Assembly: GCA_041651115.1 (NCBI GenBank) | Contig: JBAZJY010000001.1 | Location: 517,165-581,164 of the forward strand | DNA from: Candidatus Omnitrophota bacterium | GTDB taxonomy: Bacteria; Omnitrophota; Gorgyraeia; Gygaellales; Profunditerraquicolaceae | DNA: 64,000 bases | Direction: 5' to 3' | Part shown: positions 1-64,000 of the stretch, one piece after another | Layout: each line of letters starts with the position of its first letter | Numbering within the stretch: the stretch's first letter is position 1 | Made by a program: the position numbers and the translations under genes | Notes under the pieces: generated by a model | The model's database searches: none | Seen by the model: only the letters and a program-made list of their open reading frames with translations | Told to the model about the DNA's origin: nothing

Positions 1-555
1 CAGGTTTTAAGCGGCCTTGCCGAAGTGATCAAATACGGCGCAATCAAAGACCCCGGGCTTTTCCGTTACTTGGAAAAAAATCTTAAAAAAATAATTGCGA
101 AAAACAGCGCGGCGCTTGAATTGATCGTCAGCCGCTCAAGCACAATAAAAGCAAAGATCGTGGAGGCTGATGAAAGAGAAGAGAAGGGCTTACGGACGAT
201 CCTTAACTTCGGCCACACAATCGGCCATGCCATTGAGGCAGCAGGAGACTATAAGCGTTATAACCACGGGGAGGCGATTGCCCTGGGCATGCTGGCAGCC
301 TGCGATATCGGCCTGATGTTGGGCAATATGGATATAGATACGGGAAAAAGGATAGAAAAACTTATTTCGGCAAGCGGGCTTCCGGTAAAAATAAAAAAAA
401 TCCTTCCTCAAAAGATTATCGCTGCGCACTATTACGATAAAAAATTCAGCGGGGCAAAGAATAAATTTGTGATCGCGGAAAAAATCGGCAGGGCAGTGGT
501 GAGAAAAAACATTCCTTTAGATACGATCAAAGCAGCGCTCAAAAACAGATATTGA
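1..555 (+). CDS. aroB: 3-dehydroquinate synthase, C-terminal part (5' end lies outside the window)
   Basis: Metal-binding GHTIGHAIE motif and DHQS-like C-terminal domain; the ORF runs off the window start. Confidence 0.7.
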   Translation, partial: QVLSGLAEVIKYGAIKDPGLFRYLEKNLKKIIAKNSAALELIVSRSSTIKAKIVEADEREEKGLRTILNFGHTIGHAIEAAGDYKRYNHGEAIALGMLAACDIGLMLGNMDIDTGKRIEKLISASGLPVKIKKILPQKIIAAHYYDKKFSGAKNKFVIAEKIGRAVVRKNIPLDTIKAALKNRY

Positions 556-984
556 TTAGAAAGACCTTACGTTGGAAGTAAGCTTAAAAGATTTATCGCC
601 GTCCTGTAATTCCACAATGTCTTGAGCTATCCGCACCACGGTTATTCCTTCAATCTTATCGCCTTCCTTAACGATGCGGTTATTGATCAAGGCATAGCTT
701 GACCCGGGTGAAAATACAACGCCGTTTAAGACAAGCGCCGGCTGATCGGTTTTCTTTACTGCTGCCGGTTCTTTTTTCATTGCCTTAACCATAGGCAACG
801 CGGTAGCCGCTATCGCAGAAACCCTGGCAATGGAAGCGGGGCGGGAAACTGTAGAAACAGGAGAGGAAGCTGCGGGTTTTTGCGCGGCGGCAAAACGGTC
901 AAAAAGCAGCTTTGCCGAATAAGAGCCTAAAATCGCGCAGATAACACATAATAAATAAAATTCTACTTTCTTCTTGTCCGCCAT
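556..984 (-). CDS. hypothetical membrane-anchored protein (possible PilP/GspC-like beta-domain)
   Basis: ORF with an N-terminal TM helix after a probable start at MADKKK (cat at 982-984); Pro/Ala/Ser linker; C-terminal beta-rich domain. Confidence 0.35.
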   Translation of the reverse strand: MADKKKVEFYLLCVICAILGSYSAKLLFDRFAAAQKPAASSPVSTVSRPASIARVSAIAATALPMVKAMKKEPAAVKKTDQPALVLNGVVFSPGSSYALINNRIVKEGDKIEGITVVRIAQDIVELQDGDKSFKLTSNVRSF

Positions 985-1029
985 AATGGAGTTATTATAC
1001 CAGAAAATAGAAAAAAAGGAAACGCTTTC

Positions 1030-1058
1030 TTGACATATCAAGAATAATATGTTATATT
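1030..1058 (+). promoter_or_regulatory. sigma-70-like promoter TTGACA-N17-TATATT upstream of the PilZ operon
   Basis: ttgaca at 1030-1035, a 17-nt spacer, tatatt at 1053-1058; 19 nt upstream of the ORF at 1077. Confidence 0.45.
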
Positions 1059-1076
1059 CGTTTTGTAGCTAACATC

Positions 1077-1436
1077 ATGAGGCGAAAGGACATGCCGGTA
1101 AGCTGGACGGAAAAGAGGCGTTCCCCCCGTATAAGCATCAAAGTCCCCCTGCGTTATCAGATTCGCGGAAGGCCGGAATTCAGTAGCGCGATCAGCGGCG
1201 ACATGAGCATCGGCGGATTAGGCTTCTTAAACGACGAGTTTATCGCTCCAAATAACTGGCTGAATATTGAGATCAACCTCCTGCCGGAAGTGATCAGCAC
1301 TACGGCAAGGGTTATCCGTTCCGATTCCCTGCCGCGTTCCGACAAGTACCGGTTGGGCCTGGAATTCAGCGGTATGGACTACCGGCAAAAACGGTTTTTG
1401 ACCGATTATATCAATCAACGTAGAAGCAGTAGTTAA
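1077..1436 (+). CDS. PilZ domain protein (c-di-GMP binding)
   Basis: RxxxR (RRSPRISIK) and D-x-S-x-G-G (DMSIGGLGF) PilZ signature motifs. Confidence 0.65.
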   Translation: MRRKDMPVSWTEKRRSPRISIKVPLRYQIRGRPEFSSAISGDMSIGGLGFLNDEFIAPNNWLNIEINLLPEVISTTARVIRSDSLPRSDKYRLGLEFSGMDYRQKRFLTDYINQRRSSS

Positions 1437-1446
1437 GGGAGAAAAA

Positions 1447-1629
1447 ATGGCGGCGGAAGCAGTAAAAGAAGAGTCAAAGGCGGCACCCGTAGAAAAACAG
1501 ACAAATTGTCTTGGCTGCAATAAGCCAATGAAACGGATAAAAAGATATTACCGCAACGGTAAATTCTATTGCACAAAGAAATGCTGGCTTAAAGCGACAA
1601 AAACAAAAGATAAAGAAGAGGCCAAATAA
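1447..1629 (+). CDS. small zinc-ribbon protein
   Basis: CxxC...CxxxC arrangement; SD-like gggag upstream; sits between two PilZ genes. Confidence 0.4.
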   Translation: MAAEAVKEESKAAPVEKQTNCLGCNKPMKRIKRYYRNGKFYCTKKCWLKATKTKDKEEAK

Positions 1630-2012
1630 TGATCAACCGCATCAAAAAAGAAAAAAGGCTGCACCCGCGCATAGATCACCGGCTGCCCTTAAAAATAGCG
1701 GTAAACGGTTATGACTTTTCAACCACTACCGAAAACGTCAGCTGCACTGGCGCGTATTGCTGTGTGAAAAAATACGTGCCGCCCTTTACCAAGATCGCGG
1801 TAAAAATGACCTTACCGGTAAAAACTGCCGGCGGCATAGAAAAATATACCGTTGACTGCAAGGGCGTAATTGTCAGGACCGACGATGAAAGCTCAGACGG
1901 CTTTAATATCGCCATATTCTTTAATGAAATAAACGAAGCGCAAAAAAGAAAGATCGCCCATTACATCAGCCAGTTCCTTCCTCAGCAGGCAACCGCAGTA
2001 AGCGCCCAATAA
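1629..2012 (+). CDS. PilZ-like domain protein
   Basis: RLHPRIDHR and NVSCTG motifs resemble the PilZ RxxxR / (D/N)xSxxG signatures; start overlaps the upstream stop (ATGA). Confidence 0.5.
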   Translation: MINRIKKEKRLHPRIDHRLPLKIAVNGYDFSTTTENVSCTGAYCCVKKYVPPFTKIAVKMTLPVKTAGGIEKYTVDCKGVIVRTDDESSDGFNIAIFFNEINEAQKRKIAHYISQFLPQQATAVSAQ

Positions 2013-2024
2013 GCAAGCCCGCGT

Positions 2025-2558
2025 ATGGGTAGAATAAAAAATCCCTCGCCCGTAAAACTGATCGCCGGCTTCATTTTCCAAAACAAAAATACTTTTACTA
2101 ATGCCAAAGCCTGCCTTTTGCGGCAATTCGGCAAGGCTGATTTTGAGAGCCCGCGCCTGGCGTTTAATTATACGGATTATTACAAAAAAGAGATCGGGGA
2201 CGGCCTTTACCGTAAGTTCTTGAGTTTTGAAAAGCTGATCGATCCGTCAAAGCTGGCAGAGATTAAAATATTCGCTAACCGCATTGAAAAAAAATTCAGT
2301 AAAGACGGCTGCCGCAGGATAAATATTGACCCCGGCTATCTTGACTTAGCCAAACTTGTCCTTGCTACAACCAAGGATTATTCTCACCGCATATATTTAA
2401 AGAAAGGCATTTACGCGGAGATCACTCTGTCTTATCAGGGAAAAGATTTCCGGCCATTGCCATGGACGTATCCGGATTACCAAACCGCGGAATATATCCG
2501 GATCTTTAACCAGATAAGAGGCCTTTATGCCCGGCAAACAAACCTCCGAAAAGACTGA
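2025..2558 (+). CDS. conserved hypothetical protein (possibly DUF4416-like)
   Basis: 177-aa ORF immediately upstream of and overlapping the radical SAM gene. Confidence 0.4.
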   Translation: MGRIKNPSPVKLIAGFIFQNKNTFTNAKACLLRQFGKADFESPRLAFNYTDYYKKEIGDGLYRKFLSFEKLIDPSKLAEIKIFANRIEKKFSKDGCRRINIDPGYLDLAKLVLATTKDYSHRIYLKKGIYAEITLSYQGKDFRPLPWTYPDYQTAEYIRIFNQIRGLYARQTNLRKD

Positions 2559-3522
2559 ACAATACCCATCCTACCTGGACGCTTTCCAAAACGGGACGCT
2601 GGAACGCATATCCGGCCTTGCCTTTAAACTGCTGGAGTCCTGCGCCATATGCCCGCGTAAGTGCAAAGTAAACCGGCTCAAGGGGCAAACGGGCTTCTGC
2701 AAAACCGGACTGGAACCGGTCGTATACAGCAGCCTGCCGCACCACGGCGAAGAACCGCCGATATCAGGCAAGCGCGGCTCAGGCACGATATTTTTTTCCG
2801 GCTGCAATATGGCTTGCGTTTACTGCCAAAACTACGAATTCAGCCAAGCAATAGATGGCAAGCCCGCCAGCGATGAAGAACTGGCAAACTTGATGCTCAA
2901 GCTGCAGGATTCTGGCTGCCACAACATCAATCTCGTTACCCCTACTCATGTTATGCCGCAAATACTCAAGGCGCTGCTGCTGGCAATACCAAAAGGCCTG
3001 CGCATACCATTAGTGTATAATACCGGAGGTTTTGAATTGCCGGCGATCATCAGGCTATTAGACGGGATCGTAGATATTTACCTTGCGGATATGCGCTATG
3101 CAGACAGCCGGATGGCAATAAAATATTCCTTTGCCGCTGATTATGCCCGCTTTAACCGGGAGTCAATCGCAGAAATGCACAGGCAAACAGGGATTGCTGA
3201 ATTCGGCGAAAATGGTATCATAAAGAAAGGCCTGATCGTCAGGCTGCTGGTAATGCCGGAAAATATTTCCGGCACGGAAGAAACAATAAAATTTATCGCG
3301 GAAAATATTTCAAAGGATACCTACATCAGCCTGATGAGCCAATATACGCCGTTCTATAAAGCATCCGGCATAAAAGAGCTTTCCCGGCGCATAAGCCGCG
3401 AGGCATACAGCTCTGCCCAAGCCGCAATGGAAAAATACGGGCTTTATAACGGCTGGACGCAGGATAGCGGCGGGCTTGACAGGTTTGCCGGAGTGAACAT
3501 CAAAAACGCTTTTTCTGAATAG
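2527..3522 (+). CDS. radical SAM protein, PflX-like (PFL-activating-enzyme homolog family)
   Basis: CNMACVYC (Cx3Cx2C) radical-SAM cluster motif plus an N-terminal CxxCxxxC...C cluster; about 330 aa. Confidence 0.7.
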   Translation: MPGKQTSEKTEQYPSYLDAFQNGTLERISGLAFKLLESCAICPRKCKVNRLKGQTGFCKTGLEPVVYSSLPHHGEEPPISGKRGSGTIFFSGCNMACVYCQNYEFSQAIDGKPASDEELANLMLKLQDSGCHNINLVTPTHVMPQILKALLLAIPKGLRIPLVYNTGGFELPAIIRLLDGIVDIYLADMRYADSRMAIKYSFAADYARFNRESIAEMHRQTGIAEFGENGIIKKGLIVRLLVMPENISGTEETIKFIAENISKDTYISLMSQYTPFYKASGIKELSRRISREAYSSAQAAMEKYGLYNGWTQDSGGLDRFAGVNIKNAFSE

Positions 3523-3523
3523 A

Positions 3524-5068
3524 ATGATACCTGAAAATCTCGGAAAATTACTGGAAAACAGCGCGGAAAAATTTCCCCTGCGCAACGCAATCATTTTTGG
3601 CAGCAAAAAGATCAACTACCGGGAGCTGGATGAATCCACCAGCCGCGTTGCTTCAGGCTTGCTCAAATTAGGCATTACAAAACAGGATAAAGTCGCCATT
3701 TTTTTAGACAACTGCCCGGAATTCATCATCAGTTACTTTAGTATCCTTAAAGCAGGGGCAGTGGTTGTGCCGATCAATTATATGTTTAAGATCGAGGAAG
3801 CCAGGTTTATCCTGGAGGATAGCGAAGCAATCTGCCTGATCACTTCCCGGCCATACATAAACATGGCGGAAGAACTCCTGCTCAGATTAGACAGCCTAAA
3901 ACATATTATTACTACCGTCAAAATAAAAGACGAGATCCCCGACCTGCACACCCTGAAAAAAGAACCGAAAACCGAAATCGCGCAGATCAATTCCGCTGAC
4001 CCGGCAGTGATCTTATATACTTCCGGTACTACCGGCCATCCCAAAGGCGCGGTATTATCCCACTATAACCTGATCGCAAATGCCATTGACTCAAAAAACG
4101 CCATTAGGAGCACCGCTAAAGACACTTTTATCTGCCTGCTGCCGCTATTCCATTCCTTTGCCGCGACAGTCTGCATGAACCTGCCGCTTTCTACGGGAGC
4201 AAAGATCGTGTTGATGAAATCGCTCAGGCCCTTTAAACGCGTGATCCGGGCGATCAGGCGCAACCGCGTAAGCATATTTGTCGGCATACCGTCAATGTAT
4301 AACATAATGAAAGACATTAAGCTTCCCAGGATACTGCATACTCCCTTGATAAAATTATTTAATCCGGTCAGAGTCTGCATATCCGGTGCAGCAGCGCTGC
4401 CGGTAGAAACATTTAACGCCTTTGAAAATAAACTACGTATGCCGCTTCTGGAAGGATACGGCCTGACCGAAGCATCTCCCGTAGTAAGCCTGAATCCCTT
4501 GAACGGAAAAAGAAAAGCCGGCTCGATCGGAAAGGCGCTGTCTAAAAATATCGATCTTAGGATCGTAGATGAGCAGAATAACATATTGGATCCGGAACAG
4601 GTAGGAGAATTACTGGTAAAAGGCCCTAATGTAATGCTGGGATACTATAAAAACCACCGGGCCTCCGAAGAAGTTTTAAAAAACGGCTGGCTTTATACCG
4701 GCGACATGGCTAAATCTGACACCCAGGGCTATTTTTATATCGTAGGCAGAAAAAAGGAAATGGTCAATGTCCGCGGCCTGAACGTCTATCCGCGGGAGAT
4801 AGAAGAGGTGCTTTACCAGAACCCCAAGATAAAAGAAGCGGCGGTGATCGGCATTCCCGATACCCACAAAGGAGAAGTTCCCAAGGCATTTGTGGTCATA
4901 AAAGACGGTGCCGCACTTACCGAGCATGAAGTGATCCATTATTTAAGGGAAAAACTGGCGTCTTATAAGATACCCAAATATGTAGAATTCAGGGGATCCC
5001 TGCCAAAGAATACCACCGGAAAAATACTTAAACGCGTACTGCAAGATGAAGAAAAACATAATAGATAA
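3524..5068 (+). CDS. AMP-dependent synthetase/ligase (long-chain fatty-acid-CoA ligase-like)
   Basis: AMP-binding signature YTSGTTGHPKGA; GYGLTE motif; C-terminal conserved lysine region. Confidence 0.8.
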   Translation: MIPENLGKLLENSAEKFPLRNAIIFGSKKINYRELDESTSRVASGLLKLGITKQDKVAIFLDNCPEFIISYFSILKAGAVVVPINYMFKIEEARFILEDSEAICLITSRPYINMAEELLLRLDSLKHIITTVKIKDEIPDLHTLKKEPKTEIAQINSADPAVILYTSGTTGHPKGAVLSHYNLIANAIDSKNAIRSTAKDTFICLLPLFHSFAATVCMNLPLSTGAKIVLMKSLRPFKRVIRAIRRNRVSIFVGIPSMYNIMKDIKLPRILHTPLIKLFNPVRVCISGAAALPVETFNAFENKLRMPLLEGYGLTEASPVVSLNPLNGKRKAGSIGKALSKNIDLRIVDEQNNILDPEQVGELLVKGPNVMLGYYKNHRASEEVLKNGWLYTGDMAKSDTQGYFYIVGRKKEMVNVRGLNVYPREIEEVLYQNPKIKEAAVIGIPDTHKGEVPKAFVVIKDGAALTEHEVIHYLREKLASYKIPKYVEFRGSLPKNTTGKILKRVLQDEEKHNR

Positions 5069-5492
5069 AATCAAAAAGTTCGGCAAGTATATCTATACAC
5101 AGCTGTTCCTCATTAACGATACGCCCCAGAAGACCGCTGCCGGCTTTGGCTTAGGCGTATTCTTAGGCATCATTCCCGGCACCGGGCCGCTGGCAGCGCT
5201 GTTTTGCGCCATGCTTTTGCGCGTGAACAAGGCAAGTGCATTTTTAGGCAGTATCCTGGTCAATACCTGGATAAATATCGTAACATTCCTGTTGGCAATT
5301 AAAATAGGCTCTGCTATAATGGCTGTTGATTGGAGAACGGTTTATGCGTCATCCGCATTTAAGGTAATCGCTCCGGTCCTGGCCATCGGATATTTTGTGA
5401 TTGCTGCCTGCGCGGGAATCGCCGCGTACCTAATCGTATTGCTGATCTTAAAACTGGTAAAAAATGAACGGTCTCGGGTTAATAAAACGTAA
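5046..5492 (+). CDS. DUF2062-like small membrane protein
   Basis: Polytopic hydrophobic 148-aa ORF overlapping the ligase 3' end. Confidence 0.45.
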   Translation: MKKNIIDKIKKFGKYIYTQLFLINDTPQKTAAGFGLGVFLGIIPGTGPLAALFCAMLLRVNKASAFLGSILVNTWINIVTFLLAIKIGSAIMAVDWRTVYASSAFKVIAPVLAIGYFVIAACAGIAAYLIVLLILKLVKNERSRVNKT

Positions 5493-6414
5493 AATTTCCG
5501 CTGCAAAAGAGATTGCCGTTTCCGGCCACGTAAATCCGGATGGCGATTCAATCGGTTCGCTGCTTTCTTTAGGCTTAGGCCTGGAAAGCCTTAATAAACG
5601 CGTCCAGATGCTTAGCGTAGACGGAGTGCCGCAAAAATATACCGGCCTGCCGGGCGCAAAACGCATCGTCACAAAAATAACCCGGCCGGCGGACCTGGCA
5701 ATCACCGTTGACTGCAGCAATAAAGAGATCCTCGGTTCCGCCTACGGCATGCTCAAAGGCGCAAAAGACATACTGGAGATCGACCATCATGAATTCCGCA
5801 GGCCGTTCGGTAATATAAAGTATATCGAGCCGAAAGCCGCGGCAGTAGGAGAATTGATCTATAGGCTGCTTAAAAAACTGAATATCAACATAACTAATGA
5901 TATCGCGCAAAACCTGCTTACCTCGGTCATTGTAGAAACCGATTCCTTCAGACTGCCTAATGTAAGCCAGTTTACGTTTGAGGTATCGGCAGAACTGATA
6001 AAAAGCGGGGTTGACTTTTACCGGCTTGTAAACACGGTCTTCTGGGCAACGAGAAAGGAATCTGCCGTTCTTGCCGGCATATGTTTATCGCGATGTAAAT
6101 TCCTTAAGGCAAACAGGATAGTCTGGTCAATCATCAGGCAGAGCGATTTCCGTAAAATAAGAGGGAAAGACGAAGACGTAGACGCGGTTGCCGACCAGAT
6201 GCGCGCGATCAAGGACGTAGAGATCGCAGTGCTGCTGCGCGAAAAAAAGAAAGGCCTGCTAAGGGTCAGCCTGCGCTCTAAAGACAAAGTCAATATCGCC
6301 CAGATCGCCGAATATTACGGGGGCGGCGGGCATTTTGACGTTGCCGGCTGCACAATACCCGATAATCCTAAAATAATCCGCCAGCTTTTGGCAATGGCGA
6401 AGAAACTGTTATGA
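5464..6414 (+). CDS. nrnA: DHH-family phosphoesterase (NrnA-like oligoribonuclease / pAp phosphatase)
   Basis: DGDSIGS, DHH and GGGH motifs in DHH/DHHA1 order. Confidence 0.7.
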   Translation: MNGLGLIKRKISAAKEIAVSGHVNPDGDSIGSLLSLGLGLESLNKRVQMLSVDGVPQKYTGLPGAKRIVTKITRPADLAITVDCSNKEILGSAYGMLKGAKDILEIDHHEFRRPFGNIKYIEPKAAAVGELIYRLLKKLNINITNDIAQNLLTSVIVETDSFRLPNVSQFTFEVSAELIKSGVDFYRLVNTVFWATRKESAVLAGICLSRCKFLKANRIVWSIIRQSDFRKIRGKDEDVDAVADQMRAIKDVEIAVLLREKKKGLLRVSLRSKDKVNIAQIAEYYGGGGHFDVAGCTIPDNPKIIRQLLAMAKKLL

Positions 6415-6620
6415 TGAAACGAATATATCTATTTTTTCTCTGCATTGCGATTTCCGGTTGCGCCGGAACAGCAGTCCAGAAACAACGTGAAGGAGCGCAT
6501 CTCTGGCAAACGATCCAACAAAGAGACGAAGAAATTATTGAGCTTAAAAAAACCATCGCCGCACAAGAAGCAGAAATAGAAGAGATGAAGAAGAAACTGG
6601 GTAATTTCGGGGTATTTTAA
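6411..6620 (+). CDS. small lipoprotein with coiled-coil tail
   Basis: Signal peptide plus lipobox-like AISGCAG; start overlaps the nrnA stop. Confidence 0.35.
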   Translation: MMKRIYLFFLCIAISGCAGTAVQKQREGAHLWQTIQQRDEEIIELKKTIAAQEAEIEEMKKKLGNFGVF

Positions 6621-6643
6621 TAAACTAGGAAAGGAAACTTCAA

Positions 6644-7393
6644 ATGTATAAAGTTGTTCTTTTAAGGCACGGCGAAAGTATATGGAACAAGGAAAACCGG
6701 TTTACCGGCTGGACTGACGTGGACCTTTCGGAAAAAGGCATTGCTGAAGCGAAAAAAGCCGGCCAGCTCTTAAAAAACGAAGGCTTTGTGTTTGACATTG
6801 CTTTTACCTCCGTATTAAAACGGGCGATCCGCACACTCTGGATCACACTTGATGAAATGGACCTGATGTGGATACCCGTGCAAAACTCATGGCGGCTTAA
6901 TGAACGGCATTACGGCAGTTTACAAGGATTGAATAAATCCGAAATGGCGCAAAAATTTGGCGAAGACCAGGTACTGATCTGGAGAAGAAGCTACGATATC
7001 AGGCCTCCGGCATTGGAAAAAAGCGACCCCCGTTGCCCGGGAAATGACCCCCGCTACAAGCAGCTCGAGCCAAAAGATATCCCGCTTACCGAGTGCCTTA
7101 AAGACACCGTAGTAAGATTCCTGCCTTACTGGCACGAAGTGATTGCTCCGGTAGTCAAATCAGGCAAAAAGGTGATCATTGCCGCTCATGGGAATAGCCT
7201 GCGCGCGCTGGTAAAATACCTGGATAATGTTTCTGATGATGCCATTGTGCAGTTGAATATCCCTACCGGTATCCCCTTAGTCTATGAGCTTGACAATAAC
7301 CTCAAGCCCATAAAGAACTACTACCTCGGTAACCCTGAAGAAGTCGCCAAAGCTATGGCTTCGGTGGCAAGCCAAGGCAAGAAAAAACAATAA
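6644..7393 (+). CDS. gpmA: 2,3-bisphosphoglycerate-dependent phosphoglycerate mutase
   Basis: [18 protein letters not shown] catalytic-His motif; full-length 249 aa; SD aggaaagg upstream. Confidence 0.9.
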
Positions 7394-7398
7394 TTCCC

Positions 7399-8154
7399 AT
7401 GTCCAAACTTAAGGTCATTTTTCTAATCCTGACCCTTGTTTTTGCCTTATTTTTTATCAAAGATAGGGCTGGCAGGGGCACTGGACAACCTGTTACCTCC
7501 CTCAAAGACAAAAATGGCCCCAGCGAGCGAATAGAGAAGGGGATAGGGGAAAAAATGACCTATGATGTCAAATTGGGAGCGATTAACCTTGGAAAGTCGG
7601 TTTTTACCCATTTGCCTAGCATAGAAGTAAATGGCAGGGTACTAAGCGTAATGGTCTTTGAAACCAGCCTGGCGCGGTTTAAAGACACTGAAGTGATCTA
7701 TGCTGATCCGCAAACCATACTCCCGGTAAAGGTCGAACGGGATATCTCAAAGTGGTTTAGCCGGGAAAAGATCACGGAAGAATATGATCAGGAGGCTTTC
7801 AGCGTTACCATAAAGAAACAAGGCAGCAGCCGGCCCCTGGTATTTAAAAAAGACAGCCCGATCCATAATGCTGTACTTTTACCCCAATATATCCGCTATT
7901 TTCAAGAATTGCTGGATGTTGAGGGAGTCATAATTGCCAACCTTCCCAACCGCCGCTATGAGATCAGGAGGGTTTCTACGGAAGAAATTAAAGTCCCGGC
8001 AGGCATCTTTAAAACCTACCATTTAAGCAGTACGCCAAATCACATAGATATCTGGATCAGCGCGGATGACCGCAGGATCCCGGTTAAAATAAAGAGCAAT
8101 AATCTGGCTTTAGGGTATGTACTGGTTTTGAAGGAATATACCCCTGGAAATTAG
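7399..8154 (+). CDS. hypothetical exported protein (DUF3108-like)
   Basis: N-terminal signal/TM peptide; 251 aa; immediately follows gpmA. Confidence 0.4.
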   Translation: MSKLKVIFLILTLVFALFFIKDRAGRGTGQPVTSLKDKNGPSERIEKGIGEKMTYDVKLGAINLGKSVFTHLPSIEVNGRVLSVMVFETSLARFKDTEVIYADPQTILPVKVERDISKWFSREKITEEYDQEAFSVTIKKQGSSRPLVFKKDSPIHNAVLLPQYIRYFQELLDVEGVIIANLPNRRYEIRRVSTEEIKVPAGIFKTYHLSSTPNHIDIWISADDRRIPVKIKSNNLALGYVLVLKEYTPGN

Positions 8155-8628
8155 CCGATTTTAGCCCCGGGAATACCTAAAAACAACCCTTCCGATATGC
8201 CCAAAAATACCCTAAAATTAGCCCCAAAATCGCCAATTTTAGGCCCAAAAACAGCCATTTATAGCCAACACCCAGTCTGATTGAACCATTGCCAGAAGCC
8301 TTAAAAATGACAGAAAAATGCTTGCCTCTCTTCTTGCTTTTTTTAATAAAATGAAGGGAGGCATCTAACTTGAAATTCCTGAAACTAAGGAATCCGCTCA
8401 TATTAAAATATTATAATCTAATTAAGCTTTCGCAGCCGGATGTTTTGCTTAAAAAAACCCGGTAAGTTTAAGTAAACGAAAACTGGGTTATGCACAAGGA
8501 AATTTTGAATTATCCTAACCCATTGGGCAATCACTGATTATACCATGTTTCTCCAATATGCTCAAGTTAACATAATATACATTATAGGAAGTTGAGCTAT
8601 AGGGTGATTTAGGGGTTATTTAAGGTTT

Positions 8629-9000
8629 TTAAGCGGATTTAGCTTGCTTCTCTGGCGGTTTTTCTGCTGCTGGCTGGGTATTTTGGGGGCTATTTTTGTG
8701 GCTGCTAAGGATATAATTACCGCCTTGTATGCGGATTATTTTACCGTTTACAATGGCATCTGCTACGGTTTTCCGGGCCCTCTCTAAAACCCGGCTAAAT
8801 GTCTGCTGGGATATATTCATTGATTTAGCGGCCTCTTTTTGGCTGATTCCGGTATGGTCAAACAGCCTGATCGCTTCATACTCATCAATGCGTAAATTGA
8901 CCTCATCAGGCCTGCCGGGCTTGCCCCTTGGGCTAAACTGGCTGATCCTTGGGTCTATCCTTACGATCCTGTATTTTCGTGGCCTTCCGCGTGGTCTCAT
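8629..9000 (-). CDS. DUF134/UPF0251 family DNA-binding protein
   Basis: N-terminal MRPRGRPRKYR, conserved F.P.G core and C-terminal HTH (ISQQTFSRVLERARKTVADAI) typical of UPF0251. Confidence 0.65.
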   Translation of the reverse strand: MRPRGRPRKYRIVRIDPRISQFSPRGKPGRPDEVNLRIDEYEAIRLFDHTGISQKEAAKSMNISQQTFSRVLERARKTVADAIVNGKIIRIQGGNYILSSHKNSPQNTQPAAEKPPEKQAKSA

Positions 9001-9093
9001 CGTCAGCGATTTACTTAAACTTACCGGCTTTTAACGCCCCATTTAAAACGAGTACATACTCATAATACCACCCGCCCCAACCGCTTGTCAAGA

Positions 9094-9165
9094 ACAAAAA
9101 AAGTAGGGACAGACACTACTTTTTTTCTTACGCACTTATAAAAAAGTAGTGTCTGTCCCTACTTT
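9094..9165. repeat. GTAGGGAC-family palindromic element, inverted pair upstream of rpoN
   Basis: aaaaagtagggacagacactacttttt at 9094-9125 and its exact reverse complement at 9139-9165, separated by a 13-nt spacer. Confidence 0.8.
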
Positions 9166-9182
9166 TGTGCTATACTTATACC

Positions 9183-10475
9183 ATGGAATTAAGGCAAAAA
9201 ATTGAACTAAGAAAGCACCTTATTCCAGAGCTCAGCCAATCTCTTAATATTCTTGCCCTGCCTTTGTTTGAGGTCCAAAACCTCATTGCTGAAGAACTGG
9301 AAAATAACCCCCTGCTGGAAGAACTAAGCCGGCCGGCTAGCCAAAGGTCTAAGCTGGTAGGCCCGGACTGGGACTTCCAAATGGACCTGATCACCCAAAA
9401 ACCCACCCTGCAGGATATGCTGCTCAGGCAGCTGGGCATGTTTACCAATACTGATGAAGAGTTCAGGATCGGCCAGGAAATTATCGGAAATATTGATGAA
9501 CACGGCTACCTGAAAGCCACGCCTGAAGAGCTTTCCGCCAGCCTGAATATGGCCCCGGAAAAGGTAGAAAAAGTCCTAAAATTGGTGCAGGAATTTGAAC
9601 CTGCGGGAGTCTGCGCCAGGACGCTTTCTGAATGCCTGCTGATCCAGCTAAGGCTATCCAACCAGGATGACCCCCTGCTATTAAAGATCGTAGAATGCCA
9701 CCTTGAGGACCTTGCTAAGAAGAATTACAGCCATATTGCCAAAAGCCTCAAAACCCCCCAGGAAACCCTTGAGCCGCTGATAAAAAAGATCCTCAAACTT
9801 GACCCCAAACCCGGCAGCAACTACTCTCCGCAAGAAGTCCAGCGCGTTATCCCGGATATCTTTATAGACACCCAGGATGAAGAAGAAACCTTAGAAATCA
9901 GCATAAATAACGAAGACATCCCCAGCCTTGCCATTAGCAAAGATTACCGCAAAATGCTCAAAAATAGCGATACGGACAGCAAGACTAAGGAGTTTCTCAC
10001 GGCAAAGCTGCAAAATGCTATGGAACTACTACGGGCGCTTTCAAGAAGGCAGGATACGCTAAGAAAGATCGTGGAAGCGGTTGCGGAGATCCAAAAAGAA
10101 GCAATGACCGAAGACTTATCGCGGCTTAAGCCCCTTACTTTTAGCGAAGTAGCAGAAAAGATCGGTATGCACGAATCAACCGTATGCCGGGCAGTAATGA
10201 ATAAATACGTGAAAACGCCTTACGCGGTAGTGGCGCTAAAGGATTTCTTCACCAGCCACGTGCACAACCAGGACGGCGAATCGGTTTCTTCAAATTTTGT
10301 GAAAAGGCAGATCAAAGAATTGATTGATGGGGAAAATAAAAAGCAGCCGCTGAGTGATGATGATCTTGCAAAACTTTTATCAGAAAAAAACAACCTGAAA
10401 GTTGCCCGCCGCACAGTTGCCAAATACCGCGAAGAACTCAAAATCTTGTCTTCTATCTACCGAAAAGAAAGGTAA
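9183..10475 (+). CDS. rpoN: RNA polymerase sigma-54 factor
   Basis: C-terminal RpoN box ARRTVAKYRE; HTH; glutamine/leucine-rich N-terminus; start moved to MELRQK (9183) to clear the upstream hairpin. Confidence 0.9.
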   Translation: MELRQKIELRKHLIPELSQSLNILALPLFEVQNLIAEELENNPLLEELSRPASQRSKLVGPDWDFQMDLITQKPTLQDMLLRQLGMFTNTDEEFRIGQEIIGNIDEHGYLKATPEELSASLNMAPEKVEKVLKLVQEFEPAGVCARTLSECLLIQLRLSNQDDPLLLKIVECHLEDLAKKNYSHIAKSLKTPQETLEPLIKKILKLDPKPGSNYSPQEVQRVIPDIFIDTQDEEETLEISINNEDIPSLAISKDYRKMLKNSDTDSKTKEFLTAKLQNAMELLRALSRRQDTLRKIVEAVAEIQKEAMTEDLSRLKPLTFSEVAEKIGMHESTVCRAVMNKYVKTPYAVVALKDFFTSHVHNQDGESVSSNFVKRQIKELIDGENKKQPLSDDDLAKLLSEKNNLKVARRTVAKYREELKILSSIYRKER

Positions 10476-10500
10476 AAAGTAGGGACAGACACTACTTTTT
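10474..10500. repeat. third copy of the GTAGGGACAGACACTAC element (self-complementary AAAAAGTAG/CTACTTTTT ends) between convergent rpoN and the activator gene
   Basis: Identical 27-mer to 9099-9125; overlaps the stop codons of both flanking genes; plausible bidirectional terminator hairpin. Confidence 0.7.
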
Positions 10501-11910
10501 ATTCAGCAGATCAAAATGCCGCATCTTCTTATAAAGCGTGGTGCGGTTGATGCCTAATTTCTTCGCGGCTTCATTCCTATTCCACTTCACCGAATCTAAG
10601 GCCCTGACCAACAGGTCTCTCTCCGGCTCTTTTAAGGCATCTTTAAGCTTACAGCTGTCATATTCATCACCACCGCTATGCGGCATAGGATGCTTATGTT
10701 TAAGGCCATACAGGGGTTCCGGCAGGTCGTGCGGATTGATTACCGGGCCCTTGGTCAAAATAACCGCCCGTTCAATCACATTTTCCAGTTCCCGGACATT
10801 GCCCGGCCAATTATACTGCGTCAAAAGAGCAAGCGCCTCGCTTGATACGCACTCAATCTTGCGCTTGGTATTCTTAGAAAACTTCTTTATAAAATCCTCA
10901 AGCAGGAGCGGAATATCTTCCTTGCGTTCGCGTAAAGGCGGAACATCAACAGAGATAATATTCAGGCGATAATAAAGGTCTTTACGGAACTTACCCTGGG
11001 CGATCAGATCCATAAGACTCTGGTTCGTAGAGGCAATTACCCGCACATCCACCTTTATTGTCTTGGTATCTCCTACCCTCTCAAACTCCCCTTCCTGCAA
11101 AACCCGCAATAACTTGACCTGCAAGGCAGGCGAAAAGGCGTCAATTTCATCCAAAAATATCGTCCCGCCGTTAGCTAGCTCAAAACGGCCGATCCTATCC
11201 TTTATTGCCCCGGTAAACGCTCCCTTTACATGGCCGAACAATTCGCTCTCAAGCAGGGTCTCGGTGAGCGCGCCGCAGCTTACTTCCACAAACGGCTTAG
11301 CCTTCTCTATCTCATTACAATGATGAATAGCATGGGCGATCATGCGCTTACCTGTGCCGGTTTCTCCGTGGATAAGCACAGTTGCCCGCGTGCCGGACAC
11401 TGCCTCAATCAAAGAATAGATCTTCTGCATGCTCGGGCTTTTACCTACAATATTATGAAAATTTTCCCGGCAGGAATGCGAAAGTTGCTCTTTAAGTTTT
11501 ATGTTTTCTTCCGCGATATCGCGTTGCTTAAACAATCGCTCAATAACGATCTTTATTTCGTTATCCACAATCGGCTTGGCAATGTAATCGTAAGCGCCTT
11601 CTTTCATAATTTCTACGGCAGATTCTATGCTGGCTTGGCCGGTAATAAGTATAACCGGGATTTTAAGTTTGGCGGACTTGATGTGCTTTAATAACTGCAG
11701 GCCGTCCATATGCGGCATCTTGATGTCGCTAATCACCAGATCCACCGGACTTTCATGCAGCGCAGCCATGGCTTCCTTGCCGTTTGCAACAGTTTTCACG
11801 CTGTAGCCTGTATGGCTAAGCAATTCGCCAAGCGAATTCCTTACCAATGGCTCATCATCAACTATCAGGATATGAAACCTGCCGTTAGAATCAGAATTAC
11901 GCATTTTCAA
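10492..11910 (-). CDS. sigma-54-dependent Fis-family response regulator (NtrC family; PrsR-like)
   Basis: Receiver domain (ILIVDDEP), AAA+ domain with GETGTGK Walker A and GAFTGA sigma-54 contact motif, C-terminal Fis HTH. Confidence 0.85.
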   Translation of the reverse strand: MKMRNSDSNGRFHILIVDDEPLVRNSLGELLSHTGYSVKTVANGKEAMAALHESPVDLVISDIKMPHMDGLQLLKHIKSAKLKIPVILITGQASIESAVEIMKEGAYDYIAKPIVDNEIKIVIERLFKQRDIAEENIKLKEQLSHSCRENFHNIVGKSPSMQKIYSLIEAVSGTRATVLIHGETGTGKRMIAHAIHHCNEIEKAKPFVEVSCGALTETLLESELFGHVKGAFTGAIKDRIGRFELANGGTIFLDEIDAFSPALQVKLLRVLQEGEFERVGDTKTIKVDVRVIASTNQSLMDLIAQGKFRKDLYYRLNIISVDVPPLRERKEDIPLLLEDFIKKFSKNTKRKIECVSSEALALLTQYNWPGNVRELENVIERAVILTKGPVINPHDLPEPLYGLKHKHPMPHSGGDEYDSCKLKDALKEPERDLLVRALDSVKWNRNEAAKKLGINRTTLYKKMRHFDLLNKK

Positions 11911-13063
11911 AATAAGTTTTGGGGATTATGACCGTGAATTTCGTGCCCTTGCCTAAAGTGCTTTGCACGTTGATGTGGCTTCCGTACCTGCTTATGATCT
12001 CCTGGCAGATCGCCAGGCCAAGGCCAGTGCCTTTATCCGCCTTCTTGGTAGTAAAGAACGGCTCAAAGATGCGGTCTAATAATTCAGGGGATATGCCTGC
12101 GCCGGTGTCTTGAAAGCTAACCTCAAGAGACATGCCATTCAGGCGAGTAGAAACCTCAAGCTGGCCGCCGGAAGGCATGGCATCCAGCGCGTTCTTTATG
12201 AGATTGGTGAACACATGCGCCAACCCCATATCCAATATCCGGGGCAAGCCATGGCCGTATTCTTTTTTTATCGTAATATTCGCATTTAATTTTGTGGAAA
12301 GCGCGCCTAAAGAATCATCAAGCAACTGATGCGGATCAACGCATAAGCGTTTATCCGCGCTTGAAGCATCGGAGTGACGGGAAAATTGCAGCAGCGATTT
12401 TGTAATGCCGGCAATACGGCTTAATCCGGATTTTACTTCCAAAACATATTCCTTTGCTCCGGGGTTGCCTTCTATCTTTTCCAACAGCATATTCGTATAT
12501 CTGATGATGCCATCAAGCGGGCTGTTTATTTCATGGATAGCTCCGGCAGCAAGCTTTCCCACGGAAGCATATTTTTCCTTTGATTCAATGTAATTGTTAA
12601 GGCTGTCGGCAACGCAAGCCGCGTATTTGGCGATCGCGTAGGCGACTTTCAGGTCTTCTTCCGAAAACGGCTTTCCGTTGGATTTATCCGTGAGATTGAT
12701 TAAACCAAGCAGGCCGCAGCGCCCGGAAACCGGTATGGAAATAAAGGAATTCGTGTGGTAATGCTTGTAGCCGTTGCGCCGAAAACGCGAATCCGCATTG
12801 ATATTTTTTACGAGCACCGGCTTCTGCATCCCCGCGATCCTGCCGGAAACCCCCTCGCCTACTTTCTGCCTTAAGCCATAGAGGAAAAGGTTGTTTGAAT
12901 TATGGTATTCGTTTAAAACCAGCTCTTTGCGCTGGGAGTCAAATAAAAAAAGCGACCCGCCATCTGCGCCGGTCGCCGACATTATTTCTTTAAGCGCGCT
13001 GCTTAACTGATTTTTCTGGACAGTATTAATTTCGTTCTGGCAGCGGATACTTGTATTGTTCAT
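11897..13063 (-). CDS. sensor histidine kinase with N-terminal GAF domain, no TM segment
   Basis: H-box HEINSPL, N/G boxes (GTGLGLAI); start overlaps the upstream gene. Confidence 0.8.
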   Translation of the reverse strand: MNNTSIRCQNEINTVQKNQLSSALKEIMSATGADGGSLFLFDSQRKELVLNEYHNSNNLFLYGLRQKVGEGVSGRIAGMQKPVLVKNINADSRFRRNGYKHYHTNSFISIPVSGRCGLLGLINLTDKSNGKPFSEEDLKVAYAIAKYAACVADSLNNYIESKEKYASVGKLAAGAIHEINSPLDGIIRYTNMLLEKIEGNPGAKEYVLEVKSGLSRIAGITKSLLQFSRHSDASSADKRLCVDPHQLLDDSLGALSTKLNANITIKKEYGHGLPRILDMGLAHVFTNLIKNALDAMPSGGQLEVSTRLNGMSLEVSFQDTGAGISPELLDRIFEPFFTTKKADKGTGLGLAICQEIISRYGSHINVQSTLGKGTKFTVIIPKTYFENA

Positions 13064-13905
13064 TTTCCCCCAGCCTCCTTTAGTAAGGCCTCTGCTGACT
13101 TAAGGAATCTGCTCTGGGGGTAATCTTTGATCAACTGCTCAAGGACCTGTTTTGCCTTTACGTTATCTTTCAGCTCGTTTTTATAAATCAATGCGATCCT
13201 AAGCAATGCCCCGTCACCGGGAACCTTGCCTTTGAATTTTTCAATCGTGGCGTTAAACGCGGCGATCGCCGCCGGCCAATCCTTAAGCGCCATATAACAC
13301 TGGGCGATCAGCGCCTCGGCTTGATAAGCAGCGGGTGAGCCGGCATATTTATCTGCCAATTGCCGGTAATGCGCAATTGCTTCCTGAAAAGCAGTGATCA
13401 TTTTATCCGGCTGATACTTTATTTTATAATGCTGGGCAATGTAAACCGGGGTGGAAAAACCCCTAAGCGTTAACGGATACTCTTTAATGATTGTCTTATA
13501 TTGCTCCAAAGCCGGGCCCCACTTCCCTTCTATTTCATAAGAATTTCCGGCCAGAAACACGGCTTCCGAACAAATCGCCTGCGACTTACTGTATTTATCC
13601 AGCACTGCCTTTAGCTGAACCCTTGCCTTATCATATTCTTCTTTAACCATGTAAAGTCGGGCAATAACAAATTCTGATTGCAGGGATAGTTGATTATTGG
13701 GAAACTTCTTGATGAAAGCCTGAAATAATCCGGCTACCCTCTCCAGCTCCATCGGCGGAGACGCAGCAGGGTTGGTAAATACCTTTTCTGCCCGTTTCTG
13801 CAGGCCCCAGAAACGCTTTTCAATAGCATATTGGTCATTGCCAAGGCCGGAAAAAATAACCACAGCCAGGAAAATAACAATAAAGACAAGAAATAGTTTT
13901 TTCAT
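13060..13905 (-). CDS. TPR-repeat exported protein
   Basis: Signal peptide plus multiple TPR-like helical repeats; translationally coupled to the kinase. Confidence 0.6.
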   Translation of the reverse strand: MKKLFLVFIVIFLAVVIFSGLGNDQYAIEKRFWGLQKRAEKVFTNPAASPPMELERVAGLFQAFIKKFPNNQLSLQSEFVIARLYMVKEEYDKARVQLKAVLDKYSKSQAICSEAVFLAGNSYEIEGKWGPALEQYKTIIKEYPLTLRGFSTPVYIAQHYKIKYQPDKMITAFQEAIAHYRQLADKYAGSPAAYQAEALIAQCYMALKDWPAAIAAFNATIEKFKGKVPGDGALLRIALIYKNELKDNVKAKQVLEQLIKDYPQSRFLKSAEALLKEAGGK

Positions 13906-14789
13906 TTTGTACCTATTTTTTCTTCATTCATCAAATAAAGGCAGGTTGTAGAAACTGTAACCAGCAAATCTATTACCAGCGAGCTAATAAGGCTGCCTAA
14001 GATCAAAAGCAGTAAAACCGATTCCGGAAAGAACTTAGTGATCAAAATACTGCTCTTAGACTGCAAGATGGATATGGGAATGTAAACAAACATTGGCAGG
14101 CTGACTAATATAAGCGTACGGATGAAGAACTTTCCGAAGAGGCCAAAAGACTTAATCATGGATTTAAAAAGCTTATTCTTTCCAATAATTATGAATGGTA
14201 TCGCATAAACAAAGGCGGCTTGGATAAAAGCCGCAAGTATGAAATTCAGGCACAACAAACCCGGCCCTAACCAAAGCTTTGCCCCAACGAAAAAAAGCCG
14301 TTGGCGGCCGCTGACAAAATATTTTACCAAGCCCCACACCGCGAACTTCTGCAGAAAATAGAATAATAAGGTAAAGATAAGCACAATTGCGAAAAGGTCA
14401 AAATAGCGTTTTAGTGAAGCCTTGAAAGAATCCTTTAGGTGAATTTGTTTCTTATTATAAACATCGGAAATCATTGCCACTGCCATACCGGTCAGTAAAG
14501 AGCCAAAAACTACTCCAATTACCATCCGGCTAAGCGAAGAAAGCTGTGACAATAAAAGAAAATTCATTGGATAATGCAAGAACTCTTCACCCCAGAAAGT
14601 ACGAATAGGCGGGCCAAAAAGCAGCTTTAGCGGCATGCGCGGCGCCAGGTAAAGGACGGCTAAAGAGATGAAATCAAAAATGAAAAAGATGAAGAAAGGA
14701 ATAAAAATGGCAGAATTCTTCCGGAGATAGCCGATTGCTGCGGCATATACCTTGCCTGTTGATAACGGATCGGATTTTTTAGATTTCAT
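13902..14789 (-). CDS. polytopic membrane protein, hypothetical
   Basis: Six or more hydrophobic segments; first gene of the membrane protein / TPR / HK / RR operon. Confidence 0.45.
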   Translation of the reverse strand: MKSKKSDPLSTGKVYAAAIGYLRKNSAIFIPFFIFFIFDFISLAVLYLAPRMPLKLLFGPPIRTFWGEEFLHYPMNFLLLSQLSSLSRMVIGVVFGSLLTGMAVAMISDVYNKKQIHLKDSFKASLKRYFDLFAIVLIFTLLFYFLQKFAVWGLVKYFVSGRQRLFFVGAKLWLGPGLLCLNFILAAFIQAAFVYAIPFIIIGKNKLFKSMIKSFGLFGKFFIRTLILVSLPMFVYIPISILQSKSSILITKFFPESVLLLLILGSLISSLVIDLLVTVSTTCLYLMNEEKIGTK

Positions 14790-14838
14790 TCAGGTTTACC
14801 TTAGGAGTGTTTACTTTTTTATACACAACGGACTCAAA

Positions 14839-14865
14839 GTATAACATTTTTAAACGTTTTGTCAA
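14839..14865 (-). promoter_or_regulatory. sigma-70-like promoter TTGACA-N17-TATACT on the minus strand for the membrane/TPR/HK/RR operon
   Basis: Minus-strand TTGACA (+14860-14865), a 17-nt spacer, TATACT (+14839-14844); about 50 nt upstream of the start at 14789. Confidence 0.45.
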
Positions 14866-14902
14866 GGGTGAAAGGGCTTATTTTTACTGCGGTTAGAATA
14901 AA

Positions 14903-14941
14903 AAAAGGGGTAAATCATTTTGTGATTTACCCCCCTTTTTC
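14903..14941 (-). terminator. rho-independent terminator downstream of the PEP-CTERM gene array
   Basis: ggggtaaatca...tgatttacccc hairpin followed by a T-run on the minus strand. Confidence 0.55.
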
Positions 14942-15000
14942 GGCACTTTCGAAAATGCACCTATTAGGGGGCATTTCAGAAGTTATTTAAGAAGAAAAGC

Positions 15001-15612
15001 TTAAGCTTTCTTTCTTCCTAATCCAAATAACCCTAAAATACCCATACCTAATAACACCATGCTGCTCGGTTCAGGAGTTGCCGGAGCATACGTCTTGATA
15101 GTGGCGATACCGCCATCTATAAGCTGTGTGCTGCCCCATGTGTAGTTCTTAGCGTTAGTCTGCACCCAAAAAACCGGTGAAGTCTCGCCCGGATCAACCT
15201 CCAGACCTGCTGGATGATTGAAGCCGATTGTACCGCCGGAAGAATTTCTTTCCATCTCCCAGTTAGCCACTAAGACGTCAACATCAGTAGTGAAACCTGA
15301 AAAGTTGGTAATTGACATCCTATGGATTGCATCTCTACCAGCAACTAGATCATTATCGAATTGATATGTAAAGAGCATCCCAGTGTCATTTTTGAAAACC
15401 TGCTGGGTTAATGTGCCGGTGAACATTATGTTCGTCAGCGCATCTACGCCAGTGAAGTCTTCCACGAGCGTAAAAAGCAAAGTCCCGCTCGGCACAGCCG
15501 CTCCGGTTGAAAGAGAATCTCCTGCTCCCGGCATAAGCGAAACTGCTTGCGCGGATGCGGAAATACCTAAGACCAAAGCGCACATCACGATTGCTATTAA
15601 TAACTTCTTCAT
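15001..15612 (-). CDS. PEP-CTERM sorting-domain protein
   Basis: Signal peptide; C-terminal TPEPSSMVLLGMGILGLFGLGRKKA (PEP motif + TM + basic tail); SD GGAGGTGAAAC upstream. Confidence 0.8.
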   Translation of the reverse strand: MKKLLIAIVMCALVLGISASAQAVSLMPGAGDSLSTGAAVPSGTLLFTLVEDFTGVDALTNIMFTGTLTQQVFKNDTGMLFTYQFDNDLVAGRDAIHRMSITNFSGFTTDVDVLVANWEMERNSSGGTIGFNHPAGLEVDPGETSPVFWVQTNAKNYTWGSTQLIDGGIATIKTYAPATPEPSSMVLLGMGILGLFGLGRKKA

Positions 15613-15665
15613 TTTTGTGTTTCACCTCCCTCTTTGTAATATTTTTGCTGCTAAAAAGAGAAAAA

Positions 15666-16271
15666 TTAAGCTTTTCTCCTTTTAATGCCAAACAACCCTA
15701 AAGCACCCATCCCTAGCAATACCAAACTTGCCGGTTCGGGAGTAGCTACGGGGTCTATCTTGTTAACTATAAGGTTGTCAATTTCAGTTTCACCTGTCCA
15801 GTTATCGTGAAAATACAATTCATATACCGGAGAGGCAAAAGTGTAAGTGCTAAGATGACCACTTACATTTTGGTTATTGGATGGTGTGTTATTAAGAAAA
15901 AACTCAACCCCATCGGCTTCTGCATGGAAAGTCAAATCCTGTTCTCTAGCCCAGTCAAATTCAACCGAACTGATTGGATCAGCAAACTGGATGCGAAATC
16001 CATGTATAACCCCTTGTCCGCCGACAGTCGCGTTTTCAATGTGTCCGTCAGGACCTAAAAGGTCACCTTCATTGGTCGGGCTCGATTCAGCTCCTATAAC
16101 GGTTACCGTAGAGCCATACAATGTGGACATATAGGTTCCAATGGCTGCCGCGTTAGAATTAGCAAGTAGGGCGGGAGCATTGAAATCAAATGTCACCAAT
16201 GTAGCATGCGCTGTTCCGGCAAAACCGAAAGCAAAACAAACAGCCGCTAAAATTACTAACAGTTTCTTCAT
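15666..16271 (-). CDS. PEP-CTERM sorting-domain protein
   Basis: C-terminal ATPEPASLVLLGMGALGLFGIKRRKA; signal peptide; strong SD. Confidence 0.8.
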   Translation of the reverse strand: MKKLLVILAAVCFAFGFAGTAHATLVTFDFNAPALLANSNAAAIGTYMSTLYGSTVTVIGAESSPTNEGDLLGPDGHIENATVGGQGVIHGFRIQFADPISSVEFDWAREQDLTFHAEADGVEFFLNNTPSNNQNVSGHLSTYTFASPVYELYFHDNWTGETEIDNLIVNKIDPVATPEPASLVLLGMGALGLFGIKRRKA

Positions 16272-16275
16272 TTTT

Positions 16276-17001
16276 TTATTTCACCTCCTTCGTTTTATTG
16301 ATTTTATTATCGCGTTTACCGCGTAATAAGCCTATTCCCAGCAAGCCTAACCCCAGCAGCGAGACGCTGGCGGGTTCAGGCGATGCAGGGTTAAGATGAA
16401 CGATCATGTCTTGATAATCTGTATCATTATTCCCGGACAGGCTTAAATCTTCAAAACAAATCAGGTATCCGTAATATTGGCTGCCGAATTGCGAATAGCC
16501 GCTCAAATCAAATACTATTGCCTGAAGATTATCATTCAAATTATCAGCGGTATTCGTATAATAATAATTTCCGCTGCCATTGGCATCTATCCAAAAACCA
16601 AGGCTGTTTGCATTGTTGAAATTGGCGCTTGCACTGATCGAATCAGGACCGCTAAAAATTTCTGTCGAGAGCTGTCCATCATACCAGCCAAAACGGTTAT
16701 TATTTTTATAGCCTGCGACTTCCGCTATAATCTCGGCAGAATATCCGTGCGCTGCCTGCCACAAAGTATCTTTATAAACACCGTAGCTACCCGATGTCCC
16801 TAATCCAGAAACGTCATTGTAAACATCCTGCGCCAAGGCAGTATAGCCGGCAGAAGATAAAACCGACCAGAGCTCGGAATGATCCCATGACGCGCCGTAG
16901 TTACCATTCAGGGATATCGGAGTTCCGGAAAAACTCGCGAACGCTATCTGCGATAATCCGATAACCAGGCCGATAACTAATATAATGATGCGATTTTTCA
17001 T
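16276..17001 (-). CDS. PEP-CTERM sorting-domain protein
   Basis: C-terminal SPEPASVSLLGLGLLGIGLLRGKRD; signal peptide; Gly/Ser/Tyr/Asn-rich body. Confidence 0.8.
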   Translation of the reverse strand: MKNRIIILVIGLVIGLSQIAFASFSGTPISLNGNYGASWDHSELWSVLSSAGYTALAQDVYNDVSGLGTSGSYGVYKDTLWQAAHGYSAEIIAEVAGYKNNNRFGWYDGQLSTEIFSGPDSISASANFNNANSLGFWIDANGSGNYYYTNTADNLNDNLQAIVFDLSGYSQFGSQYYGYLICFEDLSLSGNNDTDYQDMIVHLNPASPEPASVSLLGLGLLGIGLLRGKRDNKINKTKEVK

Positions 17002-17618
17002 TATTTTTTTCTTTTTAAACCGAACAATCCTAATAAACCTAATCCCAGCAGCGAAACGCTGGCAGGTTCAGGAGTGGCTGCGGTAGTAATGGTAAACGAA
17101 ACACCTGTGTTATAATAGTGGCAATCCGGATCAACACCAAAACCAAAATTAGCCCTATTCGATGCGTGCGGTGAGTTAATATAGCTGGTAAGCTCATCAA
17201 GTAAGCCCAGGGAAGCAAAATCATAAACCAGGTTAAACCCGGTTGCACTGCCACCTGCGGGATCAGACCAGACGCCGACTAATGTACCCTGCCCATTGAA
17301 ATAATCGCCGTTGCCATCCGAGCCTGACCTTACGCCGGTTCTCGGATTATCCAAAAGATGGACATACAAATGATCCTCATTTACGCCGGATTCATTTGTC
17401 CAGTCCCAAATATTATTGAAGGTGAGCGTAGCTCCGGTGATCTTCTGGCCTGCAGGAATATTGTTCCAATTGATTCCCCAGGTATAATAGTGGCCATGGT
17501 CAAGATCGCCTAAGTCAACAGGGTTTGGGGCAAAGGTGTATGTATTCGCATGAGCTAAATTAACAAAACCAAAACTTAATAAAACCGCCAATAACAGAAA
17601 CTTGGTCCTCGTAATCAT
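17001..17618 (-). CDS. PEP-CTERM sorting-domain protein
   Basis: C-terminal TPEPASVSLLGLGLLGLFGLKRKK; signal peptide. Confidence 0.8.
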   Translation of the reverse strand: MITRTKFLLLAVLLSFGFVNLAHANTYTFAPNPVDLGDLDHGHYYTWGINWNNIPAGQKITGATLTFNNIWDWTNESGVNEDHLYVHLLDNPRTGVRSGSDGNGDYFNGQGTLVGVWSDPAGGSATGFNLVYDFASLGLLDELTSYINSPHASNRANFGFGVDPDCHYYNTGVSFTITTAATPEPASVSLLGLGLLGLFGLKRKK

Positions 17619-18334
17619 TTTTTTCTCCTTATCCCAAGTAGTCCTAACAATCCTATACCTAATAACGAAATACTCGCAGGTTCAGGCGTTACCGATCCTT
17701 TTACATAATCGTTTGCGCAGGTAGCAGTAGCGTAATGCACGTTGAACGCGCTATCATTAAAGCCGTTTGATCCGGTAATATCAAACTGCGCGCGAATGAC
17801 AAAATCCGGTATGCCGTTAAATCTATCGTGCGTTAAATCGTTCCAGTATCTGGCAACGCTGGACGAATTTGCCAATAGGCTTCCGGAAGCTATGGTTACT
17901 ATCTGATTGGTATTATAGGTGAGGCCAGCTACGGCATAGTGATTAGACAAAAACCAATTATTAACGTTGTATAAGCTGCCAGCTATCAAACCGTCGTGTG
18001 ACGTAACCGCAAGGCCGTATTCATAAATACCATCTGAATCCGCATCTATTGCCAAATCGCCGGGAAATGTTTTCCAGCTGCCGACAGTTACGGTTTCATC
18101 CGTAGGATAATTACCATCATTGGGATAATTAGTATAAATATCAAAAGTAAGGTTATTACCGGAACGAAAAACATTAATGCCATAAAGCTCAAAAACTGCA
18201 TCCCCTACCCTGTCAACCGGGCCATTCTGCCAATTAGTAGGATTATCAATAAGGTCATTGATCGTATAGGCAAATGCCATATTGCTTAATGCCAGAAACC
18301 CGATAAAAGCTAATAAAATAATTCTCTTTATCAT
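17615..18334 (-). CDS. PEP-CTERM sorting-domain protein (first gene of the array)
   Basis: C-terminal TPEPASISLLGIGLLGLLGIRRKK; signal peptide. Confidence 0.8.
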   Translation of the reverse strand: MIKRIILLAFIGFLALSNMAFAYTINDLIDNPTNWQNGPVDRVGDAVFELYGINVFRSGNNLTFDIYTNYPNDGNYPTDETVTVGSWKTFPGDLAIDADSDGIYEYGLAVTSHDGLIAGSLYNVNNWFLSNHYAVAGLTYNTNQIVTIASGSLLANSSSVARYWNDLTHDRFNGIPDFVIRAQFDITGSNGFNDSAFNVHYATATCANDYVKGSVTPEPASISLLGIGLLGLLGIRRKK

Positions 18335-18404
18335 TTTTTCTTCTCTTTAGGGTTTTACAAATAGACTTAGAAAGCGGTTTCTTTGCTTCCTATATATGCA
18401 TATA

Positions 18405-18421
18405 TAGCATTTTCCGTGCCA
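18405..18421 (-). promoter_or_regulatory. candidate sigma-54 (-24/-12) promoter TGGCACGGAAAATGCT driving the PEP-CTERM array
   Basis: Minus strand reads TGGCAC-N5-ATGC, with GG and GC at consensus spacing; about 70 nt upstream of the start at 18334; rpoN and an enhancer-binding protein are encoded nearby. Confidence 0.5.
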
Positions 18422-18669
18422 ACTATAAGATTTTATAAAGACTTTTTTAAATTATCTTAAGATTATTGTTTACAACGAGTTGCAGCAAGAAAATTTCTTA
18501 TCTTTTAATAGTGGCAGATTTCCAAAAACGTTGATAAGCGAAGTTGTTTACCAATTTAAACACTACCAGCCTAAAAGCATATTTTCACCATAACTAATTG
18601 AAAATAAATAACTTACTATAAATACGGAAGTCAACAAAACGTATCTAATTAGCAACGAAAACAAACGTC

Positions 18670-19296
18670 CTACGGCACATACTTCTTTATTAATGGCTCA
18701 ATTTCGCTGCAGAACGCCTTAATGCGGTTAAAAGCAGGAGATTGATCATCATCCTTTAGGGTTGCGGAAATCCTGATCATTGCCGAAGATGTCTTCTTCC
18801 TGAACATATGATCAATCGCAGCCTTAAGCTGCTGCCGAAAATAGCTGTAGGTGCTAAAATCTGTTGACTTAAACCAATAGACCACTAACTGCCGGAAATC
18901 TTTGTTTTCAATAACAAATCTGTTGGCACTGATAGAATCGGTTACCGGAACAACTGACTTCTCCGTGATTGTATTTGCTCCGCCGCCGGTATAACAGATC
19001 TCCGGAGGATGCGCTGCCTTTCTGTTATCCTGCGAATAAATTATATAAAGATTAACTTTATCCGCGGTTTTCTGATTTATATAATCCCTCATGATCAGGT
19101 TCCTTGTTTCAAGTATCTCGTAATCACGCTCACGCAAAGGAATGTCTGTCCCCTTCCACTCCCCTATTGTCATGGGAAAACTTGCCATTTGAACTTCGGG
19201 TGAGTTACTGCGTCCGAATGACGAATATGACAAAAAGCCCACAGCACATGCCAGCGCCAGCACACAAATAACAATGATAAAATTTTTATTGCTCAT
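18670..19296 (-). CDS. exosortase-associated EpsI-family protein
   Basis: About 200 aa, single N-terminal TM, immediately downstream of the exosortase as in XrtA/EpsH-EpsI loci. Confidence 0.55.
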   Translation of the reverse strand: MSNKNFIIVICVLALACAVGFLSYSSFGRSNSPEVQMASFPMTIGEWKGTDIPLRERDYEILETRNLIMRDYINQKTADKVNLYIIYSQDNRKAAHPPEICYTGGGANTITEKSVVPVTDSISANRFVIENKDFRQLVVYWFKSTDFSTYSYFRQQLKAAIDHMFRKKTSSAMIRISATLKDDDQSPAFNRIKAFCSEIEPLIKKYVP

Positions 19297-19305
19297 AAAT
19301 CACCC

Positions 19306-20118
19306 CTACTCTAATAATTTTCCCACCAGCATTAATCCTAAGAACGCAAAGACAAACACCAAAAGACCCATTGTATCGTGGAAAACACCCATTGCATATT
19401 TTTCCCCGTATATTTCACTCACTAAGGACAAAGATACTATCCTGATAATATTCGTCGCAACGGCAATTGGTATTGAAGAAATAAATAGTATTGTTCTTTT
19501 TGTCTTTGAAAGATCGCTAAAATACGCCATTAATGCGCCCAGGGCGATCAATGCAATTAATGATCTGATACCGGAGCAAGGATCCTCAACCATTAACCGC
19601 GAATGTGCTGTCTTTATTAAACTACCCTCTAGTATTGCCGGAACGCCTAATTTATTAATGATCAGCGTAGATGCCTGCGCGGCAAATATCTTCAACCGGA
19701 AACTCATATTTGCAATCGCAACCAGGGGTAAAGGTATCATAAAAGCAAGAAATGAGATCGGAAAAATCAATTGCCTTAAATAATCCTTGCCCAAAAATAT
19801 CAATACCAACCCGATTAACACCGGGAGCAAGGAAAACCCGGAAGTAAAATTCACCTGCCAGAGCATACTTACCAAATGCACAGCCATACCGCCGAGAAAA
19901 AAGATCCATCCGGAAGCAGCAGGATGAATTTTTAACTTGCTTAATTTATCCCGTTTAAGCCAAACTAAAAAAATACTGATAAACGGGACCAAAAACCCGT
20001 GGCTATAATAAGTATCTGCGACCGACCATCTGCCGATCATCCATTTAAATGCCGGGATATAAGAAAGTCCGACGATAGCGGCAATTACGGAGAGCTTTAT
20101 CAAGTCAGGCTTTTTCAT
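19306..20118 (-). CDS. exosortase (EpsH/Xrt family)
   Basis: Polytopic membrane protein with the N-terminal YYSHGFLVPFIS motif (exosortase YSHG signature); adjacent to EpsI and PEP-CTERM genes. Confidence 0.7.
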   Translation of the reverse strand: MKKPDLIKLSVIAAIVGLSYIPAFKWMIGRWSVADTYYSHGFLVPFISIFLVWLKRDKLSKLKIHPAASGWIFFLGGMAVHLVSMLWQVNFTSGFSLLPVLIGLVLIFLGKDYLRQLIFPISFLAFMIPLPLVAIANMSFRLKIFAAQASTLIINKLGVPAILEGSLIKTAHSRLMVEDPCSGIRSLIALIALGALMAYFSDLSKTKRTILFISSIPIAVATNIIRIVSLSLVSEIYGEKYAMGVFHDTMGLLVFVFAFLGLMLVGKLLE

Positions 20119-21173
20119 TATGTCCTCTCTTTTTTCTTGGTAAAATCAAGAAAACCAAGATTAGTTACTGCTCTTAAAGTTACTATTGCCGTAACGATCA
20201 ACGCGATAAATGCCCAGATACCCTGCATTCCGCTTAGGCCGATCGCGATCAAGCCAAAACAAAGTGTAAGAAAATATAGCTTAACGACTGCTTCCCGCTG
20301 CGAGCCTTCCTGAAAAAGCAGCTGGTGATGGATATGTTCTTTGTCCGGCTGAAATAACTTATTGCCCTTGATCATCCGCCGTAGGATCGCAATGCCTGTA
20401 TCTATTGCCGGAACGCCCATCGCAATGATCGGAACAAAAAAAGTAACAAAAGTTGCGCCCTTTTGCGCGCCTTCAATAGAAATTAGTGAAATAACAAAGC
20501 CAAGGAACATACTTCCGGTATCTCCCATAAATATCTTTGCCGGATAAAAATTATGCGGCAAGAATCCCAATGCGCTGCCGCAAAGCGCGATTGACAGAAC
20601 AGCGACGATCGGGTTGCCGGCTTTAACCGCGGCAAAAAACAGGCTTCCGGAAATGATCGCTCCTACTCCCGCTGCTAAACCGTCTAAACCATCAAGCAGG
20701 TTAATTGCATTGGTAAACCCAACTATCCAGAAAAGCGTCAAGCCAATGCCCAACAATGTCGGCGCGTCAAAATGGCCGCCGAACGGATTACTCACTCTTA
20801 TAATGTTAAAGCCTGCCAAAGAAGCGATCATCGCTGCCGAAAGTTGATAAAATAACTTTCTGCGCGCGCTCAAACCCTTAGTATCATCAGCTACGCCTAC
20901 TAAGAATATAATAAAGGAGCTTCCTAAAAGCCCCCAGAATTTAACCTGATGAAAAGATATACCGGCGTTGGCAGCAAAAAAGAGCAGCGAAACCACAAAT
21001 CCCACATAGATAGCGATCCCGCCTGCGCGCGGCATTGGCTTACGATTTACCCTTCTTGCATCAGGATAATCCATCCATCCCATTTTCAGGCTCAATAGCC
21101 TTACCAAAGGAGTCAAGAGAAAGGTAACGCCACTTGCCAACAATAAAACAGGTATATAAGGTTTAAAGTTCAT
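20118..21173 (-). CDS. undecaprenyl-phosphate sugar-1-phosphate transferase, MraY/WecA family (priming glycosyltransferase)
   Basis: VGVADDTKGL and NAINLLDGLDGLA motifs of the WecA/MraY family; start placed at MNFKPY (4-nt overlap with the upstream GT2 gene). Confidence 0.75.
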   Translation of the reverse strand: MNFKPYIPVLLLASGVTFLLTPLVRLLSLKMGWMDYPDARRVNRKPMPRAGGIAIYVGFVVSLLFFAANAGISFHQVKFWGLLGSSFIIFLVGVADDTKGLSARRKLFYQLSAAMIASLAGFNIIRVSNPFGGHFDAPTLLGIGLTLFWIVGFTNAINLLDGLDGLAAGVGAIISGSLFFAAVKAGNPIVAVLSIALCGSALGFLPHNFYPAKIFMGDTGSMFLGFVISLISIEGAQKGATFVTFFVPIIAMGVPAIDTGIAILRRMIKGNKLFQPDKEHIHHQLLFQEGSQREAVVKLYFLTLCFGLIAIGLSGMQGIWAFIALIVTAIVTLRAVTNLGFLDFTKKKERT

Positions 21174-22342
21174 TTTTTCACCATCCCTGCTGCCTGCCTT
21201 GTAGTCAAGGCCTTTTCCCACATCCTGGTCTGCTGATTGCGCAGCGAACGGTATAAAGCGATCATTGCCGCGAAATTCACCAGGCAAAAATAAAACGGAA
21301 TATAGAATATTTTTATTTTTCGTTTATGCCTTAAGAAAAGTCCTATGATTGCCAATCCATAAAAGAATGCCTGGAGAAAGAAAAATACGGCATAAAATCC
21401 GTTGTCTATAAGTAAAATATTACTTAAAAATGTCATGGTCAAAAAGAAAGAAACGCACCAACGCAGTAATTTATGGAACACGAATTCAAACAATCCTAAT
21501 GGCCCCAGCCGAAACAGCGCCTTCCTTAGTTTTATTGCCGCCTTGAATCCCTGGGCAACGATGCGTACCTTCTGATTAAATTCTTCTTTTACGCTCTGCG
21601 TAGCAACCTCAAAGACAACTGCCCTTGGCTCATATACGACTTTATAGCCTTTTGCCAGAATTAAGATCGGAATACTGAAATCATCAGCTACTTCAGGGTC
21701 GGGAAATGGGTACAATTCTTTTCTTACTGCCTGTATTGAGCCATTAGTTATGAGTAATTTACCAAGCCTACTTTCATATTTTTTGATGAAATTTTCATAT
21801 TTCCAATACAAATTCTCGCCTTTGCTTACCGAGGTCTTATCTGCCGTAGTATATGTAAGTTTACCACATACACAGCCAACTTTCTCATCAGCAAAACTAT
21901 GCACCAACTCAAACAAAGTATTATTACGCAGTATTGTATTGGCATCGGATAAAAACAATATCTCTCCTTGCGCTTCAGGCACTGCCTTATTTAGTGTCGC
22001 TACCTTACCTGCCCGCTCTTTAAAATCAAGTACCTTAATACGCGCATCTTTATGCCCTAAGATTATTTCTTTAGTCCTGTCAGTGCAGCCATCTAAAGCA
22101 AAAATAATCTCCAGTTTATCCTTAGGGTAGTCAAGGTGAAAAAGATTATCTATTTTACCCCCTATCACATCTTGCTCATTATGAAGAGCAATAATCAGAC
22201 TTACAAAAGGCGTTATATCCTCTTTTTTCGGCTTACATCCTCTGGTCTTTGCGATAATATAGATAATCAGAGGGTAAACAAAATAAATAAACGCCGTTAC
22301 CCCCAGCGAAAACCAAAATATCGTTTTAATTAAATGTTCCAT
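21170..22342 (-). CDS. membrane-bound family 2 glycosyltransferase
   Basis: GT-A fold with DGCTD (DxD) motif, N- and C-terminal TM segments. Confidence 0.75.
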   Translation of the reverse strand: MEHLIKTIFWFSLGVTAFIYFVYPLIIYIIAKTRGCKPKKEDITPFVSLIIALHNEQDVIGGKIDNLFHLDYPKDKLEIIFALDGCTDRTKEIILGHKDARIKVLDFKERAGKVATLNKAVPEAQGEILFLSDANTILRNNTLFELVHSFADEKVGCVCGKLTYTTADKTSVSKGENLYWKYENFIKKYESRLGKLLITNGSIQAVRKELYPFPDPEVADDFSIPILILAKGYKVVYEPRAVVFEVATQSVKEEFNQKVRIVAQGFKAAIKLRKALFRLGPLGLFEFVFHKLLRWCVSFFLTMTFLSNILLIDNGFYAVFFFLQAFFYGLAIIGLFLRHKRKIKIFYIPFYFCLVNFAAMIALYRSLRNQQTRMWEKALTTRQAAGMVKK

Positions 22343-22350
22343 TGTCTATA

Positions 22351-22429
22351 TAGGGACGGTTCTGCGGGCAAAGGGAAAAGTGTCCTGTTTTTTAGGGACA
22401 CTTTTCGCTTTGGCCCAGAACCGTCCCTA
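22351..22429. repeat. nested TAGGGAC-family palindromic element
   Basis: Outer arms tagggacggttctgcgggcaaag / ctttggcccagaaccgtcccta with inner arms aaaagtgtcc / ggacactttt; overlaps the last 11 codons and stop of the GT4 gene at 22392. Confidence 0.75.
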
Positions 22430-23558
22430 ACGATTTAAATACTACTTTCCAATCATACTTTTCTTCAACAAGCCTGCGTCCATTCTCCCCCAATTTCAAC
22501 CGCAAACCTTCATCCTGCAATAATTCTATAACTGCCTGCGCAAAATCTTTTGGATTATCTCTAATCAAAAGGTGCTCCGCGTCTTTTACCTCCAGCCCTT
22601 CGCAGCCTACAGAAGTCGTAACTATCGCTTTCCTCATACTCATTGCCTCTAAGATCTTCAGACGTGTACCGCTGCCGATCCTAAGTGGTACGATATAAAC
22701 AGAAGCTTTACCCATAAACTCGCGCACGTCATCTACAAACCCGGTAACCAAAATATTATTATCTCTTTGCGCCAATGATTTAATTCTGGCTGACGGCCTA
22801 TCGCCTACTATCCAAAGTTTTACTTCTGGGACAATCTTTTTGACCACTGGCAGAATTTGCTCGCTAAAATAAACAAGGCCATCTTCATTAGGATACCATC
22901 CGATCTGCCCGGTATAAACTAGGGTATTCGCTTCAACCGGATATGACCCGGGGCTAAAATATTGCAGATCAACACCATTATTAACCGTGATTACCCTTTC
23001 TTCACCAACAACAGCCTCTATCGCTTTCTTATCAACATCAGAACAGGCAATACAATAATTGAATTTACCCCACATCTTTTTCTGCAGCAGCTTAAATTTA
23101 AGATATTCCATATAAGCGAATATTTTCTTAAAGATATTGCGCTCTAAACGCGCGTACCTTCCGGCTATTGTCGCTTCAATATTATGTTCATAAAGCACCT
23201 TAACGCCGGTTACGTCAAAAGGAATATTTAAAGATCTATGAATCCCATCACAAATAATAAGATCAACCGGATTTTCCTTGCAGCGCTGTCTGATTTCCTG
23301 TCTAACCTTATTATCCGTTCTTATTTTCACCGAAAAAGGGACAAGCGAAAGCAGGCTTGAGATAAAAATTATAACTTTTTGAATGATATTCTTCTTCAAC
23401 TCGCCATTAACGAGGGCAACATCATTGGAGACGGATCCCCGAAGGGGGCCTGTCCCCTTCTTCAAATAATCAACAAGATAATAATTCCGCTTTTTATATC
23501 CATTAACCGGCGGACTAGGATTATCTCTAACCAGAAATATTGCTCTCATATTATTCAA
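22392..23558 (-). CDS. family 4 (GT-B) glycosyltransferase
   Basis: C-terminal GT1/GT4 motif RIGSGTRLKILEAMSMRKAIVTT..GCEGLEV. Confidence 0.8.
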   Translation of the reverse strand: MNNMRAIFLVRDNPSPPVNGYKKRNYYLVDYLKKGTGPLRGSVSNDVALVNGELKKNIIQKVIIFISSLLSLVPFSVKIRTDNKVRQEIRQRCKENPVDLIICDGIHRSLNIPFDVTGVKVLYEHNIEATIAGRYARLERNIFKKIFAYMEYLKFKLLQKKMWGKFNYCIACSDVDKKAIEAVVGEERVITVNNGVDLQYFSPGSYPVEANTLVYTGQIGWYPNEDGLVYFSEQILPVVKKIVPEVKLWIVGDRPSARIKSLAQRDNNILVTGFVDDVREFMGKASVYIVPLRIGSGTRLKILEAMSMRKAIVTTSVGCEGLEVKDAEHLLIRDNPKDFAQAVIELLQDEGLRLKLGENGRRLVEEKYDWKVVFKSLGTVLGQSEKCP

Positions 23559-25362
23559 TTAACTCCAATTTAATATCATCAAACCACGCCGTACCCTTGC
23601 CTACCAATTGTGCATCCAGATATTGAACCGTATTTCCTTCCCGCGGACTAAAAACTACCTCTACCTGCTTCCAATCTCCCGTACCATATAGCCCATCTGT
23701 TCCGAAGTAGCCGTCATCGCCGCCTTCGTACTTAACTTTAATACGAACAAAAGCAGAGTTTCCTACATCTTTAGTTTTTATCCAAGCTGAAAACTTATAC
23801 TTGTATTCTGGTTTTAGAGTAAAATTGGGGCTTTGCACTGCGACACCTACCGACCCCCATCCCTCATCTGGACCGCCCTGTATTTTCACCGAAAACTTTC
23901 CGCTGTGCCTGACTGAAGAATCAATGCTCGCCCTGCTTTTACCTTTCCATGCCTGCAACGCCCATTTTTGCTGGCCATCCTCAAAATCTCCATTAGGGAT
24001 AGGTATCGATACTGCTTTTTGAATTGCCTCGCCGATATTGGAAACTTTTTCTTTTTTAGGTGTCAATAAACCGTCAAATTCAGGCGTAAAATCCGTAAGT
24101 CCCAAAGCATACGCATATACCATTTTATTAGCCTGGGTTATTAGCTGCACTGCTTCAGTGTATGGCTCATCCTGATCATTAACTAGTCCCCAATTGGCGG
24201 CTTTTGCGTCATAGCACTTCCTTGGCGGGTCAAAATACTGAAACCAATGCATCCCTACGATCTCAGGATATGCAGCAACCTTGGCCATATACCTCCAATA
24301 ACTTACGCCTCTGTCTCGCTGAGTTCTCACAACACCATACGGCAAGCCCGTATCCTGCGCTGCAATCAAAACGCCAAGCATAATTGGTTTCTGAACATAT
24401 TTATATATTTCCCCAATTGTTTCATCAAATTTTTGATCAATCACATATCCTTGGTTTAAACCGTAAGCACTTATAGCAAATATATCACAGTATTTGCCAA
24501 TCCCCGCCACAACTTCCGGATAAAAACGCGTTGGCCTACTACCCAGAATCATATGATATTTATCATATTCCCTTAAGGTATCATGTAGGATTTTTGAAAA
24601 CTGCTCTGCAATAACCCTTAAGAATTCAAGCTTATCCTGTTCGGTGGCCTGACCGCTTTCTCCATATTTAGCCTTTATAAACTCAAGCCATGCCTTTTTC
24701 CCTGGCCTTGAGTCATCTAAAGCTATAAAATCATCAGTTAGTGATCCTCTCCTGACTTTACTACCGTACCATGCAGGTTCATCCGCTAAAAAATAACCCA
24801 ACAACCATGGATCATCAATCAGGTATGGCTGGTTTTTGAATACGGACTCCATTTTTTCCTTACAGCCATCTTTAAAATCCTGAGAAAATACATCGGGAAA
24901 ATAGCCATAGTTACCCTTTGGAATCACATTTTCTGCTTTATTGGATAAATTAATTCCAATCACATAGGTTAATCCTGGCTCCCTGTAAATACTCTCCGAT
25001 GACCAATCGCCAATAGTATTAAACCCCCATTTATAAAGCTGCATCCGGGTAGCATTTGCCCACCCATGTTCATTTCCATATTTTTTAAAACATGCGTCTC
25101 GATATACACGCTTATCCGTTCCTGTCTCAGGAATGCCCCCAATCCTTACGCAATACATTCCGATAGACCAAAATGCATTACCTTCCGGAGTGATTATCCA
25201 CCAACGATTATTTATTTTTTCGGTATGAAACACTCCTGTCTTGAAACCTTTGACACCAGCCCATCCGCCATATTTATCAAATTTTTCTTCTCCAGCAGAT
25301 ACATTACGAATGGCAAAAAACAATGATAAGCTAATAATTAAGCTAACTATAATTTTTTTCAT
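23551..25362 (-). CDS. secreted putative polysaccharide hydrolase with C-terminal CBM4/9-like carbohydrate-binding domain
   Basis: Signal peptide (start at MKKIIVSL); C-terminal NGDFEDG...W beta-sandwich signature; N-terminal TIM-barrel-like GH region is unclassified. Confidence 0.5.
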   Translation of the reverse strand: MKKIIVSLIISLSLFFAIRNVSAGEEKFDKYGGWAGVKGFKTGVFHTEKINNRWWIITPEGNAFWSIGMYCVRIGGIPETGTDKRVYRDACFKKYGNEHGWANATRMQLYKWGFNTIGDWSSESIYREPGLTYVIGINLSNKAENVIPKGNYGYFPDVFSQDFKDGCKEKMESVFKNQPYLIDDPWLLGYFLADEPAWYGSKVRRGSLTDDFIALDDSRPGKKAWLEFIKAKYGESGQATEQDKLEFLRVIAEQFSKILHDTLREYDKYHMILGSRPTRFYPEVVAGIGKYCDIFAISAYGLNQGYVIDQKFDETIGEIYKYVQKPIMLGVLIAAQDTGLPYGVVRTQRDRGVSYWRYMAKVAAYPEIVGMHWFQYFDPPRKCYDAKAANWGLVNDQDEPYTEAVQLITQANKMVYAYALGLTDFTPEFDGLLTPKKEKVSNIGEAIQKAVSIPIPNGDFEDGQQKWALQAWKGKSRASIDSSVRHSGKFSVKIQGGPDEGWGSVGVAVQSPNFTLKPEYKYKFSAWIKTKDVGNSAFVRIKVKYEGGDDGYFGTDGLYGTGDWKQVEVVFSPREGNTVQYLDAQLVGKGTAWFDDIKLELIE

Positions 25363-26575
25363 ATATCCTTTCCAATGCTGTGGACATAAAAATAAAAAAC
25401 CAGAGAATCCGATCCTGTTGCGCATGCAAGAAGATCCCAGCAATTAAGAACCCAACTAATCCGAGATAAAACCCTTTAGCGTACCCACCAAGATCAGATT
25501 TAGATTTTATTATTCGATTTAAACCCCTAAAAGTATAAAAAATTATACCCAAAAATAGAAAAATCCCGATTGTCCCTAACTCTGCCATCATCTCAAGATA
25601 CATATTATGCGCCCGACCCGGATAAACTGGCGCATAATTACGATTTTCATAATAATAATTTCCTACCCCAATACCAAACAAAGGGTGAGCTAGGAATATT
25701 CTCCAAGCAGCTTGAGATAAATAGTACCGACGCGTAGTAGAATCAATATCGCCTTCACCAGTACCATATGCATTAGCGCTTACTTGTATTTTTCCGAAAC
25801 GCTCACGTAACGTTTGGGGCATCGCACTTAGAAAAATCGCTACTGTAATGCAAACTAATATAATTGTAATTATTTTCCTTTTGGCTTTGAAAACTAAAAT
25901 TAAAAACATCCCTCCTAGACCAACCATACCACCACGAGAAACTGTAAAGACTAATGCAAATAAGATCGTGGCTGCTATTCCAGATAAAATTATTTTTAAA
26001 ACTTTATTTTTTTCAACTAAAAACATATAGAATGTAACCGCAATAAATGGCAGGGTCATAATGGCAAATTCGTTTGGACCGTAACCTGTTCCTCCCGCTC
26101 TGCCTAACCCTGAATAAGATAGCACAGTTTGAATGCAAATAAAAAACATCGCGATTGCGATAAACCAAAGTACTAACTTGAATTGCTTAATTTTATGTAG
26201 CAAAATGATTATAGCTACCCCTAGAATCGCACTTGAAGTAAACATCGTGAAATTTTCTCGGGAAGCAAATCCCGGTTGGGTAACACCGGAAATGAACACC
26301 CAAATTAAAAACAGAAAAAAGTAGCGTATTTGTGGCTTTTTAAAAAAATTCCAGGCTCCACTTCTCCCGCCGTAATGCATTAAAGTTGATATAAAGGTCA
26401 GGCTTCCGATAATTTTAATCGGAGTCACCATGGTAAATAACCCAAGGAAACTGCCTCCTAATGTTTGTTGCGTTGATATAGGAATCAAAATAACCGTAAG
26501 CGCCAAACCAAATATTGGGCTTGCGAAGATTCCTATCGCTAACACTATGCCAACTACAATAAAAATCAGGTTCAT
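25343..26575 (-). CDS. O-antigen ligase/polymerase-like membrane protein (exosortase-locus associated)
   Basis: About 10 TM segments with a central periplasmic loop, Wzy/WaaL-like topology. Confidence 0.6.
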   Translation of the reverse strand: MNLIFIVVGIVLAIGIFASPIFGLALTVILIPISTQQTLGGSFLGLFTMVTPIKIIGSLTFISTLMHYGGRSGAWNFFKKPQIRYFFLFLIWVFISGVTQPGFASRENFTMFTSSAILGVAIIILLHKIKQFKLVLWFIAIAMFFICIQTVLSYSGLGRAGGTGYGPNEFAIMTLPFIAVTFYMFLVEKNKVLKIILSGIAATILFALVFTVSRGGMVGLGGMFLILVFKAKRKIITIILVCITVAIFLSAMPQTLRERFGKIQVSANAYGTGEGDIDSTTRRYYLSQAAWRIFLAHPLFGIGVGNYYYENRNYAPVYPGRAHNMYLEMMAELGTIGIFLFLGIIFYTFRGLNRIIKSKSDLGGYAKGFYLGLVGFLIAGIFLHAQQDRILWFFIFMSTALERIYEKNYS

Positions 26576-28845
26576 TCTTTCACCTTGCTTACTACGATTG
26601 AATACAATTGTTCGGTTCTATCTATTTGCTTCCTGATATCAAATCTTTCTTCAATGTGCCTTCTTGCATTTTCTCCAAAACCTTTAGCTAATTCTCTATT
26701 CTTAAGAAATATTTCAATCCCTTCTTTTAGGGCTATGCTATCTTTAGCAGGAACAATAAGCCCTGTTTTATCATTAACTACCGCTTCCGGACTACCGTCA
26801 ACATTAGTTGCGATTACCGGCTTGCCCATCGCACCCGCTTCCAGCGCCACTAATGGGAGCCCTTCGTATAATGAAGGTAAAACTAACAAATCAATCTCCT
26901 TTAATACATTCTCAATATCTCTTCTGTATCCCACAAATTCTACCCTCTCGGAGATTCCCAACCTTTTAGCTTGCCTCTCAAGCTCATTTCTTAAACTGCC
27001 ATCACCTGCTATTAAGAATTTTACATCATCGTATTTACCATCCAAGAGACTAACTGCATCCAAAAAATATTTATGCCCTTTTTGCGGCTCTAACCTGCCG
27101 ATTACCCCTATCGTAAATAGGGACTGTCCCCGTAGGGGACTGTCCCTATTTACAGAAGGCTTGAACCTTGCCAGGTCAATCCCGTTATGAATAACTTCTA
27201 TTTTCTTCTCATCTAATTCTTTTTCATTGACCAGATAACTTTTTACCGCATTAGAAACCGCGATAATCTTATCCACAAAACGATAAAAAAATCTATCTAC
27301 AAAATATGACCTTTTAATTCCTTTTCGCCACGCCTCCCTTAAATGGCTAGTATCTATTACGACCGGGATACCCGCTAATTTTGCCAATGGCGCGGCAAAA
27401 CGAGTGGCAAAAAATAAATGTGAATGCACAATATCCGGTTTTTCTTCTTTAAGAATACCCATGAACTTCTTTATTTCACTTAAATTACGCCAACGCCTTA
27501 TATCAACAGAATAAAATTTTATTTGTAGCCTTTCCAGATCCGGCTTTATTTGCTCGATCAGTTGCCGCGGACATATAAGAATCGGTTCAAACTGCGTCTT
27601 ATCCAATCCTTCAATTAACCGTAGCACATGTTCCTCTACCCCCGCCCTTACTACTGAATTAAGGAAATACAATACTTTTAGGGACTGTCCCCGTAGGGGA
27701 CTGTCCCTAAAAGCCATCAACTTAAAGAAATCTTTTACATCGTCTATCTTTTGCTCTATCTTTTGGTTACTCACCAATACTGCATCCATCGTGCTATTTT
27801 TAATATCAAACCCATGCATTCCTTGTGGCTGCCTGTTCCCCATAAAACTCGGGTTTATCACTACCCCGGCATCCATCAAAAATATAACTTCGCCATACAT
27901 ATCATTGCTGAAATCAATGCCCAATTCTTTGATTTCATTTTCCGGTAATATCCGGCCATAGCTCTTGGTTTTGAGCACATCTAGGATCGCGCTTTTGGCT
28001 TTCTGATTAAAAAACCAGAAACGCGCCATAGTGGAATCATAAAATGGAACATAATCATTCGGGGCCGTAAATCTAAGCTTCTCGATCTCTGCTTTAAGGT
28101 TTTCACTCTTTTCCACTGGGGCCATGCCATGGTCAGAGAAGATATATAGATTTACATGCCTTGACTTGTCTTTTGCGATCCGGTAAAGGTCCTTGATCTC
28201 TCCTTCATATCCATCTATCGCAGCATTAACCTTTGCCCTATCTTTGCAGGACGAATGCAATAAGGCATCAAATTCTGACAAATACAAGAAATAAAAATCA
28301 CTTTCGCGCTTTTCAATGCTTTCCTTTGCGCCGGTAATGATCTCTTTATCTTTAAGCGGATATGCGAAACAACGGTAACCAGCTCCTTCTTTTTCCAAGA
28401 TATCAAAGATGGTTTCTGCCTCTTCTATACCTTTAGAAGCGTAGATGTTCTTTCTCTCACAGATATCATACAAATAAAGCTGCGCAACAGGAATAAGATA
28501 TGTTTCAAAATAACCCGTATAGCCCATCAAGTGCTTGGATATTTCTTCAATAATTTTGCGCGTTATCCGTAAATTCAAAACTGCATCCGGAAGCCAAAGC
28601 AGCGCCTTAGTCCATCTAAATGGCGAAGTCTTAGGTGAATAAAAATAAAGTGACCAGTGTTTGTGCTCCTGCGGATACTTGCCGGTCAATATTGAAGGGA
28701 TGACCCCGCTGGAAAAGCCCAAAATGCTTTTTACCGGCATTTTCGTAACCGCGATATTATTTAAAAAATGCCTATCCCGGATATATTCCCATCCTAGGGC
28801 ATCAATAAGGATAAATATATTAGTTATTTTATTCGTGTTTTCCAT
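26572..28845 (-). CDS. fusion protein: alkaline-phosphatase-superfamily phosphodiesterase domain + family 4 glycosyltransferase
   Basis: N-terminal half has the AlkP/nucleotide-pyrophosphatase-like ILIDALGWEY motif; C-terminal half (from KVLYFLNSVVRAGVEEHV) is GT-B with EGLPLVALEAGAMGKPVIAT; two in-frame repeat-encoded RDSPLRGQSL peptides. Confidence 0.7.
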   Translation of the reverse strand: MENTNKITNIFILIDALGWEYIRDRHFLNNIAVTKMPVKSILGFSSGVIPSILTGKYPQEHKHWSLYFYSPKTSPFRWTKALLWLPDAVLNLRITRKIIEEISKHLMGYTGYFETYLIPVAQLYLYDICERKNIYASKGIEEAETIFDILEKEGAGYRCFAYPLKDKEIITGAKESIEKRESDFYFLYLSEFDALLHSSCKDRAKVNAAIDGYEGEIKDLYRIAKDKSRHVNLYIFSDHGMAPVEKSENLKAEIEKLRFTAPNDYVPFYDSTMARFWFFNQKAKSAILDVLKTKSYGRILPENEIKELGIDFSNDMYGEVIFLMDAGVVINPSFMGNRQPQGMHGFDIKNSTMDAVLVSNQKIEQKIDDVKDFFKLMAFRDSPLRGQSLKVLYFLNSVVRAGVEEHVLRLIEGLDKTQFEPILICPRQLIEQIKPDLERLQIKFYSVDIRRWRNLSEIKKFMGILKEEKPDIVHSHLFFATRFAAPLAKLAGIPVVIDTSHLREAWRKGIKRSYFVDRFFYRFVDKIIAVSNAVKSYLVNEKELDEKKIEVIHNGIDLARFKPSVNRDSPLRGQSLFTIGVIGRLEPQKGHKYFLDAVSLLDGKYDDVKFLIAGDGSLRNELERQAKRLGISERVEFVGYRRDIENVLKEIDLLVLPSLYEGLPLVALEAGAMGKPVIATNVDGSPEAVVNDKTGLIVPAKDSIALKEGIEIFLKNRELAKGFGENARRHIEERFDIRKQIDRTEQLYSIVVSKVKE
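27118..27148. repeat. 31-nt tandem-REP-like palindrome TAGGGACTGTCCCCGTAGGGGACTGTCCCTA inside the GT4 interdomain linker, in frame
   Basis: Identical to the copy at 27679-27709; translated on the minus strand as RDSPLRGQSL. Confidence 0.85.
27679..27709. repeat. 31-nt tandem-REP-like palindrome at the AlkP-GT4 domain junction, in frame
   Basis: Exact duplicate of 27118-27148 with AT-rich inverted flanks. Confidence 0.85.
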
Positions 28846-29690
28846 TGTCTGATTATGGTTTCTCTTTGCTTTTTGTCTGAATATTTATCTGAAAAGTATA
28901 ACCCTGCTGCCTTCCGATAAATCAGAAACTGCGATATTTTGCCCAAGCTTAAAAGGTTAAGCCAGTACCTAACCTTATCTAAAATCCCTAACTCTTCTGC
29001 CCATACTTTTTTAAAATATACCCTTAATTCCTGCCATCTGCTTAAAGCTTCTTTTTTTCCAATACCGTCATTGCGAGAATGCGTAGCGCCCGAAGCAATC
29101 TGCTTACCAATAGACGCAAACGCCTCCTCCACTTTATTTAAAAACCCCGTATTGTTATCCTTATGAATTTTGCAAAACTCTCTTATTTTTTCCGGATAAA
29201 GGCTTTTGTATTTTTTATGCAATACTAAAAGTACATTTATCAATTGGACATATCCTTTATTGAATTCATACTGGCTGACTGACTGATCACCCTCTATCCG
29301 GCTTAATAGGATCAACTGCTCAACAATACGATTATTTAGAAGTATAAATCCATCTACCCGGAATATAGAATCATAAGAATAATCCGGAATTAATTCTAAT
29401 ATATTTTTGTCGCCATATAATACTTTACCGAATTTGCGCACTTCAACGGTATAGATATACGGCTTAAGCCGTTTAAGATGCCTACGTGTTGTAAAGCCGA
29501 GAGAAACATCTCTCCCAAGATCGGGCTTCTTCGCTGAACCCAGATCCTTCACTACTGCCCAAAATTCAATATCGCTTACCCCCTCAATCCCTTCGCCTCT
29601 TGCAAAGCTGCCCACCAGAATTAAAGTATCAAGATTACCTTCCAACTTTTCTGTTATTTCGTTTGCGTATTTATTAATAAGTTTTTCCAT
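28824..29690 (-). CDS. nucleotidyltransferase-domain protein (Pol-beta-like NTase fold)
   Basis: GSFARGEG...SDIEF (GS-x(n)-DxE) NTase motif; start trimmed to MEKLINKY. Confidence 0.45.
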   Translation of the reverse strand: MEKLINKYANEITEKLEGNLDTLILVGSFARGEGIEGVSDIEFWAVVKDLGSAKKPDLGRDVSLGFTTRRHLKRLKPYIYTVEVRKFGKVLYGDKNILELIPDYSYDSIFRVDGFILLNNRIVEQLILLSRIEGDQSVSQYEFNKGYVQLINVLLVLHKKYKSLYPEKIREFCKIHKDNNTGFLNKVEEAFASIGKQIASGATHSRNDGIGKKEALSRWQELRVYFKKVWAEELGILDKVRYWLNLLSLGKISQFLIYRKAAGLYFSDKYSDKKQRETIIRQWKTRIK

Positions 29691-30252
29691 TGATGACCAC
29701 ATCCGCCCATTTCTTCTGCGGCTCAACATATTTCCTCTGCATTGGCAGCACATCGTTAAAATACCTGAAGCAAACAGACTCAACAGTTTCTCCACGCTCC
29801 TTAGTGTCTCTTTTTAGCCGCCTAGCCAAACAAACCGCATTACTTGTATCAATGTAAATCTTATAATCAAACATCTGCCTTAGTTTCTTATCAAAAAAAG
29901 GCATCAATCCTTCCACTATGATGACCTGTTTAGGATTAATTTTTTTAACTTTTTTTAAACGTCTGCTCTGCACAAAATCATATAAAGGCATACAAACCGG
30001 CATACCATTTTTTAAATAATCTAGGTGCTTAATTAATAGCCTTAAGTCAAATGCCTTAAGGTCGTCAAAGTTTATCTTTTTACGCTCTTTTTTATTTAAA
30101 TGCGACCAATCCTTATAGTAATTATCCTGACAGATAATAACTACCTTGTTATCTTTGAATTTTTTCTTAAGCTTATTGGCAAACGTAGTCTTGCCAGACG
30201 CCGTAGAGCCGGCGACCGCGATTATTTTACAGAGCGAGCGGTATCTTCCCAT
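29674..30252 (-). CDS. uridine kinase / phosphoribulokinase-family P-loop kinase
   Basis: Walker A AGSTASGKTT at the N-terminus, Udk-like length. Confidence 0.6.
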   Translation of the reverse strand: MGRYRSLCKIIAVAGSTASGKTTFANKLKKKFKDNKVVIICQDNYYKDWSHLNKKERKKINFDDLKAFDLRLLIKHLDYLKNGMPVCMPLYDFVQSRRLKKVKKINPKQVIIVEGLMPFFDKKLRQMFDYKIYIDTSNAVCLARRLKRDTKERGETVESVCFRYFNDVLPMQRKYVEPQKKWADVVINGKTY

Positions 30253-31376
30253 AATTTTATCATTGAGCTTATATCGCCTATTTCATCAACCCTGGATTGT
30301 ACGAAAGCGTATCCTTTTTCGCCAAAAGATTTTGCCAAGTCTGGCCTATCCAAGAGGAAAGTAATCTTCTCCGCAAAAGCCTGCGGATCCTTCCTTTTTA
30401 CAACGAATCCGGTCTCACCATTTACCATCCATTCTCTTAGGCCGGATACATCAGTACTTACAATCGGCTTCTTGGATAATATCGCCTCCACGATTACCGT
30501 AGCCCTTCCTTCAAATATTGAAGGAAGAACAAAAATATCGCTTGCAGCATAAAATTGCGGGATAAGCTGATGCTCTATGGCGCCGGCAAAAATAACATTG
30601 GAAGAAATACCCATCTTTTTAGCCAAATCCTTTAAAAATGCCTCCTTCGGCCCTTTACCAGCTATCAAAAGTAGTGTATTTGGCTTCTTTTTTAGGATTA
30701 TCGCAAATGCCGAAAAAAGATTCGGAATGTCTTTTTGGTCAACTAGCCTCCCAACGAACAGCAATATTTGCTCAAACCCCTTATTCAAATACTCCTGCCT
30801 AATCTTAGAACCATCAGTTGCATTAAAACGCTTCAGGTCGGAATGCACCGAAATTAAAGATATACGATCCTGCGCCACTCCATATTTTTCTAATTTTTCT
30901 TTTGTTTCACTGGCAACTACCCTGATCGTATCCGACCGCTTGCAGATAAATTTGCCTAAAGCGTTAAATAAGACATTAACCGGCCTCATTTTTATCCAGT
31001 ATTCATTATCAACAAAATCAATGTGCGCCTGAATATTAAGCGGTATTTTAAACTTCTTCTTCAGCAAATATCCGGTAAAGCCGGTTGTAAACGGGTCTTC
31101 CGCGGTTATAGCGTCTATTTTGTTTTCTCTGCAGATAGCTGAACAGATTTTATACGCATCATAAATAAAAGCGAGCTTATTCCGTGAATTTGTCGGATAT
31201 ACCCAGAGGTTATCTGCCCACTGTTCGGGCTTTAAGTTTAAATTCTTGGGAGAATAAACAATCAACCTTAAAGAACCAAGTTGCTTCGCATAGTCAAATT
31301 GGCGCTCGCGCACATCCCCACGTACACTGTCTTTTTTTAACATTAAATAATCTAAACCAATTGCTAAAAGATGCAT
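30222..31376 (-). CDS. family 4 glycosyltransferase
   Basis: GT-B; LFVGRL...KG and EGRATVIVEAILSKKPIVSTDVSG motifs. Confidence 0.75.
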   Translation of the reverse strand: MHLLAIGLDYLMLKKDSVRGDVRERQFDYAKQLGSLRLIVYSPKNLNLKPEQWADNLWVYPTNSRNKLAFIYDAYKICSAICRENKIDAITAEDPFTTGFTGYLLKKKFKIPLNIQAHIDFVDNEYWIKMRPVNVLFNALGKFICKRSDTIRVVASETKEKLEKYGVAQDRISLISVHSDLKRFNATDGSKIRQEYLNKGFEQILLFVGRLVDQKDIPNLFSAFAIILKKKPNTLLLIAGKGPKEAFLKDLAKKMGISSNVIFAGAIEHQLIPQFYAASDIFVLPSIFEGRATVIVEAILSKKPIVSTDVSGLREWMVNGETGFVVKRKDPQAFAEKITFLLDRPDLAKSFGEKGYAFVQSRVDEIGDISSMIKLWEDTARSVK

Positions 31377-32549
31377 TTATCCCTTTTTATTCGCCTGTTC
31401 CGTAAAAAATTGCTCCACTATTTTTAATAGATTACGCTTAAAATCAGCGATGGAAAATTTATCAATGTTTATTTTAAGCTCGGCTCTGACTTTATCTTGT
31501 AATTGCTTATCAGAAATAATAGCGGAAATTTTTCTTACGGCATCATCCTCATCTATAAAGCCGAGAAACTCTTTGGCGCTGCCAACTATTTCCAGATGTC
31601 CGCCCTCTGCGGGGACAAACGTAATACATCCGGCCTTAATTAATTCGGCAATAGAAATCCCAAAATGTTCTTTTTTTGCATGAATACCATACTTACATTG
31701 CGCAATAATCTCTAACATCTTATTCCGAGAAACCGCCCCTTCATAAATTATCCAATCCTTATTCTTTTCCAGTAACTTTCGGAATTCAATATCATAGTTA
31801 CTGCCTTCTCCCCGTATCCTCCCAATCAGCCGCAGTGTTATATCAAACCCGGATTTTCTAACCTTACCCAAAATAGAAATAATTTCCGCTATCTTTTTAT
31901 CCGGCGAAATAATGCCTACATAGACAAAATCATTCTTTCTTGACTCCCAATCTACATTAAAAAAATCATCGGGAACAGAAGGGTATAACGTCATAGTCCG
32001 ACAGCCATAAATTGAGTTAACAATTTTTCCGGTCCAATCAGAATTAACTAAAGTTAAATTATTCAATACGCCTAGCAGATCATATCCAGAAATAAATTTT
32101 CCCAACAAAAGATATATTTTTCTGATAATAGAATCCTTATAATACCATTTGTCAATCATCAGGTTATACTTGGCATTTTGACCGATATCCATACTGGGAA
32201 AATGGATATACTGGATTCCCTTCCGTCCAAAATCCATTTCATTGTAGGTGCTGAACATAAGGTCGTATTGCGCTGCGTTTTTCTTGCAATATCTCATTAA
32301 AAAATGCTGCTTTAATAACCGGCCCTTGGCAGAATTTTTGATAAAAGAGGGCATATTTACTACTTTAACTTTGATGTTTTCTTTGTTCAAAGATGTGCCG
32401 TATAAGCTATTTATTTTTTTAAGGTCGGGCTCTTTACAAAGTATAAAATCAACCAAAAATTCATACCGCAGCGTATCTGCTATCCACGCAGCAACTGTAT
32501 CCGGGCCGCCTAAACCAAGCTCAGGATGAACAAGGGCAATTTTTTTCAT
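31377..32549 (-). CDS. family 4 glycosyltransferase
   Basis: GT-B architecture, C-terminal E...E region (AELIKAGCITFVPAEGGHLEIV). Confidence 0.7.
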   Translation of the reverse strand: MKKIALVHPELGLGGPDTVAAWIADTLRYEFLVDFILCKEPDLKKINSLYGTSLNKENIKVKVVNMPSFIKNSAKGRLLKQHFLMRYCKKNAAQYDLMFSTYNEMDFGRKGIQYIHFPSMDIGQNAKYNLMIDKWYYKDSIIRKIYLLLGKFISGYDLLGVLNNLTLVNSDWTGKIVNSIYGCRTMTLYPSVPDDFFNVDWESRKNDFVYVGIISPDKKIAEIISILGKVRKSGFDITLRLIGRIRGEGSNYDIEFRKLLEKNKDWIIYEGAVSRNKMLEIIAQCKYGIHAKKEHFGISIAELIKAGCITFVPAEGGHLEIVGSAKEFLGFIDEDDAVRKISAIISDKQLQDKVRAELKINIDKFSIADFKRNLLKIVEQFFTEQANKKG

Positions 32550-32551
32550 AA

Positions 32552-33685
32552 TTAATTTTTAGTTTCAAATTTATTAATAAGATTATATATCTTTTCAGTA
32601 GTTTGCTGCCAAGTAAATAGAGAAGAAATTCTTTCTTTTCCAGCATTGCCAAATGCGTTAGACAACTCAGAATTGCTAAGAAGTTTGATTATTGCGCCTG
32701 AAATCTGTTCAATATTGTGCGGCTCAACCAATATTCCGGTTTTACCATCAACTATCGCTTCAGGAATGCCACAGCAATTACTTCCTATAACAGGCTTTCC
32801 CTTTGCGCTTGCTTCAAGAAAGCATATTGCAAGACCTTCTAACGTACTTGGCATAATAAATAAATCGCAAAGCTCATAATAGTCGTTTACGCTGTTGCTA
32901 TCAACAAATCCCGTAAATATTACCTGATCAGTTAATCCTAAATCTCTAGATAACCTTTGTAATCTGTTATAATCAGGCCCCCTTCCTGCAATAACATACT
33001 TGATGTCGGGTATCTCTTTAATAATGGCCGGCAATGATCGAATTACATCTCCTTGCCCTTTATAATCAACCAGGCGCGCCAGAGTCAGGATTATTTTTTC
33101 TTGCTTTAAACCAAACTTTTTTTTCAGGCTTTCGCTATCTCCGGCAGATGTAAATTTTTCAATGCTTATTCCCGGGTTGACAACGAATACTTTTGACAAA
33201 GGAACGTTGGCATGGGCTGCTATCTGATTCTTAGTATAATTGCTCGGAGTCACAATAAAATCTGCCCTGCGCGCGTAAAACGAAAACAGAGCTCTCTTTA
33301 TTCCCTTGTCATATATTATCGGTTCTTCGCAATGCATAATCGAAAAGAATCTAAAGGGAATAAATAACCTTATCAAAGCGCCTGAAATATGCGATTCCAA
33401 ATCAGGTAAAACAACAAGTTCTGGTCTATGTCTAAACAATACCCATAAAAGCGTTACCGCTCCCAGAAAGACATTCAGCTTTTTTGATTTATACTTATTA
33501 AAGAAACGGCTAATTCTAAAATTCTGATTTTCATCGGGATATTCAGTATTGCCAAGTGCATATTTTCTGGCAAAAACCGTTATGTTAAACCCCTTCAAAG
33601 CCAGCGCCCGGGCAACCTCATAAGTATACAAAGATCCGCCGCTTATATAAGGGGGATAACTTTCAGCAAGAAAAATTATTTTCAT
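32552..33685 (-). CDS. family 4 glycosyltransferase
   Basis: EGLAICFLEASAKGKPVIGSNCCGIPE GT1/4 motif. Confidence 0.75.
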   Translation of the reverse strand: MKIIFLAESYPPYISGGSLYTYEVARALALKGFNITVFARKYALGNTEYPDENQNFRISRFFNKYKSKKLNVFLGAVTLLWVLFRHRPELVVLPDLESHISGALIRLFIPFRFFSIMHCEEPIIYDKGIKRALFSFYARRADFIVTPSNYTKNQIAAHANVPLSKVFVVNPGISIEKFTSAGDSESLKKKFGLKQEKIILTLARLVDYKGQGDVIRSLPAIIKEIPDIKYVIAGRGPDYNRLQRLSRDLGLTDQVIFTGFVDSNSVNDYYELCDLFIMPSTLEGLAICFLEASAKGKPVIGSNCCGIPEAIVDGKTGILVEPHNIEQISGAIIKLLSNSELSNAFGNAGKERISSLFTWQQTTEKIYNLINKFETKN

Positions 33686-33693
33686 ACTAAATT

Positions 33694-34380
33694 TTACTGG
33701 ATTTTTTTTATTATTATTGCCGGGTTTCCCCCGACAATCGTAAATGGCTCCACGTCTTTGGTAATCACGCTTCTGGCAGCGATAACAGCGCCTCTGCCGA
33801 TCTTGACACCTTTACAGATAAAAGCCCCTTCGCCTATCCAGACATCATCTTCTATCATTATAGGCTTGATTTCTTCTCCCGTGACAGGCAAGCGCTCTCT
33901 GCGATCTTGCCATCCTAACGGATGACCATCGTGATCAGAGATATAGACACGCGCCGCGATTAAACAATATTTTCCGATCTTTATCTCCTTGCCTACGCCT
34001 ATCCTTACCTGTGGGCCGATAAATGTGCTGTCGTCGATTTCTAACACCGGATTTTTATTTACCTTATATCCCTGGAACCCGGCGTCACCATGAATTGTCA
34101 CATCATCGCCGACTATTATTTTTATGTTTTCATTAACAAAGGGTAACCCATCTATTAAATTAAGATTACCACCCACCCTAAAACAAATAGATTTAAAAAG
34201 CGGAGTATAGTAAAACACTTTTAAAAACCATCTCCATAATTCCAAGCGAATTTTCCTTTCCCACCAAAAAGTTTTGTGCAAGGGGGTAATACAAGGAAAA
34301 CTAAAATTCTTATAGACCGAACCTAAAAATTCGTAGAACCTATTTTCTTTCCTTCTTATTTTTAAAATCAAGTTATTCAT
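33694..34380 (-). CDS. hexapeptide-repeat acetyltransferase (WcaF/CysE-like)
   Basis: Left-handed beta-helix hexapeptide repeats (IGVGKEIKIGKYCLIAARVYISDHDGHPLG). Confidence 0.7.
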   Translation of the reverse strand: MNNLILKIRRKENRFYEFLGSVYKNFSFPCITPLHKTFWWERKIRLELWRWFLKVFYYTPLFKSICFRVGGNLNLIDGLPFVNENIKIIVGDDVTIHGDAGFQGYKVNKNPVLEIDDSTFIGPQVRIGVGKEIKIGKYCLIAARVYISDHDGHPLGWQDRRERLPVTGEEIKPIMIEDDVWIGEGAFICKGVKIGRGAVIAARSVITKDVEPFTIVGGNPAIIIKKIQ

Positions 34381-34381
34381 T

Positions 34382-35557
34382 TCATTTTCCCCGGTTAGTG
34401 ATCAAATTCTCATAAAGCTTAAGGTGTTTCGTTAAAAAAATCCTAGCACTAAAATTATTTTCAACTAATGTTCGACCGGCCAACCCCATACGCATCCTAG
34501 TTTCTGTATTATTGATCAGATCCTTAATCTTCTCTGCTAAAGAATAGTAGTTACCCCTTTCAAATATTAAACCGTTAATCCCATTTTTTATAACTTCATT
34601 TTTTACGATAGGTATATCAGTCCCAATAACAGATTTTCCAGACGCCCAAGCCTCCAAAAACGTTAAACCAAAACCTTCACTTATCGATGGCAATACAAAA
34701 ATATCACAAGCGGCATAATATTTTGGTAGATTATCCACCGTAATTTTATTTAAAAAAAATATTTTCTTTTCTAAACCTAAGTTATTATTTTGACAATATT
34801 TCTTTAGATCATTTTCAAGGGGACCATTACCAATTATAAGACAAAACATATTATCATCTCTCATGTGCTTGATTGCTTTTAACAATGTAAGAACATCCTT
34901 TGTAGTAACTAATCTTCCAACGAATAATAATACAACGCTATTTTTAGGTATGTTCAACTCTTTACGCACTATCTCTCCAGAGACGCCTAGATTAAATTTC
35001 TCAATATTGACATACGGAGAAATAACTTTGATGTAATTCGAATCAATTTTAAATCGTTCGATAAGAGCATCTTTAAGGGTATTTGTGTTTACTACAAAAT
35101 TTTTGTAGTTCCTTAAAGAACTTTTTGCTATCTTCTCATGATATCTAGGTCTTTCCTCATTGAAAAAGTTTAAAAGGTTAAGGTGGAATGTCATAACAAT
35201 GGGCTTCTTATAATTAGCACCTATAATGCTACCAACTAGGCCCGCAGAATAGGGATTATGCGTATGAATTATGTCTACCTTATTTATTATCTGTTTAAGT
35301 GCTTTATAAAGGCGTTTATACCGAACATAATAAGTTACGCGAAATTCTAATCTGTTCTTCCAGAAGTTGCCAAATGGCTTTATCTCATGTAAGTTAAAAT
35401 TATACTTATTTCTATTAGAGCTACTTGATGGACATACAACAGTTATATCATTGCCAGCTTCCTGCAAAATACTTGCTAAATCACTCGTATATTGCTCCAC
35501 GCCGCCTAAATTTTCAGGAGGTAAGCCACAATCATTGACTATGGCAATTTTTAACAT
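34382..35557 (-). CDS. family 4 glycosyltransferase
   Basis: FVGRL, EGFGLTFLEAWASGKSVIGTD motifs. Confidence 0.75.
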   Translation of the reverse strand: MLKIAIVNDCGLPPENLGGVEQYTSDLASILQEAGNDITVVCPSSSSNRNKYNFNLHEIKPFGNFWKNRLEFRVTYYVRYKRLYKALKQIINKVDIIHTHNPYSAGLVGSIIGANYKKPIVMTFHLNLLNFFNEERPRYHEKIAKSSLRNYKNFVVNTNTLKDALIERFKIDSNYIKVISPYVNIEKFNLGVSGEIVRKELNIPKNSVVLLFVGRLVTTKDVLTLLKAIKHMRDDNMFCLIIGNGPLENDLKKYCQNNNLGLEKKIFFLNKITVDNLPKYYAACDIFVLPSISEGFGLTFLEAWASGKSVIGTDIPIVKNEVIKNGINGLIFERGNYYSLAEKIKDLINNTETRMRMGLAGRTLVENNFSARIFLTKHLKLYENLITNRGK

Positions 35558-36480
35558 TTAACAATAGCCCCTCTCCTATGGCGCGTAAATATGTTTTTAA
35601 TACACGCGAATATACCGGTAACCTTTCCTATGAAATAAATAAAAATGAGTAGCAGCCGCGTAAAACTAGGCTGCTTAATCAACGCAGGGATTCCGGTATG
35701 ATCCGTAAATAGGAAAAATAAACTACGAAATATACTAAAATTAATAAACATAAAATAAGTTCCATTTCGTGCAATATAAAAATTTGTCCTAAAGCTGCGA
35801 AGATTCCGCTGTATTTTTTCTCTAGGTGCAAAATGATGCTCAATAAGCATGTCTGAATTATAAACCACGTGATACCCTAGTTTTTTAATTCGGACACAAA
35901 GGTCAGTCTCTTCGAATACATTTGTTCCTATATAATACGTATCGTACCCACCCATTAATTCCAAGAGGTGCCTTCTTATCGATATATTGCCTCCCCGTAA
36001 ATGATCGACTTCAATAACATGCGAAATTTGCATATTAAAATTGTTAATTCTTTTTCCACTAAATGTCAACCGGCCAATTTCCCTATTACCACCTATTTGA
36101 ATTAACGGATTTGGGTCATTAATATCAATAACCCTGCCTCCCACAGCACCAATATTATCATTTGAATAACTATCCAAACAGGTCTTTATCCAATCTTTCT
36201 GTACGAGTGAATCATCATCTAGAAACGCTAAGATATCTCCTCTTGCCTTGCATATACCAATATTTTTTGACTTTGGTCTTTGGTTAAAACCATTTAAAAA
36301 TTTATAATATCCAACAAAATTGTAATTATTTTTTATTAGATTCTCGGTATCTAATTGAGAAGATGCATCGACAACAATAATCTCATATGGAATAGGATTC
36401 TGCCTTAATAAGCTGTCAATACACCTACGGACCCATTCGGGTCTATTGCGAGTAGGTATTACTACGCTAAATTTTAACAC
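35551..36480 (-). CDS. family 2 glycosyltransferase
   Basis: SVVIPTRNRPEW and LDDDS (DxD) GT-A motifs. Confidence 0.75.
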   Translation of the reverse strand: MLKFSVVIPTRNRPEWVRRCIDSLLRQNPIPYEIIVVDASSQLDTENLIKNNYNFVGYYKFLNGFNQRPKSKNIGICKARGDILAFLDDDSLVQKDWIKTCLDSYSNDNIGAVGGRVIDINDPNPLIQIGGNREIGRLTFSGKRINNFNMQISHVIEVDHLRGGNISIRRHLLELMGGYDTYYIGTNVFEETDLCVRIKKLGYHVVYNSDMLIEHHFAPREKIQRNLRSFRTNFYIARNGTYFMFINFSIFRSLFFLFTDHTGIPALIKQPSFTRLLLIFIYFIGKVTGIFACIKNIFTRHRRGAIVKC

Positions 36481-37376
36481 TTTATTTTTACTCCATTACA
36501 GTAGATATTTTTTTGAAATGGCCAAAATATAACACCAAATATGAATCCCCGCAGTAAATAAATTAATTTAACTAATGCCGCTTTTCTTGTTTCTCCCCTA
36601 GCAAAAAAAGATTTATAAAGATTCTCGCAGGTATGCCAATATACTCGTTTCAAAGCGTAATAATCCTTGATCAGTATTGTGTATTTAGCCCAAAGGAAAC
36701 CAACTCCGTACCAATCCCTTTTTAATTGAATGAGCTGCTTGCTATTCGTATTACGCTGCCGATAAAAAACTACGATATCTTTGGAGTGTTCTACCTTTAT
36801 ATTATTCCGCATACACCGATAGATAAAATCTGTATCTTCAGCGCTTCCACCAAACTTAGAACCAACCCCAATCCGATGGTCAAATAATCCAATTTTCAAA
36901 AATACATTTTTGCGCATAGCCATATTACCACCATTCCCCATTAATAGCTCACGTGGCGGATGATATGTGGCGGAACGGTAAACATCTTTTAACTGATCTC
37001 CTTCCTTAAACTTTACCAGCCACCCCAAAACTACATCTATTTCCGCATCACATAAAAATTTCTTATAAATGGCAGATAGCCAATATCGAGAGGGGACATC
37101 GTCATCATCTATTATTGCCAAAATATCACCTTGAGCTTCGATTATCCCCTTATTCAGAGCGCATGATCTACCTCTTTGTTTTTCAAAATGATATTTTATT
37201 CGATTGTTACGAATCGCTAAATTCTTAACAATATCTTTTGTATCATCAGTTGAGTTATTATCAACCACTAACAGTTCGAATGAAATCGAATCTATGGGCT
37301 CTTGGCCTAGAATAGTTTCAATAACATTCTTTAGAGAAGAAGACCTGTTATGAGTAGGTAAGACTATGCTTATCAT
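36474..37376 (-). CDS. family 2 glycosyltransferase
   Basis: SIVLPTHNRSSSL and IIDDDD GT-A motifs. Confidence 0.75.
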   Translation of the reverse strand: MISIVLPTHNRSSSLKNVIETILGQEPIDSISFELLVVDNNSTDDTKDIVKNLAIRNNRIKYHFEKQRGRSCALNKGIIEAQGDILAIIDDDDVPSRYWLSAIYKKFLCDAEIDVVLGWLVKFKEGDQLKDVYRSATYHPPRELLMGNGGNMAMRKNVFLKIGLFDHRIGVGSKFGGSAEDTDFIYRCMRNNIKVEHSKDIVVFYRQRNTNSKQLIQLKRDWYGVGFLWAKYTILIKDYYALKRVYWHTCENLYKSFFARGETRKAALVKLIYLLRGFIFGVIFWPFQKNIYCNGVKIKC

Positions 37377-38877
37377 CGCGCTTTATAAAATGTTTTAAAA
37401 ACAAATTCTTTTCATGTTTAGTAAATCCCATCTGAAATATTACTATTGCATATAGCAATAAAGAAATAATGAACAATAAAAATACTACTATATAGTTCGT
37501 AATAGACAGGACATTCATAATAAAAATTAATAAAGCTAATACGAAAATTGCCTTTAATGTCGCGATTACTAGAGTCTTCAGAAATTTCGATATTTTAAGA
37601 TCTACCACTTTGCATAAATAATACGGTTGTATGGTCAAATTAAATACAGCCATTGGAATCGCTGTGCCTAATGCAACACCGATAAGACCATATTTAGAGG
37701 CGAGAAGAATACTAAGCAGCAAGTTGATGGCGCCCTCAATAATATTGCAATATGCATAAAATTTATGTTTAGAGATTCCATATAAAACTCCATATGCGGG
37801 ACTCTGCATGAGTTCTATGGTTTGGCCAAAAAGTAAAATAAATAAAACTGGTAACCCAATTAAAAATTGTTTACCTACCCAAAGTTTTATTATCAATGGA
37901 GCATAAAAGGCCAACATGGTAGAAATAAATAAAGAGGTAAATATACTTATTTTTAGAAAAAAAAGATATTTTTGCCTAATCGATTCGTAATTATTTTGCG
38001 ATTCATATTGACTAAATATCGGCTGCGTAATCTGCAATGCATTTTCAATAAAACTTTTAAAATACCTAATCAACCTAACGGGAATAGCATAATATGCTAT
38101 GGAACCGATCCCCAACATTACGGAAATTACGAAATTATCCAAACTATATCTTAATAATGACGCGACTTGATTTATAAAACTAAATATACTGTAGCTTACA
38201 ATCGATCGAATCAATTTTAAGTCTATAAATTTCACAGTTATTGATAACGCCGGAAATGCTTTTTTCGCAAGAAAGAACTTAATTAAATATCCAATCAATA
38301 CAAGGATAGTTACAACGCTTGCGAGACCAATTATCCCATATCCTTTTGTTAGAACATAAATCACTAATACAGGTTTAATCAATTCAGTAGCAATTTCCAC
38401 CATAGACGCCTGGTCAAAGCGTAAAAAAGAATGCAGCACCGATGTAAAAACTCTTAATGGAAGTGTCAGGGAGAAGTTTAATCCCAGTATTAGAAAAACT
38501 ATCTGAAATGTTGCAATATCTTCAATATTTTTAACGTACTTTGCTGAGCCAAAAATAATCAGCAATGTTGTTATCAACAGTAATATTCCAAGCGACAGAA
38601 ATAAAAAAAACGTTGTATTAACTACTCTATTTATTGAATTATCATCTTTTTTAACGGTAAGAGAGGACACAAATCTAACAATTGCAGATGACAAACCTAA
38701 ATCAAAAAGACCATAAAAACCCAAAAATGACCCTACAAGTTCCCAAATACCAAATAGCCTGGTTCCTACGTGCTTTATAATTAGTGGCGTAAGGACAAAA
38801 CCTACTATAGCGGCAATAAAAAAATAAGAGCAGCGAAAAAATGATCCCGCAATTAATGTCTTCGGCTTATCTCTCAT
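37348..38877 (-). CDS. polysaccharide flippase (Wzx / MOP superfamily)
   Basis: 509 aa, about 12-14 TM segments, typical Wzx layout within a GT cluster. Confidence 0.65.
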   Translation of the reverse strand: MRDKPKTLIAGSFFRCSYFFIAAIVGFVLTPLIIKHVGTRLFGIWELVGSFLGFYGLFDLGLSSAIVRFVSSLTVKKDDNSINRVVNTTFFLFLSLGILLLITTLLIIFGSAKYVKNIEDIATFQIVFLILGLNFSLTLPLRVFTSVLHSFLRFDQASMVEIATELIKPVLVIYVLTKGYGIIGLASVVTILVLIGYLIKFFLAKKAFPALSITVKFIDLKLIRSIVSYSIFSFINQVASLLRYSLDNFVISVMLGIGSIAYYAIPVRLIRYFKSFIENALQITQPIFSQYESQNNYESIRQKYLFFLKISIFTSLFISTMLAFYAPLIIKLWVGKQFLIGLPVLFILLFGQTIELMQSPAYGVLYGISKHKFYAYCNIIEGAINLLLSILLASKYGLIGVALGTAIPMAVFNLTIQPYYLCKVVDLKISKFLKTLVIATLKAIFVLALLIFIMNVLSITNYIVVFLLFIISLLLYAIVIFQMGFTKHEKNLFLKHFIKRDDKHSLTYS

Positions 38878-39559
38878 TTCTAGATATCTTTCCTAACAAT
38901 TTAATAATCATTAATTTTGTTATTAACAAAAAGGCTACACAAAATAAAAGTGCAGCTAACATTTCTAATCCTTCCTCAGCAATAACTTCAATTTGATAAA
39001 TTTGCGGATATCCTTTTTTTAAATAATATTGCCCTACTAATTCTAACACAAACGTGGATAACCATAAGATGCTCGCTCCGAATATAAATTTAAATGATGC
39101 TCTTGATAACTGATATAGATATTTAAGGAAATCTTTCAAAAAAAATAAACCACCGAGTAAGAATGGAATATATACTATCATCCATAAATCATGAGATGCC
39201 TTCGTATTTAAAAAAACTAGTTTCAATTTATCATGTAGACGTTCATGAATATATGCCACCTCATCCATCGAAAGGAATAAAAATACACCAGAAATTAATA
39301 GCCATACCCAGGACTTATTAAATATTCTTTCAGATTTTTTAATAAGTTTGCGGTTTAAAATATAGTTAATTCCTGTAATTATCGAAACCAAAAATAACAG
39401 TTGCGAAGAAAACCAGGTAGGAATATTTCCTTCTTGATCAAGATCAAACAAGGTATATGGTAAAAAAATATGTAATGCCATAAGAGCACAAATAATAGAG
39501 AATAGGCTACCAATCATAAAATATAAGTAGCGTGAAATTTTTTGTTCGATATTCATCAT
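38867..39559 (-). CDS. hypothetical membrane protein
   Basis: Six hydrophobic segments; no recognisable motif. Confidence 0.4.
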   Translation of the reverse strand: MMNIEQKISRYLYFMIGSLFSIICALMALHIFLPYTLFDLDQEGNIPTWFSSQLLFLVSIITGINYILNRKLIKKSERIFNKSWVWLLISGVFLFLSMDEVAYIHERLHDKLKLVFLNTKASHDLWMIVYIPFLLGGLFFLKDFLKYLYQLSRASFKFIFGASILWLSTFVLELVGQYYLKKGYPQIYQIEVIAEEGLEMLAALLFCVAFLLITKLMIIKLLGKISRNER

Positions 39560-39578
39560 AATTTCTGATAGGTTATTC

Positions 39579-40502
39579 TTAAAAGAAATCGTTAAAATAG
39601 CTAACTGCGCATTTTAGACCTTCTGTAAAGGTAACGGTTGGCTGATAGCCAAGTTTTGCCTTGATCTTGGAAATATCCGCGAGGGTACGGAAGACATCCC
39701 CTGCCCTGATGGGCAGGAGCTTGGGTTGGATACTTTTACCTGTGATTTTGTTGAGCGTAGTAACGATGTCTAAGACTGTAGTATCAACTCCAGAGGCGAC
39801 GTTAAAGATATCGTGGGAAACGCCCGCTTTAGTAGCAGCAAGGATATTGGCGTCTACGACGTTGTCAATGTAGACAAAGTCCCTTGATTGCTTGCCAGTG
39901 CCGAAAATAGGCGGCTGCTGGTCATTAAGCACGCAATTAATAAACTTAGGGATAACTACGGCATACTCGTCGTCCAGCGCCTGGCGCGGGCCAAAGACGT
40001 TGAAATAACGCAGGCATACGGTCTCCAGGTTAAAAAACTCGGAAAATATACGGCAATAGTATTCACCGGTAAGCTTACTTAAGGCATAGGGTGAGATCAA
40101 TAGCGGAAGGTCTGTTTCCTGCTGGGGGAATTTATCGGTATCCCCATATATTGAGCTTGAAGAGGCAAAAACAAAACGTTTTACCTTATGTTTGGCTGCT
40201 GCCTGAAGCAGATTCAAGGTACCCTGAATGTTCACGTCATTGTAGCTGTCAGGATCCTTTAAGGAACCGGGAACAGAGCGCAGAGCAGCTTGATGAATGA
40301 CGTAATCCATGCCTTCGCAGGCTTTGTCGCAAGTGGATTTGTTGCGGATGTCGCCTTCAATTAATTCTACAGGAAATTTTAAATTATCATGTTTACCGCT
40401 GGAGAAGTTATCGAGGACACGAACAAAATGTTTTTCTTTTACTAATCTTTCAGCTATATTTGAGCCTATAAAACCGGCGCCGCCGGTAACTAAGAACTTC
40501 AT
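39579..40502 (-). CDS. NAD-dependent sugar epimerase/dehydratase (UDP-GlcNAc/Glc 4-epimerase-like, WbpP/TviC family)
   Basis: N-terminal VTGGAGFIGSN Rossmann motif; YxxxK catalytic region (YALSKLTGE). Confidence 0.8.
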   Translation of the reverse strand: MKFLVTGGAGFIGSNIAERLVKEKHFVRVLDNFSSGKHDNLKFPVELIEGDIRNKSTCDKACEGMDYVIHQAALRSVPGSLKDPDSYNDVNIQGTLNLLQAAAKHKVKRFVFASSSSIYGDTDKFPQQETDLPLLISPYALSKLTGEYYCRIFSEFFNLETVCLRYFNVFGPRQALDDEYAVVIPKFINCVLNDQQPPIFGTGKQSRDFVYIDNVVDANILAATKAGVSHDIFNVASGVDTTVLDIVTTLNKITGKSIQPKLLPIRAGDVFRTLADISKIKAKLGYQPTVTFTEGLKCAVSYFNDFF

Positions 40503-40514
40503 TGTATCTCCTTT

Positions 40515-41303
40515 TTACAGATACCGGTAAATGTAGCCGGGAATGTGGTATTGGATATTGGTCAGAATGTAACCGATGAGTTTGGCTTGAGACTGAAGGA
40601 TCAACTGTTCGCTGTGCTTGATTATGCCCTTCTGGGTCTTCTCTGCCTTTACCACCATGATCACGCCGTCAGTTTGCGCGCCCAGCAACCCTGCGTCGGT
40701 TACCGGGATGATCGGAGGGGTATCAAAAATTACGTAGTCGTATTTCTCCTTAAGCAGGCTAAGGAGATTTTTCATTTTTTGCGAGCCTAAAAGCTCGGAA
40801 GGATTATGGGGGATTTTTCCTGCCGGCAGGATGATCAAGTTGTCTATGCCGATATGCAGCATAGCCTCATCAATGTTGGTGCCGTTGGCAATTAAATCAG
40901 CCAGCCCGGTTTCCGCTTTTACCCCGAGATATTTGCTAAGGCTGGCGCGACGCATATCCGCGTCTACCAGAAGGATCTGCTTTTTGTTCAGGTCGCGCGC
41001 CATAGAGATAGCCAGATTAATAGCGGTAATAGTTTTACCTTCGGCATGATTAGAGCTGGTTATCGTGATCGTCTTTAGCGGATGCTTGGAGCTGATCGCC
41101 TGAAGATGCGTGCGCAAGGTGCGGTATTGCTCGGAAACCGGTGAATGCGGATCGTAAAAAGCCACGATACGCGGGTCAATACTGGAATCCGTGGTCTTCT
41201 TGGCAACGAATTCGTATTTGACTTCGGCTTTTTTCTCTATTTTTTCAATTCTCTGCAATCTCTCTTCGGCTGCTTTTTTTAATGCGTCGGTAATTTTGCC
41301 CAT
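40515..41303 (-). CDS. exopolysaccharide tyrosine autokinase (CpsD/EpsG-like P-loop ATPase)
   Basis: Walker A SSNHAEGKTITAINLA, Walker B LLVDADMR, C-terminal Tyr-rich tail YHIPGYIYRYL. Confidence 0.65.
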   Translation of the reverse strand: MGKITDALKKAAEERLQRIEKIEKKAEVKYEFVAKKTTDSSIDPRIVAFYDPHSPVSEQYRTLRTHLQAISSKHPLKTITITSSNHAEGKTITAINLAISMARDLNKKQILLVDADMRRASLSKYLGVKAETGLADLIANGTNIDEAMLHIGIDNLIILPAGKIPHNPSELLGSQKMKNLLSLLKEKYDYVIFDTPPIIPVTDAGLLGAQTDGVIMVVKAEKTQKGIIKHSEQLILQSQAKLIGYILTNIQYHIPGYIYRYL

Positions 41304-41326
41304 TTAATCTCCTTCAGTCCCTACTT

Positions 41327-42169
41327 TTAAATCGAATCGGGTATCTGAATATCCAAAGGTTTATAATGGAAGTCGCGTTCTTTGGCGACTTCGTTAATGA
41401 TATCCGCGGTGATCTGCTTTGCCTCGCTCACATAGCCGGATAAGAGCGCGCTGTCAGCAAGGATATTGATCAGGCGCGGGGTACCGACTGAATGCTTATA
41501 TAGCGCTTCAATTGCCTCCGGAGTGAAAAGCTCCTGGCTGTTTGGATTAACAAGGCTAAGGCGATGTTTAATGTATTTTTCTGTCTCTTCCCTGTTTAAA
41601 CTATTTAAGTGGCAGTAAACCATGATTCTCTGGCGGAATTGTTCAAGCTTGGGATTCTCAAGTTTTGCCTTAAGCTGTGGCTGGCCCATCAGAATGATCT
41701 GGATGAGCTTTTCCTTCTCGGTTTCAAGGTTTGAGAGCATCCTTACTTCTTCTAAGACCGTAGGGGTGAGATTTTGCGCTTCATCAATAATCAAGACAAT
41801 ATTCATATCAGCGCGCAGCTGCTGAATAAGATATTTATTGAGCTGGGATAATAATTTTTGCTTTGTGCCGGGCTTATAATCCACATCCAGCTCTTCCAGT
41901 ATCTCCGTAACCAACTCCCTACAGGTTAAGTGAGTATTAGTGATCAACGCTACCTTAGTATTCAAATTAAGCTTATTAAGCAGAGCCCTGCAAACCGTGG
42001 TCTTTCCCGCGCCGATCTCTCCGGTGATGACAATGAACCCCTTTCTTTCATTGATCGCATAGATCAGGCTATTCAACGCCTCCGTATGCTTGGCGCTGGG
42101 AAAGAAAAATTTTGAATCGGGCGTAGTATTAAACGGTTTTTCGCTAAAGTTATAAAATTGTTCGTACAC
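41327..42169 (-). CDS. ExeA-like AAA ATPase (PEP-CTERM locus secretion ATPase subfamily)
   Basis: Walker A ITGEIGAGKTTV, Walker B IVLIIDEAQNL; size and neighbourhood match the PEP-CTERM-associated ExeA-type ATPase. Confidence 0.65.
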   Translation of the reverse strand: MYEQFYNFSEKPFNTTPDSKFFFPSAKHTEALNSLIYAINERKGFIVITGEIGAGKTTVCRALLNKLNLNTKVALITNTHLTCRELVTEILEELDVDYKPGTKQKLLSQLNKYLIQQLRADMNIVLIIDEAQNLTPTVLEEVRMLSNLETEKEKLIQIILMGQPQLKAKLENPKLEQFRQRIMVYCHLNSLNREETEKYIKHRLSLVNPNSQELFTPEAIEALYKHSVGTPRLINILADSALLSGYVSEAKQITADIINEVAKERDFHYKPLDIQIPDSI

Positions 42170-42171
42170 GC

Positions 42172-43506
42172 TTATCTCCTAACAAATGAGAATAACAGGG
42201 CCGCGATGATTAACGCAAGCGATGACAATGAAACAACAATTGCCAGCTTTTTTCTCCAGTTCTTTTCTTTATCTATCTCTTCCTGCGTAGTGATGCGCGA
42301 TATCCCGCCTAAAACAGGAAACTTTAAATTATCTTTAGCATCGGCAATGTCTAAAATGGACTGGTCAAGGAATTCACCTGCTAAAACAAGGCCTACTCCT
42401 ACGCCTGCGCCTAAAAGCAGGCCCATAAATATGATCATAGCCTTATTGGGCTTTGCCGGCCGATAAGGAAGCCGTGGCGGGTCAATCACAGTGTAACGCG
42501 TGCCTTGCCTTGACGCTTCCAAGCGCTGGGTGATCTTGGCGGTTTCTAATTTTTGAAGCAGCATATTGTAAATATTTTCGTTGACATTTTTATCCCGGGC
42601 AAGCACGGAATCATACTTATCCATCAGCATTAATTTATAGATCGCGGCATTAGGATCGGTAGCGCCGTTATCGACGCCAAGATACGCAGCTCCTCCGGAG
42701 GTAGTTTCCTGACTAATGACCTTATCCAGTTCCTGCTGCAGCGCCTTATATGCCGGATCGTCTTTTAGCGGAGCAGTGGCAACTTTAAACTCGCCTGATT
42801 CCAGTTCTTTTTTGGCAATATCCAGTTTCTGGCGCAGTTCTCTGACTAATGGATGCTGTTCAGTAGAATCAACCAGCAGGTTCTTAAGCTGTTCTTCCAA
42901 ATCGGAAACCTCCGACTCTTTGATTTTTCTTTTATATACATCAAGCTGTTCCTTGATAAACTCAATCGCCACGTCGGTTTCCTTGGTCTGCGTGCGCATG
43001 TTTTCATCAACCAGGTTGTCGCTTAGGGTCTGGGTAATACGCTGGGTTTGGCGCGGTTCATCGCCAAAATAAGATATCCTGATAATCGTAGGCATATTTT
43101 GCGCGTGCGAGCTCGGGCCGCGCATCTGCACGCTGATATTTTTCCGTAAACCTAAAATAAGGTTTTCAAACTGCTGCTGCGTCTGGATATTTTTTGCCAG
43201 GTCCAGCTTCTTGGTCAATTCTACAAGACTGTTCCATCCCAAGAGCATTTCTTTTATGGTCTGCATCCTTTGGATGGCGGAAGTAGAAACTGCCAGATCC
43301 TGGATCAGCGGGTTAATGATCTTTTCTTCCTCAACCAGGATCAGCGTATAAGCTTCATAGCGCGGCGGCATAACAAAAGCAGCAACAATGCCCAAAACCA
43401 GGCCGATGAACGCCGGGTAAATTACCGTCCATTTACGCCTGAAAAATATCTTTAAGTATTCTAGGGGGTGTGTAACTTTAGCAGTTTCTTGATTTTCCAT
43501 ATTCAT
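42172..43506 (-). CDS. polysaccharide chain-length determinant protein (Wzz/GumC-like, PEP-CTERM locus type)
   Basis: N- and C-terminal TM helices flanking a long coiled-coil periplasmic domain. Confidence 0.65.
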   Translation of the reverse strand: MNMENQETAKVTHPLEYLKIFFRRKWTVIYPAFIGLVLGIVAAFVMPPRYEAYTLILVEEEKIINPLIQDLAVSTSAIQRMQTIKEMLLGWNSLVELTKKLDLAKNIQTQQQFENLILGLRKNISVQMRGPSSHAQNMPTIIRISYFGDEPRQTQRITQTLSDNLVDENMRTQTKETDVAIEFIKEQLDVYKRKIKESEVSDLEEQLKNLLVDSTEQHPLVRELRQKLDIAKKELESGEFKVATAPLKDDPAYKALQQELDKVISQETTSGGAAYLGVDNGATDPNAAIYKLMLMDKYDSVLARDKNVNENIYNMLLQKLETAKITQRLEASRQGTRYTVIDPPRLPYRPAKPNKAMIIFMGLLLGAGVGVGLVLAGEFLDQSILDIADAKDNLKFPVLGGISRITTQEEIDKEKNWRKKLAIVVSLSSLALIIAALLFSFVRR

Positions 43507-43511
43507 CTCTC

Positions 43512-44276
43512 TTATTTAGTGACGAGGTTACTAATCGCGCTCTTAGCGGTAGATGCGCCTTCCGGAGCTGCGCTCATGCCTGAAACAGTCGCGGTTACAG
43601 GATTAATTATGCGCACGATCTTAGCCATAACAGTGCTGGGCACGTACAATACGTCTCCCGGGCGCATATCATAGTTATATTTTAAGTTCCCGCCGTAAAG
43701 CACGGCGTAAAGGTCCACTGCGCGGGTCTTCATATTACCGTTATTATCCGGGGTAATGATGCGGCACTTGCGCATTGCCGCTGCCAGCGTAGGCAGGCCT
43801 GCCTGCACTACCGCTTCCCTGACCGGGATGGTTTCCGAACGCATATAGTATTTGCCGGGCTTGGCAACTTCTCCCAAAACGTAAATCACTTTACTCTTAT
43901 ACTCTACTACTGCCACGTTGATCTCCGGGTTGATGACGTAGACGGAAACTACCTCCTTAAGTTTATCTTCCAGTTGTTTTTTGGTCAGGCCGTTGACGTC
44001 TATGTCTCCGACAAACTTATACTGGAGCTTTCCCTCAAGGTTGATCGGGTAGATGCCGCTGAATTCAGGATGGCGCATTACGCTAACCTCAACAATGTCA
44101 TCCGGGCCTAAAGTGTAACGCAAAGGGTCAAAACCTGATTGCGGGGTGTTTGCGGACGCTTCCTGCGCTACGGGTACTGATGGAAGAGAGATAGTTATCT
44201 CCTCCTCTGCCTGAACTATGCCAAAAAGGGCTAAAATCGCTAAAATCAGGATAAAAAACTTAAAGTTGTTTTTCAT
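43512..44276 (-). CDS. polysaccharide export protein (Wza/EpsE-like, SLBB domain)
   Basis: Signal peptide (start at MKNNFKFF), PGD..YVP polysaccharide-export motif region; first gene of the roughly 29-kb minus-strand locus. Confidence 0.65.
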   Translation of the reverse strand: MKNNFKFFILILAILALFGIVQAEEEITISLPSVPVAQEASANTPQSGFDPLRYTLGPDDIVEVSVMRHPEFSGIYPINLEGKLQYKFVGDIDVNGLTKKQLEDKLKEVVSVYVINPEINVAVVEYKSKVIYVLGEVAKPGKYYMRSETIPVREAVVQAGLPTLAAAMRKCRIITPDNNGNMKTRAVDLYAVLYGGNLKYNYDMRPGDVLYVPSTVMAKIVRIINPVTATVSGMSAAPEGASTAKSAISNLVTK

Positions 44277-44472
44277 TGCCGCTCTCCTCATATATAATTG
44301 TTTCCTTAAAGTCGCGTAATCGCCGGAAGTCGTCCTTATCATAGACGCGCCATCCGCGCCAATCGCGCTTGGGCCGGCTAACCTTGCCGGATTTTTCCCA
44401 GCGGATGATCGTCTTGGGCGTTACCTTGATCCTTCCTGCCACATCCGTAATCGTCATTTTACCGTTACTCAA
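44260..44472 (-). CDS. excisionase-family (HTH_17/MerR-like) DNA-binding protein
   Basis: TITDVAGRIKVTPKTIIRWEKSGK helix-turn-helix resembling Xis/AlpA-type binders. Confidence 0.5.
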   Translation of the reverse strand: MSNGKMTITDVAGRIKVTPKTIIRWEKSGKVSRPKRDWRGWRVYDKDDFRRLRDFKETIIYEESGNEKQL

Positions 44473-44520
44473 CTTAAGCCTCCTTGTAATAATTAGGTAT
44501 TTTGTATTATTAAGTCTTAT

Positions 44521-44560
44521 TATGTCCGGGTATGTCCGGGTATGTCCTAAAACGTCCGTA
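44521..44560. repeat. tandem 10-bp direct repeats (TATGTCCGGG x2.5 plus a degenerate copy) in the leader of the EPS export operon
   Basis: tatgtccggg tatgtccggg tatgtcc taa aacgtccgta; one-helical-turn periodicity. Confidence 0.7.
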
Positions 44561-44573
44561 TATTACTTATAAT

Positions 44574-44589
44574 AGCACATTCTGTGCCA
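44574..44589 (-). promoter_or_regulatory. candidate sigma-54 promoter TGGCACAGAATGTGCT
   Basis: Minus strand has GG/GC at -24/-12 spacing; about 100 nt upstream of the HTH gene and the export operon. Confidence 0.4.
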
Positions 44590-44832
44590 AATCAAAGGAA
44601 ATTTGGAAAAATTTTTAATTTGAGTTGTAAGTTATTGATTTAATTGAAGATATTATATTGCTGGCGTAGCAACCTAATACGTGGATTTTAGGGCTATAAG
44701 CGGATTTAAAAAATCATGATTATATTAAGCAACGATGAAAACGGCACAAAAGGCATAGACCGGAAAATATCCCAGTCTAACCATTTGTGCCACAAAAAGA
44801 TAGGATTAATGTCTACTTAAATAAACAAATTG

Positions 44833-45075
44833 TTACGAAGTTTTAGAATATAGCCCAGCATAGAGATCAAGGACCTGCCGGATCATGCATTGGTACTTTT
44901 GATGATGCTGCCGGGCAGCTCGCTTGAAAAATTCTATGCTTTTGCGGCTTAAGGAAATCGTGATTTTCGCGCTTTCTTCCGGGAAAATAAGCTCCTCCGG
45001 AGGCGGCAAAAAGTCCTTCACTCTTGTCAATTTCCCAATCGGCATATTCTCATCGTATTCATTCTTCTTTCTCAT
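44833..45075 (-). CDS. brnA: BrnA-family antitoxin
   Basis: MRKKNEYDENMPIGK...DFLPPPEEL matches the BrnA (COG3514) N-terminal consensus; RHH-like C-terminus. Confidence 0.6.
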   Translation of the reverse strand: MRKKNEYDENMPIGKLTRVKDFLPPPEELIFPEESAKITISLSRKSIEFFKRAARQHHQKYQCMIRQVLDLYAGLYSKTS

Positions 45076-45244
45076 AGTATTTCGCCCCTTTCCTCCAATG
45101 CCCTGCCCCAATTATCCGGATTTTACCTTCCCGATACGTAAACCTTACCGTAAGAATCCTTCCTTCTACTTTCCCAATGCAGAACAACCGCTCCTCCGCG
45201 GCTGAATGCTTAGTATCAACAAAGTATATGCTAAATATGGTTAA
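45059..45244 (-). pseudogene. brnT: BrnT-family (DUF497) toxin remnant, N-terminally truncated
   Basis: Frame overlapping the brnA start encodes ...EERLFCIGKVEGRILTVRFTYREGKIRIIGAGHWRKG, which matches the BrnT C-terminal half; an in-frame stop lies upstream and no start codon is present. Confidence 0.4.
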
Positions 45245-45339
45245 TTGTCAATACAATTATATGTATAATATGCCATATTTAGCTGCCTCCTTCCTTTATA
45301 TCAATAGACGGAGCAGCAGGATAAATCTAACGGATATTT

Positions 45340-45774
45340 TTACTTAATGTTGTCGGAGATAAGTTCCGTCATATGCGCTTTCAAGAATTTGGCTATAGCG
45401 CTAACTGTCTCATCCTTAAATCCCGGAGGACTTTGGGCTACCCACATCGTAAAATTATACAGTTCTTGCGTGTCTACTTTGAGCCATTTTTTATTTTTGT
45501 GTAAAAATACGAATAGTGTCGTCATTGCGATGCGCTTATTGCCGTTTTGAAAAGGATGATTTTTGACCATTAGATACAATAATACGCTTGCCTTCGTAAC
45601 AAGCGTTGGATAAAGAGACTTCCCGCCGAAAGTCTGGAATGGGGCCGACAGACAGCTTTCCAGCGCATTGGCAAAACGTGTAGAGAAATCCGGGATCGGC
45701 TCGTTAAAAGACATCAGCGCCTTAGCCAGCCTGAAAGATATATACTCAACTTCCTTTGCAGTCAAACCCTTCAT
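45340..45774 (-). CDS. doc: Doc/Fic-family toxin (death-on-curing)
   Basis: Fic/Doc active-site motif HPFQNGNKR; 144 aa. Confidence 0.75.
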   Translation of the reverse strand: MKGLTAKEVEYISFRLAKALMSFNEPIPDFSTRFANALESCLSAPFQTFGGKSLYPTLVTKASVLLYLMVKNHPFQNGNKRIAMTTLFVFLHKNKKWLKVDTQELYNFTMWVAQSPPGFKDETVSAIAKFLKAHMTELISDNIK

Positions 45775-46032
45775 TTATTCCCTGCCTAAGCGTTTCAAGA
45801 CCTCACCGTAATCATTTACGGTCTTTCTTACGGCAGCATCTATCTGCCGTTTGGCGCTTACGCTTAAGGCCTTGCCGGTAATCGCGTCAAGATATTTACG
45901 GGGAATAGCATAATTTCTGCCTATACGGACTGCTTTGATTTGCCCGTTTTTAACCTTCTTAAAGACCGCAATTCTGCTTAAACCAAGAATGTTGGCCAAC
46001 TCTGGTATACTGATATATTGCTTGCTCATCAT
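45775..46032 (-). CDS. excisionase-type HTH (HTH_17) protein, probable Doc-neutralising antitoxin
   Basis: N-terminal HTH (ISIPELANILGLSRIAVFKKVKNGQIKAVRIGRNYAIP); stop codon abuts the doc start with zero spacing. Confidence 0.55.
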   Translation of the reverse strand: MMSKQYISIPELANILGLSRIAVFKKVKNGQIKAVRIGRNYAIPRKYLDAITGKALSVSAKRQIDAAVRKTVNDYGEVLKRLGRE

Positions 46033-46112
46033 CCATTACCTCTTTCTTAAACAGATTAACCTATGTTAACCGACCATGTATAGGTTAACATAAAAATACC
46101 CGGGAGTCAAGA

Positions 46113-47747
46113 TTATTTGTTACTACGGCGGGGGCGTTTGAACTCAAAGATCTCAATGGCTTCAAGGATGAGCAGGAGCGCCAGGAAAAGCAGGATTGCG
46201 CCAATAAAGCCGATCAGGCTTACCTTATATTGTAGGATGACTAGCAATAAGGCCCAGAGCGTCATTACCAGCATAAAAACCATGGGGATGACCACAAACC
46301 AAATGTGCTTGCCCTTCTTCTTTAGCCACACTGCCACAACCATCAGGGCCAAGCCTGCCAACAGCTGGTTAGTTGCGCCAAAAATCGGCCAAATGATCTT
46401 CCAGGCAGGGACGATGTTGCCGCTTGGATCCTTAATATTAATCAGCACAAAGAACGCCGGCAGGATAAGAGTAATTAGTGTTGCCAGATAGCGCGTACGT
46501 CTGCCCTCAATGTTGAAAATCTCCTGGAAGATATAACGCGCCAGGCGAGTGGCAGTATCCAGCGTGGTAAGAATAAAAGCAGATAATGCCAATAAGCCAA
46601 AAGAAGCGCCAATCTTTTCCGGAATGCCAAAGACAGATAAGAATTTAGCCATACCGGCGCCATAAATTGCCAGCGGTGCTTTAGCTGCCAAGGGGTCCCC
46701 TCTGCCAATAACCATTACCGTGGCTAATGCAATGATTGCGACCAATCCTTCAACAAGCATGGCGCCGTAACCAATCGGCAGGGCGTCAGCTTCTTTTTTT
46801 AGTTGTTTAGAGGTCGTGCCGCTGGCAACTACAGCATGAAAGCCGCTGATCGCTCCGCAGGCAACAGTTACAAAGAGTATGGGAAACATTGGGCCGATAT
46901 CCTGAACGTTCCAGGCGGTAAATGCCGGGTAATTAAGCGGCAGGCCGCCAAGAAGGATCCCGAAAAAACCTCCGAACAACGACGCGTAAAGCAGAAAACT
47001 GCAGAGATAATCCCGCGGCTGTAACAATATCCAAACCGGGGTAATTGAAGCGACAAAGCAATAAACGATCAATACGAGATCCCAGGTTTTGGCCTGGTCT
47101 CCCAGGAGCGTCGGAACATTGTTTAAGGGTATTTTCTGGCCTACCCAGATGAAAAAAAATACTAACGGCACAAATATCAAAGAAGCCCATTTTAAGGACA
47201 TTTTCAGCCGATACAAGGAAAATCCAAAACCTATTGCCGCCAGTATAAAAAATAAAGACGAGGTAGCTACTCCCCCGTCAAGTTTGAAAGTGTTAGCTGT
47301 CAGGTCGGTAAAAACAGTCAGGACATATACCAGGCTTAGCCAGATGAAGGCCAGCATCAGATGGTATGCCCGCTTGGACATGTAGGTATTGGCGATCTCG
47401 GCAATAGAGCGGCCGCGATTACGGATAGAAATGATCAGGCTGGAAAAATCGTGGATACCACCGATAAAGATAGAGCCGATAACCACCCAAAGCCAGACCG
47501 GCCCCCAACCAAAAGCAATACCGGCAATGATCGGGCCTAAAACCGGTCCCGCGCCTGCAATTGACGAGAAATGATGTCCGAATAGTACGGGCGCGGGAGC
47601 AGGCACATAGTCCACTCCGTCATACATCGCATGCGACGGCGGATGATTTTTATTATTCAGCTCAAAATGCGCTTTAAGGAAGAAGCCATATCTTCTATAA
47701 GCCAAAACGAACAGAACGCAGGCTAGCAAAAATATGGCGGTGAGCAC
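46113..47747 (-). CDS. cstA: carbon starvation protein A (peptide/pyruvate transporter family)
   Basis: Conserved CstA N-terminal region (HHFSSIAGAGPVLGPIIAG...WGPVWLWVVIGSIFIGGIHDF); 544 aa; about 16 TM segments. Confidence 0.9.
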   Translation of the reverse strand: MLTAIFLLACVLFVLAYRRYGFFLKAHFELNNKNHPPSHAMYDGVDYVPAPAPVLFGHHFSSIAGAGPVLGPIIAGIAFGWGPVWLWVVIGSIFIGGIHDFSSLIISIRNRGRSIAEIANTYMSKRAYHLMLAFIWLSLVYVLTVFTDLTANTFKLDGGVATSSLFFILAAIGFGFSLYRLKMSLKWASLIFVPLVFFFIWVGQKIPLNNVPTLLGDQAKTWDLVLIVYCFVASITPVWILLQPRDYLCSFLLYASLFGGFFGILLGGLPLNYPAFTAWNVQDIGPMFPILFVTVACGAISGFHAVVASGTTSKQLKKEADALPIGYGAMLVEGLVAIIALATVMVIGRGDPLAAKAPLAIYGAGMAKFLSVFGIPEKIGASFGLLALSAFILTTLDTATRLARYIFQEIFNIEGRRTRYLATLITLILPAFFVLINIKDPSGNIVPAWKIIWPIFGATNQLLAGLALMVVAVWLKKKGKHIWFVVIPMVFMLVMTLWALLLVILQYKVSLIGFIGAILLFLALLLILEAIEIFEFKRPRRSNK

Positions 47748-47750
47748 TCT

Positions 47751-47933
47751 CTATGAGCAGTCGGGGCGCCAGCAGCAGCTCATCTGGCCGCATCTATCAC
47801 GATAGCCCGTGGCAAAACATTGGGAGTTACCCTCTTGCTTTTGTATGCCGCGGATAAGTTCTTTTTTGGAATACTTCCAGGTGTCCTTGATGCCTTTTTG
47901 TCTTGCCCTTTTTTCAATTTCTGAAAGCCTCAT
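47751..47933 (-). CDS. small Cys-rich hypothetical protein
   Basis: 60 aa with a C-terminal CxxxxxxxC..CC cluster; 3 nt upstream of cstA. Confidence 0.3.
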   Translation of the reverse strand: MRLSEIEKRARQKGIKDTWKYSKKELIRGIQKQEGNSQCFATGYRDRCGQMSCCWRPDCS

Positions 47934-47948
47934 TTCTACTACCCCTCC

Positions 47949-48341
47949 TTATGCTTTATAAACTACGTCGTGCTGCCTAACCCGGGAATTGACCAATAAA
48001 CCGATCTCATCCCCCTTCTTCGCAGAATTTACCGGCACGCGGTCAATCTGCATTGAATCTACGTTTTGCGTAAAGTCGGTGGTGTGGCCCTTTATTTTAA
48101 CTACCACCCCCGCTGTCAAAGGAACCTTTAGTTTGATCACTGCTGCCCGGACATGAGGAAAATAATGCGTAACTATGCCGATAACGTCTTTCTTGGCCTT
48201 AGCCTTTGCCTTGGGATTTTTTGCCTTAATCTTAGGCCTTAGTTTCGGCTTTGCCTTGACTTTTCTCTTAACTGTTCTCTTTACGGCTTTTTTCTTCGTA
48301 GCTTTCTTTTTTACGGGCTTTTTCTTCTTTTTAGTTGCCAT
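47949..48341 (-). CDS. lysine/alanine-rich (histone-H1-like tail) protein with C-terminal beta-barrel-like domain
   Basis: Start moved to MATKKKKKPVKKK (GGAGG SD upstream); about 50-aa KKAK-repeat tail followed by an 80-aa folded region. Confidence 0.45.
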   Translation of the reverse strand: MATKKKKKPVKKKATKKKAVKRTVKRKVKAKPKLRPKIKAKNPKAKAKAKKDVIGIVTHYFPHVRAAVIKLKVPLTAGVVVKIKGHTTDFTQNVDSMQIDRVPVNSAKKGDEIGLLVNSRVRQHDVVYKA

Positions 48342-48358
48342 CCGTCCTCCCCTTCTTA

Positions 48359-48679
48359 TTAGAGTACGATTTTTTCGGCAAGATCCGTAACAATCGGGAT
48401 GCGGCAGTAATTGCCCAGCAAAGACTGCAGAGATCCCCATAAAAGCGCCAGGAGATAAATATAAGAAGCCCAGTGCCAGACAAATTGCCCTACACCGGGA
48501 ATAACATTAAAAAGAAACGCGCCTACAAGAAAAATGAACAGAACCAGGCCTTGCTTACCATGGTAAACGCAAAATTTATTATCTTTCTTTAAGATCAGCG
48601 GCAAAATGCAGAGAAAGCCCCAGTAGGCGACTACCGCGAAAATCTTTCCCTCTTCTATTTCCTTACTATTCTTCTCCAT
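48359..48679 (-). CDS. DUF4870-like small membrane protein
   Basis: Two TM hairpins with a conserved YHGKQGLVLFI-type motif. Confidence 0.45.
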   Translation of the reverse strand: MEKNSKEIEEGKIFAVVAYWGFLCILPLILKKDNKFCVYHGKQGLVLFIFLVGAFLFNVIPGVGQFVWHWASYIYLLALLWGSLQSLLGNYCRIPIVTDLAEKIVL

Positions 48680-48698
48680 AGCCTGACCCCTAAAACAG

Positions 48699-49808
48699 TC
48701 ACTTCCCTTCTTCTATCTCAAGAAGCGAATTCATCTGGCCAAAGGGATTGACCTGCCTGCGGGGATTTCCGGCGTCTTCCGTCCAGTTGCCGTCAACCAC
48801 AAAGCGATACTGATATTGTCCGGCTTTAAGGCTTACTTTTTTAACCCACGTGCCGTTAGAGCGTTCCATGCGGCTTTTTTCATCCGGCTGCCAGTTGTTA
48901 AAATCGCCTACCAGGTGCACTTCATTGGCATCGGGCGCGGGAAGCGAGAAAATGATCTCGCTAAGTTTGGGCATCCTTTCTTTGACGATTTCATCCATTT
49001 TCTTTTCCAGGGGCTTGCACGCAACAGGCGCGGGAGTTTCCGGGCTGCTCCCTGATTCCTGGATGATCAGCTCACGCGCAAGGCTGTAGTAATCCTTGGC
49101 CCCGCGGCAATATTTATCATAATTTAACACGTAGGTGCCTTCAGTCTGCGCTTCTTTTAGCTTTACGTTTACGTGGATGATGTTGCTAAAAAGCTTGTTC
49201 TTAAAATCCGCGCGGATCTTTTCCAATACCTTAAACGAATGGCGCAGCCGGGAATCAAAATTCGTTACCAGGACTTTATATTCAACGTTGTGGTTTAAGC
49301 GGTCCTTGACTAGGTTAACGATGTCCACCAATTGCGCCAGGCCTTCAAGCGAGAACCTGCTTGCTTCAACCGGGATAATAATCTCCGAAGACGCGCGGAT
49401 GGCGTTTATGGTAAGGATGCCTAAATTAGGCGGGCAATCAATCAGGCAATAGTCATACTTCATGCTGAAGCCATTCAGCGTATCCATCAGGCGGGATTCC
49501 CTGCCGATCTCACCCGCGAGTTCCTGCTCAAGTGTGCTCAAGACAACGCCGGAAGGCGCAATGTCAAAATTGTCCGTTACATTCTGGATGATATCGTGAA
49601 GTTTGGCTCTTTTATTGGTCAGCTTGGAAAGGACGTTGTAAATCGTCAGGTTTGCTTTAATGTTCAAGCCGAGAGTAGCGTGAGACTGCGGGTCAAGGTC
49701 AATCAATAAAACTTTACGGTTATTGCTTGCCAGCGACGCAGCTAAATTTATCGCCGTAGTTGTTTTGCCGCAGCCGCCCTTCTGATTCGTGATGGAGATT
49801 ATACGCAT
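48699..49808 (-). CDS. ParA/MinD-family ATPase fused to a C-terminal CBM48 (AMPK-beta-type glycogen-binding) domain
   Basis: Deviant Walker A KGGCGKTT with a Soj/ParA-like N-terminal 255 aa, then a Pro/Ser linker and [11 protein letters not shown]...[16 protein letters not shown] (CBM48/E-set signature). Confidence 0.75.
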
Positions 49809-49825
49809 TATCGACCCCTCCTAGA

Positions 49826-50389
49826 TTAGCGTAATACTCTAATGTTATCTATATAGACCACGTCCTTTTTATCCTTCGCGTTCCATTCCTCCACGATAAA
49901 CGAGACTTTGGTTATCTCATTCCAATAGCTTATGCCGTGGAATTCGGAAAATTTTACGGCGTAATTATTCCATCTGTGGGGTATGTCTTTAAGATAAAGG
50001 CTGGATCTTTCGTTGAAGGAGTTGGTGAATTCTACTTTGAGCGAAATTTTGTCGGCGTAATTGCTTTTTTTCAAAGCAAAGGCAAGCGTATTGTAATGAG
50101 AGAGATTGAGACGGTTAAGATCTAAGGAAAAAATCTCTTTTCTGGCGGGGTTGAAATTAAAGTTAATTTTCGCCGTATCGGGATACAAAATAAGCGCGAC
50201 CTCAGGCGCTCCAACAGAATTCCTGCCATTCAGGGCAGCGAATGAAAAAAAACCAAGCAAAATTACGACCGCAGAACCGGTGAAGATATATCTATTGAAC
50301 TTATGCTTTTTTTTGTTTTTTTTCTTTTTACTGGATGAAGCGTCGAGATAGATATTTGCAAGATGTTCGTAAATATCTCTCTTGTCCAT
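49826..50389 (-). CDS. hypothetical single-pass membrane protein with Lys-rich N-terminus
   Basis: KKKKNKKKHK cytoplasmic segment, one TM, and a roughly 130-aa beta-rich extracytoplasmic domain; lies between the GH57 and ParA-CBM48 genes. Confidence 0.45.
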   Translation of the reverse strand: MDKRDIYEHLANIYLDASSSKKKKNKKKHKFNRYIFTGSAVVILLGFFSFAALNGRNSVGAPEVALILYPDTAKINFNFNPARKEIFSLDLNRLNLSHYNTLAFALKKSNYADKISLKVEFTNSFNERSSLYLKDIPHRWNNYAVKFSEFHGISYWNEITKVSFIVEEWNAKDKKDVVYIDNIRVLR

Positions 50390-50426
50390 TATGCAAAGTT
50401 ATACCATAAAAGGGGTTAGATGTCAA

Positions 50427-51983
50427 TCATAAACTATTATTCAAATACGCCGGATGCGGTTTGCCGATGATCTGATAAAAATTACGCGCGTGCATGCGGA
50501 ATAATTTATCAAAATCTCCGTTGGGGTCTTCGCCATACCACCAGAACCAGTCGCTTCCTTCCAAAACGCGCATTTGTTTCCACGCCAGCTTAATGTCAAT
50601 GCCGTCTGAACCTTCCTTCTCTATTCTTTCAAGTTCGGAGCGCGCTTCAGTCAGGCTTTCCCACGCGCGATTCTTATGCGGGTTGCCGATCCATTTGCCG
50701 AACTCGCCGTAAATCCATGAGCCCGGGGCAAGGCGCTTGATCTCATGCTCTGCCGGATGTGATTTTAAATATTCCTGCGGCGTGGTTGCGGTAACGAATT
50801 TGGCGCTGGATAAATTTTCATAAAGCAGCTCAAGAAAATCATGGCCGTCATTGGCATAATATTCCCATGCGTTCTCACCGTCCATTGCGATCGTAACAAG
50901 AATATCCTGGTTCTTAAAAGCGGCTGCGATATTTTCCAAATGCTTCATAAAATCGGCAACCGCGGACTTTGAATCCCAGCGATGATAAACAAAACCGATA
51001 AGGTCGGAAAGATTGCGGTCGCGGAAAATAATGCTTAGCTGTCCCTCTTTGCCCTTTAAGAGGTGCGGCTTATATAAAGCGCGGGTATCCCGCTTTTTAA
51101 GGCCCAATGACCTGAATAATATGCCTTCATCGGCAACAATCCATTTAATCCCGGATTCCATAATGAACGGTAATATGTGCCGGCTTACCGCTTCTTCCGA
51201 AGGCCACATGCCCGCCGGCGCCATACCGAAACGCGCCTTGTAGAATTCCACTGCTTCGTCAATTTGCGCTTTGGCATCCTGCGGCCAGCTGAATTGGACC
51301 TGCGGCAGCGTGGTTTTGATATTTGCCTCTTTGGCAGTCTTGGTATTATAAAGCAGCGGCAGTATTGGATGGTAATACGGGCTGATAGAGGCCTCAATCT
51401 GGCCCTTTGCGATGAATTCCTTATAAACGGGGATAACGCCGGAAAGGATCTCTAACTGGGTATTTAAGACAATGGTCTTATCTTCTTCATTGTAGAACCG
51501 GCCTTTGCCAACGATCTTTTTTAATGCCGGGATATTGCGGCGGAAATACGGGTCAAACCAGGCAAGGTTAAACCAAACCTGCAGGTCAAGGAAGTCTTGA
51601 GTGGTAAAATTCTTGCTGGCCTTATGTTTTAGATAAAGCTCGTAGTAACGCGGATGTACTGCAATACACTTTTCAGGGTTAATGCTGAAGAAACGGCTAA
51701 GTAGGAATTCTTTATCCTGTTGGTCAAGCTTATCCGCCGGCTTAAGGGTAAGCTCAAAAAATTTGTCCTTTACTTCGCCGCTAACGTAATCTTCTACCTG
51801 TTCTACCAGCGAAGGCACAAGATTGAATGTCTGGCGCACTGCCGGATACTTATCCAGCATTTTAACCATATCAAGGTAGTCTTTGATGCCGTGCAGCCGC
51901 ACCCAAGGCACATCAGTCTCCTTGGTAAGGAGATTCTTGTAGTACGGCTGATGCATGTGGAAGATAAAGGCGAGGTATAGCAT
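50427..51983 (-). CDS. glycoside hydrolase family 57 enzyme (alpha-glucan branching/amylase-type)
   Basis: N-terminal FIFHMHQPYY GH57 signature; 518 aa as in GH57 branching enzymes. Confidence 0.85.
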   Translation of the reverse strand: MLYLAFIFHMHQPYYKNLLTKETDVPWVRLHGIKDYLDMVKMLDKYPAVRQTFNLVPSLVEQVEDYVSGEVKDKFFELTLKPADKLDQQDKEFLLSRFFSINPEKCIAVHPRYYELYLKHKASKNFTTQDFLDLQVWFNLAWFDPYFRRNIPALKKIVGKGRFYNEEDKTIVLNTQLEILSGVIPVYKEFIAKGQIEASISPYYHPILPLLYNTKTAKEANIKTTLPQVQFSWPQDAKAQIDEAVEFYKARFGMAPAGMWPSEEAVSRHILPFIMESGIKWIVADEGILFRSLGLKKRDTRALYKPHLLKGKEGQLSIIFRDRNLSDLIGFVYHRWDSKSAVADFMKHLENIAAAFKNQDILVTIAMDGENAWEYYANDGHDFLELLYENLSSAKFVTATTPQEYLKSHPAEHEIKRLAPGSWIYGEFGKWIGNPHKNRAWESLTEARSELERIEKEGSDGIDIKLAWKQMRVLEGSDWFWWYGEDPNGDFDKLFRMHARNFYQIIGKPHPAYLNNSL

Positions 51984-52018
51984 TAGGTGATAGGTGTTAG
52001 GTAATAGGTGTTAGGTTT
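51984..52018. repeat. array of five tandem TAGGTNN heptamers abutting the GH57 start codon
   Basis: taggtga taggtgt taggtaa taggtgt taggttt; an inverted copy lies at 52404-52431 and a direct copy at 63273-63307. Confidence 0.85.
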
Positions 52019-52031
52019 AAAGTGATGGATA

Positions 52032-52403
52032 TTAAGCATATTTCCCGAGTGAATTCTTAAGACCGTTTAACATTTTACCACATTCATTATATTCTTGCAC
52101 AAAATAATTATATTTATCTTCCGCAACATATTGCTTCTTAAAGGCAATTGATATATGATGTCTGGTTTCCTGAATTTCTCCTTGCGCCCGGTTAATACCC
52201 TCTAAATAAATATTTAAATGTTTATTATTCCAACCTTCGGCAAGATTCGCAGGGGCTGAATTAGAAGATCTTCTTAATTGGGAGCCTAACTCATACTTTT
52301 CAAAATCAGGAAATTCCTGTGTTAAAGCAGAAACCTCCAAATGTAGCTTACATAATTTTTGATAAACGTCTAAATCCTCAAAGCTATTTATTTGATTTTT
52401 CAT
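52032..52403 (-). CDS. four-helix-bundle protein (TIGR02436; 23S rRNA intervening-sequence-type protein)
   Basis: DLDVYQKLCKL...SAPANLAEG signature of the family; 123 aa. Confidence 0.75.
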   Translation of the reverse strand: MKNQINSFEDLDVYQKLCKLHLEVSALTQEFPDFEKYELGSQLRRSSNSAPANLAEGWNNKHLNIYLEGINRAQGEIQETRHHISIAFKKQYVAEDKYNYFVQEYNECGKMLNGLKNSLGKYA

Positions 52404-52431
52404 ACCTGGTATCTGACACCTAGCACCTAAA
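52404..52431. repeat. inverted heptamer array (ACCTNNN x4) immediately upstream of the four-helix-bundle gene
   Basis: acctggt atctgac acctagc acctaaa is the reverse complement of TAGGTNN units. Confidence 0.7.
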
Positions 52432-52478
52432 AAAAAGCCCCCAGAGGTTTAAGCCTCCAGGGGCTTTTTTATTACATA
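52428..52478 (-). terminator. rho-independent terminator of the porin gene (strand-specific)
   Basis: Minus-strand RNA GCCCCUGGAGG-CUUAAA-CCUCUGGGGGC followed by a U-run, 11 bp including two G-U pairs; the plus-strand version has C-A mismatches. Confidence 0.6.
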
Positions 52479-52485
52479 AACGCTA

Positions 52486-53925
52486 TTAGAATGTTACCTT
52501 CATTGAACCGATGACTTCAGTTGCTGTGTTGTCATTCCTATTGGAAAGGGCATTACCCGCCCAATAGACACCGGTCAAAAGGGAGAACTGAACATCTTCG
52601 GTATAATCATAGGTAGCCGTGACATCCAATTCTTGACCTAATCCGCCCTTTTTGGTAAAAACGAGGTTCTGTCCAGGTCTTGCAACACTCGTAGCTACTA
52701 GACCGTTGGTAGACCTCTTTGCCAGCCAATAACCATAATATTCGCCTTTTAAGGTGATATCTTCCATAGGCTTCATTGAACCTTTGATACCAGCTATATG
52801 CTGATTGGTCTGGTTCCATAACACATTATGGATATTGCCGAACGTCTGGTTCTCATACATCGGGTCCCATCCGCGGCGATGGCCTGCGTTGGTATCATAG
52901 TTGTCGCTGTCACCGCTAAAATAGGCATACAAAGCAGTCAAAGAAGGTGTATATTTGACTTTTTTAAAATCATAGGTCAACGACGTTTCCAAAGCCCAAG
53001 CTTTAAGGGCTACGGTCGGCTGAGCCGCAGTATTGGTGTTATATCTACCAAACTGATATGCAACTTCCAACTGATACATAAGATTCTCGATGGGCGTAGT
53101 AGATACGCGGGCACCGATAACATCTGTACGAGTAGGCTTATTAATGTTAGTATTCGCTTTTCTGTCAACGTTTCTTTCAAACCAGTATGCCTCTACCTTG
53201 GTGTTCTTGGTGAGATCATAACCGGCATTCACGCCATAAAGATTGGTGTCATCGTAGCTGTTGGTAACTGCCTCTGCGATCTTTGCGCCGATGATGTCAA
53301 TCACCAAAGGATCATAATTAAGGGTAGCGCGAATAGCATCAAACGACTTACGGGCGCTCAGGTCTGCGTTTAACCTGTTAGCGCTGGTGGTACCCACCAC
53401 GTTACTGAACGGGCTGGCTGAACTAACCGCGTTATTAGTATCAGGATCGCCGACTATCATTTCGTTTCCAAAGTGCAGTTCCTGGCGACCAACTGTCATT
53501 GTCAGAGGAGAATACAAAAACTCTTTCAAAGTCACATAAGCCAAGTCAAGATCAATGTCTGTGTTGACATTTCTGTCTGAACTGGCTGCGACTGAACCCG
53601 TATTCTCTGTTTCGCTACCCCAATATCTTTCGTTGAGTATCCTTACGGTGGTAGAAACATTGTCTGTAAGATCAGCATCAACTCTTACGCGGGCAATGCT
53701 AGCAAGAAAAGTATCCGGATACGTTCCTGTTGTACCGGTTCCGGCGGCCTTGCTATTATTAAGCTCAAGCTGGCGAGCAACACCAAGCACGGTGATGTCT
53801 CCGCTTACTTTAACATTTTGAACTTCTGCGTATGCGGTAAATGTGAGGCCTACCACAAACGCCAAAGCCAAAACTAATATCAAGCGTTTACTCATTTGTG
53901 TAACCTCCTTTAAAATTCCAAACAA
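52486..53925 (-). CDS. outer-membrane beta-barrel porin-like protein
   Basis: Signal peptide, alternating amphipathic beta-strands, C-terminal ...KVTF aromatic terminus. Confidence 0.55.
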   Translation of the reverse strand: MFGILKEVTQMSKRLILVLALAFVVGLTFTAYAEVQNVKVSGDITVLGVARQLELNNSKAAGTGTTGTYPDTFLASIARVRVDADLTDNVSTTVRILNERYWGSETENTGSVAASSDRNVNTDIDLDLAYVTLKEFLYSPLTMTVGRQELHFGNEMIVGDPDTNNAVSSASPFSNVVGTTSANRLNADLSARKSFDAIRATLNYDPLVIDIIGAKIAEAVTNSYDDTNLYGVNAGYDLTKNTKVEAYWFERNVDRKANTNINKPTRTDVIGARVSTTPIENLMYQLEVAYQFGRYNTNTAAQPTVALKAWALETSLTYDFKKVKYTPSLTALYAYFSGDSDNYDTNAGHRRGWDPMYENQTFGNIHNVLWNQTNQHIAGIKGSMKPMEDITLKGEYYGYWLAKRSTNGLVATSVARPGQNLVFTKKGGLGQELDVTATYDYTEDVQFSLLTGVYWAGNALSNRNDNTATEVIGSMKVTF

Positions 53926-54206
53926 TATATTTAACTAGGTATTTAAGTGTTGCCTAGATTATTTCTATCTATTTTTATATCACTGGATTTGTGTATGACT
54001 TCGGGCTATTTTTATGTTCATCGCCTCCCTTCTGCCCAACATTAAAGCCATATCCAGTGGTATAACCGATTTTCTCCCTTTTAACATATAAACCTTTACT
54101 TGTCAAGGGTTTTTTAATAAAACCAGGGTTTATATTATGTAACTCCTTTAAATTCAGATATTTAGGAGATTTGTTTCTTTTTTTATTCAAGAGCACTGCT
54201 AGCTGC

Positions 54207-54233
54207 TAGGGACGTCCTTTCAGGTACCACCCT
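54207..54233. repeat. REP-like element copy (CTAGGGACGTCCTTTCAGGTACCACCCT) overlapping the AbiEii stop codon
   Basis: Shares the GGGACGTCC...GGTACCACCCT core with 56435-56460, 57148-57173 and 60295-60320. Confidence 0.75.
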
Positions 54234-54891
54234 GCAAGGCCGCTTTTATCTTCATCTCCAAAATAGCGAATTTTTTTGCAGTGTAATACCTACGCTCATC
54301 TTCCTCCAATAAAGAACCCAGCTTTACGGAGTAATCTTTTGCAGTAAAAGACGTTACCCCTCTTAACAGTCTTTCCAAAACCTCGGCAGGCTCATCCAGC
54401 GCTGCGCCTTTTTTCAAAAGAAACTCAATGTCAAAGGCGTCACGGATCTCTTTTCTGTCTAAAAGCGCCCGGATTTTTGCCGTCAGCATATCCTTTAAAG
54501 ACAGGGCATTCAAAATAACCTGCACGTTTGAATACTTGCTGTATGCGATGGACCGTTCTGATTTTACGGCCTTAAGCTCTTTTCTGATCTCCAGCTTCAG
54601 GGCCCGCGGAAAATTTTTTGACCGGATCTCAAAAAGTATTGTATAAAATTTATCCGTTGCGTCTTTTACCGTATAATAGCGGCTAAGGCAATCCTTTAGA
54701 TTGCGGAATAATTTTTGGGCATCGGTTTTTTTATTGAGCCAAAAATCCAAATCTACGGAAAACCGGTTTAAACCGTAACAGAGCCTAAGCATTGTGCCTC
54801 CGCCAAAAACAAGCCCGCTCAATAATTTTGCGCTGTTTAGCCGATCCAAAACCTCTAATTCAAATTGTTCCTGTTTTATGAGATCCCGCAT
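54220..54891 (-). CDS. AbiEii/DUF1814-family nucleotidyltransferase toxin
   Basis: LVFGGGTMLRLCYGLNRFSVDLDF NTase motif characteristic of AbiEii. Confidence 0.7.
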   Translation of the reverse strand: MRDLIKQEQFELEVLDRLNSAKLLSGLVFGGGTMLRLCYGLNRFSVDLDFWLNKKTDAQKLFRNLKDCLSRYYTVKDATDKFYTILFEIRSKNFPRALKLEIRKELKAVKSERSIAYSKYSNVQVILNALSLKDMLTAKIRALLDRKEIRDAFDIEFLLKKGAALDEPAEVLERLLRGVTSFTAKDYSVKLGSLLEEDERRYYTAKKFAILEMKIKAALQGGT

Positions 54892-55466
54892 ATTTTCCCC
54901 GCTATCTGCCTTGTTTTAAGTGGGTATGCTTTTATTATTTTTTTTAACCTCTGCATATCCAACCTTTCAATATTCAAAGATGCGAAGTCCAATTTATATT
55001 TGCCGAAAGAAAAAAGATAAACGGCATCCATAAAAGCTTTTTCTTTTGTGGCGATAAAAATATTGTCTTTTCTGATAAAATCAAAATAGACTGTTTTTTT
55101 AACTTTGTGATAGTTGAATATTACTCCCTTTATTTCAAAACGCTGGGAGCGTTTTAGGGAAATACTTTCAAAAAAATTCCGCGGAGACTGGGTTGTAACT
55201 TCATAAAACGATAAAGCAGTCATTAAAGATATGTATGAAGGCACCTGCAGGTAATTGGAAAGCGCGAAAAAATCTTCCCGCCTAAAGTTGCCCCAATTCT
55301 GATCCAAGACGTAAAAATTATTTTTAAGCCTTATAAAAACGCCGGATTTTACGTAGCGGCTGGCAAGGACCCGGGCTGATTCAAGGCTAATGCCGGCAAT
55401 ATTTGCCAGATTGGCTATTGTAAAGTAGGGCTTTTCCTGTAACCGGCGAAGCTGCGCGTATTTCAT
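54876..55466 (-). CDS. AbiEi-family antitoxin/transcriptional regulator
   Basis: N-terminal AbiEi_4-like wHTH (FTIANLANIAGISLESARVLASRYVKSGVF); overlaps the abiEii start. Confidence 0.65.
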   Translation of the reverse strand: MKYAQLRRLQEKPYFTIANLANIAGISLESARVLASRYVKSGVFIRLKNNFYVLDQNWGNFRREDFFALSNYLQVPSYISLMTALSFYEVTTQSPRNFFESISLKRSQRFEIKGVIFNYHKVKKTVYFDFIRKDNIFIATKEKAFMDAVYLFSFGKYKLDFASLNIERLDMQRLKKIIKAYPLKTRQIAGKICGIS

Positions 55467-55558
55467 TTGTTTTCCCCCAAAGCCTGATATTTACTAAGTA
55501 TACATAATTAACATCTACGATAAGTATATATCCCTAGTAATCCTTTGTCAAGCTTATT

Positions 55559-55789
55559 TTATTCAACCACGCCAAGGGTTTCGCCGACACTTACAGTGTC
55601 GCCTTCGCTAAAGATGACCTCGGAAAGCGTGCCTGAACAGGGGCTGGGCAGGTTAAAGGTGGCCTTATCAGTGGCAAGCTCAACTAAGTCGTCTTTCTCA
55701 TTTACCTTATCTCCGACTTTATAATACCAATAAGAAACCGTCGCTTTGGTGATGCCTTCGCCTAATTCCGGTAAGATGACTTTTGTCAT
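55559..55789 (-). CDS. stand-alone lipoyl/biotinyl attachment-domain protein
   Basis: 76 aa with the LVELATDKA lipoyl-lysine motif; overlaps lipB by 4 nt. Confidence 0.6.
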   Translation of the reverse strand: MTKVILPELGEGITKATVSYWYYKVGDKVNEKDDLVELATDKATFNLPSPCSGTLSEVIFSEGDTVSVGETLGVVE

Positions 55790-56433
55790 ATTAAAGCCTC
55801 CTCCTTTTCTTTCAAGAATACATTTGTGAATTTCGCGGTTAATCCGGCTTTCAGCGCATTGACCTCAACCTGCCTGCCTAAAGCCGTTTCCAAAGAAACC
55901 ATTTCTATGTCCATGCCGCAAGGCCGGATCAAAGAATAGTTTTTCAGGTCATCATTCTTTATGTTTATGCTCATGCCGTGGAAAGTTATCCAGTTCCTTA
56001 CGCAGATGCCGATAGAAGCGATTTTTTTGCTGCCGAACCAAACACCGGTAAGCCCAAGCCTTCTTGTTGCGGTAATTCCGAAATCGGATAAAAAATCAAT
56101 GGCAGTTTCTTCAAGCTGTCTTAAAAAAAAGTGGATGTCTTTCTTAAAATAATTCAGGTTGAATACCGGATAAATAACAAGTTGGCCCGGGCCGTGATAA
56201 GTAACATCCCCGCCTCTTTCAACTTCAATAAGCTGGATGCCTTTTGCCTGTAATTCGTCTTTACCGATAAGGATATTTTTACGGCTTGCTTGCCTGCCTA
56301 AGGTGATCACCGGATTATGGAAACAGGTTATCAGGCAGGAATTATATGCACCTTTTTTAACGTCGGAAAAAACCAGCCTTTGGCATTCCAAAGCTTCGTT
56401 ATAATCTATTAAACCTAAATCAACCGTTCTCAT
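55786..56433 (-). CDS. lipB: octanoyltransferase (lipoyl(octanoyl) transferase)
   Basis: LipB-like fold with HGPGQLVIYP and conserved Cys/Lys region; 215 aa. Confidence 0.8.
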   Translation of the reverse strand: MRTVDLGLIDYNEALECQRLVFSDVKKGAYNSCLITCFHNPVITLGRQASRKNILIGKDELQAKGIQLIEVERGGDVTYHGPGQLVIYPVFNLNYFKKDIHFFLRQLEETAIDFLSDFGITATRRLGLTGVWFGSKKIASIGICVRNWITFHGMSINIKNDDLKNYSLIRPCGMDIEMVSLETALGRQVEVNALKAGLTAKFTNVFLKEKEEALI

Positions 56434-56434
56434 T

Positions 56435-56460
56435 GGGGACGTCCTTTAAAGTACCACCCT
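56435..56460. repeat. REP-like 26-mer (GGGGACGTCCTTTAAAGTACCACCCT) downstream flank of the RAYT
   Basis: Inverted relative to 57148-57173; overlaps the RAYT stop codon and abuts the lipB start. Confidence 0.8.
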
Positions 56461-57049
56461 ATCTGATCTTAAACACTTTATCTACAATGAGGTCGTAAGG
56501 CCTGTCCTCGGATACATATTTGATATAGGCCTCTTGCCTCTTCTCTTGTATATGGGCCAATCCCGAATAGAGCAAATTAGGCATAATTATTATATCATCG
56601 GTAGAGCCGTAAGCATAGTAAGAAAAACTGCTCCATTTATATCTTGATAAATTATCAACTATTCCTGCACGCAGAGGATTCCGTTCAATATACCTTGCGC
56701 ATTCTAAAAGATAAGCATCATTATTTATGGAGCGGCTCTTATACCGGTTCTGAAAGATAAACCCGACAGAACCATAACGCTTGCGGAATGTAACCGCATA
56801 TACCTGCAGAATTGATTGCATAAATTTTGGTAGATCCGATGCTTTAATAGCTTTAAGCAGCAGGTGTATGTGGTTTGGCATAATGCAGTAATTGGTTATC
56901 TTGACTTCGTAGGAGTGCTGGTATTGCTTAAGTATTGCCAAAAAGTATTCATAGTCATGCTTGCACCTAAACAGGCGCCTACGGTCAATACCCCTTGTAA
57001 CTATATGATAATACCCTCCGTCTATCAAGGCTCTACTTACTCTTGGCAT
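56459..57049 (-). mobile_element. IS200-like Y1 HUH transposase, REP-associated (RAYT) type
   Basis: HUH motif PNHIHLLL and catalytic-Tyr helix ARYIERNPLRAG (Y-x3-NP); 196 aa; flanked by inverted REP-like 26-mers. Confidence 0.75.
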
Positions 57050-57147
57050 ATAGATTCCTCCTTCTAATTAAATAGACGAAAGAAAAAGGAAAATCTAACA
57101 AAGAAATTTTTAGTTGGTTAAAATGACGGGATTAGAAAACTCTGAAA

Positions 57148-57173
57148 AGGGTGGTACCTGGAAGGACGTCCCC
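57148..57173. repeat. REP-like 26-mer (AGGGTGGTACCTGGAAGGACGTCCCC) upstream flank of the RAYT
   Basis: Reverse-complement orientation of the 56435 copy; ends 2 nt before the lpdA stop codon. Confidence 0.8.
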
Positions 57174-57175
57174 TG

Positions 57176-58468
57176 CTATTTGAGCGCTTCGTGGATGCCT
57201 TCGGACAGGCTGGGGTGGGCAAAGATCGTATCGCGGATCTGCGATACGGATAATTTATTGGAAACTGCCAGGCCGGCAATCGCAATGAGCTCTGCCGCGG
57301 AAGGCCCGAGTATTGCGCAGCCAAGCACTACTCCGGATTTTGCCTCTGAAATAAATTTAATGAAACCGTCTGCTTCATCCATAATCCTTGCCATGCCGGA
57401 AGCCATAAAATCAAATTTATGCAGCTTCACTTCAATACCCTTGGCAATTGCTTCTTCTTCACTCATTCCCACGCTTGCTGCCTGGGGATCGGTAAAAATG
57501 CAGCTGGGCACGACCTGGTTATCGCACTTTTTTGGCTTGGCAGAATCTGCGATGTTCTCTGCCGCAATAACTCCTTGGTAAGCGGCATAATGCGCAAGCA
57601 TTAACTTTCCTGTGCAGTCTCCGGCGGCGTAAATATTAGGAATATTTGTCCTAAGATATTCATCAACGACGATCTTTCCTTTTTCAGTTACTACACCGAT
57701 AGATTCTAAGCCTAACCCTTGCGTATCCACTGCCCTGCCCACGGCAAGCAGCACCAAATCATAATTATTAAAATCCGCGGGCTGCGCCTCGGCATTAGTG
57801 CTTACCTTGATGCCTTTCTTTTTAAAAGATTGCTCAAGCTTGCGGCTAATGTCTTTATCCATTCCCGGCAAAAGCTGGGGCATTTTTTCAATCACTGTAA
57901 CCGTTATGCCAAGGCCGGCAAATAAGCCGGCGAATTCACAGCCAATCACCCCGCCGCCAATAATAAGAAGTGTCTTAGGAAGTTCCCTTAACTGCAGGAT
58001 CTCGTCGCTGGAAATAACTTTCTTACCATCAAGCTTGATCTGGCGTAATTCTGCCGGCGTTGAGCCACAGGCAATAAGAATAAATTTCGCGGACAGCTCT
58101 TTGCCGCCTGCTTTTACGGAATTCGCGGAAATGAGTTTTGCTTCGGCGTTGATGAAATCCACGCCCTTAAGCATAAATGCCATGCCTGCTGAAAGCTGCT
58201 GAATAATTTTATCTTTTCTGGATTGGATTTCGGGAAAATTTATTGCGGGGTTTGTAACTTCTATACCGAAGGTTTTTGATTTTTTTGCCAGGGAGTAAAC
58301 TTTGGCTGACTGGATAAGCGCCTTGGTGGGGATACAGCCGCGGTTAAGGCAGGTGCCGCCGATTTGGCTGTTCTCAATTACGGCAACTTTCAGGCCGGAG
58401 TCTTTGGCTTTTAAAGCCGCGTTAAACCCTGCCCATCCACTGCCGATGATGATCAAATCGTAATTCAT
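57176..58468 (-). CDS. lpdA: dihydrolipoyl dehydrogenase
   Basis: FAD motif GSGWAG, redox-active disulfide GGTCLNRGCIPTK, NAD motif GGGVIGCE, C-terminal HAHP-like region. Confidence 0.8.
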   Translation of the reverse strand: MNYDLIIIGSGWAGFNAALKAKDSGLKVAVIENSQIGGTCLNRGCIPTKALIQSAKVYSLAKKSKTFGIEVTNPAINFPEIQSRKDKIIQQLSAGMAFMLKGVDFINAEAKLISANSVKAGGKELSAKFILIACGSTPAELRQIKLDGKKVISSDEILQLRELPKTLLIIGGGVIGCEFAGLFAGLGITVTVIEKMPQLLPGMDKDISRKLEQSFKKKGIKVSTNAEAQPADFNNYDLVLLAVGRAVDTQGLGLESIGVVTEKGKIVVDEYLRTNIPNIYAAGDCTGKLMLAHYAAYQGVIAAENIADSAKPKKCDNQVVPSCIFTDPQAASVGMSEEEAIAKGIEVKLHKFDFMASGMARIMDEADGFIKFISEAKSGVVLGCAILGPSAAELIAIAGLAVSNKLSVSQIRDTIFAHPSLSEGIHEALK

Positions 58469-59382
58469 TTGATCTCTTTATACTGTTCCTTTAATTTAGC
58501 TGCGCAAGCCTGCAGGCTGCTAAGTTCCTCTGTATTCAATTCCAATTCAATTACTTTTTCAATGCCGCTCTTGCCTAATTTGCAGGGTGAACCTATGCAA
58601 ACGTCTTTAATGCCGTATTCGCCGTTTAAGTAAGCGGAAACCCCGACTACGCGGCTATGGCCCCTGGCAATGATACCGGCCAGCTCTGCGATCGCTGCCG
58701 AAGGCGCGAAATAAGCGCTGCCTGAACCAAGTAAAGAAACGATCTCTTTGCCCCGGTCAAAAGTACGAGCGGCCAATTCACGGGCCTTATCACTACCCAC
58801 GATCTTATCAAGGCTTGAGCCTTTTACTTTTGTAAAGCGAGTTAAAGGCATCATACCTTCGCCATGGCTGCCGATCACACAAGGCTCTATCTCGGTTACC
58901 GGAATATTGAGTTCATTGCTAATGAGATTAGCAAAGCGCGAAGCATCCAGTGTAATACCCATGCCAAATACTTTACTTGGGGCAAAACCCGTAACCTGCA
59001 AGGCAAGCCGGGTCATTAAATCAAGGGGATTGGTGACGATGATTACGATTGCCTGCGGACTAAGCGATTTTATATTTAAGCAAACGTCTTTTAGGATCTG
59101 CGCGTTCTTATTCAGCAGGTCCTCGCGCGTCATTCCAGGCTTGCGCGCCAAGCCTGCGGTAACGATCACGATATCAGAACCGCTGATCCCATTAATATCA
59201 TCTGTGCCGGTAATGTTAAAGTCGGACTTTAACAATAGCCGGCTATCGTCCATATCAAAGGCCTTACCTTGCGCAATACCCTTGGCAATATCCACCAAAA
59301 AAATATCGCCTAACCCATCCTGGGCAAGGCGCATTGCAGTTAAACCGCCGACATTACCAGCTCCGATAACGGATATTTTCAT
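58465..59382 (-). CDS. mdh: malate dehydrogenase (LDH-like MDH)
   Basis: [13 protein letters not shown] Rossmann motif, catalytic TNPLD and GSHGE regions. Confidence 0.8.
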
Positions 59383-60443
59383 TTTAATTTTGCAATAATT
59401 GCGTCTGCCATTTCCGCAGTACCCACGCTTGAGGGGTCGTCGCGACGCGGCTTTAAGTCATAAGTCACGGACTTGCCTTCGGCAATCACCTGCTTGACTG
59501 CGGTTTCCAGCCGATTAGCAGCTTCTTTTTCCCCGATATGCTCAAGCATCAATACTCCGGATAAGATCATTGCCGTAGGATTGACTTTATTCATACCGGC
59601 ATACTTTGGCGCTGAACCATGCACTGCCTCAAATACTGCCATTTCATTGCCGATATTGGCGCCGGGAGCAATGCCTAATCCGCCGATCAGGCCGGCGCAA
59701 AGATCGGAAATAATATCGCCGTAAAGGTTAGGCAGTACCAGGACATCGTAATTCTCCGGACGCTGCACTAATTGCATTGACATATTATCCACGATCGCGT
59801 CTTCAAAGGCAACCCTTCCGGTATATTCTTGAGCAACTTCCTTTGCGACTTTCAGAAATAGCCCGTCGGTAAATTTCATAATGTTTGCTTTATGCACGGC
59901 AGTGACTTTTTTACGGTTATGCTTTAAGGCATATTCAAAGGCAAACTTAACGATGCGTTCGGAAGCAGTCCTTGAGATTGGTTTGATGGAAATGCCGGAA
60001 TCCGGACGGATCTTTTTTTTATTGTATTTGGCGATCTCTTGGATCAAGTGCTCGGTTTCCGGCTTGCCCTCTTCAAATTCAATACCGGCGTAAAGGTCTT
60101 CGCTGTTCTCCCTGATAATCACCAGGTCAATATTCTTGTAGTGGCTCTTTACTCCTGCGTATGATTTAGCCGGCCTGACGCAAGCATATAAGTCTAATGC
60201 CTGCCGGATCGCCACGTTAACCGAACGGAAGCCACTGCCGACAGGCGTCGTTATCGGGCCTTTTAGCGCGACTTTTGTCTTTTTTACGCTCTCAAGGGTG
60301 GTACCTGGAAGGACGTCCCCGTATTTTTCGAGCACCTCTTCCCATTCAATCTTCACGCCGGTAGCGTCAATGCAGCGCTTTGCTGCCAACGCCACTTCAG
60401 GGCCAATGCCGTCTCCCGGTATTAAAGTGATCTTATAAGCCAT
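59379..60443 (-). CDS. isocitrate/isopropylmalate dehydrogenase-family enzyme (Icd-like)
   Basis: [45 protein letters not shown] motifs; most similar in pattern to prokaryotic IDH. Confidence 0.75.
60295..60320. repeat. REP-like 26-mer identical to the RAYT flank, located inside the icd/leuB-like CDS in frame
   Basis: AGGGTGGTACCTGGAAGGACGTCCCC, 26/26 identity with 57148-57173; encodes GDVLPGTTL. Confidence 0.8.
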
Positions 60444-60444
60444 T

Positions 60445-60945
60445 TTAGACTTTCAGTTGTCCGTGCTTTTTAAAATAATGCACTACCCCGCCTTCCTGCA
60501 ATAGTGCCTGCATGAACGGCGGCAAAGGCTTGACCTTTAATTCTATTCCTTTGGTGATATTTCTCAATATGCCGTTATCAAGATCGATCTCCAGCTCATC
60601 ATTCTCGGCAATCTTATCAGTATCCACTTCTACCAGCGGCAAGCCGATGTTAAAGGCATTGCGGTAAAAAATGCGGGCAAAGCTTTTTGCCAGCACTGCC
60701 ACAATGCCGGATTCCTTGATTACCAGCGGCGCCTGCTCGCGGGAAGAGCCCATGCCAAAGTTAGAGCCGGCAACAAGCAACGATCTTCCGGCAATGATCT
60801 TTTTGGGGAACTCCGGGTCAATATCTTCCATTATGTGCTTTGCCAGTTCCTTCATATCCGTAATGGAGAACTTATAACGCCCGGAGATAATGAAATCCGT
60901 ATTAATGTTATCGCCTAATCTGATTGACTTGCCCGCTATCTTCAT
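60445..60945 (-). CDS. leuD: 3-isopropylmalate dehydratase / aconitase-family small subunit
   Basis: 166 aa archaeal-type LeuD with [14 protein letters not shown] motif. Confidence 0.75.
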
Positions 60946-60954
60946 CGCTTTAAG

Positions 60955-62001
60955 TTATAACTGTTTGAACTCGTCGGTATTTTTAACTTTTGACATTGCC
61001 ACGTCTAAAGTTATCTGCTTCTGGTTATAAAGATCCTTTAATGACTTATCCATTGTCTTCATTCCGTATTGGCTGCCGGTTTGCATGATCGTGGGGATCT
61101 GCTCAATCTCCTGCTCGCGGATAAGGTTGCGGATGGCAGGCGTGCCGATCATAATTTCCGTAGCCAAGACCCGGCCTTGGCCTGACGCGTGCGGCAGGAG
61201 CAGCTGCGATACAACCCCCTGAAGGCAGTCTGCAAGCTGAAGCTTAACCTGCTGCTGCTGGTGCGAAGGGAATACGTCAATGATCCTTTCAATAGTCTGC
61301 GGCGCGTCCGGAGTGTGCAGCGTGGCAAGCACCAAGTGGCCGGTTTCCGCCGCGGTAAGCGTAGTGGAAATAGTCTCTAAGTCACGCATTTCACCGACTA
61401 CAATAACGTTAGGGTCCTGGCGCAGCGCGTGCCTCAACGCTTCGGCAAATGAGCGCGTATCGGCGTAAACTTCTCTTTGCTTGATAATACTCTTTTTATT
61501 CTTATGCACGAATTCAATCGGGTCTTCAATGGAAACCATCAAACATTCCCGTTCGTTGTTTATCTGGTCTATCATTGCCGCCAAAGTCGTGGTCTTACCC
61601 ATACCTGTAGGGCCGGTAACCAATACTAATCCGTTGCCGCGGCGGGCAAGCTCCGTGATTATCGGCGGCAAGTTAAGGTCTTTTGCCGTAGGCACGTTAA
61701 GCGGCACGCGCCTGAATGCCGCTTCCACAGCGCCTTTCTGCATATGGGTATTCACCCTGAATCTGTCCATACCGGGAAGCGCAAGAGAAAAATCCAGTTC
61801 CAGGTCGCGCTCAAATATCTCTTTCTGCGGATTAGTCAGGACGCTGTAAATAATGCGTTTTAGATCCAATTTTGTCATTGGGGGAAAAGCAGTGCGCATC
61901 AGCTTTCCGTCAATGCGCAAAATAGGAGGTTCGTTTTCCGTAAGGTGCAGATCCGAGGCTTTTTTGTCAATGCACATCGTCAATAACTCGCTTAGTTCCA
62001 T
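60955..62001 (-). CDS. pilT: type IV pilus retraction ATPase PilT
   Basis: ASDLHL, Walker A GPTGMGKTTT, Asp box, His box; 348 aa. Confidence 0.85.
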   Translation of the reverse strand: MELSELLTMCIDKKASDLHLTENEPPILRIDGKLMRTAFPPMTKLDLKRIIYSVLTNPQKEIFERDLELDFSLALPGMDRFRVNTHMQKGAVEAAFRRVPLNVPTAKDLNLPPIITELARRGNGLVLVTGPTGMGKTTTLAAMIDQINNERECLMVSIEDPIEFVHKNKKSIIKQREVYADTRSFAEALRHALRQDPNVIVVGEMRDLETISTTLTAAETGHLVLATLHTPDAPQTIERIIDVFPSHQQQQVKLQLADCLQGVVSQLLLPHASGQGRVLATEIMIGTPAIRNLIREQEIEQIPTIMQTGSQYGMKTMDKSLKDLYNQKQITLDVAMSKVKNTDEFKQL

Positions 62002-62016
62002 ACTACCTCCTTAAGG

Positions 62017-63270
62017 TTATAGATATTTCCTCGGGTCGGTAATTTTTCCTTCAATGCTGGAAGCAGCCACAGTTGCCGGAGACGCCAGATAAATAAAAGC
62101 ATTGGGATTACCCATCCTGCCCTTAAAATTCCTGTTGGCGGTAGAGATCACGTTTTCTCCGTCGGCAGGAATGCCGTTATGCGTGCCGACGCATGGGCCG
62201 CAGCCGGGCGCGACAATTACCGCGCCTGACCTGATAAATGTATCAACGATACCCGCCTCAAGCGCCGCAAGATAGATCGGCCTTGATGCCGGGGCAATAA
62301 TAAATCTTACCGAGGGATGCACTTTCCTGCCCTTCATAATGGAGGCGGCAACCTTAAGGTCGCTTAGCCTGCCGTTAGTGCAGGTGCCCAGGTACGCTTC
62401 GTTTATCTTAACGTCTTTTAAGCCGGAAGCCGCGGCAGTATTGTCTACGGTATGCGGCTTGGCAACCTGCGGCTTAAGCCACGAAATATCGTATTCAATC
62501 ACCCGTTCATATTTTGCGTCTTTATCCGCGGATACGGCAGCGATCTTTTTTTGCGGCCGGATACTTTCTTTGATCCATGCAACGGTAATTTTATCTACCG
62601 GCATAAAACCGGCTTTCGCGCCCATCTCAACTGCCATATTACACATTGTAAAACGGCCGTCCATATTCATCCTGTCAATTACCGGGCCGCAAAATTCAAC
62701 CGCCTTATATGTGGCGCCGTCTGCCTTCAAGTCTCCGATTATGTAAAGGATAATATCTTTGGCAAAAATCCCTTTAGGCACTTTTCCCTTAATTACTATC
62801 TTAAAGGTTTCCGGGACCTTAAACCAGTTTTTCCCCGAGGCAAGCGCGATCGCCAGGTCTGTTGAGCCAACGCCGGTGGAAAAAACACCCATTGCCCCGT
62901 ATGTACAAGTGTGCGAATCTGCCCCGAGCACCAGGTCGCCGGGCATGATCTCGCCGGATTCAGGGATCACCTGATGGCAAACCCCGCAGCCAATGTCAAA
63001 AAGCCCTGTCCTGTAATCCTGCGAAAATACCCGCATTTTCTTATGGACTTTAGAAACCCCTTCACTTGGCGAAGGCGCGCTGTGGTCAATGACCATGCAG
63101 AACCTTGTCTTAAAGCCTTCCAGGCCCATTTCCTTGACGCGGTCAATGATGATCGAAGAAGTGCCGTCCTGGCCAAACGCAAAATCAATGTTACATACGG
63201 CAAAATCTCCGGCCCTTAAATCCCTCCCGCAGTGATTGCTGAGTATTTTTTCGGCTATTGTTTTACCCAT
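62017..63270 (-). CDS. leuC: 3-isopropylmalate dehydratase / aconitase-family large subunit
   Basis: 417 aa archaeal-type LeuC; Fe-S ligand motifs (GCGVCH, CTNGR). Confidence 0.8.
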   Translation of the reverse strand: MGKTIAEKILSNHCGRDLRAGDFAVCNIDFAFGQDGTSSIIIDRVKEMGLEGFKTRFCMVIDHSAPSPSEGVSKVHKKMRVFSQDYRTGLFDIGCGVCHQVIPESGEIMPGDLVLGADSHTCTYGAMGVFSTGVGSTDLAIALASGKNWFKVPETFKIVIKGKVPKGIFAKDIILYIIGDLKADGATYKAVEFCGPVIDRMNMDGRFTMCNMAVEMGAKAGFMPVDKITVAWIKESIRPQKKIAAVSADKDAKYERVIEYDISWLKPQVAKPHTVDNTAAASGLKDVKINEAYLGTCTNGRLSDLKVAASIMKGRKVHPSVRFIIAPASRPIYLAALEAGIVDTFIRSGAVIVAPGCGPCVGTHNGIPADGENVISTANRNFKGRMGNPNAFIYLASPATVAASSIEGKITDPRKYL

Positions 63271-63272
63271 AT

Positions 63273-63307
63273 TAGGTGTTAGGTCTTAGGTGCTGGGTGT
63301 TAGGTGA
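63273..63307. repeat. array of five tandem TAGGTNN heptamers abutting the leuC start codon
   Basis: taggtgt taggtct taggtgc tgggtgt taggtga, same orientation as 51984-52018. Confidence 0.85.
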
Positions 63308-64000
63308 CTATTTGTTTAGCCATGCCTCAATTCTGCTCAAGCCTTTATCAAGCTCTTCAATACTTGCGGCAAAGCTGATACGGATATAATCGTCCCTGCC
63401 GAATGCCGCCCCGGGGATTACCGCTACCAGTTTTTCAGAGAGCAGCCGGTCGGCAAAAACAAGAGAATCAAGTTTTGTTTTGGAAATGTTACAAAAAATA
63501 TAAAACGCGCCCTCGGGCTTGACCACGCTGATCCTTTTGATCTTCGCCAGTTTTTCCAGGCAAAAATCCCTTCTCTTCTGGAATTCCGCAGCCATCTCTT
63601 TTACAAAGCCTTCTCCGGAAGCAAGCGCTGCCACTGCCGCTTTTTGGGCAATGGAAGCGGGATTAGAAGTGGAATGGTCCTGCAGTTTTGCGACCGCATC
63701 CACGATATCCTGCGGCCCGGCAAAATAGCCGATGCGCCAGCCGGTCATAGAATAGCTTTTTGACATGCCGTTTACGGTAAGCGCCAGGTCGTAAATATCC
63801 TTGTCAAAGCCGGCGATAGAAACGTGCTTCAGGCCGTCAAAAATGATCTTTTCGTATATTTCGTCGCTGATCACGAATATCTTTTTTGCGACGCAGATCG
63901 CGGCGATCTCCCTAAGCTCTTCTTCGATGTAAACTGTCCCGCAGGGGTTGGAAGGGCTGTTTAAGATCAATACTTTAGTCTTGGCGGTAATATGCTTATA
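63308..64000 (-). CDS. class I/II pyridoxal-phosphate aminotransferase (aspartate-aminotransferase-like), C-terminal part; N-terminus lies outside the window
   Basis: NPCGTVY, SKSYSMTGWRIGY (PLP-lysine motif), C-terminal domain; the ORF runs off the window end. Confidence 0.7.
   Translation of the reverse strand, partial: YKHITAKTKVLILNSPSNPCGTVYIEEELREIAAICVAKKIFVISDEIYEKIIFDGLKHVSIAGFDKDIYDLALTVNGMSKSYSMTGWRIGYFAGPQDIVDAVAKLQDHSTSNPASIAQKAAVAALASGEGFVKEMAAEFQKRRDFCLEKLAKIKRISVVKPEGAFYIFCNISKTKLDSLVFADRLLSEKLVAVIPGAAFGRDDYIRISFAASIEELDKGLSRIEAWLNK

Follow-up and report, generated by a model that had tools for sequence, protein, structure and literature searches.

The locus described here raises the question of what kind of element is formed by a gene for a Y1 transposase and the inverted 26-nt repeats on its two sides. 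In the initial annotation of this stretch of Omnitrophota DNA (64 kb in full, hereafter the window), the arrangement was interpreted as a REP-associated tyrosine transposase (RAYT) together with its REP sequences. Comparison with orthologous loci and with known systems leads to a partly different answer: positions 56435-57173 probably constitute a 739-bp TIRtron, that is, a RAYT-class gene equipped with its own 26-nt terminal inverted repeats and inserted as a unit. A RAYT-class enzyme with inverted flanking repeats that recur nearby is retained from the earlier interpretation, and the assignment of the whole shifts from a REPtron to a TIRtron.

The 196-aa product of the open reading frame carries the catalytic signatures that had been claimed for it, namely an HUH motif (PNHIHLLL, with H60 and H62) and a Y-x3-NP tyrosine helix (RYIERNP, with the catalytic Y120), and it matches the Pfam family Y1_Tnp with an E-value of 4.6e-19. 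Classification as RAYT or IS200 TnpA, which had been proposed as a check, favoured the former: the NCBIfam model NF047646 (REP_Tyr_transpos) gave 81.7 bits (cut-off 80), and the IS200 model NF033573 gave 29.7 bits, below its cut-off of 55. REP_Tyr_transpos was also matched by 26 of 26 aligned orthologs. When the family profile was compared with the PDB, the top match was E. coli TnpA_REP (4ER8; E 0.0022, residues 2-143), and in this alignment the HUH, FQNRY/WQPRF and YIERNP/YIYINP motifs line up. The AlphaFold model of the protein (pLDDT 88.3), in which the C-terminal 50 residues are helical, likewise found 4er8_A as its best fold match (E 2.3e-8, TM 0.75 on the target), followed by the IS608, ISDra2 and IS200 transposases. 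These profile and fold matches, together with the motifs, identify the protein as a Y1 enzyme of the RAYT class and not an IS200 TnpA, and its catalytic residues are intact.

The two flanking 26-mers were confirmed as inverted copies, the left end (LE) and the right end (RE) being complementary at 23 of 26 positions (88%) (Table 1). Both had been placed directly outside the gene. This holds for RE, which shares 2 nt with the TAG stop codon of the transposase gene and ends 1 nt short of the lipB ATG, and does not hold for LE, which starts 2 nt past the stop codon of lpdA and is separated from the transposase ATG by 98 nt. The two additional copies reported for the window were also recovered. 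With up to three mismatches, GGGGACGTCCTTnnnnGTACCACCCT matches the window at exactly four places (54208 and 56435 on the plus strand, 57148 and 60295 on the minus strand) and nowhere in 100 dinucleotide shuffles of the window, and no further window copy scored above 5 bits with a position weight matrix derived from 88 ortholog ends. None of the four is more than 3.3 kb from the transposase gene, and one is intragenic; an AbiEii toxin gene takes its final four codons (QGGT) and its stop codon from the solo downstream copy. An artefact of a single assembly was considered and rejected, as the sequence was recovered in two further public assemblies. A k141 contig in ENA agrees with the window at every base for 17.5 kb, icd included, and a Logan contig does so for 4.8 kb (53882-58720), a span that takes in the element and leaves icd outside.

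Table 1. Coordinates of the transposase gene, its leader and the repeat copies in the window.
Feature	Position	Strand	Basis or remark
RAYT/TIRYT-class HUH/Y1 gene, predicted ssDNA nuclease-ligase, 196 aa	56459-57049	-	Motifs, profiles, fold
Left terminal inverted repeat (LE), GGGGACGTCCTTCCAGGTACCACCCT on gene strand	57148-57173	-	Ortholog-conserved
Right terminal inverted repeat (RE), GGGGACGTCCTTTAAAGTACCACCCT	56435-56460	+	Ortholog-conserved
Leader region	57050-57147	-	Alignment of 34 leaders, folding
Invariant GTTAGATT motif in leader	57092-57099	-	Alignment of 34 leaders
Leader hairpin, anti-SD tract pairs with ribosome-binding site	57051-57097	-	MFE -13.0 kcal/mol, z = -3.45 (window)
GGAGG ribosome-binding site	57057-57061	-	Paired in leader hairpin
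Repeat copy, left-oriented, inside icd	60295-60320	-	Codons 42-50, GDVLPGTTL
Solo repeat copy, right-oriented	54208-54233	+	2.2 kb downstream of element

Relatives of the region, found via LpdA, keep the gene order leuC-pilT-leuD-icd-mdh-lpdA-lipB-gcvH-like and provide empty sites. The lpdA-lipB gap is 7 nt in L098, whose LpdA is 69% identical and which has neither the transposase nor the AbiE pair, and 39 nt in L096/L097 (77% identical). In the window the junctions read lpdA-TAG-CA-(LE...RE)-A-ATG-lipB, with no target-site duplication at the insert. Given the empty lpdA-lipB junctions in relatives, the repeats mark the exact ends of the inserted DNA, and the 739-bp repeat-to-repeat unit is a precise insertion between the two metabolic genes lpdA and lipB. 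The absence of a target duplication is as expected for HUH/Y1 chemistry. The boundary of the neighbouring AbiE insert is not coincident with its repeat and lies about 93 nt of unique DNA beyond it.

The same organization recurs in the Omnitrophota orthologs. A protein search returned 655 proteins at E <= 0.001; orthologs are nearly all 195-197 aa long and 50-78% identical, with a mean column identity of 72% in their alignment, and those with a source name are all annotated as Omnitrophota or Omnitrophica. From these, 85 loci were collected, each with one transposase gene, and 74 remained after removal of near-duplicates. LE is present in 59 of the 62 loci with enough flank and RE in 69 of 71. 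The distance from LE to the ATG is 90-176 nt in most loci (220 and 254 nt in the outliers), and RE is mostly found at -1 to +9 nt from the stop codon (+26 and +39 nt in the outliers); the order repeat, leader, gene, repeat is constant across Omnitrophota orthologs. The surrounding genes are unrelated from locus to locus, those of the closest orthologs (77%, 68% and 67% identity) included, and no neighbour genes common to other ortholog loci were found. The repeat has the family consensus GGGGACGTTCCCCAAGGT(G/A)CCACCCT, which holds a small GGGGA-CGT-TCCCC hairpin (-5 to -7 kcal/mol, z -1.1 to -2.6). This hairpin is degraded in the window variant, GGGGACGTCCTTCC..., and the window copy of the element may therefore be inactive. 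A scan of GTDB-representative contigs with GGGACGTCCTnnnnnGTACCACCC gave four loci, none from the source genome, two of which are left ends of orthologs in other Omnitrophota MAGs. The consensus repeat had no match in viral contigs.

REP sequences are hairpins of 20-40 nt with a 5' GT[AG]G foot that occur in hundreds of dispersed extragenic copies (PMC3479197; PMC8266576), and the claim of a RAYT-REP organization was not borne out as regards the hairpin and the foot. When both strands of both window variants of the 26-mer were folded as DNA, the energies were -0.8 to -2.6 kcal/mol with z > 0. The hairpin check suggested in the initial annotation thus came out negative, and a REP hairpin was rejected for the source genome, since no 26-mer strand beats its shuffles. 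A GT[AG]G foot was not found at either repeat end. The GTAG/TAGGGAC repeat families of the window, which had been put forward as further substrates, do not match the repeat matrix and share only a GGGAC/GTCCC core with the 26-nt repeat. The Omnitrophota repeats thus differ from those of a REPtron in lacking the foot, in having a weak or absent hairpin and, in the window and the ortholog flanks, in forming few, local copies, and the whole unit, unlike a REPtron, behaves as an insertion. For annotation, this serves as a warning that passing a RAYT model does not imply the presence of a REP family.

The closest known class is instead that of the TIRtrons and their enzymes, the TIRYTs, which corresponds to subclass 2.1 of TnpA-Y1 and to Bertels group 1. 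In Di Nocera et al. (2013; PMC3733652), TIRtrons are described as RAYT-like genes with long terminal inverted repeats that are not REPs; many of these repeats share GGGGWSAS, lie at similar distances from the gene and may overlap it at the 3' side, and some form small families of singles, dimers and groups. Quentin et al. (2018; PMC6006769) assigned most TIRYTs to subclass 2.1, which has no REP and is characterized by the motifs NH[VYF]H, W[EQ]/FQ and YIELNP and by a median length of 238 aa with a C-terminal HTH. The Omnitrophota element agrees with this description in several respects. Here too, long terminal inverted repeats, and not REP hairpins, stand on both sides of a RAYT-like Y1 gene; the spacing between the upstream repeat and the gene is roughly constant, the 3' repeat overlaps the end of the gene, and low to moderate numbers of repeat copies are present as singles, dimers or groups. 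The repeats start G-rich: four orthologs (L020, L048, L055, L092) carry GGGGACAC, an exact fit to GGGGWSAS, and the window repeat fits in part, GGGGACGT agreeing at 6 of 8 positions, with GGTACCAC as its inner half. The protein has the corresponding motifs NHIH, FQ and YIERNP. It differs from subclass 2.1 in its length of 196 aa, against the 238-aa median with a C-terminal HTH, and from published TIRtrons in its host phylum, Omnitrophota. Furthermore, highly abundant flanking 16-mers were reported in RAYT groups 2 and 3 only, and about 12 occurrences in group 1 (Bertels et al.; PMC5581495), a figure with which the low repeat copy number found here is in line.

Neither a description of a TIRtron family in Omnitrophota nor a biochemical or mechanistic study of any TIRtron was found in the literature. 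The conserved putative promoter with its leader hairpin, the polarity of the extra copies, the left-end cassette arrays and the exact in-frame icd copy, all described below, may be new; a conserved promoter with a leader that sequesters the Shine-Dalgarno sequence (SD), a polarity rule and an in-frame core-gene copy were not found in the available portions of PMC3733652 and PMC6006769. With conserved ends, a promoter motif, a ribosome-binding-site hairpin, empty sites and gene-less doublets, the Omnitrophota family offers a clean system in which to ask how RAYT-class enzymes recognise ends other than classical REP hairpins, and in which to test whether such enzymes move their own gene, repeats only, or neighbouring genes.

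The leader between LE and the ATG follows a fixed order: LE, GTTAGATT, a pyrimidine tract, a loop with a conserved CGTCTATT, GGAGG and the ATG. The pyrimidine tract pairs with the ribosome-binding site. Of the 63 orthologs with a recognisable SD, 46 have it entirely base-paired in their MFE structure. The arms of the hairpin vary by locus yet remain complementary, as illustrated by ATACCTCCTTTCAC/GTGAAAGGAGGTAT compared with TTCCCTTTTTCTGC/GTAGGAGGAGGGAA. Automatic consensus folding of the leaders gave only 4 pairs because of indels, and per-sequence folding was used instead. An Rfam search with the leader had no match. The motif GTTAGATT is interpreted as a putative extended -10 promoter; a simple promoter scan did not call it. 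Repression of translation by a leader stem-loop over the ribosome-binding site has been reported for IS200.

In addition to the terminal repeats, 43 extra copies were found in the 545 kb of flank of the 74 loci, most of them within 3 kb of the gene, and the long loci L021, L054, L082 and L089 contained none. Their orientation is polar: upstream of the gene, 19 are left-oriented and 1 is right-oriented, and downstream 5 are left-oriented and 18 right-oriented (Fisher p 1.2e-6). The window fits this rule, with the order L (icd), L, gene, R, R. Any model for the origin of the repeat copies is limited by this polarity (L...L gene R...R). Three loci contain inverted doublets without a gene, one of which, a 60-nt doublet in L093 (13483-13542), folds at -38.7 kcal/mol; these doublets are the analogue of REPINs or MITEs. 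In L003, seven near-identical left-oriented copies lie within 7 kb upstream of the gene, each just past the stop codon of a module of one to three genes. The modules are mostly toxin-antitoxin pairs and comprise AbiE, HigBA-like, NTP_transf_8, GNAT and hydrolase genes. A further four left-oriented copies occur in L007. Some array copies keep the leader, and L003 7169-7330 consists of a left end, the leader and about 17 transposase codons; at least some array copies are therefore decayed left ends. Downstream, the housekeeping gene tmk is bracketed by a pair of right copies in six loci. In L072 and L038, two left copies exactly enclose a single gene.

Three other explanations were weighed against a TIRtron. 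A canonical REPtron, in which the 26-mers would belong to a genome-wide, high-copy REP/REPIN family spread by a domesticated and immobile RAYT, is rather improbable. It would account for the match to the NCBIfam RAYT model, for the inverted flanking copies, for the REPIN-like gene-less doublets in three relatives and for the seven clustered copies of L003. E. coli TnpA_REP (RayT/YafM, 4ER8; PMC3479197; PMC8266576) is the best profile and fold match, shares the HUH and Y---NP motifs, and is encoded in a REPtron that likewise consists of a single gene flanked by inverted cognate repeats. However, the window 26-mers are not palindromic and have no GT[AG]G foot, only four copies occur in the 64-kb window and all of them close to the gene, the extra copies in relatives are few for the length of flank and missing from several long loci, and the unit itself is an insertion relative to empty sites. 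An ordinary active insertion sequence of the IS200 group, with several identical copies per genome and selfish spread, is very unlikely. The HUH/Y1 fold and precise insertion without target duplication are shared with IS200/IS608, gene contexts differ among orthologs, a second, truncated copy is present at L003 7169-7330, and the leader hairpin that hides the ribosome-binding site recalls the IS200 leader. Against this stand the low score with the IS200 model and a tyrosine motif of the form Y---NP rather than the Y---Q listed for IS200 in Table 1 of PMC6006769. IS200/IS605 elements have proteins of roughly 130-150 aa and subterminal hairpins, are multi-copy and lack inverted terminal repeats, whereas the ends here are inverted repeats, each of the 85 loci has one gene, the protein clusters are mostly confined to a single contig, and gene length is uniform (195-197 aa) at the 72% mean column identity given above.

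The 26-mers might also be recombination sites at which the Y1 enzyme excises and inserts cassettes between direct repeats, in an integron-like manner with HUH chemistry; to this reading we assign little probability. Genes between directly repeated left copies (upstream) or right copies (downstream) would be excised and reinserted as single-stranded circles, and arrays would therefore grow outward from each gene end. The polarity of the extra copies, the left copies of L003 (each after a module stop codon) and of L007, and the exact bracketing of single genes in L072 and L038 are what such a system would produce. If it were true, it would represent integron-like gene capture by HUH chemistry, with polar arrays of toxin-antitoxin and other cassettes, and a site in a core gene such as icd could result from this activity as well. 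However, housekeeping genes are among those bracketed (tmk in six loci; in the window, icd'-mdh-lpdA), and some array copies are what is left of entire left ends together with the leader and the beginning of the gene, a sign of decayed elements rather than of dedicated sites. In addition, the AbiE insert boundary is offset from its repeat, and neither a cassette common to different arrays nor strain-to-strain cassette polymorphism was found.

Under the preferred reading, a TIRtron inserted as a unit, the enzyme would recognise the repeat on single-stranded DNA and would cut and rejoin it via a 5'-phosphotyrosine link, like IS608 TnpA and E. coli TnpA_REP. This activity would rarely move the whole unit and would seed repeat copies nearby, and the leader hairpin, by hiding the ribosome-binding site, would keep translation low.

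The copy in icd calls for separate consideration. It is not extragenic: it lies within the icd coding sequence, where it encodes GDVLPGTTL as residues 42-50 of the protein (ICD). Positions 60294-60320 are identical to LE (57147-57173) at 27 of 27 nt, and no other of the 183 repeat hits in all loci lies deep within a conserved gene. An inserted repeat was rejected: the alignment of ICD to PDB homologs is ungapped there, and the copy therefore added no length. A purely native origin was rejected as well, given the 27/27 identity to LE and the different reading of the closest ICDs (85% and 76% identity), which have GEILPQNVI and GELLPQNVL between identical flanks (EKYG...SVKK). The possibility that icd is an att site with a duplicated fragment was likewise discarded, as no icd remnant follows LE and the gene order is as in relatives. 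Across 120 ICDs the segment is variable (G[DE][VIL]LPxx[VT][LI][DE]), which softens the reading as a foreign patch and places the repeat-encoded peptide within the range of the ICD family; the consensus repeat in the icd frame reads GDVPQGTTL. A near-identical left end (one mismatch) flanks the ortholog L012 in another MAG; the icd copy is thus younger than this variant of the repeat. On this sequence evidence, transfer from LE to icd appears the more likely direction.

Short repeats that lie inside protein-coding genes with the frame kept are familiar from the Rickettsia palindromic elements, which are insertions that add residues. A frame-preserving intragenic copy is also a point of likeness to REPs, for which such copies are reported in PMC6006769 and PMC3733652, again as insertions. 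Unlike both, the icd copy replaces codons one for one and is identical to LE. Neither Y1 chemistry nor ordinary gene conversion obviously accounts for such a length-neutral replacement of 27 nt. The copy may have arisen by short-patch conversion, with coding-driven similarity as the seed, or by a strand transfer that the enzyme carried out aberrantly. Within the TIRtron model, the copy would be a by-product of enzyme activity or of short-patch conversion from LE, and it would be tolerated because ICD can accept the peptide read from the repeat in a surface segment that varies naturally. Such repeats could thus rewrite a core enzyme without destroying it. As a further peculiarity of this protein, the window ICD is the only one of the 120 homologs to lack six residues (IAGQAA), 12 nt upstream of the copy; it measures 354 aa, compared with 356-390 aa (mostly 359-365) in the other 119.

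The ATG of lipB was found to lie 1 nt past the end of the element's right repeat (window 56435-56450 region), and the sole SD-like sequence available for this gene is the AAGGA of that repeat, about 10 nt upstream of the ATG. Because no other SD-like sequence serves lipB, its translation may now be driven by the insert. Repeats extend into coding sequence at six loci from other contigs (L073, L075, L078, L080, L084 and L071), where a convergent thymidylate kinase gene, tmk, is bracketed by two right-oriented repeats about +770 nt past the transposase gene. The tmk ORFs run through the repeat, which supplies their C-terminal tails (...GDVPQSTTLL and ...WGRSPKYHP, for example). At icd, six residues that read IAGQAA in the closest relative are missing from the window product, at a point 12 nt upstream of the repeat patch; this gap is unique to the protein (1 of 120 homologs). 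A nearby Ser codon is of another class, AGC instead of TCC.

Upstream of the transposase gene, loci L003 and L007 carry arrays of left-oriented repeats, every copy of which adjoins the stop codon of a small gene module; these modules comprise AbiE, HigBA-like, RelE/MqsA, NTP_transf_8, GNAT, hydrolases and nitroreductase. The seven L003 array copies are near-identical among themselves and to the right end of the L003 element, not to its left end, and the same locus holds a truncated element. In the window, an AbiEi-like/AbiEii pair is accompanied by a repeat copy of its own, and both pair and copy are missing from the corresponding site in L098 and L096, two relatives found through LpdA. In L096, a close relative whose LpdA is 77% identical to that of the window, the site is filled by a different Y1_Tnp element encoding 230 aa. 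Since the AbiE pair is absent from the relatives and another Y1 element stands there in L096, the position 3' of the gcvH-like gene resembles a hotspot for insertions. The 230-aa gene shares the leader design GTTAGATT...CGTCTGTT...GGAG with the 196-aa transposase family and is bordered by another repeat, AAAACGGGGTCAGATTTATTTT, which in L096 is also found between lpdA and lipB; past the gene lies a diverged duplicate, ~130 bp long, of the gcvH-like gene 3' end.

Locations of repeats and associated features in the window and in numbered loci from other contigs
Feature	Location	Details
AAAAAGTAGGGACAGACACTACTTTTT copies	window 9098-9124, 9141-9167, 10474-10500	
~77-nt segments	window 15007-17694	four segments, 68-71% identity
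TAGGGACTGTCCCCGTAGGGGACTGTCCCTA copies	window 27118-27148, 27679-27709	both within a single 757-aa ORF, 26572-28845, - strand
Relative of TAGGGACTGTCCCCGTAGGGGACTGTCCCTA, near-identical	L019 2357-2383, 3326-3352	two copies in a 1503-aa ORF, other Omnitrophota contig
TTAGGTAATAGGTG tandem units and related copy	window 51977-52039 and 63273-63307	
AbiEi-like/AbiEii pair	window 54220-55466	in region 54115-55540, with own repeat copy
Six-residue gap in ICD	window 60333-60350 region	icd codons ~36-37
Left-oriented repeat arrays	L003 2880-9930; L007 2690-9890	4-7 copies, upstream of transposase gene
Truncated element	L003 7169-7330	left end, leader and about 17 codons
Overlapping repeat copies	L013 2792-2832	two, 27 and 38 bits; contig binned as Candidatus Aminicenantales
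Different Y1_Tnp gene, 230 aa	L096 2915-3905 (L097 too)	directly after gcvH-like gene

The overlapping copies in L013 could reflect either the presence of the element family beyond Omnitrophota or contamination of the bin.

Further repeats were found elsewhere in the window. TAGGGACTGTCCCCGTAGGGGACTGTCCCTA, a 31-nt perfect hairpin (-13.1 kcal/mol, z = -5.6), is translated in frame as RDSPLRGQSL in both window copies, one of which separates a phosphodiesterase domain from a GT4 glycosyltransferase domain, while the second splits the GT4 domain into two halves. It has the GGGAC/GTCCC core in common with the element's repeats, and no match was obtained when it was scored with their matrix. AAAAAGTAGGGACAGACACTACTTTTT, a 27-nt hairpin with GTAG...CTAC feet, occurs as one inverted pair upstream of rpoN and as one copy in the gap where rpoN and an NtrC-type activator gene converge; it resembles either a double-foot REP or a terminator that works in both directions. 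The four ~77-nt segments appear to be common ends of paralogous genes. In addition, tandem 14-nt units (TTAGGTAATAGGTG) adjoin a 23S_rRNA_IVP/Avd-like gene, and 11 kb from them lies a related copy.

Follow-up and report, generated by a model that had tools for sequence, protein, structure and literature searches.

Rickettsia palindromic elements (RPE) were reportedly first described by Ogata and colleagues in 2000. Opitutus terrae and the Omnitrophota, to which the genome studied here belongs, are both members of the PVC group. [quoted passage not shown] 2013, PMC3733652), and in these published cases an inserted REP lengthens the protein, either as a single unit or as a dimer encoding 20-30 aa (PMC3733652). 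The multiplication of single REP units is poorly understood, and the literature offers insertions of REP pairs and in-frame insertions into genes. A different source of sequence change is short-patch ectopic gene conversion or template-switch mutagenesis, in which a similar donor close by serves as the template for several clustered base changes; to our knowledge, no experiment ties either process to a REP-associated tyrosine transposase (RAYT).

At the locus described here, comparison of sequences indicates that a single REP unit took the place of an equally long stretch of an essential-enzyme gene beside its own transposase, and the arrangement is found clean in three assemblies. The window, that is, the whole 64-kb stretch of Omnitrophota DNA that was analysed, contains four REP copies, a RAYT gene and an icd gene with a complete REP unit, hereafter the patch, as part of its coding sequence (Table 1).

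Table 1. Features of the RAYT and icd region, numbered from the first base of the window.
Feature	Position	Strand	Remarks
Fourth REP copy	54208..54233	-	2 mismatches; overlaps the last 4 codons and the TGA of the AbiEii ORF
REP-RAYT-REP cassette, 739 bp	56435..57173	-	exactly at the lpdA stop/lipB start junction
Second RAYT-flanking REP	56435..56460	-	3 mismatches; inverted relative to the 57148 copy
RAYT gene, 196 aa	56459..57049	-	PF01797 4.6e-19; NF047646 81.7 bits (cut-off 80)
RAYT-proximal 'master' REP	57147..57173	+	2 nt past the lpdA stop; ~98 nt upstream of the RAYT start
icd, isocitrate/isopropylmalate dehydrogenase family (NAD-type)	59379..60443	-	354 aa; orthologues 359-361 aa
Complete REP unit in icd	60294..60320	-	codons 42-50; 27/27 identical to the RAYT-upstream copy
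18-nt (6-codon) deletion junction	60332..60333	-	between Val37 and Leu38, four codons upstream of the patch

The 27-mer AAGGGTGGTACCTGGAAGGACGTCCCC occurs twice without mismatch on the plus strand, as the RAYT-proximal copy and within icd, and the two diverged copies lie on the minus strand. A preliminary description of this DNA had reported that 26 of 26 bases in icd were identical to the upstream flank of the RAYT gene; the identity holds and is one base longer. Read as a repeat (AAGGGTGG...), the icd copy runs along the plus strand, in direct orientation relative to the RAYT-proximal copy. The octamer GGACGTCC is restricted to the four copies within the whole 64 kb. All four visible copies fall within 6.1 kb around the RAYT gene in the approximately 70 kb of this genome inspected (the window and 6.4 kb more), and the earlier term 'dispersed' therefore overstates their distribution. 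A MAFFT alignment of the four copies showed nothing conserved in their 40-nt flanks, and the best Smith-Waterman local alignments between the 60-nt flanks of the two identical copies gave p=0.34 and p=0.17 against shuffles. Homology thus stops at the repeat ends, which is the abrupt divergence that the preliminary description had expected of repeat-derived sequence; since no extended homology surrounds the copies, the alternative that it had considered, of icd pseudogene fragments, is ruled out for these four. An Rfam scan of positions 53900-60600 gave zero matches. At the far end of the cluster, the fourth REP copy provides the final four codons of the AbiEii toxin ORF (54220-54891), encoding QGGT, together with the TGA, which arises from that copy's own G-to-A difference from the master copy.

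The RAYT is a Y1/HUH transposase that passes the cut-off of the curated NCBI model NF047646 ('REP-associated tyrosine transposase'), with NHIHLL as its HUH motif and a candidate catalytic tyrosine in QNRYKS. Its flanking REPs (56435-56460 on the minus strand and 57148-57173 on the plus strand) are inverted and 88% complementary; the former shares bases with the RAYT stop codon, and 1 nt separates its end from the lipB ATG. At the lpd-lipB junction of relatives with the same gene order, the two genes abut (L051 and L052; contigs are referred to by L numbers) or another gene is found (L050). The cassette is thus missing from the orthologous junction in relatives, indicating a lineage-specific insertion. 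Only 1-2 nt separate its ends from the lpdA stop and the lipB ATG (56431-57178). The downstream REP puts a Shine-Dalgarno-like AAGGA 8 nt ahead of the lipB start, and the lipB N-terminus, MRTVDLGL, is shorter than and different from the MEFKVFDLGL of relatives, so the insertion may have remodelled the start of lipB.

This operon neighbourhood is a hotspot of accessory DNA, which in the window consists of the RAYT cassette and an AbiEi/AbiEii pair. The lpd-lipB slot of L050 contains a PDDEXK_3 gene (11502-11876), and L051 contains a different RAYT-like gene (11487-12381, 35% identity), which is flanked by inverted repeats of its own, AATTCAAGACGCTGTTGTTAA, in tandem upstream. A second short repeat family is present in the window as tandem heptamer-type repeats (TTAGGTG and ATAGGTG, with 14-nt spacing) at 51968-52030, 52413-52430 and 63257-63305; they are inverted on both sides of a 23S rRNA IVP/bAvd-like gene (52032-52403) and recur just upstream of the gene for the aconitase large subunit. 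A PilT-like T2SSE ATPase gene (60955-62001) lies between the genes for the large and small subunits of the aconitase family, an arrangement kept in all relatives examined (L050 to L052 and the P0002 contigs). The icd and mdh genes overlap by 4 nt (ATGA, 59379-59382), whereas relatives have a spacer of 49-172 nt, indicating that intergenic sequence was lost too in this lineage.

The pattern GGGTGGTAC-N5-AGGACGTCCC was scanned against 185,579 genomes (one per species) and the JGI metagenomes. Four matches were found in the species genomes, two of them in other Omnitrophota MAGs, and 43 metagenome contigs contained the pattern; the source genome is not one of the GTDB representatives, and its contig did not appear in either set of matches. 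On five contigs, L003 among them, a RAYT homologue begins 97-108 nt downstream of the REP, and on a sixth (L026) the REP lies 2 nt past the RAYT stop. The RAYTs of these six contigs are 63-79% identical to the window protein and the REP-RAYT geometry is the same as in the window; a further contig (L016) carries the REP together with a RAYT of 57% identity. The REP beside RAYT homologues in other genomes means that the pairing is older than the window lineage, and the repeat is a REP family with its own RAYT.

The unit consensus derived from 56 family copies is AAGGGTGGTACCTTGGAGGACGTCCCC, with a variable centre. Among family copies, the central CTGGA is confined to the window copies at 57148 and 60295. 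REPs of REP-RAYT systems are imperfect palindromes of 20-40 nt with a conserved head tetranucleotide of the GT[AG]G type; here GTGG is invariant at unit positions 6-9, a non-terminal location, and CGTC is also present, inside GACGTC. The REP is a weak interrupted palindrome composed of two mini-palindromes, GGTACC and GGACGTCC; folded as single-stranded DNA, it forms a hairpin of only about 8 bp, interrupted by internal loops (MFE -2.5 to -3.3 kcal/mol, z ~0 against shuffles), and this weak fold makes hairpin-dependent recognition by the RAYT uncertain. The repeat, 26-27 nt long, was found on two classes of contigs, one of 37-48% GC, to which the Omnitrophota MAG contigs belong, and one of 54-62% GC, which includes a contig of an Aminicenantales genome (L004), has at most three copies per 6 kb and comprises the RAYT-bearing L016. 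It is unusual for one REP to be conserved in hosts this far apart, and the REP-RAYT pair may thus have spread horizontally. On L025 (6695-6772), two inverted copies 30 nt apart form a REPIN- or BIME-like dimer, an arrangement that the visible part of the window genome does not show.

No icd carrying the REP was present among the pattern matches in species genomes and metagenomes, and approximately 50 other family copies included no convincing intragenic one by stop-to-stop ORFs, Pfam domains and GC3 phase. The pattern lies upstream of the Pfam domain on L004 and L019, and the remaining copies on GC-rich contigs are at gene borders according to the GC3-phase analysis. In a GH18 gene and a subtilase gene the pattern was found within or just after the Pfam domain; the centres are atypical and these are probably chance matches.

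The product of the window icd gene (MFA5156333.1) matches PF00180 across residues 4-349 (3.3e-103), i.e., a full-length Iso_dh domain, and among solved structures its best match is 6lky, an NAD-dependent IDH (1.8e-109); 119 full-length relatives with 76-85% identity were retrieved. On the coding strand the 27-mer reads GGG GAC GTC CTT CCA GGT ACC ACC CTT and encodes GDVLPGTTL, corresponding exactly to nine codons in frame, as previously proposed. The aligned segment in all 119 relatives is G-[DE]-[VIL]-L-P-x-x-[VT]-[LI], without a gap at the patch, and no gain of length at the patch was detected in alignments with the 119 orthologues or with solved structures. The first five residues agree with 110 (G), 48 (D), 26 (V), 119 (L) and 117 (P) of the 119 orthologues, and the last four with 3 (G), 3 (T), 40 (T) and 103 (L). 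At the two positions after LP, the orthologues have at least ten different residues (Q/E/K/D/S/P/G... and N/S/E/A/K/G/D/T..., respectively), and solved IDHs have DATL, DDTL or ESTL at the corresponding site. As every residue of GDVLPGTTL is found in some orthologue, the peptide is within the variation of the family, and the replacement of a conserved glutamate that had been postulated did not occur. The segment had also been described as proximal to the active site, which is unsupported: it lies 11 residues ahead of the conserved KGPxTTPxG...RSxN segment. By alignment it corresponds approximately to residues 79-89 of the E. coli IDH, which are not known to include a catalytic residue. An AlphaFold model of the product, built from an 18-sequence alignment, had a mean pLDDT of 46.6 and was unusable for placing the patch and the deletion. 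The codons of the patch are less preferred ones, ranking 16 among the 346 nine-codon windows of icd.

A 6-residue deletion close to the patch had been overlooked in the preliminary description. The deleted residues correspond to [I/L]-A-G-x-x-A, in which the first alanine and the glycine are conserved in 119/119 orthologues and the last alanine in 117/119, and the gap is also apparent in the comparison with solved IDH structures. Neither the patch nor the deletion is present in the 119 full-length homologues or in the 107 N-terminal fragments that allowed the segment to be placed, the latter from a search with the N-terminal 95 residues for closer relatives or partial alleles. The two changes are 12 nt apart in a gene of 1,065 nt, a closeness with a chance of roughly 2-5%, and the proximity of two changes unique to this gene suggests, without proving, that they were produced by a single event.

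The best explanation, with a probability of about 0.6, is the insertion of a cassette followed by templated copying of the RAYT-proximal REP into a look-alike site in icd. A REP-RAYT-REP cassette would have entered between lpdA and lipB in the lineage of this strain, and later the full unit of the RAYT-proximal REP, 3,147 nt off and in direct orientation, would have been copied into icd, where it would have replaced 27 native bases in register. The most likely donor is the copy at 57147-57173, and the patch covers the whole unit as defined by the 56 family copies. The target could have been a natural look-alike, because coding for GDVLP forces GGN GAY GTN CTN CCN; the native motif DNA would already have been 50-60% identical to the REP, and some relatives have the GACGTC core. 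In L050, for instance, the icd site is GGTGACGTCTTACCTGG, with GACGTC intact; GGTGACGTCTTACCTGGAGATGTTTTA is a native-like icd site from L050. With the nearby copy as template, the process could have been gene conversion over a short patch, template switching or some form of templated or break repair, perhaps set off by RAYT nicking at a pseudo-REP, and the 18-nt deletion 12 nt away may represent a scar or collateral damage of the same event. The allele would have been kept because the REP in this frame encodes a peptide inside the natural variation of the family, and the enzyme presumably remains active. We know of no REP or RAYT mechanism that gives an equal-length replacement. Moreover, sites compatible with the encoded peptide are roughly estimated at about one per proteome, yet this one is 3 kb from the RAYT gene, a coincidence that by rough estimate is well under 1% and counts against templated copying as the best explanation. 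The 3' end of lpdA, which encodes EALK before the stop, was considered as an extended donor of the LEKY codons of icd and rejected; LEKY fits the orthologues better and the alignment was non-significant.

A version in which the RAYT itself drove the event is improbable. The transposase would have recognised a pseudo-site at the GDVLP codons, with their GACGTC core, and exchanged strands with the flanking REP, so that the full unit was written over the native sequence and the 18-nt deletion was left as a scar. If true, the locus would have preserved in nature a case of RAYT-driven 'homing' in which single REP units are copied over look-alike sites, a spread mode so far undescribed for REPs.

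An insertion mediated by the RAYT, adding nine codons at the native motif and followed by deletions, including the 18-nt one, that restored the length, is likewise unlikely. The patch is exactly one REP unit that ends at the conserved terminal bases of the unit, an active-looking RAYT is 3 kb away, a deletion unique to this gene lies within 12 nt, and published intragenic REPs are insertions (PMC3733652). However, patch and deletion are still separated by the native LEKY codons, and the insertion would therefore have to be followed by at least two precise in-frame deletions. In addition, the mobile unit that has been studied is a REP pair (REPIN), while here a single unit is found with no inverted partner nearby.

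The opposite direction of transfer had also been put forward, namely that the REP family was seeded from the icd segment and that the copies flanking the RAYT are gene-derived. The in-frame translation of the REP agrees strikingly with the Icd motif, and the RAYT gene and icd share an operon neighbourhood. Within the patch, the window sequence is as near to its orthologues (56.5%) as these are to one another (59.9%), and with this ordinary divergence the icd alignment by itself reveals no scar. Nevertheless, the orthologues in L005 (the nearest, with 85% protein identity), L050, L051 and L052 share only 14-17 of the 27 bases at a site of the same length, and no REP-like sequence within 6 substitutions was found in the 4-17 kb of these loci. 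The REP flanks RAYT homologues at unrelated loci in genomes whose icd lacks it, such as that after truA in L003. The RAYT of L003 is the closest full-length-comparable relative (78.6% identity), and its upstream REP is 25/26 identical to the icd patch. This match to the REP of another species is not due to chance, which indicates that the 27 bases are not native to icd; moreover, an identity of 27/27 could not have outlasted the divergence of the RAYTs if the gene had been the source. Many copies on contigs of 56-62% GC have CTTGG or CTCGG as the centre, which would correspond to Gln or Arg in place of the motif Pro. On these sequence comparisons the transfer went from the REP family to icd, where native codons were replaced in register, in accordance with the earlier suggestion that the repeat overwrote native codons, and seeding from the gene is highly improbable.

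Coincidence, convergence or a chimeric join, according to which the 27 bases are native icd sequence or an assembly error, can be practically discarded: the peptide is typical of the family and the divergence of the site is ordinary, but about 1.2 million synonymous encodings exist for the same peptide, 100 dinucleotide-preserving shuffles gave an expectation of 0.00 matches to the 27-mer, the reading frame is intact, and the MAG and two other assemblies have the identical sequence. An ENA contig (ERZ27247363, k141_1877232) is equal to the window over 14,622 nt with no difference, and two Logan contigs from run SRR8542065 are 100% identical to it, one spanning the RAYT region and the other covering the first 152 codons of icd in 2,143 identical nt, with the patch as well as the deletion. 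The final k-mers of the assemblers (141 in the k141-named ENA contig, 31 for Logan) exceed the 27 nt of the repeat. The 27-mer in icd is not an assembler artefact, as three assemblies agree.

The presence of REPs inside genes as insertions was already known; the equal-length substitution is an unusual variant of that phenomenon. Although it is a single instance, seen in sequence only, it indicates that a selfish repeat can come to encode a conserved motif while the protein alignment bears no visible scar. It also carries a warning for annotation, since repeat masking and repeat-based calling of breakpoints can hit intact core genes.

Like the 'REP-decorated' proteins (PMC3733652), the icd gene contains a REP in frame, translated and inside a known coding gene. 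For such proteins, genes disabled by a REP were presumably purged, so that only tolerated sites are visible. In contrast to them, the icd unit takes the place of nine codons, adds no residues and mimics a conserved motif, and the icd product is 6 residues shorter rather than longer. The locus also resembles the REP-RAYT systems or REPtrons (Nunvar et al. 2010, PMC2817692; Bertels and Rainey 2011, PMC3116915) in having a single-copy Y1/HUH gene with flanking inverted repeats and in the conservation of the REP-RAYT pairing across related genomes (PMC2817692, PMC3116915). It differs from REPtrons in that its REP is a weak interrupted palindrome with few visible copies, clustered around the RAYT, and in that its cassette gives the impression of a recent arrival at the site instead of a long-standing resident. 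With short-patch conversion it shares the unchanged length and boundaries located inside pre-existing similarity, whereas the donor is a mobile-element repeat without flanking homology and the prior similarity was only ~55-63%. The locus suggests that templated copying into similar sequence, besides transposition, can move REPs.
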